A stretch of DNA of 32,000 nucleotides from the NCBI GenBank assembly GCA_048886185.1, contig JBHLKY010000004.1:120001-152000 (forward strand). The letters run 5' to 3'. Both the position numbers and the translations under genes were made by a program. Shown here one piece after another: positions 1-32,000 of this stretch (position 1 is the stretch's first letter; each line of letters opens with the position of its first letter). The DNA comes from Candidatus Hermodarchaeota archaeon (GTDB taxonomy: Archaea; Asgardarchaeota; Heimdallarchaeia; Hodarchaeales; Hodarchaeaceae). The notes beneath the pieces are model-generated. The model was given only the letters and a program-made list of their open reading frames with translations. It was not told the origin of the DNA and did not search any database.

Positions 1-1175
1 ATTGCTTTCTCTATAAAGGGAAAATCATCTGGAATATTTCTTTGTTCGAAAAGCTGCAGTCCTAGTTGCCAAATATACAAAGCTAATTCTTCTACTTCTT
101 GGCCATAATTTAATTTTCTGCAGATATCTTCCATTTTGTCAAAATATACAAGAAATGGGAGATTGTCAAATTCACCTTTGAATGGTAAGAGAAGAGTATC
201 GACCTGATTTTTCCCTTCTTGAAAAAGATATTCTATGATTTTTTTACGTATTGCTTCATCACCAAATGATAGAGAATTATTGATTGCTTCATCAAAAAAA
301 CTAAATCCTTCTTCGACTTGCTTATTCTTAATATTTATTCTTCCTACTTCAAAAAGGATATCAGACATTTCATCAAGTGATTTTGCCAATAAATGAGCTT
401 CTCTTGATTTTGAAATAAGCATCATTGCAATTTGCTTTTTTTCTATATCCGAAAATCGATCCTGTAAAATTTCAAGACCTATTTCGGCATATACCTCTTT
501 CTCCTTATTTAATACATTTTCTTGATGAGTTTCATCATCAAATATACCACGGGCATCATCAAATAATAAGAATCCTCTTTCAAAACGAAGCTTTCTTATA
601 TTTAAATCAGCTTCAACAAGAAAAGCTTCAAAAATCGCTTCTTTGTTATTCATTAAATTATAAATAGTACGTGCTCTCTCAAATGCTTCATCTGCCTCTC
701 CCACGGCTTTTTTAGTATTTGTTAATTTTTTCCCAATTTCTATAAAAATTTCCCCAGCTCTAAGAAATTCTTCATTCCTTTGTACGATTCCAGAAACTAT
801 TTCTCTACACTCCCCAAGAAAATATCTGGTCATTGCACCATGTTTAGAAATGTATCGATTGCTTTCATTCAAGACTCGAATATATTCTTCGATTAATGGG
901 ATAGCTGCTGCCGCATACCGAAATAGTTCTTTTTTTGTTTTGTTTTTCCCTTTCCTGGCTGCGCTAATTATTTTTCTATAAAGTACAATGACTTTTTCTG
1001 TTTTCTTCACCTTTTGTTGAGCTGTAATTGCTCGCTCAAAGTATTTTAGACTTTCTATATAATTTTTCTGATCAATATAAACTTCTGCTAGCTCAACAGC
1101 TGCTTTGCTAGCATCTTCCCACTTTTTTTTCTTTTCTATTTTATTTAATTCATTGAGTTTATCCTCAATATTCAA
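1..1175 (-). CDS. Alpha-helical repeat (TPR/SNAP-like solenoid) protein, 3'-truncated by the window edge (>390 aa)
   Basis: Not in the ORF track because it has no stop in the window. Manual translation from TTG at 1175 (in-frame GTG at 1196 also possible) is open to base 1: LNIEDKLNELNKIEKKKKWEDASKAAVELAEVYIDQKNYIESLKYFERAITAQQK...EADEAFERARTIYNLM...LFEVGRINIKNKQVEEGFSFFDEAINNS. It has TPR-like A/G/Y/F helix-pair patterns and an AGGAG RBS about 11 nt upstream of the TTG. Confidence 0.85.
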   Translation of the reverse strand, partial: MNIEDKLNELNKIEKKKKWEDASKAAVELAEVYIDQKNYIESLKYFERAITAQQKVKKTEKVIVLYRKIISAARKGKNKTKKELFRYAAAAIPLIEEYIRVLNESNRYISKHGAMTRYFLGECREIVSGIVQRNEEFLRAGEIFIEIGKKLTNTKKAVGEADEAFERARTIYNLMNNKEAIFEAFLVEADLNIRKLRFERGFLLFDDARGIFDDETHQENVLNKEKEVYAEIGLEILQDRFSDIEKKQIAMMLISKSREAHLLAKSLDEMSDILFEVGRINIKNKQVEEGFSFFDEAINNSLSFGDEAIRKKIIEYLFQEGKNQVDTLLLPFKGEFDNLPFLVYFDKMEDICRKLNYGQEVEELALYIWQLGLQLFEQRNIPDDFPFIEKA

Positions 1176-1868
1176 TGAGAAGTCAACTCCTTTCACAGCG
1201 GGATCTTCACACAATCATGTGCTTTATAAGCAGAATCTTAGCATTAAAAATGATACAGAATCCAATCTCACATATTAGAAAGTTATAATTATTTTTCAAT
1301 AACCAACTCACACTTTAAATTGTTATTTGATACTCTTTATTTTCCTTAAATTATTTTCTTTATCACTTTTATAAAGGAATTTTGTCCTATCTAATCCTCT
1401 CTTACTATAAATTCTTAATAATTCAATAGAATAATGAAAAGTCACTTGAAATAACAATGAGGTATATATATTGGTATCTCTATTCTCTTTTAGTTTGCTT
1501 AATAATACGTAGAAAAAAAAAATATGTTTTCTTTGCCAATGGAAGTAGCTTCCACAGATATTCTTATATTCGCTGTAATTAGAAATCTTACGAAGAATAA
1601 AATAATCCTCAATTGAAGATCCCAGAAAAAAATAACATGACAATGAGACTAGGAAAATAATTTAAACTGTGTTTTCAAAAAATAATAAACCTAAAGAAAA
1701 TAAAAAAAAAATAATTGCCCCTAGATAGATTGGATGACGAGAAAACGCATAAAATCCTGTTTTCAAAAAAAAACTAAACAAATTGCAATTACTTCTGGCA
1801 GCATTAGCATGACATAAAATCCTTAATGCGACCTAAATTTTTTCGTTTAATAATGTTGAGGTTATAAA

Positions 1869-3317
1869 ATGAGAGTTGCAATGTTTGCGAGTGAAATGGT
1901 GCCCTACATTAAAACAGGGGGATTAGCTGATGTAATAGGGTCTTTACCTAGAGTTTTGGCTGAGAAAGGAGTCCATGTAGATGTTTTTATACCATACTAC
2001 AGAGATATTGAAAGACAAAAACTCCCCCTAAAAAAAATGCAATTCAGATTCAATATCAGAATCGGGTCTCGAAATTTTAAAGGCACCGCTCTTGAGCTGA
2101 CTCTAGAGGATTCAAATGTTAGGGTTTATTTTATTGATAATTATCGTTTGTTTAGACAACGCTCGGATCTTTATGTAAAGGATGGTCGAGATTATAAGGA
2201 CAATTTAACAAGATTCATATTTTTCTGTCGTGGAGCCCTAGAGACAATCAAATATCTTTCCACGTCTAAAAAATATGATGTTTTCCATATGCATGATTGG
2301 CAAACAGCTATAATCGGTCTTTATACCGAGTTATCAAAATTTTTACGTAAAGATCAGCCAATTCGTATGTATACGATTCATAATTTGGCTTACCAAGGCA
2401 AATTCAATCGATCCCAATTTCACCTATTAGGAATTCATCCCTCCCATTATGACTCTCTCCATTACTGGGGTAAATTCATTTTAATGAAGGCAGGGATAAT
2501 TTATTCAGACATTATCACTACTGTAAGTCCTAATTATGCCCGTGAAATTCAAACAGAACAGTATGGGGCTGGATTGGATTCCTTATTAAGAGAAAATAAA
2601 ACAAAAATCCATGGGATTCTTAATGGTGTTGACTATTGTGTTTGGAATCCTGAAATAGATAGATATATTCCCTCAAATTATTCTATTAATGAGTTAAATG
2701 GAAAACAAAGGTGTAAAACAGCTCTTCAACAACATTTTCTACTCACTGAAGACCCTGAGATCCCTTTATTGTGTGTAGTTTCAAGGCTTGCATGGCAAAA
2801 GGGAATGGACTTGATTCTCAGAGTCATCCCCAAATTTTTACAACAAGATCGGATTCAGTTTGTGTTATTAGGTATTGGTGATCCTCATCTAGAATCCCAG
2901 TTCAATGATTTGAGTAAATCTTACCCCTCAAAAACTGGGATCGCATTGACATACAACGATCACTTGGCTCATCAGATCGAAGCAGGGGCAGATATTTTTC
3001 TTATGCCTTCTCGTTATGAACCCTGTGGATTAAATGATAAATATAGTTTGAAGTATGGCACAGTACCCATTGCATACAAAACAGGAGGATTAGCAGATAG
3101 TATTATCGATTATACAACCAATATAAATCACGGTACTGGGTTCTTATTCGAGACTTATAATGAACTACACTTCTCCTCAGCTATTGACACCGCTCTCAGG
3201 ATTTTCCAGTCTAAAAAAGAGTGGAGACAATTAATGAAAAGAGGAATGAAACAGGATTTCTCTTGGCAGAATTCGGCAGATGCCTATTTTAAGTTATATC
3301 AAACTAAAATTTCGTGA
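1869..3317 (+). CDS. glgA: Glycogen/starch synthase (GT5)
   Basis: N-terminal KTGGLADV ADP-glucose-binding motif, HMHDWQT, TIHNLAYQG, GILNGVDY, VSRLAWQKG, PSRYEPCGL and KTGGLADS motifs; 482 aa. Confidence 0.97.
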   Translation: MRVAMFASEMVPYIKTGGLADVIGSLPRVLAEKGVHVDVFIPYYRDIERQKLPLKKMQFRFNIRIGSRNFKGTALELTLEDSNVRVYFIDNYRLFRQRSDLYVKDGRDYKDNLTRFIFFCRGALETIKYLSTSKKYDVFHMHDWQTAIIGLYTELSKFLRKDQPIRMYTIHNLAYQGKFNRSQFHLLGIHPSHYDSLHYWGKFILMKAGIIYSDIITTVSPNYAREIQTEQYGAGLDSLLRENKTKIHGILNGVDYCVWNPEIDRYIPSNYSINELNGKQRCKTALQQHFLLTEDPEIPLLCVVSRLAWQKGMDLILRVIPKFLQQDRIQFVLLGIGDPHLESQFNDLSKSYPSKTGIALTYNDHLAHQIEAGADIFLMPSRYEPCGLNDKYSLKYGTVPIAYKTGGLADSIIDYTTNINHGTGFLFETYNELHFSSAIDTALRIFQSKKEWRQLMKRGMKQDFSWQNSADAYFKLYQTKIS

Positions 3318-4633
3318 TTAGAATGGTTGAACTCTCTCTTTTAAAAGGAACAAATGATCACCTTCCCGAGGAGCAGGTCTTACGGGAGAAAATATTGGAA
3401 ATTATTAGGGAAGTTTTCCAATTATATGGTTTTCAACCAGCCACTACTCCAATACTCGAGAGATGGGATGTTCTATCGTCCAAATATGCAGGTGGAGCTG
3501 AAATATTAAAGGAAACCTATCGTTTGACGGATCAGGGACAAAGAGAACTTGGTTTGAGATATGATCTTTCTGTTCCTCTAGCAAGACTCGTTGGTATGAA
3601 TCCCCACTTAGGAAAACCGTTCAAACGGTACGAAATTGGGACATGTTTTCGCGATGGGCCAATTAAGAAAGGCCGTTATCGCGAGTTCGTTCAATGTGAT
3701 GCTGACATTATTGGGGTAGCGTCGACATTGGCTGACGCAGAATGTTTAGCGTTAGCACACAATCTTTTCTCAAGATTGGGATTAGAAACTTATCTAGAAG
3801 TTAATAATCGAAAACTTTTAACAGGTATTTTACTTTCTGCTGGTGTTTCTAAACGCCTGTTGGATAGTGTGATACTCTCTGTTGATAAATTGAAGAAAAT
3901 AGGTATTAATGGTGTATATGAGGAATTAGAAGCTAAAGGAATTCCTTTAAAGATAATGAATGAAATATTCAGTTATTTTAACTATGAGGGATCATATTTG
4001 GAGATTTTAGACGAATTAGAGCCACGGGTCGAAAATCAAATAGGGAAAGAAGGAATCGCTGAATTAAGACAACTATACCATTATTTGAAGCTGTTTAATA
4101 TCGAAAAAGAAGTTAAATTATTGTACAGCCTTGCTAGGGGGTTAGAAATCTACACAGGAACCGTTTTTGAGGCTTTTCTAAAGAAACCTGGGATAATCGA
4201 TTCGTCTCTGTGCGGAGGTGGGCGTTATGATAAAATTATTGGTAAATTTCTTGAATCTGAAGAACGATATCCAGCAACAGGTATTTCCTTTGGACTAGAT
4301 ACGATTTATGAGGCAATAGCGACAAGTTGGCAGAGTAAACCTTCGATAACTGACGTTTACATCATTCCTATTAAAACACTTGATCAAGTTATTGGTTTAA
4401 CTACTGAATTACGACAAAATAATGTTCGTGCAGAGTTTGATTTATTAGACAGAAGCTTATCAAAAAATCTAGAATATGCGAATCGTCATCAAATACCTTA
4501 TGTTATTATTCTGGGACAAAGAGATCTTTTAAAAAACTCTGCAACTCTTAGAATAATGAAAGATGGTTCAGAACTGCAAATTAGTCTAAAAAATATTGTT
4601 AAAGAAGTGAAACAAATCATTGGCAATGATTAA
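3314..4633 (+). CDS. hisS: Histidine--tRNA ligase
   Basis: LKGTND, TPILE, LRYDLSVPLAR, GRYREFVQCDADIIG, LARGLEIYTGTVFE, GGGRYD and GISFGLD motifs plus a C-terminal anticodon-binding domain. The GTG start overlaps the glgA TGA; ATG at 3323 is an alternative start. Confidence 0.97.
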   Translation: MIRMVELSLLKGTNDHLPEEQVLREKILEIIREVFQLYGFQPATTPILERWDVLSSKYAGGAEILKETYRLTDQGQRELGLRYDLSVPLARLVGMNPHLGKPFKRYEIGTCFRDGPIKKGRYREFVQCDADIIGVASTLADAECLALAHNLFSRLGLETYLEVNNRKLLTGILLSAGVSKRLLDSVILSVDKLKKIGINGVYEELEAKGIPLKIMNEIFSYFNYEGSYLEILDELEPRVENQIGKEGIAELRQLYHYLKLFNIEKEVKLLYSLARGLEIYTGTVFEAFLKKPGIIDSSLCGGGRYDKIIGKFLESEERYPATGISFGLDTIYEAIATSWQSKPSITDVYIIPIKTLDQVIGLTTELRQNNVRAEFDLLDRSLSKNLEYANRHQIPYVIILGQRDLLKNSATLRIMKDGSELQISLKNIVKEVKQIIGND

Positions 4634-4708
4634 TTTAAATAAATGTAGAAAATATAATAGGTTTGTATCTCTCTAAAATATTGGGTTAATTTTTGTTGGA
4701 ATGATGGG

Positions 4709-5506
4709 ATGAGAAGCTCATTCAGCGTATTTATCGTATTTTTTTCGAATATAATTGAATTATGTTTCTCACAAAGTGACGATCTCCGGGTATCTAATGA
4801 AAAAATGAATATTTCGCAATTTTTACTGATGATAACAACCCAGTTTGTTATACAAGTAGCACAATTAAAGAAAAAATGGCAAAAATGGATATTCTTTGTT
4901 CTAACTTCAGCTATTGGTGAGGGATTTAAAATTGACAGTTGCCGGGATTATCCGAGAGAGGAGTTTACAGGAGTGAACCTCGAAAAATTCCTAGTTAATG
5001 AATATGATCTCATTGTTAATATGCTGGATGAAGAATGCTCTCTAAGAATAGATCCCAACGTAAAGGAAAATTTCTTTACTTTAATTGAGAACCATAAATC
5101 AAAGATTCTAAAACAAAAAATTACCAAATATTCTCTCCCACTGAATAATGATTACAAGAAAGATAGAATTCGTATATTAGATTTAACCCTGATAATGAAG
5201 AGAAGCAAATTAGTCACTCCAACTCTTAAAGAAGTTCAGAGCTGGATTTTAACTTGGAATCCATTAAAAGAGAGTGAATTCAGTCTATTGGATAAAGTAC
5301 TTGTTAATAATGGGATTCTCGATCTCTCGGAGCTACCACCATTCCTTAATAATGAAGAAATTCTCAGGAAAGGATGGAAGGACTATCTTGACACATCTCT
5401 CAGTCAACCAAGAGGCTTGATTTGCCCAAAATGCAAAATAACTTATAAAGCAAATATCTACGCAAAAACTTGTAATTCATGCCAAACTCGATTAAAAAAA
5501 GCATGA
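4709..5506 (+). CDS. Hypothetical protein with C-terminal Zn ribbon (CPKC-x12-CNSC)
   Basis: 265-aa ORF ending CPKCKITYKANIYAKTCNSCQTRLKKA. The start is uncertain; in-frame ATG at 4805 is an alternative. Confidence 0.7.
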   Translation: MRSSFSVFIVFFSNIIELCFSQSDDLRVSNEKMNISQFLLMITTQFVIQVAQLKKKWQKWIFFVLTSAIGEGFKIDSCRDYPREEFTGVNLEKFLVNEYDLIVNMLDEECSLRIDPNVKENFFTLIENHKSKILKQKITKYSLPLNNDYKKDRIRILDLTLIMKRSKLVTPTLKEVQSWILTWNPLKESEFSLLDKVLVNNGILDLSELPPFLNNEEILRKGWKDYLDTSLSQPRGLICPKCKITYKANIYAKTCNSCQTRLKKA

Positions 5507-5542
5507 CAATCCTTTAAGCAGTCTTTTAAGGAGCATAACTAG

Positions 5543-7012
5543 ATGATTGATTTAACACAAAACAAAGATGTACTTAATCGTGCTGTACAGCGAGCACGAG
5601 AACGAAATATAATTATTCCAACTTTTAAAGAGCAAAAACATCCAGAAGAAATGGTCTCTAATTCGATAAAAGAAGAATTAACCAATCTAAGCTTATGGGA
5701 TGTTCATCCACGAAATCTTTTCAGAATTACTTGGAAGAATGAGCCAAAAGAGCTTGGTGGGGGTTATAAAAGGGTGGCCAATTATCTTGAACTCCCGCCT
5801 GAGTTGACAGGAGTTGAAGCACGAATCATCGCTCTCATTGGGAAATGGTTTCCAACAGGAGCTCATAAAGTTGGTGCAGCATATGGTTGTTTAGTCCCTC
5901 GTCTTGTAACAGGACAATTTGATCCTACTACACAAAAAGCTGTTTGGCCAAGCACTGGAAATTATTGCCGAGGAGGAGCATTTGACTCTTCTCTTTTGGC
6001 GTGTAATTCGATCGCTATTTTACCAGAAGAAATGAGTCGTGAAAGATTTGATTGGTTGAAAACAGTCAGTGGGGAGATTATTAAAACACCAGGAGGGGAA
6101 TCAAATGTTAAAGAGATCTTTGATAAATGTTGGGAATTGAAAAAAGAACGAGGAGACGATGCAATCGTCATCTTCAACCAGTTTGATGAATTTGGGAACC
6201 ATTTATGGCATTATGAAGTGACTGGAAACGCAATGAAAGAAGTACTCGAGAAGGAACTGAACGGTAATAATTTCAGGGGAGTTTGTTTAACAACTGGTTC
6301 CGCAGGGACCATTGGAAGTGGTGATTACCTGAAAGAGCTTTTCCCAACCAGTAAAATGGTTGCAGGGGAGTCAATTCAATGTCCTACTTTGTTACTTAAT
6401 GGTTATGGTTATCATCGTATCGAAGGAATAGGGGACAAACACGTTCCATGGATCCACAATGTGAAAAATACCGATATGATTATTGCTATAGACGATCATG
6501 ATTGTATGAACTTAGTTCGCCTATTTAATGAGCCAGTTGGACATGCATATCTTCGAGAACAGGGAGTTCCAGAAATCTGTGTGGATCAACTTCATCTCTT
6601 AGGTATATCCAGTATTGCAAATGTTCTCATGGCTATCAAATTCGCCAAATATTATGAATTGACACGAAAAGATGTAATTTTAACAGTTTTTACAGATTCC
6701 ATGGAATTATATGGGTCGAGAGTCAGGGAACTTAGAGCGGAATTTGGAGAGTATAATGAACGTAGTGCATCAGCAGATTTCTATCGTTCTTTACATGGAA
6801 TAAGAACTGATAGTATGGCTGAACTTCGTTACATTGAACGAAAAAGAATCCACCATCTCAAATATTTTACTTGGATTGAGCAGCAGGGAAAGTCCCTTGA
6901 GGAATTGGACAGACAGTGGCATGATTATGATAACTATTGGAGTTCTATTAAATTGTTAACTCCGAAAATTGACAGATTAATAAAAGAATTCAATGAAAAG
7001 GTTGGATTATAA
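5543..7012 (+). CDS. PLP-dependent enzyme, fold type II (tryptophan synthase beta / cysteine synthase / threonine synthase superfamily), substrate unknown
   Basis: FPTGAHKVG (candidate Schiff-base Lys), WPSTGNY, TTGSAGTIG phosphate loop, HRIEGIGDKH, LGISS; AAGGAG RBS at 5528-5533. Confidence 0.88.
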   Translation: MIDLTQNKDVLNRAVQRARERNIIIPTFKEQKHPEEMVSNSIKEELTNLSLWDVHPRNLFRITWKNEPKELGGGYKRVANYLELPPELTGVEARIIALIGKWFPTGAHKVGAAYGCLVPRLVTGQFDPTTQKAVWPSTGNYCRGGAFDSSLLACNSIAILPEEMSRERFDWLKTVSGEIIKTPGGESNVKEIFDKCWELKKERGDDAIVIFNQFDEFGNHLWHYEVTGNAMKEVLEKELNGNNFRGVCLTTGSAGTIGSGDYLKELFPTSKMVAGESIQCPTLLLNGYGYHRIEGIGDKHVPWIHNVKNTDMIIAIDDHDCMNLVRLFNEPVGHAYLREQGVPEICVDQLHLLGISSIANVLMAIKFAKYYELTRKDVILTVFTDSMELYGSRVRELRAEFGEYNERSASADFYRSLHGIRTDSMAELRYIERKRIHHLKYFTWIEQQGKSLEELDRQWHDYDNYWSSIKLLTPKIDRLIKEFNEKVGL

Positions 7013-7572
7013 AGCTCGATTATAATAATATTAACAAACCATGTAAGTAATTGACACAATTCGTGCTGCCCAGAGACATCCTCCTGATTATGTAAATTTG
7101 GTACTTCAGGTGAAAGAATGGCAAGAATTTTGTAGAAAAATATGATCTTCGACAGTTTATATTGGGCATATCTCACTCATGCTTATACCATGGAAGTTTG
7201 TTTATTGTTAAAAGATATAATGTCGTAAAATAACAGTTTGGAGACGTTTGAATCAAATGTTGTATAACCAACGTTTTTAACCCAAGAAAAGCTTTACAGT
7301 CGCTTTATATACTCTTGATGTAAAAAAATTTCATATAAGGATAATTTAACGAACTCCTCAAGTAGCATTATAAACAGTTGTTCTTTTTCTTTTAGATGGC
7401 ATTTTATCTGTTTAGAATTTGATCTTATGGTTCGATAACACTTATTGAGAATTTGTTGTATTCATATTTGATTTTTTTTGTATTAAATTTGAATGCTCAC
7501 TCCCAAGTGTTTCAACACATAATTCTAGTTCTTCTCTAGTTAAAATTAGCTAATTTATATTAAATGATGAGA

Positions 7573-7737
7573 ATGAGCTATAGAAAAAGAGACAATTACA
7601 ATCGCACACCACGAGAAATGCACAAGGTCACTTGTGCAGATTGTGGAACAGAAACCGAGGTTCCTTTCAAACCTGATGGAACAAGACCTGTCTATTGTAG
7701 AGATTGTTATAGAAAAAGACGCCCAAGAAGGTATTAA
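7573..7737 (+). CDS. Small CxxC-x17-CxxC zinc-binding domain protein (54 aa)
   Basis: Manual translation: MSYRKRDNYNRTPREMHKVTCADCGTETEVPFKPDGTRPVYCRDCYRKRRPRRY*. It has exact CxxC-x17-CxxC spacing with the family-typical REMHK.TC..CG...EVPFKP...RPVYC pattern. It is below the ORF-track length cutoff; in-frame ATGs at 7564/7567 are alternative starts. Confidence 0.93.
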   Translation: MSYRKRDNYNRTPREMHKVTCADCGTETEVPFKPDGTRPVYCRDCYRKRRPRRY

Positions 7738-7914
7738 CCCAACTTATCTAAGAGTTTTTCCAATCGTTCATCATTCATTACCTCTCTAAGTTCAACTAGA
7801 TCGTCTTTACTTCTAATGAAATAATCTCTCTTCTTTTTTGGGTTTCCTGATTCATCAACTGGATTTAGTGCTACTATTAGAGAAGGATCTTGATTTTTTC
7901 TTGGTGGAGGTCAT
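7734..7914 (-). pseudogene. Frameshifted/start-less remnant of a small conserved archaeal hypothetical protein
   Basis: Minus frame 7910->7734 reads PPPRKNQDPSLIVALNPVDESGNPKKKRDYFIRSKDDLVELREVMNDERLEKLLDKLG*. From memory (not searched) this resembles an archaeal hypothetical family with an LNPVD..GNP.K.R..RS core. The nearest ATG (7914) is out of frame by one base, and two TGA codons lie immediately upstream in-frame. Confidence 0.5.
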
Positions 7915-8335
7915 ACTCAATCCCACCTATTAAAGCTCCCCCTCTCGGAGGTTTATTTTTATGCAATCCTTCTATAGAAGGTTCTTTCTGAGTTTTGGAA
8001 ATTACACGGACATATGTATTTTTTTTATAATTCCAATTTTTGGAATTGCTATCCAAATTATTGATAATCTATTCTCCCCTTATTTGATTTATTGATCTTA
8101 AATTCATTAAGATATTCTTTTAGGAACAGAGGTTCCATTTTCCCAAATCTATAAGATAGAATGAATGTTATTCCAAACAATATTTCTTGGTAGTAGTATA
8201 ATCCAATCGATCCGACTTATTCAAAGGAATTGGGGTTATGAGTAGGGATTTGGATTATTCTATTTCAATTTAAAGATTACCAGAATCATATCTTATTTAA
8301 ATATTAAATCTATATCTAGATCTGGTGTCAAAATA

Positions 8336-9127
8336 ATGAAAAATAGTATAAAACTTGAAAAAGCGTCAATAGAGGATGCAGAAATACTCGCAAAGATTTC
8401 TAAAAAAGCGTTTGACTCTGATCATTTGGTAGGTTCTCCATTTGGTAAAGGTGGCCCTCCAGGTTACGATTCACCTGATTCATATATCAGGCTTATGAAA
8501 GGTTTTGAATGTTATAAGATTCTAATTAATAGCAAAATTATCGGTTTTATGGCTTATAATCCAAAAAAGAAGACTAATTATGTAATGGAGCGTATTTTTA
8601 TTGACCCTGACTATCATAAACGAGGAATAGCAAGTGAGGCAATGTCCAGCTTATTTAATAAATTTCCAGATGTTGTTTGGACCTTAGAGACTCCAGAATG
8701 GAACAAAAGAACAAGAAATTTCTATAAAAAAAATGGTTTTCGACAAGTAGGTTTGGAACATACCTGTAATCCAGGAGGTAAATGGAAATGTATCTGGTAT
8801 CAAAGGGATTGCGAGGGAGTTGAGATTATCCAAAAAATCGGGGATTTGAAAGATGGTTCAACTGATGTTATTGTAAAGGGTATTGTAAAAAATATAACTG
8901 AAGGTCATAAGGTTAAACTTCAAAGTGATGAGGAAGAATTAACAGTTGCTACTGTTATACTTGAAGATGAAACAGGTCAAATAAAATTTACTCTATGGAA
9001 TAAATTAATTTCATGTGTCAAATTAAATAAACCTTTCAGAATTGATTTTGGAAAAGTTACCTCATACAATAATGAGCTTCAACTGAATGTTGATTGGTAT
9101 GGTAGGATTATTGAAATCACCCAATAA
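8336..9127 (+). CDS. GNAT N-acetyltransferase fused to a C-terminal SSB/RPA-type OB fold
   Basis: N-terminal GNAT: GGPPGYDS, motif A RIFIDPDYHKRGIAS, WTLETPEWNKRTRNFYKKNGF. C-terminal ~100 aa (about 8828-9124): KIGDLKDG..DVIVKGIV...ATVILEDETGQIKFTLWN...GKVTSYNNELQLNV, matching the single-OB crenarchaeal SSB pattern (DETG.I/VK.TLW). Confidence 0.9.
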   Translation: MKNSIKLEKASIEDAEILAKISKKAFDSDHLVGSPFGKGGPPGYDSPDSYIRLMKGFECYKILINSKIIGFMAYNPKKKTNYVMERIFIDPDYHKRGIASEAMSSLFNKFPDVVWTLETPEWNKRTRNFYKKNGFRQVGLEHTCNPGGKWKCIWYQRDCEGVEIIQKIGDLKDGSTDVIVKGIVKNITEGHKVKLQSDEEELTVATVILEDETGQIKFTLWNKLISCVKLNKPFRIDFGKVTSYNNELQLNVDWYGRIIEITQ

Positions 9128-9531
9128 AAAATATAATAAAAAAGTTCTCTTACAGATTCATTTAACTGGAGTTGTACTGATCTCTAAGGTCTGGAATAAC
9201 CTCTTGCTATTTTTTCAAAGACAGGAATTTGTTCTTTGTGATAGTCAAATAACAGTTCCTAAAAAAAGTTGATTTAGGAACAGTTATAATTTTTTTCCGA
9301 CTATTCCAAATCAATTCTTTTTGTTTCAACATTCTTATTGGGGTCTTATATATATAAGGTACTTTTATTAGTTTTTTCTGTTAAAATAGAACTATTCAAA
9401 GTACAGATAGTTAAAAAGATTATTAAAGATCTAAAAAGAGTCACTTTTCTATCTGCATTGCTTGAATTCATTGATTTTCCTCATTATAATGTGGAGTATG
9501 TAAATAACACAACAATCAGGAGAAAAACACA

Positions 9532-12500
9532 TTGGAATTTTTAAAGAAGAGAGCTAAAACTATAGCATTACTTATTGGTATGATCCTCTTTTTATCATCT
9601 TGTGCATATCTTAACTTATTAACAGAAATAAATGATCAAAAACTGAAAGATATGGATGATTCATCCTCTCTTGATACACCAGCTGTGAGTGACCTCAAGT
9701 ACCCAATAATTAAAGAACCCCTTGCACTTCCTTTTAGTGGTTTCATTGAGAATCGTGGTCAGATCATTGACAAGTCGTTAGCTTATTACTATTGTATGGG
9801 AGGAATGATTGTTAGTTTTAGTTCTTCGAAGATTAATTTTGCCTTATTTTCATGCCAAGATATTCAACAGAGTTATTTTTCTATCACTTTTCCTGGATCT
9901 CAAGAAGTAATTCCTATTGGTCAGGGGCTTAAATCTCATTACATTAACTTCTTTATTGGTGATTTTCAACAAACAAATGTGCTCACTTATAATGAGGTCT
10001 GGTATTATGATCTTTACCCAGGTATTGACCTAAGATACTATATGTCGATCGAAGGATTGAAGTATGAGTTTATTATTCAACCTGGGGCTAATCCTGACTT
10101 AATTAAGCTACTCGGTAGTTCTTCAATAAAATTCTTCATTGAGGATAAAAATATCTCCTTCCTTGATTCCGTTCAGGAAAAAATTTACCTTCAAGATTCA
10201 AAATTAAAAGTATATCAAGATGATGGGACGGATATTTCTGCTAATTTTGTGTCAAAAAGTAGTGAAGAAAATTGTTATGGTTTTCGTATTGCGTCCTTTG
10301 ATAACTCCCAACGTTTAATAATTGATCCCTTAATATTGTCATTCAGTACTTACTTGGGAGGTAGTAGCTATGATTATGGATACGATATTGTTGTAGACTC
10401 TGAGAACGCCACCTATATTCTCGGACAGACAAACTCTTTGAGCTTTCCCATTACTCCCGGAACAATTAATGATTCATTCAACGGTGGAACTTCTGATTTA
10501 TTTATTGCCAAACTAGATCCAGTGGGAAATAATCTCATCTTCAGTACATATTTAGGGGGAAGTAAGGAGGATTCTGGTTATCGGATTGCATTAGATACCT
10601 CTAATAACACATATATCACTGGAAAAACTGCTTCATTAGATTTTCCTACTACTTCCAATGCTTTTAGTGAATCATTTAATGGTGGAGAATATGATATATT
10701 TGTAACAAAATTAAATGCAACAGGAAATAAATTAGTGTTCAGTACTTACTTGGGAGGAGCCGAAGGGGATTACGGCCGTGAAATAGTCGTGGATGCATCA
10801 GGTAACACCTATATCACGGGAGAAACTGAATCCTTGGATTTTCCTACTACCCCTGATACTATCGATGATACTCATAATGGTGGAACAAGTGATGCCTTTA
10901 TAGTAAAATTGAATACTGGAGGAGATAATCTTGTATACAGTACTTTTATAGGAGGTGGAGGAAACGATTATGGGTATAGTATTGCAATCGATGATTTTAA
11001 TAATGTTTGTATAACTGGAGAGACTTGGTCGTCTAATTTTCCAGTAGTAGGAGCTTATGATAACACTAAAGGGGGAAATACTGATGCTTTTCTAACTAAA
11101 ATAAATGCTGATGGAGATGGCTTTGTCTTTAGTACCTATTTGGGTGGGAGTGGACTTGACTATGGATATGATATTGCAGTAGACTCTTACAATAATATGT
11201 ATATCACTGGAAAGACCACATCAGTTAACTTTCCAACTCGAAATCCTTACAGTTCTTATAGAGGCGGTTACGATGCTTTCGTTACGAAAATTAATTCTGC
11301 TGGAGATGATCTGGTGTTTAGTACTTTCTTAGGAGGAAGTGGGGAGGATTCTGGTCACGCAATAACAGTTGATGTCTACAACAATACATACATTACTGGA
11401 AGAACAGCCTCAACGGATTTTTCCACACCTTTAAATGCTTTCAATAACACTCATAGTGGAAGTTATGATGCTTTCGTAACAAAACTAGATGCCTTAGGTA
11501 ACAAAACTATATTCAATACTTTTCTAGGAGGAGAAGGGGAAGATTTTGGACACGGTATTGAGGTTGATGCTTATAATGAGACATATATAGTTGGATATAC
11601 TAGATCAAATGACTTTCCAACATACAATGCATACAGTAGCACTTATAGTGGGAGTTACGACTGTTTCATAACTAAATTCAATCTAGATGAGGAACCACCA
11701 AAAATTAATCTGGAATCTCCTGCTAACAATACTATTCACAATTCAGGTAAGACAATTAATTTTACAGTAAGAGATTTACATCTCAGTAATGTACTTTTTA
11801 ATTGGGATGAGGGTATTAATCAGACTTTAACGGAATCTTTTATTATTACCCTACCCATGGGGGATGATCAGCACAGATTAAATGTCTATGCGGTTGATCG
11901 GGCTGGTAATTGGGCATACAACTATTTTACTTTTACTACAGATGACACAGCTCCACTAGTATATTTGATCTCACCTGGGAACTGGATATATCCAGAAATC
12001 ATTGTAGATCTATCTGGTGATGCTGACCATTATTGGTATTACATTGATGGAGTGGATATCGATAATCAAACGTGGACTACTGCAATCACACGTAATCTAT
12101 CAAATGGTACTTATACTCTTCATGCTTTTGGGAACGATACTGTTGGAAACGAGGCGTATACCAGTGTGAGTTTTACTATTGACACATCATTTGCTTTAGT
12201 TGTCATAGATTCTCCCGTTAATGCGAGTTATTCATCAAATAATACATCGATTGAACTTTCAGGTGATGCTGAGTCTTACTGGTTCTATATTAGAGGCTTC
12301 CATGATGAAAATCAGACATATCTACCTCCAGTCACCTTTAATCTTACTGATGGTAAATATGTATTACATGCTTATGGGAACAATACTGTTGGTAATGTGA
12401 CTCATGTAAGTGTTACATTTACAATTGATACTATTCCTCCTGAAGTTACAATAATTTCTCCCATAAATACACTTTATACTAGTGGCTCTATAACTATAAA

Positions 12501-13347
12501 CCTCTTTGGTGATGCTGACTTCACTTGGTATTACATTGAAGGAGTAGATATCGAAAATCATACATGGACTTCACTAGTAAAACGGAACTTAACCAATGGA
12601 ACTTATACTCTTTTTGCTTATGGTAACGATACCGCTGGAAACGAAGCAGTAACGAGTATAACCTTTTCAATTGATACCACTAGAGCTACTGTAATTATTG
12701 AATCGCCTATCAGTACCACTTATTCATATAGTACTATCACTATAGCGTTCTCCGGTGATGCTTTATTTTATCTGTACCAAATTCCAGGTGTTGTAAATAT
12801 TGACACTGTTTGGACTTCTCCAATCACATATTATTTTGAAGATGGAACATATACTTTATACGGATCTGGATTCAAAACTATGGGAAAAACAACTTATGTT
12901 AATGTAACATTCACGGTTGATACAACCCCTCCAACAATTATTCTTAATTCTCCGACTAGTTCTAGTATATATAGAAGTAGCAATGTTTCAATTGACATCT
13001 CTGGAAATGCAGAGCGCTATTGGTATTATATCGAAAATATTGATAGTGAGAATCAAACTTGGACACAACCTATGAACCGAAGTTTGAGCGATGGTAACTA
13101 TATAATCCATATTTATGGTAATGATTCCGTAGGTAACATAGCACATTTGAATCTAACTTTTACAATATCAATTCCAATCCCCACATCGATACCAAGTACA
13201 TCTTCGATGATTATGGTATCTGGAACAACTGTAGAAACATCCTCTTCAACCCCGAAGCGAGGAAACTTTCCTAATTATACTGTAGTAATATTAATCTTGA
13301 CAATTTTAGTAATTTTCATTCGAGGACGTAAAAAGAAGCAAATATAA
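9532..13347 (+). CDS. Secreted/surface protein: N-terminal DUF7948-like domain, 7 SBBP beta-propeller repeats, 6 Ig-like repeats, S/T linker, C-terminal TM and basic tail
   Basis: TTG start with AGGAG RBS at 9518-9522; signal peptide ending LSSC; GFIENRGQ, DLYPGIDLRYY and LKYEFIIQPGANP motifs. Seven (F/Y)(S/N)T(Y/F)(L/I)GG...D.G..I.VD...N.YI.G repeats and six ~80-aa ..SP.N...G.Y.L..(Y/F)GND..GN....F.ID modules. Ends GNFPNYTVVILILTILVIFIRGRKKKQI. Confidence 0.92.
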   Translation: MEFLKKRAKTIALLIGMILFLSSCAYLNLLTEINDQKLKDMDDSSSLDTPAVSDLKYPIIKEPLALPFSGFIENRGQIIDKSLAYYYCMGGMIVSFSSSKINFALFSCQDIQQSYFSITFPGSQEVIPIGQGLKSHYINFFIGDFQQTNVLTYNEVWYYDLYPGIDLRYYMSIEGLKYEFIIQPGANPDLIKLLGSSSIKFFIEDKNISFLDSVQEKIYLQDSKLKVYQDDGTDISANFVSKSSEENCYGFRIASFDNSQRLIIDPLILSFSTYLGGSSYDYGYDIVVDSENATYILGQTNSLSFPITPGTINDSFNGGTSDLFIAKLDPVGNNLIFSTYLGGSKEDSGYRIALDTSNNTYITGKTASLDFPTTSNAFSESFNGGEYDIFVTKLNATGNKLVFSTYLGGAEGDYGREIVVDASGNTYITGETESLDFPTTPDTIDDTHNGGTSDAFIVKLNTGGDNLVYSTFIGGGGNDYGYSIAIDDFNNVCITGETWSSNFPVVGAYDNTKGGNTDAFLTKINADGDGFVFSTYLGGSGLDYGYDIAVDSYNNMYITGKTTSVNFPTRNPYSSYRGGYDAFVTKINSAGDDLVFSTFLGGSGEDSGHAITVDVYNNTYITGRTASTDFSTPLNAFNNTHSGSYDAFVTKLDALGNKTIFNTFLGGEGEDFGHGIEVDAYNETYIVGYTRSNDFPTYNAYSSTYSGSYDCFITKFNLDEEPPKINLESPANNTIHNSGKTINFTVRDLHLSNVLFNWDEGINQTLTESFIITLPMGDDQHRLNVYAVDRAGNWAYNYFTFTTDDTAPLVYLISPGNWIYPEIIVDLSGDADHYWYYIDGVDIDNQTWTTAITRNLSNGTYTLHAFGNDTVGNEAYTSVSFTIDTSFALVVIDSPVNASYSSNNTSIELSGDAESYWFYIRGFHDENQTYLPPVTFNLTDGKYVLHAYGNNTVGNVTHVSVTFTIDTIPPEVTIISPINTLYTSGSITINLFGDADFTWYYIEGVDIENHTWTSLVKRNLTNGTYTLFAYGNDTAGNEAVTSITFSIDTTRATVIIESPISTTYSYSTITIAFSGDALFYLYQIPGVVNIDTVWTSPITYYFEDGTYTLYGSGFKTMGKTTYVNVTFTVDTTPPTIILNSPTSSSIYRSSNVSIDISGNAERYWYYIENIDSENQTWTQPMNRSLSDGNYIIHIYGNDSVGNIAHLNLTFTISIPIPTSIPSTSSMIMVSGTTVETSSSTPKRGNFPNYTVVILILTILVIFIRGRKKKQI

Positions 13348-13408
13348 AATTATACATGCATTATTTTCTCAGTATATATATATCTATTCTCCTATTGTAC
13401 TTCTATTA

Positions 13409-16150
13409 TTACCTGCTTGAAGATCCAGTCAATTTATTTAGTTTACCTAAATTAGAATAGTTCTTCTGTTCGTTTTTAATATCATTAAGATCTTTAGCTA
13501 ACTTTAAGGCTGAATTGATAGAATTACGGGCCTTATCCCATTGCTCCAAATCCAGATAAAGACTTCCGATCACGGTTTGCCATCGACACAAATTTCGTCT
13601 GTTCATATATTTCTCTGCACTAGCTATAGCCTTCTCAAGATATTCTACTGCCACTTTCAATTGCCCCTTAGTACTTGTGGTCTCTTGAATTGTTGTACCT
13701 ATATTACCATATAATATTCCTTCTGTTTCTTTATCCATGTTTTTAACATATTTTAAGCATGCTTCATATTCATTAAGGGCCTCTTTGTATTTATCTACCT
13801 TAAAATAGACATCACCAAGTTTCATAAGCCATTTTACTTTATGATCATCCGTTTTCGCCATATTAAATGCTTTTTCAACATTTTCCTTTGCTAGATCAAA
13901 TAAACCAACTTCTTGGTAAGCATCAGCAATATCTCCGTACAAATTTTCTTCTGCTTCTTGATCTCCCATCTTTGAGACAATAGCTACTGCTTTTCGGAAA
14001 TAACCTGTAGCTTGCTTTTCATCAGAAGTAATATGACATTTACCTAGGTTAATTAATTGTTTAGATTGGATTTCTTTGTCATCCCTTTCTTGAGCGATCT
14101 TCAATGCCGTTTCAAAAGAAACAATAGCCTTTTCAATTTTATTTTGGGCAAAAAAAGCATCTCCTAGATTTGAATGTGAAATTCCTTTCAGTTCTGTTAA
14201 AGACAAATCATCAGCGATCTTAATTGCTCGATTAATGAATTTAATTGCTGTTGAATGATCCCCAGTAAGGAGGTATTCTGTACCTAGATTGGTAAGTATT
14301 TCCCCTTCTATTTTCCTATCTAGGTCTGAATGTTTTCTCAAAGCTTTTTCATTTAAACTTATAGCCTGATGTATATCTCCTTGTTTTTGGTAGGTGTAAG
14401 CTAACTTCATTAACCAGATTGCTTCCTCCTTTCTGATTCCCAGGTTCTTGACTATTTTTATTGCTTCTTCATAGTATTTTATTGCTTCATCGATTTTACT
14501 TTCAGCAAGAACAACATTTCCTAATGAGCCTATCCATCTACCTTGGTATAATTTTAAGTCGTTATCCCTGGCTTTATCTAAGGCCTCTTGGTAATGTTTT
14601 CTGGCTGAATTATAATCCCCTGTATCATAATAGACATTGCCAAGGTTACCCAGCTGCTCTACCACCTTGTTATTTTTTGTAGAGATATCCTCGATAGTTT
14701 TGGCTCTTTCTAACGCTTCTTTGTAAGCTTTCAAGGCCTCATCAGAGTTTCCTAATGCTAAATAGGTTTTAGCTATTTGTTCAAAAGAATGAACATGACT
14801 TATAATATCCGCAATTTTCCCAGCAATTTTCTGTGCTTCCTCAAAATAGCCAAGAGCCTTTTTATATCTTATTAAATCATACTCTATTCTTCCAAGGGCT
14901 ATTAACAGTTCAATGTGGGCTTTTTCATTACCTGTCTCCTTTGAAATTTTTAATGCTTTATTAAATTCTGAGCTGGCACTGATGTCATCACCCATTTCCT
15001 CATATGCTCTTCCCAGACCTAGAGAGTATAATGCCTGTCTTTCTTTATCCTTTCTAGTTTGAGCTAATTTTACTGCTGTTTTGAAATGTTCAATAGCAGG
15101 TTCATATTGATTGATTTTAGATTCAGCTTCAGCTAACTTCCCATACCATTCCATGGCATGATCTATGTTAATTTCCTCCGCAATAGTGGCTGCTTTGGTT
15201 AAATGCTTGATAGCTTTCGAGTACTGCTCCATTTCGAAATAGGCTTTTCCTACTTTCCCTAATTGTAGTTCGAAAGCCATTTTATCCTGTGATGATTTCA
15301 GTACTCGCGCAGATTTTTCATAGTTATCTTTAGCTTTTTCCATATCACCACTGGTAAAAAGAACATCAGCTAATAATCCTAAGTAACTTGCTTCTTCTTC
15401 TTTTTCCCTAGTTGTCTCAACAATGTCTATTGCTTGCTTTAAGTTTTCAATCGCTTTAGATAATTCATTCTCGGAAAAATAACTATTTCCAATAAGAGCA
15501 TAACTCATTCCTTCAATTTTATTTGCAGAAACTTCTTTAGCTAATGCTTTTGCTTTTTCATAAAACTCAATAGCTTTGTTAAAATCTCCTTGATTATGAT
15601 AACATTGACCAAGAAAGTTAAGCCATCTCGCTTCACTCCGTTTATCATTCAATTTTTCGCTCAATGACTTCGCTTTATTGAAAGAATTCATTGCTTCCGT
15701 TAATTCATTATTATCTAGATGAAGGATACCTAATTGACCATAACACTTTCTTTCAGCAGCTAAATCCCCGCTATCTTTAGCTAGTGTGGCAGCTTGTAGA
15801 TAAGCTTCTCTAGAATCTTTTAACTTCCCCGCAAGCTTTTGAACATGTCCTAAGAGGATTAAGACTTTAAATTCATTAATTTTATCGCCTAAAGTGCTGT
15901 AAATCTTACTTGAATTCTTGAAATTCTTAACAGAATCAGTTATGTTATCAAGTTTACTATAAACCTCCCCTAATTTACTAAGAATTCTTGCTTCAGCAGG
16001 TTTATCGCTAATCTCTCGTGTTAAAATTACAGCTTCCTCAAAATGTTTTGCAGCACGTTCCAGATAATTTTCCTGAATCTCAAATAAGGAATCCAAATCA
16101 GAGTCAGTTTTTTTAGATTTAATTTCGGTTAAAGTGTGAGGTTCACTCAT
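13409..16150 (-). CDS. Large cytoplasmic TPR-repeat protein (~40-aa repeats, roughly 22 copies; no recognisable effector domain)
   Basis: On the minus strand although the track says +: ATG at 16150, TAA at 13409-13411. Continuous repeats of the type E...LG.LG..Y...G....A...(F/Y)E.AL..A....D; no signal peptide or TM. Confidence 0.93.
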   Translation of the reverse strand: MSEPHTLTEIKSKKTDSDLDSLFEIQENYLERAAKHFEEAVILTREISDKPAEARILSKLGEVYSKLDNITDSVKNFKNSSKIYSTLGDKINEFKVLILLGHVQKLAGKLKDSREAYLQAATLAKDSGDLAAERKCYGQLGILHLDNNELTEAMNSFNKAKSLSEKLNDKRSEARWLNFLGQCYHNQGDFNKAIEFYEKAKALAKEVSANKIEGMSYALIGNSYFSENELSKAIENLKQAIDIVETTREKEEEASYLGLLADVLFTSGDMEKAKDNYEKSARVLKSSQDKMAFELQLGKVGKAYFEMEQYSKAIKHLTKAATIAEEINIDHAMEWYGKLAEAESKINQYEPAIEHFKTAVKLAQTRKDKERQALYSLGLGRAYEEMGDDISASSEFNKALKISKETGNEKAHIELLIALGRIEYDLIRYKKALGYFEEAQKIAGKIADIISHVHSFEQIAKTYLALGNSDEALKAYKEALERAKTIEDISTKNNKVVEQLGNLGNVYYDTGDYNSARKHYQEALDKARDNDLKLYQGRWIGSLGNVVLAESKIDEAIKYYEEAIKIVKNLGIRKEEAIWLMKLAYTYQKQGDIHQAISLNEKALRKHSDLDRKIEGEILTNLGTEYLLTGDHSTAIKFINRAIKIADDLSLTELKGISHSNLGDAFFAQNKIEKAIVSFETALKIAQERDDKEIQSKQLINLGKCHITSDEKQATGYFRKAVAIVSKMGDQEAEENLYGDIADAYQEVGLFDLAKENVEKAFNMAKTDDHKVKWLMKLGDVYFKVDKYKEALNEYEACLKYVKNMDKETEGILYGNIGTTIQETTSTKGQLKVAVEYLEKAIASAEKYMNRRNLCRWQTVIGSLYLDLEQWDKARNSINSALKLAKDLNDIKNEQKNYSNLGKLNKLTGSSSR

Positions 16151-18687
16151 GCTTCTTCAACTCCTTGTGCAAAATATGCATCTCCTAAGCTTTCTAACTC
16201 TTTTATCTGAAATTTCTTATTCTTTGTCTTTTTAAAGATCTTGAGTGCCTCTTTATGATTTTGAATCGCTCTTTTAAAGTTTCCAGCTTTGAAGTAAATA
16301 CGACCAATGGCTCCAAGTCTTTTTCCCTCTTCATGTTTGTCTTTTGCCTTTCGGGCTTTCTTCAAAGCCTTGATTTCGTCTTTCACGGCCGATGGAACCA
16401 TTAATCGACGAGTGATATACCAATAACCTGCACCAGATGCAGCTAGTACCAGAAATCCTGTCATAATGATATTTGGCCAAGGATTAGCCTCAGGTTGAGC
16501 AAGATATGGAGGAATTGGCTGATGGGGGATTGATTGGTTTGTTTGTTCGTCAGCTCTAGGAATATCAGGATTTGCATAAACAGTTACGGTAACATAATCT
16601 TCGACAAATTGGTTAACAATAATTGAGAATCGATATGTACCGACAGGAAGATCATCAATAACAATTTGATGTAGGATTGGTTCCCCAGACACAAATACTC
16701 CAGTGGAGATTACAATTCTACGTGTTCCATTGTCTTGATAGATTGTGTAGGTTCCGCTCTCAGTACTGATTACTGTCCAATTCAAATCTAGAATTTCACC
16801 AATCTTTTCATATTCGTACCACATCTGAGACGACATTTCAGTTCTAATCTCAACAATAATTCCAACAAAAACAAGTACAGTATCATTTACAATGTTTCCA
16901 GAGGTATCACTAGCAAGAAGTGTGTAATTGAATACTGTATACTCATCAACACCTAGGAAACTAATGCTATAATTTATGCTTTCAAGTGAAGCCCAAGAAT
17001 CAGATTCGACTTCTGTACCATTTAAGTATATTAGATAATCCGCAGGATAGTTATCACTTATGGTCCATGAAAGTATTTGATCTTTCGTTCCAAAACCTAA
17101 GTATAAATCATCTGGACTGTCTACTAATTGTGGTAAATCCATTTCAAGGACAGTTACTTGTACCTCATCAATGATCTGCATCCCAGTGCTCTCTGTTAGC
17201 ACTAACCGATAAGAATATGATCCAACTGATAGACTATAATTTAGCTGATGATTTATTAAAATGTTATCTATCCATTCTCCACTATCCGTTAAAATATTAT
17301 CCCTGTAAATCGTATAACTTTGTGCGTTAGGGTCTTTTGCGGTCCATGAAAGAGAATTAGTGATATTTCCTTCTTCAATTATGAGATCTTTGGGTCTAAT
17401 GAAAGATTCAAGAGTAATAAGTTGACCTTCCACAGTGTTTTCTGAATATTGTACATTCTGACTCGTCTCATCAATGTATATCCAATCTTGAATATCAGAT
17501 AAAACATTCTCGATAAGAACAGAATTATTACATCTGATAATGTATAACCCAAAAGAAGATGAAATATCAGTTATTGTGTTGTATCTCACTGCTAAATATT
17601 CATCTCCCTCAGTGAATATACCAATTGCTTCTGAATTTGATGAAATAAGGTTAGAAATGACATTCCATTCAATGAATACTGAATTACTTGTTTTTAGATT
17701 TATCCCATATGTGTAAGTATATGTAGAAGAAAGGTATTGAATGGTATTATTTCCTATAGTTGCCCCAGTACAATGTTCTAAATAGATTCCTTTTACTTCA
17801 AGGAGTCCTGCATCAACTGAGGTAATGTTATTTACTATTATCTGAGAGTGTGGACTGTCATCCAATGAAATTCCAGAAGATGTGAGAGTAGAAGAGAATA
17901 TAGCTGAAATTTTGTTGTTTTTAATTATCATAGTTGAGCTATCATCAACATAAATGCCATGGGAAGATTTTGAACTGATATCACCAATGTAAGACTCAGT
18001 TATATTACTCCCTCGTGATGCTTCTACCAAAATTCCATATGCCATCCCAAAAAGGGATTCTAAATCCTGAATCCTTGTATCTACGATGTTTACTTCTATA
18101 CTATTGTATAAACGGATACCCGAAACATCTCGAGGAGAACCGAGACTCGAAGAAGTCGATGAGATTTGTTCGATTGTATTATTTCTTATTGTTGTATTTT
18201 GAGAGTTCATTAGGTATATAGCTGAGGCCGAATTAGAAGTTGAGATAATGTTAATAATTGTATTATTATAGATCTCGGTATTTGGGCTGTTATCAAGCAT
18301 TATTCCGTATGCATAAGAAGAATTTGTGATGTCTGTAATGTTATTATTTCTAATTATCGAGTTCTCACTGTTTACTAATTCTATTGAAGTATTTCTGTCT
18401 TGATTTTCAATAATACTTCCTGGAGCATTTATAATAGAAATAGATCTTATTGGTTGTTTAATGAATAGATCATCCTCAAAGGTGGGGGAATCCAAGACTA
18501 GTGAATGACCATTTCCATTTAAGGTGAGTCTGAAACCATCTGACTCATGATATAGCAGCACTCTTATCTCTTGCCCATCAACTAGAACAGTTTTCTCACT
18601 CCAAACACTAGTGTGTGAAACATATCGATTTACTGATGCTGCTAAAGCCAGCAATAAGAAAGTAAGGATAATGGTTCTAGGTCTCAT
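16147..18687 (-). CDS. Single-pass membrane protein: right-handed beta-helix (NosD/PbH1-like), 3 Ig-like domains, TM, cytosolic TPR stub
   Basis: On the minus strand although the track says +. Signal peptide MRPRTIILTFLLLALAAS; repeated GI.L..S....I..N.I motifs; three LSWT..D..P..Y.IY.NG-type Ig modules; Pro-rich linker; TM IIMTGFLVLAASGAGYWYI; tail with TPR RLGAIGRIYFKAGNFKRAIQNHKEALKIF. Confidence 0.92.
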   Translation of the reverse strand: MRPRTIILTFLLLALAASVNRYVSHTSVWSEKTVLVDGQEIRVLLYHESDGFRLTLNGNGHSLVLDSPTFEDDLFIKQPIRSISIINAPGSIIENQDRNTSIELVNSENSIIRNNNITDITNSSYAYGIMLDNSPNTEIYNNTIINIISTSNSASAIYLMNSQNTTIRNNTIEQISSTSSSLGSPRDVSGIRLYNSIEVNIVDTRIQDLESLFGMAYGILVEASRGSNITESYIGDISSKSSHGIYVDDSSTMIIKNNKISAIFSSTLTSSGISLDDSPHSQIIVNNITSVDAGLLEVKGIYLEHCTGATIGNNTIQYLSSTYTYTYGINLKTSNSVFIEWNVISNLISSNSEAIGIFTEGDEYLAVRYNTITDISSSFGLYIIRCNNSVLIENVLSDIQDWIYIDETSQNVQYSENTVEGQLITLESFIRPKDLIIEEGNITNSLSWTAKDPNAQSYTIYRDNILTDSGEWIDNILINHQLNYSLSVGSYSYRLVLTESTGMQIIDEVQVTVLEMDLPQLVDSPDDLYLGFGTKDQILSWTISDNYPADYLIYLNGTEVESDSWASLESINYSISFLGVDEYTVFNYTLLASDTSGNIVNDTVLVFVGIIVEIRTEMSSQMWYEYEKIGEILDLNWTVISTESGTYTIYQDNGTRRIVISTGVFVSGEPILHQIVIDDLPVGTYRFSIIVNQFVEDYVTVTVYANPDIPRADEQTNQSIPHQPIPPYLAQPEANPWPNIIMTGFLVLAASGAGYWYITRRLMVPSAVKDEIKALKKARKAKDKHEEGKRLGAIGRIYFKAGNFKRAIQNHKEALKIFKKTKNKKFQIKELESLGDAYFAQGVEEA
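16161..16165 (-). promoter_or_regulatory. Candidate Shine-Dalgarno AGGAG for the TPR gene
   Basis: Minus strand reads AAGGAG-TTGAAGAAGC-ATGA. It could also be coincidental Gln-Gly-Val codons of the upstream gene. Confidence 0.5.
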
Positions 18688-18696
18688 TTCATCTCA

Positions 18697-18701
18697 CTCC
18701 T
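18697..18701 (-). promoter_or_regulatory. Shine-Dalgarno AGGAG for the beta-helix/TM/TPR gene, overlapping the upstream TAG stop
   Basis: Minus strand reads TAGGAGTGAGATGAAATG; 12-nt intergenic gap. Confidence 0.7.
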
Positions 18702-21700
18702 AAACTAAAGCACGTCTCCTTCGAATTATCCAGTACGCAATGAAAGCCGCACTTGCTAATGCAACAATTGCAGCAAATCCTATGGCAATGATTAGCCCCC
18801 AATCAATCTCCACTTTAACGACTCTGAAAAAGATACTGTTCTTTAGTAATACGGACCCGATATTTCTATCAGGGGATGTTGGATAGCTATAATCCAGCGC
18901 CATGCCGAATACTTGTAATTCATACTCTCCTTCTTTAAAGTTAATTGCACTATGAGTCCATCGAGAATAACCTTGATATTTTAGGCTATAATTCTCACTC
19001 CAACCATCTGTAGGAGTCTGGGGACTTGCAGGAATTGTAGTTGGAATAGATAAGGGGGAGGAAGTTTGAGTTGTAGCTGAGACAGTAGTTGTCAGATTTG
19101 TGATTTCACTTCCAGAAGTCTTTCGAAAACGGAAATATACATTATTTCGATCTAATCTTGTTAAATTCAACATCTCAAAGGAAATTGAGCCTACCGAATA
19201 TGATCCATTGTGTATAGGTGATTTCATTTGCAAGGGGGAAGTCAAACGAAGAACGGCTGCTAAGAATTCTTCTTCAGATGTGTATACAAGTGGATCAGTT
19301 CTTATCCATAATTCTAATGGATCACTGTACCCATCGAGATCGGTATCAGCGGTATAAGGTAGGGTTCCATAAACAAGAATCTCATCACCGTCTAAAAGAC
19401 CATCAAAATCAGAATCGGGATTCCGATAATCAAGAAATCCTCCATGCTCATATCCATCAGAAATATTATTGTTATTTCGGTCAATATCTAGTCTATACTT
19501 ATTATAGGTGTTATATTCATCTCCATCAGAAATAAGGTCATGATCATAATCACGCTCGTAACCATCTAAAATTCCATTATTATTAACGTCAGGATTATAT
19601 GGATTATATCGATAATCACCATCATCAGCAAAGACTTCTAATCCATCCGGCCAACCATCACCATCACTGTCAGGATCAAGTGCATTGGTAAAGTAGGAAG
19701 GATCATATTCACTACCCTCGGCACCAATTCCACCAGGTGTGACATGAGTAACTTCCTGATTATCTTTTATTCCATCACCATCAGTGTCACTTTTTCTTGG
19801 ATCAGTATGATGTGCGTAAATTTCGTCCCAATCAGAAAGTGTATCATTATCTGAATCCACAAGATCAGGTCTCAAATTATTATCTACTTCATATTTATCT
19901 CCTAACTTATCACCGTCACTATCTGGATCAACAGGAGATGTAAGTAAGGGAAATACTGCTTGGTACGCAATGAATGGGAATATTAAGATTTCAATTTCGC
20001 CAATCACGAGTTCTTTACCATCAATTAATCCATCATCATCTGTATCGTTATCAAGTACATCTAATGGAATATTCACAAAATTCGGTATATCACCTGTGGC
20101 TAAATACAATTCCCATGTGTCAAAAAGTGAATCATTGTCACTATCTATTGATTTTGGATTTGTACCAAATTGTATCTCATCAAAATCTGTCCAAAGAAAT
20201 GTTGGATCACCATTTTCATCAGGACTCATGATAGAATCATAGTCTGAATCGATGTTATTTGGATCAGTTTCATATATAAAGATCTCTGGGCCGTCACGGA
20301 GGCCATCTCCATCACTATCGGGATTCATTGGATCAGTACCAAATTCAATTAGTTCATCCCGATCAGTAATATCATCATTATCCGAATCTTCATCAACAGG
20401 GTCAGTACCATAAATATAAATCTCTGCATAGTCTTTTATTCCATCTCCATCACTATCTCCACTATGTGGATTTGAGTGACTAAAGAATAACTCCCAATAG
20501 TCCGTTACACCGTCAAAATCAGTATCAGGCATATGTGGATTTGTGTTGAATATGAAGAATTCGTCACCATCTAGAATGAGATCATTATCTGAGTCAGGGT
20601 CGCTTGGATTCAAGCCCAATGCTATTTCAATCCCATCAGGGAGGGAATCGCCATCTGTATCGGGATTGTAGAAATTTGTTGTCACATTTCTTTCTGCTAG
20701 TAATGTACCCTCAAGTCCATCGATCAATCCATCATCATCTGAGTCAGCATCTAGAGGATCACTCGCAGGGTCGAGGCTTAATTCATATCCATCTGAATTT
20801 AAGAAACCACCTGCTCTTGGTTCTCTTCCCTGACCTGTGTCTCCATCACTATCAGGATTACATGGATTTGTTTGGAAGATCTTTGATACTGGTTCATTGT
20901 CTTCAATGATTGTTGCAGCGATGCCTCTGACTTCAACACCATCTCTCATGTCACGAGTATATACCTTGGATTCTGAAGTGCCTGCGATAGACCCATCATA
21001 ATATTGATAGAAAGAGTCATCATCAGTATCGTTGTCTAATGGGTGTGTATAGCCATCATTAAAGAGTAGCATCGGTTTATCTGATTCCTCTGGGTAATTA
21101 TTGGGATTACCCCACCAAGGGCCAAATTCTCCTTCTTGGCCATCAAGAAGTCCATCATTATCAGTATCAGGATTCAATGGATCAGTACGATTATCGTAGA
21201 TTTGATTTCCAATCTTTACTGCTGTAACTGAAGGAGTAATAGGCCAAGTGTTGTTTTGTTGAGAAGTATTGACTTGGGAAGGAATAACCCAGTCAGTATT
21301 AACCTCGAAGTAATCAGTTAAACCATCTGAATCTGTATCTCGTGAATTTGGATTGGTTCCATAAAGTAATACTTCCTCACCATCTAACAATCCGTCCATA
21401 TCGGTGTCAGGTAAGTTTGGATCGGCCTTGGGAGGTGAGTGAACACCATACCACTCAATGAAATCACTTAGGCCATCGCCATCTGTGTCGTATTTTCCTG
21501 GATCAGTTTTACTCACTTTTAATTCATATTTGTCACTGAGTCCATCACCATCAGTGTCAGCCTTATAGGGATCTAAGGATGTGCTTTCGTTTTCTTGGGC
21601 ATCGCTTAATCCATCATTATCAGAGTCATATCCTAGCGCATCTTCTTTGAGTTCTGGACTGTCAGGTGGGGGTAAGAGAAGTAGAGGGAAACCTGGTGGT

Positions 21701-24700
21701 CGGTATTGAAATCCAATTTCAAAGTCCCAGAAAAGGAACGTAAGTGTGAGTGTAGCCCATAAAATTATATCAAGTGTTATTGTAAAGGGCCCAATGTTAC
21801 CGGGAGTTAAATCTTGGTGAAATATCAAATAAATATCTAATCCAATCTTGAAAACGATACCAACAATTCTTAGATCTAAACCAATTGTGATATATGCACC
21901 TATACCTAAAGTTAAGGTTAGTGATCCTTGTGCTGGTTCTCCATTATGTGCGGCTTTCTGGTAGATCTCGAATGCAGCAGACAACCATATTGTTAGGGTA
22001 AGAACATCTAGACCAATATATGCCATTGCTTTGTTAACTGTACCAGCAACCGATGCTCCTGCCCCTGTGGCATATAAGATGAGCTCTATGAGGGTAATAT
22101 CCTTTGAAACCTTAAATCCTATACTAAAATGCCATTCAAGTATTTTCATAAATCCCTCGGGATCAAATCCACCAGATGAAAAGGCAAATAACTGGATTGA
22201 AAACCCAATCGATCCCCATACTTCGAGATCTATACCTAGAGGAGCAAGAACTGCTCCGAATACCCCTCCACCGCCTGAAGATACCGTTGAAGCAGTTAAG
22301 GAAGCAGAAAAGACTGGTGCAAAGGTTATAAATGTTATGATCTTCTTGAAGAATTCTGGAATATCGAGTTTGAAGTCATCAATTCCTGTAAATATGATTT
22401 CCTCTATCCATGTTCTGAAAGCTTCATTATCCCATTGGAAGTTAAGACCAATAGATAGGTTGAACGAAAGTTTGATTCCAATAACATCTCCTCCTGGGAG
22501 AGGGATATCTCCTCCAAGAGATAGTAGTGGTTTGGCTGAAATCTTTGCTGCAATTTTGCCTGTAAATTCACTTATTAAATCTGCTAAGAATGAGGCGAGT
22601 AAAGTTTTAAATTCTTTAAAAATAAAATCAATACCACCACTGAGGAGATCTTTTATCATGAAAAGGTAATATATCCCCTTTTCTGCTAGAGAAAGAAGTG
22701 CATTTGAGATAATCGGAAATTTATCCTTTAATGTAGATGTAACTAAATCTTGAAGTTGCTGACATGTTTGAGTTGCATTGAATATTGCATCACCACCTAG
22801 AATGTTCTTGCCAATTATTCCAGTGAAAAGACTCTGAATTATTTGCATCGTGGCTGTACCGTCTATCCCTAGATAGTTAAAGAGTAATACTCCTGCTTGC
22901 ATTGCTGCTGATCGTAAAAATGACGTGATTGAGTTTCCTTTAGCTGAAAGGAGTACGGTTGTTATAGTTAATATTCCATCTGCAAATACCTGAACTCCTT
23001 TACTCAGAGTTTTCTTTATAGTGTCCGTTGTGTTTAATCCATCAACCCATATAGAGAATAGGCCATATACGGCATTTCTCCCGATTTTAATTATCTCCCA
23101 TTGTATTTCTTTAAGTTCTAGAGTTTTGTTTTCTCCCATGGTTTCTATGTCTTTTTCTGCTAATTTACTTGCATCGTCGACTAAAAGTAATTGAGCTGCG
23201 GTATTAGATTTCCCTAATGCAATTATCCCAAAAATAGTCTCAAGGACTAAGAAAAATACTTTCTCTTTTGTGTCTGACACAGTGGTATTAACTGCAGTAA
23301 TGTTTAGAAATTGTTTACTTACATCTTTTATATCAGAAGCAAATGGTTCTGACATACTTGGTATGCAAATTGCTCCTAACCATGCTAGGGCATCTATAAG
23401 TGTTTGAGCTTCTGGGGAGTCAGTGGGAAGAGAATTTTCAGTCATATTACTAGTAATTAGCTGTTTTAGCTGGTTTCTATCTGTTAATTGGTCTCTAGAA
23501 GCATCAGCAATAATAGAAACGATATCTTCTGAAAATAGGGTGACACGTCTATCGTTTGCTGTTAGAGTTACTCCTAACATCGGGATAGAAGAGTTTATTA
23601 CATTGAAAAATGATTTTTGATTCGCCTTCAGAGCATCAATTTCACTAGCGGTTGTCCAATATTCCAGCGCTTTTCCAGGAAGAGTGAATGCATCAAAGAA
23701 CGCCATTGCTGAACGATAGAATTGACTAATTGTTCCTATAGCACTTTCTTCTCTTGAAGTCAATGTTTGATTTGTCATTTTTGAGAATAAATATTCAACA
23801 AAATCTGGAATAATCTCCATTAAATCATCAAAATCACCAGTTGTGAAAGCTTTAATTAAGGGAGAGAGAAATCCCATAATTTTGCCTATCTCTTTTAATA
23901 GCGTGCTATTGGTTCCCCCAAGGACATCAGACCACCAAGCATACGTGCTAGCATTGAGGATCTTATCTATGGCAAAACCTACAATCGTATTTAGGGCATT
24001 AAACTTCTTTCCTTCTTCTTCAGCTTTTTCTTTTTCACTAATCATCAATTCTGCAAGTTCAACACCATTTAGCAGTGTTCCTTTCAAAACTTTGATCATG
24101 GTTGTTATGATCGTTGAATTTGATATATCCCCGATTACCGTGAAAATAGTCTCAATGACTGATCCAGCAAAATCAGTTATATCAGTGGCTGATCCGCGAA
24201 TCAAGTAAAGTGCATCCACAACAAGTGGTAGAAATGGTTTAATTTTCTCTGAAATTGGTGCATTATCAGTAATGAGCTTGATCAGTTTTTTAATAGTCCC
24301 CTTAACATCTCCTTCTCCCTCATCAGAAGAAGTAAATATCAAAGCAATATCTTTAATGGTGTTACAGATATCAATTGCTGTTTCTGGATCTAATCCAAGT
24401 GCACTTCCACCGAACTTAATCAATACCGATAGAATAGCATCAATAACAGCAGCTGTTGGCCCCTCTATCCCTGAAAACAGAGGGATATCAGATATTTTGA
24501 ATGCTGCTTCTTCTTCAGTTGCGGTCTCTTCATTGAAAATTCGAACTCTGGTTTCAGGAACAGGAATGGTATCATTGTCAAAACGTCTGATTGATTGATC
24601 AGGCATGACTTGATATGCATCATACCAACTTTCCATCTTATCATCCCAGGCCTGAGCTTTTGCTACAAGATCTTCTTCACCAAGGGGATTCACTATTTTT

Positions 24701-25386
24701 CGAGGATCCATAATTCCATTTAGAATACTATTAATATTCTCCGCGAAGTACTTTACTCCTAAGATTCTGAAATCTTCAGCAACTCTTTGATATCCTAAAC
24801 CAGGATCTGCTCCTAGTATTTCACCGATTTCCCAAAGATAATAGAAGTAAGATTGTTCTGCACCTATAACTTGACTTCCTTCAATATGGATTTTTGTTTC
24901 ATTAACAGGTACAAGTGCGCGTAACTGATCCGTTGAACCAGAACCAAAAACATGGAATGTTTGCGGTTCTATGACTGCTTCAGCGATTTCAGACCACTTT
25001 ATTAGTTTCCCACCCATCCAGACACCATCAAGCTTTCCATTAATGAAATATAGCTTTATCCAATAGGTATTGTCGAGTATTGTTGATCGTAGTTCCTTCC
25101 AATTTAATACAGGAATAAGATGGACATTATGATAGATAATACCTGCTGATGTAAACACATTTAGTGCTGTGTTAATTAACAAGCTGTGGTTGTTGTCATA
25201 AATGACTGCAATTTTTCTCGGTAAATCAAAGCCAGGGTATTTTTCATCAAAAGGTGGGATTTCTTTTATCCGATTGATTTCAGCTCTTTGGGCAGCAACA
25301 CTTCCCACACTTAAGAGAATAATAAGTATGATAAAAGTTGAGTAAACAACGTTCCTATAACGAATGATCTTCTTTGCATCAATCAT
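18700..25386 (-). CDS. Giant (2228 aa) membrane-anchored surface protein: signal peptide, alpha/beta domain, amphipathic helical region, amphipathic beta-strand region, TSP3-like Ca-binding repeat array, Ig-like domain, C-terminal TM
   Basis: On the minus strand although the track says +. The start is reassigned from TTG 25476 to ATG 25386 (MIDAKKIIRY...): it forms an ATGA overlap with the upstream stop, has AGGAGG 8 nt upstream and exposes a normal signal peptide. Ends with TM WGLIIAIGFAAIVALASAAFIAYWII and RRRR. Confidence 0.9.
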   Translation of the reverse strand: MIDAKKIIRYRNVVYSTFIILIILLSVGSVAAQRAEINRIKEIPPFDEKYPGFDLPRKIAVIYDNNHSLLINTALNVFTSAGIIYHNVHLIPVLNWKELRSTILDNTYWIKLYFINGKLDGVWMGGKLIKWSEIAEAVIEPQTFHVFGSGSTDQLRALVPVNETKIHIEGSQVIGAEQSYFYYLWEIGEILGADPGLGYQRVAEDFRILGVKYFAENINSILNGIMDPRKIVNPLGEEDLVAKAQAWDDKMESWYDAYQVMPDQSIRRFDNDTIPVPETRVRIFNEETATEEEAAFKISDIPLFSGIEGPTAAVIDAILSVLIKFGGSALGLDPETAIDICNTIKDIALIFTSSDEGEGDVKGTIKKLIKLITDNAPISEKIKPFLPLVVDALYLIRGSATDITDFAGSVIETIFTVIGDISNSTIITTMIKVLKGTLLNGVELAELMISEKEKAEEEGKKFNALNTIVGFAIDKILNASTYAWWSDVLGGTNSTLLKEIGKIMGFLSPLIKAFTTGDFDDLMEIIPDFVEYLFSKMTNQTLTSREESAIGTISQFYRSAMAFFDAFTLPGKALEYWTTASEIDALKANQKSFFNVINSSIPMLGVTLTANDRRVTLFSEDIVSIIADASRDQLTDRNQLKQLITSNMTENSLPTDSPEAQTLIDALAWLGAICIPSMSEPFASDIKDVSKQFLNITAVNTTVSDTKEKVFFLVLETIFGIIALGKSNTAAQLLLVDDASKLAEKDIETMGENKTLELKEIQWEIIKIGRNAVYGLFSIWVDGLNTTDTIKKTLSKGVQVFADGILTITTVLLSAKGNSITSFLRSAAMQAGVLLFNYLGIDGTATMQIIQSLFTGIIGKNILGGDAIFNATQTCQQLQDLVTSTLKDKFPIISNALLSLAEKGIYYLFMIKDLLSGGIDFIFKEFKTLLASFLADLISEFTGKIAAKISAKPLLSLGGDIPLPGGDVIGIKLSFNLSIGLNFQWDNEAFRTWIEEIIFTGIDDFKLDIPEFFKKIITFITFAPVFSASLTASTVSSGGGGVFGAVLAPLGIDLEVWGSIGFSIQLFAFSSGGFDPEGFMKILEWHFSIGFKVSKDITLIELILYATGAGASVAGTVNKAMAYIGLDVLTLTIWLSAAFEIYQKAAHNGEPAQGSLTLTLGIGAYITIGLDLRIVGIVFKIGLDIYLIFHQDLTPGNIGPFTITLDIILWATLTLTFLFWDFEIGFQYRPPGFPLLLLPPPDSPELKEDALGYDSDNDGLSDAQENESTSLDPYKADTDGDGLSDKYELKVSKTDPGKYDTDGDGLSDFIEWYGVHSPPKADPNLPDTDMDGLLDGEEVLLYGTNPNSRDTDSDGLTDYFEVNTDWVIPSQVNTSQQNNTWPITPSVTAVKIGNQIYDNRTDPLNPDTDNDGLLDGQEGEFGPWWGNPNNYPEESDKPMLLFNDGYTHPLDNDTDDDSFYQYYDGSIAGTSESKVYTRDMRDGVEVRGIAATIIEDNEPVSKIFQTNPCNPDSDGDTGQGREPRAGGFLNSDGYELSLDPASDPLDADSDDDGLIDGLEGTLLAERNVTTNFYNPDTDGDSLPDGIEIALGLNPSDPDSDNDLILDGDEFFIFNTNPHMPDTDFDGVTDYWELFFSHSNPHSGDSDGDGIKDYAEIYIYGTDPVDEDSDNDDITDRDELIEFGTDPMNPDSDGDGLRDGPEIFIYETDPNNIDSDYDSIMSPDENGDPTFLWTDFDEIQFGTNPKSIDSDNDSLFDTWELYLATGDIPNFVNIPLDVLDNDTDDDGLIDGKELVIGEIEILIFPFIAYQAVFPLLTSPVDPDSDGDKLGDKYEVDNNLRPDLVDSDNDTLSDWDEIYAHHTDPRKSDTDGDGIKDNQEVTHVTPGGIGAEGSEYDPSYFTNALDPDSDGDGWPDGLEVFADDGDYRYNPYNPDVNNNGILDGYERDYDHDLISDGDEYNTYNKYRLDIDRNNNNISDGYEHGGFLDYRNPDSDFDGLLDGDEILVYGTLPYTADTDLDGYSDPLELWIRTDPLVYTSEEEFLAAVLRLTSPLQMKSPIHNGSYSVGSISFEMLNLTRLDRNNVYFRFRKTSGSEITNLTTTVSATTQTSSPLSIPTTIPASPQTPTDGWSENYSLKYQGYSRWTHSAINFKEGEYELQVFGMALDYSYPTSPDRNIGSVLLKNSIFFRVVKVEIDWGLIIAIGFAAIVALASAAFIAYWIIRRRRALV
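19320..21630 (-). repeat. Array of ~27 D(S/T)DxDG(L)xDxxE TSP3-like calcium-binding protein repeats
   Basis: Counted by eye from DSDNDGLSDAQE to DTDLDGYSDPLE; most are preceded by a T(D/N)P...P linker, and several carry long insertions. Confidence 0.9.
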
Positions 25387-28300
25387 GTCTGAAACCTCCT
25401 TTTCTTCCTGACTCTTTGTCTTTGCTGCCTTACGACAGTAAGAGTTGAAGTAAATGTGAATAGAAAGATTGGCCACATTAATTCGGGATGAATTTGGCCT
25501 CTATCACTTCCCAAGGGACTTTTCGGGGCTACCAAAGCCTGCTCGGGAGTAAATCCCTCGAGATAGGAAGTTGCGGATTCTCCCTTTTGTGACTTAATGA
25601 TCCTATTAGAGGGATCTGCAACCGCTAATGTGTTATCCTTTAAAATTGTCACAAATGCTACTTTCATAGTTGTGTCAACCTTCCAATCCATAACTGTAAT
25701 TATTTCTTCAGGGAGTGAATATGACTCTAAGACAGTTCCACTGGATGTTAAGACAACAAGTGAGTTATGAATAACTAGTACAACTTCGCTCTCAGGAGTT
25801 TTATCGATATTAGTAAAATGATGGCTTATAGAGTCATTATAATAGTTATGGAACTCCGTTAGGACAATCATTGCACCACCATCGTCCCTAAGTACAAATG
25901 AACCATTATTGCGTGTAATTATCAATATATCATCAACAGAACCTTGATCAGCTACATCTAGAGAAATAACTTCCTCTTGATTGACAATATTATACGAAAG
26001 CGTTCGAATTTCTCCACTAGCGAGCCAACTATATCTTTGCAATTGCCCTTCGTCTGAAAGCAGAACTATAGTGGCTAAATGGTCACTATTTCTTATTGAT
26101 CTAACTTCAATCCATTTTGTCCCTAAGGAAGGCGCAGGGAATAATCCCCCTAATACACTAGTTGACGGTAATTCTATTAAGCTGGTTTTTCCAAGATAAT
26201 CCAAAGCAACAATATGTGTATCAATTCCAATATTGGAAACATCAAAACATTCTGCTTCTAAATAAGTGAAATAGGAAGGATTAGCATAAGTCCAGATGGA
26301 TGTTTTCGTAATTGGATCCAAAATTGATAATATTCCACTTTTACCTGAAATCGTTTGAATTAATAAAACATCAGATCTACCATTTAAGGATAAAGAAGCC
26401 TCGATCGAACCACTAGTAGCAATTTGGGCCCATACACTAGTTGTTGTTCTTTCAAAAATATAGAGATCGCTTGTGTCAGTTTTAATTGCGAGGCCATATT
26501 TTCCTGGTTCGATTTCTAGACCAAGCGCACTGATACTTGAAAACGCTGAAATTTGAATTCTCCATAATTCTCCACGATTGAAACTTGTCAGAATAAGTGT
26601 CCCATTATTAAAAGCAATCAGAAGTTTTTCAGTTCCATCATTTGTCAATACAACAGGAATCACACGATATTCAGTTGAGGCGAGATTAGAATAAAGTATC
26701 TTCATATTGGTATCTACAATGGATGCCTGAACCGTAATAGTATTAGTTACTTTTGTCAACATTCCAGTAACTCTATAGATCAGACTGGTTCCATTAATAC
26801 TTGGGACTCCAATGAATGTTTGCCCATCATTTCTGTTATTAATGCTTGCTGTTGCAGATTGATAGTCGGTCTCTGTCCAAAGAACATCTGCTCCAGTTAA
26901 AGATAAAGCAAATAACCCTAAATCCTGAATAAACGCAAATAAAATTTCTTCTTTTCCATAAGGTTCGATCTCAAATTTAACCATCTTATCTCTGAAGTAT
27001 CTATGCCAGATTATTGTGCTAGTAGCCACATCAATGGCAAATATTGCACTTTTATATTCATAGGAAGGGAAGATGCCAGTAGAAAAGTTAAAAGTATGAA
27101 TTGGTAATAAAATGTCTGTAATAGTATCTTTATTCACATCTCGTGCATAAATTGGAAACTTTGTGAGATCCAATCCTTCAGGGACAGGTATTGTTTTGTT
27201 CAGTATTAAATTCATGAGTGATAGGTCATAAACTTCTATATAACTCTTATTTGCTGTACCGCTGTCAAAATTAACAATAGCTAGATCTAGGGTGTAGTCA
27301 CCATCAAAATCTCCGATAACTGATCGTGACCTTGTATCAAATATTGATAAGTGGGTTAAGTTGAATGCTTGCAGGGTTGTCCCATTATTATCGAGAATCA
27401 TTACTTGCTTGTACGTAGAAAAATCACTAGAGCATACAGATATTATTGTTGTACTTCCAAGTACTCCTGCAGCAACATCAAAGTAACCCATGTTTTGGAT
27501 ATTATTATCTGGGTTCTTATCCCAGATAACTTCTCCAGATACGAGATCAATGGCACGCAAACCTGTAGCTGTTGCAACAATGATGTCTGCTTCCGTATCA
27601 CCATTAACATCAGCGAAAGCATGATTATTAGCAATGTCTAATGAGTTTGCGTCGATCCAAAATCGTTCAGTGCCATCTAAATCGACTCCAAATAATCCTG
27701 CAGAAGTGACTCCTAGGATAAATGGTGTTTCAGATGAAGAGTTCAACAGATAGATCTTTCCACCTATCCCTGGTGCTGGATAATTCCATAATAAAGTCTC
27801 ACTAGTTATATCCCAAGCTGTAACTCCATTTCCATATTCTTCATCAGCAATAATGAGGTCTAATTCCCCATCATTGTTAACGTCAATCAGAAGACTGTCG
27901 GAAGTGGATTCTATAGCTGAAACAGTACTTATGGCATAGATTTCCGTGAGAGCATAGAGATCATTTATTGGCTGTTCTAAATTGGTGACCTCAAAGCTAT
28001 AGACATCACCCCCTCGAACCGAGAAAATCAGTTCAGGCCAACCATTTCCGTTTCCATCGAAAATTGCTACTGTTCCGATTTTGCGAGGTTTAGCTTCATC
28101 TGAAATAAAAAATTCTGCATAAGTACTGTTTAGGAGTTCTGGATGCAGAGAGACAAATAAGGGTGGCTGATATTGCCATTTCTGGGAGTAAAAATTATCT
28201 TCACAGACTTCAAGTAAGGAGACACGGTAACCATGAGCAATAAGTAATTCACTTCGCAGATCATTATCTGTGTCCCCCACAGCAATTGCTGTCACATCTA

Positions 28301-32000: not shown

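Follow-up and report, generated by a model that had tools for sequence, protein, structure and literature searches.

Four tightly packed genes in a Hermodarchaeota genome raise the question of whether they encode a new system that links the cell surface to the cytoplasm. An earlier note on this DNA had proposed that they do, and had described a candidate four-part apparatus for adhesion and signalling. In cultured Asgard archaea, cryo-tomography has revealed a single membrane, an irregular protein coat and large protrusions, and such surface structures have been proposed to bring about the contacts between cells on which models of eukaryogenesis draw (PMC9834061; bioRxiv 10.1101/2025.11.06.686947; 10.1101/2025.07.22.663070).

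Organization of the gene cluster

ORF scanning and translation of the window, which is the whole 32,000-nucleotide stretch analysed here, revealed four co-directional minus-strand genes in the order g1-g2-g3-g4 (Table 1). Close homologs bear the names Candidatus Heimdallarchaeota and Hodarchaeales, and the organism belongs to the Hodarchaeales within the Heimdallarchaeia. The dense packing that the earlier note had described was confirmed by the reading frames, by two ATGA stop/start overlaps and a 12-nt gap, and by an AGGAG(G) motif located 8-11 nt 5' of the starts of g2, g3 and g4. An alternative GTG start of g2 at 25476 falls within g1, and the ATG start was used instead. When the reading frame of g1 was followed past base 32000, as had been suggested, it extended ~2,860 nt beyond the window, to contig position ~154860, yielding a whole gene of 3,158 aa that is preceded by an AT-rich spacer of 400 nt. 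Hydropathy scans gave g1, g2 and g3 each a predicted signal or anchor at the N terminus and a TM segment towards the C terminus; g4 had no predicted TM segment. The density of N-glycosylation sequons, 1.1-2.3 per 100 aa in g1-g3 versus 0.33 in g4, fits this topology. Pfam searches also backed most of the domains that had been named for the four proteins, namely FG-GAP, Lectin_C and LTD in g1, TSP3_bac in g2, a beta helix in g3 and TPR_12 in g4. Scanning the window for Rfam families and tRNAs gave no matches. A gene-poor stretch at 7012-8336 (1.3 kb) holds weak repeats only.

Table 1. Features of the four-gene cluster, in window coordinates
Feature	Position	Strand	Basis or remark
g1 (window part)	25383..32000	-	translation, extension, Pfam, hydropathy
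g1 second C-type lectin domain (CTLD2, NPN...WND variant)	30267..30614	-	Lectin_C, residues 463-578 of window part
g1 lamin-tail domain	29418..29747	-	Pfam LTD 6.4e-10 in window part, above cut-off
g1/g2 ATGA stop/start overlap	25383..25386	-	junction sequence
g2, 2,228 aa	18700..25386	-	start is the ATG of the ATGA overlap
g2 N-terminal alpha/beta domain, CHAT/caspase-like fold	24712..25206	-	predicted structure, pLDDT ~88
g2 helical region, ~640 aa, ~27 helices	22537..24459	-	DSSP on predicted model, pLDDT 55-88
g2 beta domain, ~10 long amphipathic strands, barrel-like meander	21667..22524	-	model from 45-sequence alignment, pLDDT 77, pTM 0.59
g2 TSP3-type DxDxDG repeat region, 22 motifs	19312..21633	-	Pfam TSP3_bac, motif scan
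g2/g3 spacer, 12 nt, with AGGAG motif	18688..18699	-	junction sequence, independent contig
g3, 846 aa	16147..18687	-	translation, Pfam
g3 cytoplasmic TPR tail	16150..16371	-	predicted g4 contact at last helix (residues 824-845)
g3/g4 ATGA stop/start overlap	16147..16150	-	junction sequence, independent contig
g4, 913 aa	13409..16150	-	translation, Pfam

Predicted architecture of g1 and g2

The g1 protein is predicted to be a giant surface protein of type I that contains FG-GAP propellers, an Asp-box propeller, an LTD and two C-type lectin domains; the chain ends in a TM segment followed by the basic tail RQQRQRVRKKRR (hydropathy and sequence). The Pfam E-values for g1 were 8.7e-36 for Lectin_C, 3.9e-13 for FG-GAP_3 and 1.1e-9 for LTD. 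Lectin_C (PF00059) scored 123 bits over two stretches, above its gathering score, and both FG-GAP_3 and FG-GAP exceeded the Pfam cut-off. The first lectin domain, which lies outside the window, carries an EPN...WND motif. To judge from these domains, one might guess that the lectins form a glycan-binding outer layer.

The g2 protein belongs to an Asgard-restricted family with members of ~2,100-2,300 aa. Predicted from its N to its C terminus are an anchor, a CHAT-like domain, a helical region, a beta-barrel-like domain, TSP3-type repeats and a TM segment. The predicted model of the N-terminal domain matched 8tl0_D (Z 9.4, rmsd 4.1, 155 aligned residues) and 8rw5 (Z 7.6), and a receiver-like fold matched it as well (Z 6.5). 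A 14-sequence alignment of g2 showed no invariant His or Cys in its first 400 columns that could form a catalytic His/Cys dyad. TSP3_bac (PF18884) was found at 5.8e-24, with 84 bits against a cut-off of 25 bits, and the 22 DxDxDGxxDxxE loops, which occupy residues 1254-2014, are invariant throughout the family; that these repeats make up a stalk is our guess from the domain type. A relationship of g2 to large lipid transfer proteins (vitellogenin/MTP) is a tentative lead that was not borne out: Foldseek reported E-values of 7e-5 to 3e-4, yet the TM-scores were 0.07-0.12 and the rmsd was ~40 A for a model with a pTM of 0.40. Pfam gave no match to a Vitellogenin_N-type domain in g2, and such chains were absent from the best rows of a second structure comparison.

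The beta domain of g2 (residues ~955-1240) is predicted to resemble an outer-membrane-type beta barrel. In a comparison of its model with 48,161 chains, the best 50 were all bacterial outer-membrane barrels (Z 8.5-12.7), with CymA at the top (Z 12.7); the superpositions of this predicted model gave TM-scores of 0.3-0.48 and rmsd values of 4-7 A. The autotransporters EspP, BrkA and Hbp, CymA, and the TpsB proteins FhaC and CdiB were alike at Z 10.7-12.7 over 174-211 aligned residues. Strict alternation of hydrophobic and polar residues along the strands is common to these barrels and to g2, in which the two faces have values of +2.85 and -1.22 and the whole family retains the hydrophobic one. 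However, there is no detectable sequence similarity between them; the g2 domain lies mid-chain in the predicted extracellular part, with strands of 15-19 residues, and the host archaeon is presumably single-membraned and without BAM machinery. We know of no transmembrane beta barrel in archaea, and g2 would present a predicted membrane-type, barrel-like domain in a host lacking any outer membrane. Cultured Asgard archaea have a single membrane (PMC9834061).

Distribution and history of the g1-g2 pair

We searched for the head of g2 and found it in 159 of 1.84 billion cluster representatives. Among 251 Asgard genomes it was present in 70, which represent 33 of 63 genera, so that ~72% of the sampled genomes are without it. 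Even in the genus of the window, 9 of 22 genomes lacked g2 at a threshold of E <= 1e-10, and 4 of these are 91-94% complete. The g1-g2 module is accessory, not universal.

In all 33 loci whose flanks were read, an FG-GAP giant directly adjoins the g2 homolog on the same strand. The order is g2 before g1 in 26 loci and g1 before g2 in 6, and the two genes are fused in the remaining one. The fused ORF encodes 4,901 aa, with a predicted cytoplasmic linker of ~70 aa joining the two TM segments; other long frames among the g2 matches measure 4,716 and 4,348 aa. A C-terminal TM anchor followed by a short basic tail is predicted for both g1 and g2 (hydropathy and C-terminal sequence). In trees built by a quick method with SH-aLRT support only, the g2 proteins of the clusters with g1 first formed one clade (SH-aLRT 100), and their g1 partners likewise formed one clade (SH-aLRT 100). 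The presence of these clades in both trees indicates that both genes were copied as a unit and have remained partners since. In addition, a three-gene paralogous cluster with the ancestral gene order and a PPC-repeat protein as its third gene lies directly upstream of the window cluster on the same strand. By gene order and phylogeny, the window cluster is a co-duplicated paralogue in inverted order, located downstream of the ancestral-order copy. The two giants behave as obligate partners, being always adjacent, co-duplicated and once fused. We found no published description of a TSP3-repeat/FG-GAP giant gene pair.

The search for conserved synteny that had been suggested earlier also showed the order g1-g2-g3 in two families of this class, and g3-g4 in six species. 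The locus is not a stand-alone four-part system; it extends a two-gene Asgard module in a lineage-specific way.

The g3 membrane protein and the g4 TPR scaffold

The g3 protein is predicted to be a type-I membrane protein that contains, in order, a signal peptide, a right-handed beta helix, three repeats of ~90 aa, a TM segment and a Lys-rich tail. Of the earlier beta-helix/Ig/TM/TPR description, the beta helix, the TM segment and the TPR tail stood; the Ig-like part has no Pfam match and corresponds to the ~90-aa repeats. Beta_helix (PF13229; 1.4e-20, 73.9 bits) and NosD (PF05048; 3.9e-18, 66.1 bits) were both above their gathering scores, and the ~90-aa repeats recur in other giant ORFs of the genome. 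The cytoplasmic tail comprises 84 aa and includes 1.5 TPR repeats; its TPR_12 match (1.1e-4, 22.8 bits) is below the Pfam cut-off of 30.1 bits, and its match to LGN has an E-value of 2e-9. The g4 protein consists of TPR_12 over its whole length (4.4e-98, 322 bits, 14 stretches) and matches LGN at E 1e-21. For both g4 and the g3 tail, the LGN/Pins-like class of TPR is the nearest among natural solved proteins.

In six species of one genus, g3 and g4 lie next to each other and the stop codon of g3 overlaps the start of g4; the overlap is ATGA in four species and ATGACTGA in two more. Metagenome contigs from an independent study span the junction with substitutions and no indels. A beta-helix type-I membrane protein comes third after the pair in other genera too (129-195 bits). 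The g4 gene is confined to one genus, one genome that is 99% complete (G008) has kept the TPR tail without g4, and the sister-family clusters encode a Lys-rich tail without any TPR. The cytoplasmic link therefore lies outside the conserved core. A search of the genome for further proteins with a TM segment and a TPR tail gave one cytosolic TPR protein only.

Structure prediction for the TPR pair, another of the suggested checks, returned a contact between the g3 tail and g4. The tail modelled with residues 1-600 of g4 had an ipSAE of 0.70 (0.68-0.72 in three runs) against 0.00 for the best of three controls, which were unrelated proteins and not other TPR proteins, with input alignments of 3-4 rows, and stacking of TPR on TPR may raise this value through likeness to continuous TPR arrays. 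In calibration, 58 of 80 solved complexes reached the ipSAE mark, as did 2 of 110 mismatched pairs. Between runs, at least 93% of the contacts were shared, and the partner pLDDT was at least 83. In the model, the last helix of the g3 tail packs on the first helices of g4, with residues 26-66 of g4 as the putative docking site.

Pfam detected no kinase, cyclase, GTPase or other enzyme or signalling domain in or beside the cluster. The claim of a signalling apparatus found no backing here; signalling can at most be inferred, because no signalling domain is present.

Comparison with known systems

Integrins combine an FG-GAP propeller protein with a second single-pass protein, as g1, whose FG-GAP propellers are predicted, is combined with its partner. 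Calcium-binding ectodomains, predicted for the archaeal proteins, and short basic tails are common to both systems, and the logic of an outer receptor with an inner scaffold is like that of integrins with the adaptors talin and kindlin. However, the FG-GAP repeat is the sole homologous part. No beta-I/VWA, hybrid, PSI or EGF domain was found by Pfam in g2 (TSP3_bac only) or g3 (Beta_helix, NosD and TPR only), the tail motifs GFFKR and NPxY are absent, a TPR array takes the place of a FERM protein on the inner side, and the proteins are 3-4 times larger.

The g4 protein and the g3 tail have the same class of TPR as LGN/Pins (GPSM2) and kinesin-light-chain-like TPR_12 arrays. TPR scaffolds of the LGN/Pins type recognize membrane-associated partners by their short tails. 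In contrast to them, g4 has no GoLoco or other effector parts, and the predicted contact consists of a helix that complements the terminus of the array rather than of a peptide bound in the groove.

Among Asgard archaea, a 'badge' protein and WD40/fibronectin surface proteins have been reported for Nerearchaeum marumarumayae (bioRxiv 10.1101/2025.07.22.663070) and 'complex surface proteins' for Lokiarchaeum ossiferum (PMC9834061). These proteins, to which we liken g1 and g2 by description only, are very large predicted surface proteins with big beta-sheet domains and have been proposed to form an irregular, non-S-layer surface, but these reports do not describe a gene pair, a stalk of calcium repeats or a link to TPR proteins (10.1101/2025.07.22.663070; PMC9834061).

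Alternative explanations and proposed model

The explanation that we favour, and regard as fairly probable, is that the stretch represents a lineage-specific four-gene form of an Asgard-restricted giant surface-protein module in which the tail of g3 tethers g4. Most likely, g1 and g2 would form one hetero-oligomeric unit outside the single membrane, and this unit would belong to the irregular coat or to the protruding structures of the cell surface. Glycans or the surfaces of partners would be the ligands of the lectin, propeller and beta-helix parts, and calcium that of the TSP3 repeats. The pair was duplicated jointly in the class Heimdallarchaeia, with the window copy inverted to g1 before g2 and g3 placed after them. 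In one genus of Hodarchaeales, g3 carries the TPR tail and is translationally coupled to a separate g4; the last helix of the tail is predicted to act in trans and complete the first g4 repeat, and this complementation would tether a large cytosolic TPR platform beneath the surface complex. What is new relative to the core pair is the TPR-tailed g3 plus the coupled g4. The gene orders and junctions support the four genes as a conserved and, it appears, translationally coupled unit; the physical assembly of g1, g2 and g3, their surface exposure, the type of ligand and the flow of information across the membrane are what we infer beyond this.

We consider it rather unlikely that the products are independent, co-regulated surface proteins (adhesins or coat proteins) that form no single complex, with g4 as a general TPR chaperone or scaffold that follows g3 by chance. 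The general clustering of giant surface-protein genes in this genome speaks for that view, as do the differences in the third and fourth genes among lineages and the dispensability of the module in many relatives. However, the unbroken adjacency of the pair at phylum-level distances, its fusion and its paired co-duplication exceed usual co-regulation, and the g3/g4 overlap retained in six species and a complex model that beats its controls also argue against independence. Far less credible still, and close to negligible, is the reading of g3 and g4 as one receptor gene broken by an assembly error or recent pseudogenization, the real product being a beta-helix receptor of 1,759 aa that ends in a long TPR tail. 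Shifting by one base at the ATGA would join the two frames, a TPR repeat appears to span the junction, and the g3 tail and g4 have the same type of TPR; but the split is found in six species at 50-69% protein identity, the ATGA and ATGACTGA geometries set g4 in different relative frames, both ORFs are intact, and the independent contigs cross the junction with substitutions only. A search among longer proteins found no fused form of g3 and g4, which is weak evidence. The comparisons contradict a recent error; an ancient split of a single g3-g4 gene may have occurred and would be compatible with the favoured explanation.

Two further readings make more of the beta domain. A device for contact-dependent interaction or feeding, in which lectins, propellers and a lyase-like beta helix would seize and process the glycans of a partner while the amphipathic helical and barrel-like domains of g2 enter the lipid layer of the partner's or its own membrane, strikes us as improbable. 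Beta helices of the NosD/pectate-lyase type (PF13229/PF05048) and Asp-box/BNR propellers are often glycan-active. This reading also draws on the beta domain matching outer-membrane barrels only, on its one strongly hydrophobic face throughout the family, and on cultured Asgards growing attached to bacterial partners (PMC9834061). Against it stand fold matches that are middling and derived from a predicted model, the possibility that the hydrophobic face packs on the helical region instead, and the lack of precedent for archaeal transmembrane beta barrels. Quite improbable, in our estimate, is one four-protein machine spanning the membrane, with glycan-binding giants, a lipid-embedded g2 barrel and a signal passing through g3 to g4. 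If it were true, the g2 barrel, in the partner's or its own membrane, would be the first in an archaeon, and an integrin-like outside-in link would have been made of unrelated parts in the archaeal lineage nearest to eukaryotes.

For the favoured lineage-specific extension of the module, a real link between g3 and g4 would mean that Hodarchaeales tie surface receptors to a cytoplasmic scaffold. The tail of ~90 residues and the soluble TPR protein could both be produced and tested with no need for a culture of the archaeon. The conserved, co-evolving anchored pair (2,200 and 3,100 aa) is a concrete candidate component of the Asgard coat or protrusions.

Giant surface-protein genes cluster elsewhere in this genome as well; they include the upstream paralogues, a convergent SBBP/Big_13 gene and a frame of 12,627 aa.

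Organization of the four-gene cluster

An ORF scan with translations identified four minus-strand ORFs, g1 to g4, that fill positions 13409-32000. As the earlier note had proposed from the sequence alone, the junctions consist of ATGA overlaps at 25383-25386 (g1/g2) and 16147-16150 (g3/g4) and a 12-nt spacer at 18688-18699 (g2/g3), and the AGGAG-type ribosome-binding sites that it described were recovered, with AGGAG(G) lying 8-11 nt upstream of every internal start. A GTG listed at 25476 as the start of g2 lies inside g1. The window corresponds to G000:C4:120001-152000, and extension of the contig past base 32000 completed g1 and revealed a 400-nt AT-rich spacer ahead of it. The G+C content is even (34-39%), and the g3/g4 and g2/g3 junctions are bridged by contigs from an independent study, from which they differ by substitutions only.

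Coordinates of the cluster genes and of the convergent gene downstream
Feature	Position	Strand	Product
g1 (FG-GAP multi-propeller/lectin/LTD giant)	from 25383 to past window end	-	3,158 aa in full contig
g2 (TSP3-repeat giant)	18700-25386	-	2,228 aa, counted from the ATG overlapping the g1 stop
g3 (beta-helix single-pass protein with TPR tail)	16147-18687	-	846 aa
g4 (TPR protein)	13409-16150	-	913 aa
SBBP beta-propeller/DUF7948/Big_13 surface protein (downstream of g4, convergent)	9532-13347	+	1,271 aa

The Pfam domains and hydrophobic segments found agree with the proposal that three products are membrane anchored and the fourth is a cytosolic, all-TPR protein. g1 carries FG-GAP_3/FG-GAP, two Lectin_C (motifs EPN...WND in one and NPN...WND in the other), LTD and Asp-box domains; at its C terminus, a hydrophobic segment precedes a basic tail. 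The sole Pfam match of g2 is TSP3_bac, and its 22 DxDxDG motifs (residues 1254-2014) are invariant throughout the family. g3 combines Beta_helix/NosD matches with three repeats of ~90 aa that also occur in further giant ORFs of this genome, and its TM segment near residue 740 precedes an 84-aa Lys-rich tail holding 1.5 TPR repeats. g4 is TPR_12 from end to end, and no TM segment was found in it. N-glycosylation sequons number 1.1-2.3 per 100 aa in g1-g3 vs 0.33 in g4, which weakly suggests that the former lie outside and the latter inside the cell. The ~90-aa repeat of g3 is also carried by a very large predicted protein, a 12,627-aa ORF elsewhere in the genome (G000:C15, around 85841-86230).

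Conservation and duplication of the g1-g2 pair

Relatives were searched with the head of g2, excluding the TSP3 repeats, and the flanks of 32 homologous loci were compared by blastp to the proteins of the window. With the window counted, the immediate same-strand neighbour of g2 was an FG-GAP giant in 33 of 33 loci. Twenty-six loci have the order g2 then g1 (type B) and are spread over the class and further Asgard classes; g1 then g2 (type A) was limited to 6: the window, G010, G012 and G008 of the same genus, and, from another family, G026 and G030. In one genome, the two genes form a single 4,901-aa ORF (L056:1631-16333, G123:C28), which keeps both TM segments and joins the C-terminal TM of g2 to the N-terminal anchor of g1 by a cytoplasmic Lys/Ser/Glu-rich linker of ~70 aa; two other long frames (4,716 and 4,348 aa) hint at additional g2-g1 fusions. 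In quick maximum-likelihood trees, the type A genes formed a single clade for g2 and likewise for g1 (SH-aLRT 100 in each), and the genome order within the type A clade of g2 mirrors that of their type B copies. These matching trees indicate that g1 and g2 underwent duplication together, ahead of the divergence of the two families, with each copy keeping its own partner, and this co-duplication, together with the fusion, is the strongest evidence that they work together.

The g2 family is a narrow one: the head profile matched 159 of 1.84 billion cluster representatives, and the head is present in 70 of 251 Asgard genomes (33 of 63 genera). At E <= 1e-10, g2 is absent from 9 of the 22 genomes of the same genus, four of which are 91-94% complete; in G011, HisRS and GT5 are direct neighbours of the type B cluster, and a type A cluster is missing from between them. 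This uneven occurrence would suit a surface module that is accessory and tied to niche better than a universal coat. Beside the pair in a distant Asgard genome lies a VIT-VWA protein with hydrophobic segments at both termini (L045:14272-16161, G106:C4); the integrin beta-I domain has the VWA fold.

Predicted structure of the g2 head

Residues 61-1260 of g2 were modelled (pLDDT 67, pTM 0.40) and fell into three parts. The N-terminal alpha/beta domain of the model resembles CHAT domains (8tl0_D, Z 9.4, rmsd 4.1, 155 aligned); since no conserved His or Cys was found in it, this domain is predicted not to be a protease. It is followed in the model by about 27 helices and then by about 10 strands of 15-19 residues each. 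For a separate model of this beta part, built from 45 sequences (pLDDT 77, pTM 0.59), the best 50 of 48,161 chains were all bacterial outer-membrane barrels, including CymA (Z 12.7), autotransporter translocators (about 11) and FhaC/CdiB (10.7), a likeness on which Foldseek and the ESM Atlas agree (TM 0.3-0.48). The mean hydropathy of the two strand faces is +2.85 vs -1.22 (+2.58 vs -1.18 family-wide), which points to a lipid- or core-facing sheet. A likeness of the head to vitellogenin/MTP (Foldseek E 7e-5) was not reliable, with a TM of about 0.1.

The third and fourth genes

Conservation of the four genes together, which the earlier note had put forward as a check, extended beyond the pair to g3, whose homologue lies downstream of g2 in 6 of 6 type A loci; g4 follows g3 in six species, all of one genus. 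In other genera (G034, G024), the gene after the type B pair also encodes a type-I membrane protein with NosD/Beta_helix matches, and in the genus of the window the third type B gene encodes a PPC-repeat protein. The TPR tail of g3, including its juxtamembrane motif, is conserved within the genus, while g3 proteins of the sister family have a Lys-rich C-terminal tail without TPR. Of the six species, four (this genome, G010, G014 and G017) have ATGA as the stop/start overlap of g3 and g4, and two (G012 and G003) have ATGACTGA. The relative frame of g4 differs between these geometries, with both ORFs intact at 50-69% identity, which rules out an error as the source of the break and argues that the split is selected. 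A search of longer proteins for a g3-g4 fusion was negative, which is weak evidence. In G008 (99% complete), the g3 tail is kept with an acidic extension of ~35 aa (L014:4282-4641, G008:C49) and no g4 was found, indicating that the tail can exist without a dedicated partner.

A complex prediction on the TPR pair, also suggested earlier, was run with g4 residues 1-600 and the 90-residue g3 tail, each entered as a small, shallow alignment. The model gave an ipSAE of 0.70 (runs 0.68, 0.72 and 0.70), and of the three non-TPR controls the best scored 0.00; solved complexes reached the mark applied in 58 of 80 cases, and mismatched pairs in 2 of 110. At least 93% of contacts were common to the runs, with a partner pLDDT of at least 83. 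The predicted contact places g3 residues 824-845, the last helix of the tail, on g4 residues 26-66, and would amount to a TPR repeat completed in trans. Among natural solved proteins, both the tail and g4 come closest to LGN/Pins-type TPRs. The score for TPR stacking may reflect a likeness to continuous arrays.

Interpretation and comparison with known systems

The window most likely holds a lineage-specific four-gene extension of an Asgard-restricted giant surface-protein pair. g1 and g2 would probably form one anchored ectodomain unit, which g3 would join as a third membrane subunit, and in one Hodarchaeales genus the g3 tail is predicted to tether a dedicated TPR scaffold, g4. The reading advanced in the earlier note, a trans-envelope adhesion-to-cytoplasm signalling apparatus, is partly supported, by the conserved pair and the predicted tail-g4 link; against it, the cytoplasmic link is confined to one genus, and 'signalling' is without support, as neither the cluster nor the genes next to it encode a kinase, cyclase, GTPase or receiver. 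The lectins, propellers and beta helix make 'adhesion' a reasonable, though tentative, interpretation. The cluster shares with integrins only the FG-GAP repeat and a general logic; integrin beta-subunit features were sought in the cluster and were not found.

Asgard surfaces have been described as having an amorphous coat and complex proteins that protrude (PMC9834061; bioRxiv 10.1101/2025.11.06.686947), and one preprint reports large proteins of WD40/fibronectin type along with a 'badge' protein whose beta sheets are very large (bioRxiv 10.1101/2025.07.22.663070). A passage of PMC9258230, citing Liu et al. 2021, places integrin-repeat ESPs in Asgard genomes. New here are the co-duplicated paralogue of inverted order, the beta-helix subunit with a TPR tail, its coupled TPR partner, for which the complex model passed its controls, and the predicted barrel-like domain of g2, which together offer a concrete, testable lead on Asgard cell-surface biology.

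Genomic neighbourhood

The genome is 4.84 Mb in size, 96% complete and 5% contaminated. Close g2 homologues, all annotated 'hypothetical protein', are named Candidatus Heimdallarchaeota or Hodarchaeales, and one lies in a closed genome of 4,943,496 bp. The SBBP/DUF7948/Big_13 gene is kept at the same place in the closed relative (58% identity, L044). Beyond it are housekeeping genes, namely a GNAT-OB fusion, a PLP enzyme, HisRS and a GT5 starch synthase. The fusion (8336-9127, plus strand, 263 aa) joins a GNAT acetyltransferase to an Ssb-like OB fold, and the 1.3 kb between it and the PLP-enzyme gene (7012-8336) contains no ORF >60 aa, no Rfam or tRNA match, and weak repeats only. Directly upstream of the four genes, on the same strand, is a second, paralogous cluster encoding a 2,226-aa g2 paralogue, an FG-GAP paralogue of ~3,175 aa and a 936-aa PPC-repeat type-I protein. 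This cluster (G000:C4, about 155270-174200; L001:10273-19949, L020:1-13654) has the ancestral order and, with the four genes of the window, makes up a run of seven surface-module genes over ~41 kb.

What the first reader, a model, noticed from the sequence alone, without database searches (positions are those of the whole stretch)
16000..16410. A TPR repeat appears split across the gene junction: one 1759-aa receptor broken in two, or helix complementation between two proteins
Seen: the membrane protein's very Lys-rich tail has one full TPR and then ends on an A-type helix (KELESLGDAYFAQG-VEEA*). The next gene begins with an acidic linker and then a B-type helix (NYLERAAKHFEEAVILTREISD) before its first complete repeat. 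Inserting one base at GAA GC^ATG joins them seamlessly (GVEEAMSEPH...), giving a TPR with a long A-B loop, as occurs in LGN/GPSM-type TPR arrays. Hypothesis (a): genuine fission with translational coupling (AGGAG 10 nt upstream), where the soluble TPR docks on the receptor by completing the split repeat. Since it also ends on an A helix, it could in principle extend head-to-tail. Hypothesis (b): a 1-nt deletion or assembly error in a single beta-helix-Ig-TM-(~24 TPR) receptor. Caveat: DLDSLFEIQE could be a degenerate intramolecular A helix.
Basis: partly seen in the sequence, partly recalled or inferred. Interest (0 to 1): 0.72.

Follow-up and report, generated by a model that had tools for sequence, protein, structure and literature searches.

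The report
Asgard receptor and TPR scaffold sharing a split repeat
Two overlapping genes of an Asgard archaeon encode a single-pass surface receptor and a 913-residue cytoplasmic TPR scaffold; they are truly separate genes, and they probably join because the receptor's last helix and the scaffold's first helix together form one TPR repeat.

Summary
On the minus strand, an 846-aa membrane protein (16147-18687) and a 913-aa all-TPR protein (13409-16150) overlap by ATGA, with AGGAG 10 nt upstream of the start.

The "one broken 1759-aa gene" reading is refuted:
- The same split occurs in 12 independent loci, down to about 35-40% identity.
- The junction geometry differs among them (4-nt overlap, 8-nt overlap, 13-nt gap).
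- An independent metagenome contig crosses the junction with no indel.

The receptor tail always ends on a canonical TPR A helix (L831, G835, Y838, G842 conserved). The scaffold starts with a roughly 25-residue low-confidence linker, then a B helix with small residues at the TPR 20/27 positions, and no predicted A helix of its own.

A complex model packs these two helices antiparallel as one TPR (ipSAE 0.82 three times; best control 0.01). The controls were not TPR proteins, and nothing has been measured.

Two distant syntenic homologues carry the TPR array fused to the receptor, and their second repeat aligns collinearly across the split.

The two genes co-occur in the same 6 of 41 related genomes. 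A variant with no partner found has lost the helix's glycines.

Whether the ancestor was fused or split is unresolved. Function is inferred: a surface receptor that recruits an LGN-like scaffold.

The parts
16147..18687 (-). P0001: 846-aa type I membrane protein. It has a signal helix, a right-handed beta-helix (about residues 80-425), three beta-sandwich (Ig-like) domains (430-703), a linker, a TM helix and an 89-aa cytoplasmic tail.
   Evidence: Translation. Pfam Beta_helix 1.4e-20 and NosD 3.9e-18, both above cut-off. AF2 model with mean pLDDT 80.6.
16402..16482 (-). Transmembrane helix of P0001 (residues 736-762).
   Evidence: AF2 helix 736-762 in a hydrophobic stretch, followed by the conserved RRLMVPS motif.
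16225..16338 (-). The one complete TPR of the tail (A1 784-800, B1 804-821).
   Evidence: AF2 helices. Pfam TPR_12 1.1e-4, which is below the curated cut-off.
16165..16218 (-). Terminal A-type helix of P0001 (residues 824-841), with the TPR signature L831 (position 4), L834/G835 (7/8), Y838 (11) and G842 (15).
   Evidence: L831 and G835 are invariant, and Y838 and G842 nearly invariant, in 17-18 orthologues. This helix is the interface of the complex model.
16161..16165 (-). AGGAG Shine-Dalgarno-like motif inside the Gly-Val codons, 10 nt before the P0002 start.
   Evidence: Present as AGGAG in the window and nine other junctions printed, with a GGAGG/AGGAGG-type motif in L018 and L024. GGAG is enriched about 12-fold at -12 to -15 before the first ATG of 1871 long ORFs of this genome.
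16147..16150 (-). ATGA stop/start overlap between P0001 and P0002.
   Evidence: Orthologues have ATGA, GTGA, ATGAnTGA or GTGACTGA; L024 has a 13-nt gap.
13409..16150 (-). P0002: 913-aa soluble protein made almost wholly of about 22 TPR_12-type repeats with a 40-residue period.
   Evidence: Pfam TPR_12 4.4e-98, 14 stretches. AF2 of residues 1-300 with mean pLDDT 88.7. Closest solved fold is the LGN/GPSM2/Pins TPR domain, TMq 0.75.
16070..16150 (-). N-terminal linker of P0002 (residues 1-27), with a conserved M[ST][ED]P..T.IK start and an acidic stretch.
   Evidence: pLDDT below 50 for residues 1-7 and 10-24. Variable in length among orthologues. Not in the modelled interface.
16010..16069 (-). 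First helix of P0002 (residues 28-47), a B-type TPR helix with A/S33 (position 20), F/Y37 (24) and A40 (27), followed by DKP.
   Evidence: Alignment A2. No partner A helix in the model of P0002 alone. Contacts tail residues 824-845 antiparallel in the complex model. Aligns with the B helix of TPR2 of the fused homologue P0070.
15890..16003 (-). First complete TPR of P0002 (residues 50-87). Its A helix also touches the receptor's terminal helix in the model.
18700..25386 (-). Upstream gene of the same cluster: a giant protein of about 2230-2260 aa with bacterial TSP3 repeats. It ends 12 nt before the P0001 start.
   Evidence: Pfam TSP3_bac 5.8e-24. The same neighbour precedes the receptor in L018, L022, L024, L025 and L026. 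Junction sequence.

Best explanation
These are two genuine, co-transcribed genes of an Asgard archaeon (Heimdall/Hodarchaeales-type by the names of the closest database proteins).

The first encodes a type I surface protein: a beta-helix and three Ig-like domains outside, one TM helix, and an 89-residue Lys-rich tail inside. The second encodes a 913-residue LGN-like TPR scaffold.

A ribosome finishing the receptor restarts on the overlapping ATG, helped by an AGGAG at the spacing typical of this genome. The scaffold is therefore made in fixed proportion to the receptor and next to its tail at the membrane (inferred).

The tail ends on a TPR A helix. The scaffold begins, after a flexible linker, on a TPR B helix that has no A partner of its own. 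The two helices pack antiparallel and form one TPR in trans, so that the tail's one and a half repeats and the scaffold's roughly 22 repeats make one continuous superhelix anchored to the membrane (modelled, not measured).

Distant syntenic homologues have the TPR array fused to the receptor. The split therefore lies in the A-B loop of the second repeat of what is, in those lineages, a single chain.

The likely role, inferred from architecture and neighbours, is to couple a surface adhesion or ligand-binding apparatus to a cytoplasmic interaction platform.
For: Separate genes:
- The split is present in 12 loci at about 35-79% identity, each with a start codon at the junction and an AGGAG or GGAGG/AGGAGG-type motif upstream.
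- The junction types differ among loci: frame -1 for ATGA, frame +1 for ATGAnTGA, and a 13-nt gap in L024.
- A 563-nt contig from an independent study spans 15839-16401 with no gaps.
- GGAG is enriched about 12-fold at -12 to -15 genome-wide.

Split repeat:
- The tail helices are A1, B1 and A2.
- L831 and G835 are invariant, and Y838 and G842 nearly invariant.
- The first helix of P0002 keeps a small residue at position 33, an aromatic at 37 and Ala at 40.
- No intramolecular A helix appears in the model of P0002 alone.

Complex model:
- ipSAE was 0.82 in all three runs, against 0.01 for the best of 3 controls. That mark was reached by 58 of 80 solved complexes and 2 of 110 mismatched pairs.
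- The runs share at least 80% of their contacts, and the partner's pLDDT is 86.
- The interface is tail 67-88 (P0001 824-845) against P0002 26-66. The lowest-error pairs are A33 with Y838/G835, F37 with G835/L831, and A40 with L831, which is the canonical position 8/20/24/27 packing.

Fused homologues:
- P0070 (1511 aa) and P0118 carry the same ectodomain, a TM helix and about 9 TPRs in one chain, in the same gene neighbourhood, with no separate TPR gene.
- The A helix of their TPR2 aligns with the tail's A2, and its B helix with P0002 residues 35-49. The collinear alignments sum to about 134 bits; the best shifted register scores 124 bits.
- The best match to the fused TPR domain in G000, G010 and G012 is the P0002 orthologue.

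Co-occurrence:
- The receptor and scaffold orthologues are found in the same 6 of 41 genomes.
- The G008 variant has no scaffold orthologue found, and its helix has Glu in place of both glycines. It nests inside the split clade.

Literature: overlapping gene pairs are translationally coupled in archaea and often encode subunits of heteromers (PMC6728339, PMC10666635).
Against: - No binding, expression or localisation data exist.
- The controls were unrelated proteins, not other TPR ends. A model trained on continuous TPR arrays may stack any A helix on any free B helix, and halves of a split gene tend to pass by likeness to solved structures.
- A C-terminal A-type capping helix is normal for TPR domains, so the tail could be a self-contained mini-domain.
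- In L018 the scaffold's N-terminus carries a plausible A helix of its own.
- In L024 the tail continues for about 35 residues after the A helix and the genes do not overlap.
- Repeat alignments are ambiguous. The collinear register is only about as good as the shifted ones.
- The direction of change (fission or fusion) is unresolved.
Confidence: 0.62

Rival explanations
1. These are two real, coupled genes, but there is no split repeat. The receptor tail is a self-contained mini TPR (one repeat plus the usual C-terminal capping helix), and the scaffold simply has a degenerate first repeat. If the two proteins interact at all, they do so in another way, for example the Lys-rich tail or a third protein lying in the scaffold's concave groove.
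For: - Capping (solvating) A-type helices are standard at the C-terminal end of TPR arrays; this is established knowledge, and the LGN capping helix is described in PMC6525239.
- P0002 itself also ends on an A-type helix.
- The L018 scaffold has its own candidate A helix.
- The L024 tail extends beyond the A helix.
- The complex controls were not TPR decoys.
Against: - A capping helix has no need for the invariant Gly at position 8, which exists to let helix A cross helix B of the same repeat. Here it is invariant, and it is lost only in the variant with no partner found.
- The first helix of P0002 has no intramolecular partner in the model.
- The fused homologues join exactly these two helices by a 9-residue loop.
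- The complex model scored 0.82 against 0.01 for the best control.
Confidence: 0.28
2. This is a single 1759-aa receptor gene broken by a 1-nt deletion or an assembly error at GAA GC^ATG.
For: One inserted base would join the two frames without a stop. Fused homologues exist in other lineages.
Against: - Twelve independent loci from different samples and assemblers are split at the same place, with a start codon there.
- The frame offset differs among them: -1, +1, or a 13-nt gap.
- An independent contig crosses the junction without an indel.
- No long protein with this tail was found, though that search is weak.
Confidence: 0.01
3. Programmed ribosomal frameshifting at the overlap makes a fused receptor-TPR chain from part of the transcripts.
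For: The overlap puts the two frames side by side. In L015 and L016 the downstream frame is open for 7 codons before the ATG.
Against: - The required shift would be -1 in some orthologues and +1 in others, and impossible across the L024 gap.
- In the window and in L013, L014 and L006, stop codons lie 2-3 codons upstream of the ATG in the P0002 frame.
- No conserved slippery site is present.
- The ATG/GTG/TTG start and the SD-type motif are what is conserved.
Confidence: 0.02
4. In addition to, or instead of, docking on the receptor, P0002 polymerises head to tail, with its own C-terminal A-type helix completing the N-terminal B helix of the next molecule.
For: P0002 ends on an A-type helix (...EQKNYSNLGKLNKLTG). 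Its closest structural relative, LGN, forms rings through contacts between its N-terminal helix and its capping helix plus TPR8 (PMC6525239).
Against: The strict co-occurrence and overlap with the receptor gene point to the receptor tail as the designed partner.
Confidence: 0.1

Closest known systems
LGN/GPSM2/Pins TPR domain (PDB 6hc2, 3sf4, 5a7d, 4wne)
   Same: It is the closest solved fold to P0002 1-300 (Foldseek E 1e-12, TMq 0.70-0.76, 21-24% identity). Both have 40-residue TPR_12-type repeats. [quoted passage not shown] LGN is a cortical scaffold recruited to the membrane.
   Different: LGN has 8 repeats and a GoLoco tail, whereas P0002 has about 22 repeats and nothing else. LGN reaches the membrane through Galpha-i, not through a receptor tail. 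In LGN the flanking helices form a four-helix bundle between identical chains. Here a single canonical repeat would be shared between two different gene products. Likeness of fold does not establish common descent.
Translationally coupled overlapping gene pairs (ATGA, termination-reinitiation) in archaea and bacteria
   Same: The genes are co-directional with a 4-nt stop/start overlap and an SD-type motif inside the upstream gene. Such pairs are coupled in Haloferax and E. coli and often encode subunits of heteromers (PMC6728339, PMC10666635). Operon neighbours tend to assemble with each other (PMC4742563).
   Different: Coupling has not been measured for this pair or in any Asgard archaeon. 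Orthologues also use 8-nt overlaps and, in one case, a 13-nt gap.
Fused homologues P0070 (1511 aa) and P0118 (metagenomic; a Rosetta-stone pair)
   Same: They have the same ectodomain (beta-helix plus three Ig-like domains, about 30% identity), a TM helix, a cytoplasmic TPR array, and the same neighbours: a TSP3 giant and an FG-GAP/LTD giant.
   Different: The TPR array is in the same chain and short (about 9 repeats, 350 aa). TPR2 has a 9-residue A-B loop where the window has a stop, a start and a linker of about 27 residues. No separate TPR gene follows. Such forms were not found in 400 representative genomes of the phylum (a weak search).
NosD / right-handed beta-helix proteins (PF05048, PF13229)
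   Same: The P0001 ectodomain scores above both Pfam cut-offs. The model's beta-helix resembles the AlgE6 A-module fold (TMt 0.52).
   Different: There are no nos genes nearby. The protein is a membrane-anchored multidomain surface protein with a cytoplasmic tail. The NosD name on database relatives describes the fold only.

Membership tests
Tetratricopeptide repeat proteins (Pfam TPR_12 / TPR_1 clan) | Score above the curated Pfam cut-off | tested here: met
   P0002 scores TPR_12 4.4e-98 (322 bits against a cut-off of 30.1) and TPR_1 6.2e-69. The P0001 tail alone is below cut-off (TPR_12 22.8 bits against 30.1), as expected for one and a half repeats.
Tetratricopeptide repeat proteins (Pfam TPR_12 / TPR_1 clan) | Antiparallel A/B helix hairpins stacked into a right-handed superhelix | tested here: met
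   AF2 of P0002 1-300 gives 14 helices of about 17 residues with 3-residue turns, pLDDT above 90. Its best fold matches are TPR domains. The tail forms helices 784-800, 804-821 and 824-841.
Tetratricopeptide repeat proteins (Pfam TPR_12 / TPR_1 clan) | Signature residues of one repeat (large at 4/7/11, Gly at 8 and 15, small at 20 and 27, aromatic at 24) found across the gene junction | tested here: met
   The tail supplies L831, L834, G835, Y838 and G842. P0002 supplies A/S33, F/Y37 and A40. All are conserved in alignments A1-A3.
Translationally coupled overlapping gene pair | Same strand, stop and start codons overlapping by 4 nt (or another very short distance) | tested here: met
   ATGA at 16147-16150. 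Eleven of the 12 loci overlap by 4 or 8 nt.
Translationally coupled overlapping gene pair | Downstream translation depends on upstream translation | not testable with these tools
   This needs reporter fusions with an upstream premature stop, or ribosome profiling. No RNA run was listed for this stretch.
Gene fission/fusion (Rosetta-stone) pair | A homologue exists in which both parts lie in one chain, in the same order | tested here: met
   P0070 and P0118 lie in the same synteny.
Gene fission/fusion (Rosetta-stone) pair | The breakpoint is collinear with the fused form | tested here: inconclusive
   The collinear alignments (c70 9-69 with tail 20-80; c70 84-362 with P0002 35-320) sum to about 134 bits. 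The best shifted register scores 124 bits. Repeats make the register ambiguous.
LGN/GPSM2/Pins family | TPR domain followed by GoLoco motifs that bind Galpha-i | tested here: not met
   P0002 is TPR from residue 28 to its end. No GoLoco family appears among the 25 Pfam families listed, and one weaker family was not shown. The resemblance is of fold only.
NosD (nitrous oxide reductase accessory protein) | Periplasmic beta-helix protein encoded with nosZ/nosF/nosY | tested here: not met
   The Pfam NosD domain scores above cut-off. However, the neighbours are giant TSP3, FG-GAP/lectin/LTD and TPR proteins, not nos genes.

The most novel reading that the evidence does not exclude
A conserved Asgard module in which a surface adhesion-type receptor recruits a giant LGN-like TPR scaffold by sharing one TPR repeat between two polypeptides. 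The scaffold would be made at the membrane by termination-reinitiation on the receptor's own mRNA. This would be a natural case of repeat-protein complementation in trans, used as a receptor-to-cytoplasm coupling device in the closest prokaryotic relatives of eukaryotes. Both fused and split forms exist in nature.
Probability: 0.4. Interest if true: 0.65.

Novelty: new variant of a known kind. Interest (0 to 1): 0.5.

Why it matters
Gene fission, overlapping coupled genes and TPR scaffolds are each ordinary. What is unusual is that the breakpoint lies inside a single repeat, with helix A at the end of a membrane protein and helix B at the start of a soluble one. That arrangement is conserved across a whole family, and fused relatives exist.

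If the docking is real, it matters for three reasons:
- It is a clean natural example of in-trans completion of a solenoid repeat as a protein-protein interface.
- It gives a concrete, easily tested physical link between the large surface proteins of Asgard archaea and a cytoplasmic scaffold.
- It provides a ready-made pair (an 89-aa tail and a 300-aa TPR fragment) for biochemistry and structure work.

It also warns annotators not to merge the two genes.

Tried and rejected
- **Paralogues in the own genome.** tblastn of the tail and of the P0002 N-terminus found only the genes themselves.
- **Longer proteins with the P0001 tail.** The word-index search (lengths 'longer', residues 600-846) found nothing. 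This is weak evidence; the fused forms were found only by the exhaustive search.
- **P0002 N-terminus against the word index.** It returned one orthologue (P0170) and many generic TPR proteins, and was of little use.
- **Fused forms in representative genomes.** None were found in 83 genomes of the class or 400 of the phylum. Only 3-18 candidates were scored per genome, so this does not show absence.
- **16S rRNA, to read the anti-SD sequence.** RF01959 found nothing in G000 or in the single-contig relative G010. I replaced this with a genome-wide count of SD motifs.
- **RNA evidence.** No RNA holder was listed, so nothing can be said on expression.
- **Raw reads.** Only Logan contigs were available. 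X5 and X7 do not bridge the junction. Only X6 (independent) and X1 (possibly the source) do.
- **Fold search of the whole P0001 model.** It gave only generic Ig/FN3-tandem and beta-helix matches, with TM-scores too low to name a relative.
- **Context of the TPR-less homologue P0160.** The contig ends 242 nt after the gene, so it is uninformative.
- **Tree of ectodomains.** The backbone is unresolved, so neither fission nor fusion can be inferred.
- **Literature.** I found no paper describing a TPR repeat split between two gene products, nor this Asgard module. This is absence in the held library only.
Full report
**What is there.** Both genes lie on the minus strand. P0001 (16147-18687, 846 aa) ends ...KELESLGDAYFAQGVEEA*. 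P0002 (13409-16150, 913 aa) begins MSEPHTLTEIKSKKTDSDLDSLFEIQENYLERAAKHFEEAVILTREISDKP. The stop and start overlap as ATGA (16147-16150). AGGAG lies at 16161-16165, 10 nt before the ATG. One inserted base would join the two frames.

**The two proteins.**
- P0001 scores above the Pfam cut-offs for Beta_helix and NosD.
- Its AF2 model (17-sequence alignment, mean pLDDT 80.6) shows an N-terminal signal-type helix, a beta-helix (about 80-425), three beta-sandwich domains (430-703), a low-confidence linker and a TM helix (736-762).
- The model then shows four cytoplasmic helices: 766-780, 784-800 (A1), 804-821 (B1) and 824-841 (A2).
- P0002 is TPR throughout (TPR_12 4.4e-98, 14 stretches).
- Modelled alone (13-sequence alignment, mean pLDDT 88.7), residues 1-7 and 10-24 of P0002 1-300 have pLDDT below 50. 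The first helix (DSSP 20-46, confident from about 28) is a single straight helix. Regular 17-residue helices follow.

**Organism and neighbourhood.**
- The genome (4.84 Mb, 75 contigs, about 35% G+C) is an Asgard archaeon. The closest database proteins are labelled Heimdallarchaeota, Hodarchaeales, Promethearchaeota or Hermodarchaeota MAGs.
- Upstream on the same strand lie a 2199-aa FG-GAP/C-type lectin/LTD protein and a roughly 2250-aa TSP3-repeat protein.
- P0001 starts 12 nt after the TSP3 gene, behind another AGGAG.
- P0002 is the last gene on that strand. A convergent DUF7948/SBBP/Ig-like gene follows.
- The order TSP3 giant, receptor, TPR protein recurs in L018, L024, L025 and L026. Receptor followed by TPR protein also recurs in L020 and L021, where the upstream product carries no family hit on record.

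**It is not a broken gene.**
- Orthologous receptor genes in five related genomes (L013-L016, L006) and six metagenomic or MAG contigs (L018, L020, L021, L024, L025, L026) are all followed by a TPR gene. The receptor always stops after the same A helix, and the TPR gene starts at M/V/L-[ST]-[EDK].
- Receptor identity to P0001 runs from about 60% down to about 33%. Identity within the tail alone is 40-79%.
- The junction differs among loci: ATGA or GTGA (4 nt), ATGAnTGA or GTGACTGA (8 nt), and in L024 a TAG, 13 nt containing AGGAGG, then TTG. The downstream frame is therefore -1, +1 or separated, depending on the locus.
- No single-base error and no conserved frameshift site can produce that pattern.
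- A 563-nt contig from an independent study (X6) covers 15839-16401 with four substitutions and no gap. The possible source run is identical.
- The word-index search found no long protein carrying this tail.
- In 1871 long ORFs of this genome, GGAG peaks at -12 to -15 from the first ATG, at about 12 times background. The junction motif (GGAG at -14) sits where this organism's SD sites sit.
- Overlapping pairs of this kind are translationally coupled in archaea and often encode subunits of heteromers (PMC6728339, PMC10666635).

**Is one repeat shared between the two proteins? Five lines of evidence bear on this.**

1. *Signature residues.* In 17-18 orthologues, L831 and G835 of the last helix are invariant, and Y838 and G842 nearly so. 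These are TPR positions 4, 8, 11 and 15. In 13 scaffold orthologues the first helix keeps Ala/Ser at 33, Phe/Tyr at 37 and Ala at 40 (positions 20, 24 and 27), followed by DKP. Gly8 with small residues at 20 and 27 is what lets helices A and B of one repeat cross closely (established TPR knowledge).

2. *Complex model.* The tail (89 aa, alignment A1) was folded with P0002 1-300 (alignment A2).
   - ipSAE was 0.82 in all three runs, against 0.01 for the best of three controls.
   - That mark was reached by 58 of 80 solved complexes and 2 of 110 mismatched pairs.
   - The runs agree in at least 80% of contacts, and the partner's pLDDT is 86.
   - The interface is exactly P0001 824-845 against P0002 26-66.
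   - The register is antiparallel: A33 with Y838/G835, F37 with G835/L831, A40 with L831/I828.
   - There are extra contacts to the next A helix (52-66), as in a continuous array.

3. *Fused relatives.* The exhaustive search found P0070 (1511 aa) and P0118 (1078 aa, N-terminally incomplete).
   - Both have the same ectodomain, a TM helix and about 350 residues of TPR in one chain.
   - Both sit in the same neighbourhood, with no separate TPR gene.
   - Their TPR2 reads A helix (LQLANLGHAGIVLA), a 9-residue loop, then B helix (QNLEQALSISRQIKD).
   - BLAST aligns the A helix with the tail's A2 and the B helix with P0002 35-49.
   - The best match to the fused TPR domain in G000, G010 and G012 is the P0002 orthologue.

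4. *Co-occurrence.* Among 41 related genomes, the receptor orthologue and the scaffold orthologue are found in the same six.

5. *A natural control.* G008 (99% complete) has a receptor variant (37% identity) with no scaffold orthologue found and no ORF over 120 aa downstream. Its last helix reads RELASLEEAFTAKE, with both glycines replaced by Glu, and runs into an acidic extension. In the ectodomain tree it nests within the split clade, next to P0041 (93/90). This suggests secondary loss of the partner together with decay of the signature. It is one case only.

**What weakens the reading.**
- The controls were unrelated proteins, not TPR ends. A predictor may stack any free A helix on any free B helix, and halves of a split gene tend to pass by likeness to solved arrays.
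- A C-terminal A-type capping helix is normal for TPR domains, and P0002 has one too.
- The scaffold in L018 (partner of P0019; 1116 aa) has a plausible A helix of its own (YYRKLAHIILKNGD) before the B helix.
- In L024 the tail runs on for about 35 residues after the A helix, and the genes do not overlap.
- Repeat alignments are register-ambiguous: about 134 bits for the collinear register against 124 bits for the best shifted one.
- The tree backbone is a polytomy, so fission and fusion cannot be told apart.
- There are no expression, binding or localisation data.

**Mechanism proposed.**
- *Shown:* two separate genes; a conserved overlap and SD-type motif; conserved half-repeat signatures; fused homologues; co-occurrence.
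- *Modelled:* in-trans completion of TPR2.
- *Inferred:* the ribosome that finishes the tail at the membrane reinitiates on P0002, so the scaffold's N-terminal B helix emerges beside the free A helix. The result is a membrane-anchored superhelix of about 24 repeats that serves as a cytoplasmic platform for a surface apparatus built from the neighbouring giant proteins.
- The end-to-end contacts of the flanking helices of LGN (PMC6525239) are the closest described analogue.

**Verdict.** The broken-gene hypothesis is refuted. The split-repeat docking hypothesis is supported by every test that could be run here, but it remains unmeasured. I rate it a new variant of known kinds (gene fission, coupled overlapping genes, TPR scaffolds), with interest 0.5.

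Noticed in passing
L017 (G008:C49), minus strand, about 4498-7314: A same-genus receptor variant (939-aa open frame, 37% identity). Its terminal helix has lost both TPR glycines (RELASLEEAFTAKE) and runs into an acidic tail. No ORF over 120 aa lies in the roughly 3 kb downstream, and no P0002 orthologue was found in this 99%-complete genome.
   Followed up: partly
L024 7724-7740 (contig carrying P0031): This is the only locus where the receptor and TPR genes do not overlap: TAG, 13 nt with AGGAGG, then a TTG start. The receptor tail here has an extra stretch of about 35 residues after the A helix (…KALKEEEASKVDRHLQQRVLGSIRTSIERITKD), which might be a helix of its own.
   Followed up: no
L018 8714-12064 (partner of P0019): The most divergent scaffold is 1116 aa rather than about 910. 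Its N-terminus carries a candidate A helix (YYRKLAHIILKNGD) before the conserved B helix, so the first repeat may be complete in this lineage.
   Followed up: no
L016 2321-4261 (G012:C248): The open frame of the P0002 orthologue in G012 stops after about 647-654 aa, against about 912 elsewhere. Weaker TPR similarity continues beyond the stop. This may be a truncation, a frameshift or an assembly problem.
   Followed up: no
window 8336-9127 (+): A 263-aa protein combining a GNAT acetyltransferase domain (1.3e-11) with an Ssb-like OB fold (5.9e-7), by Pfam.
   Followed up: no
window 18700-31982 (-): Two giant proteins lie upstream in the same orientation: about 2200 aa with FG-GAP, a C-type lectin and a lamin-tail domain, and about 2250 aa with bacterial TSP3 repeats. 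The TSP3 giant precedes the receptor in five other loci (L018, L022, L024, L025, L026). An FG-GAP/LTD giant follows the fused forms in L022 and L023.
   Followed up: partly
window 9532-13347 (+); L020 5591-8800: A 1271-aa DUF7948/SBBP beta-propeller/Ig-like protein lies convergent to P0002. A homologue follows the TPR gene on the same strand in L020, so it may belong to the same module.
   Followed up: no
G000 and G010 (whole genomes): The archaeal SSU rRNA model RF01959 found no match in the window's genome, nor in the single-contig 4.9-Mb relative G010, although it matched all 14 control genomes. The rRNA genes may be unassembled, withheld or interrupted.
   Followed up: no
L026 10919-12541 (-): A 792-aa Ras/Roc-family GTPase gene lies convergent, just downstream of the TPR gene, in the P0059 locus.
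   Followed up: no
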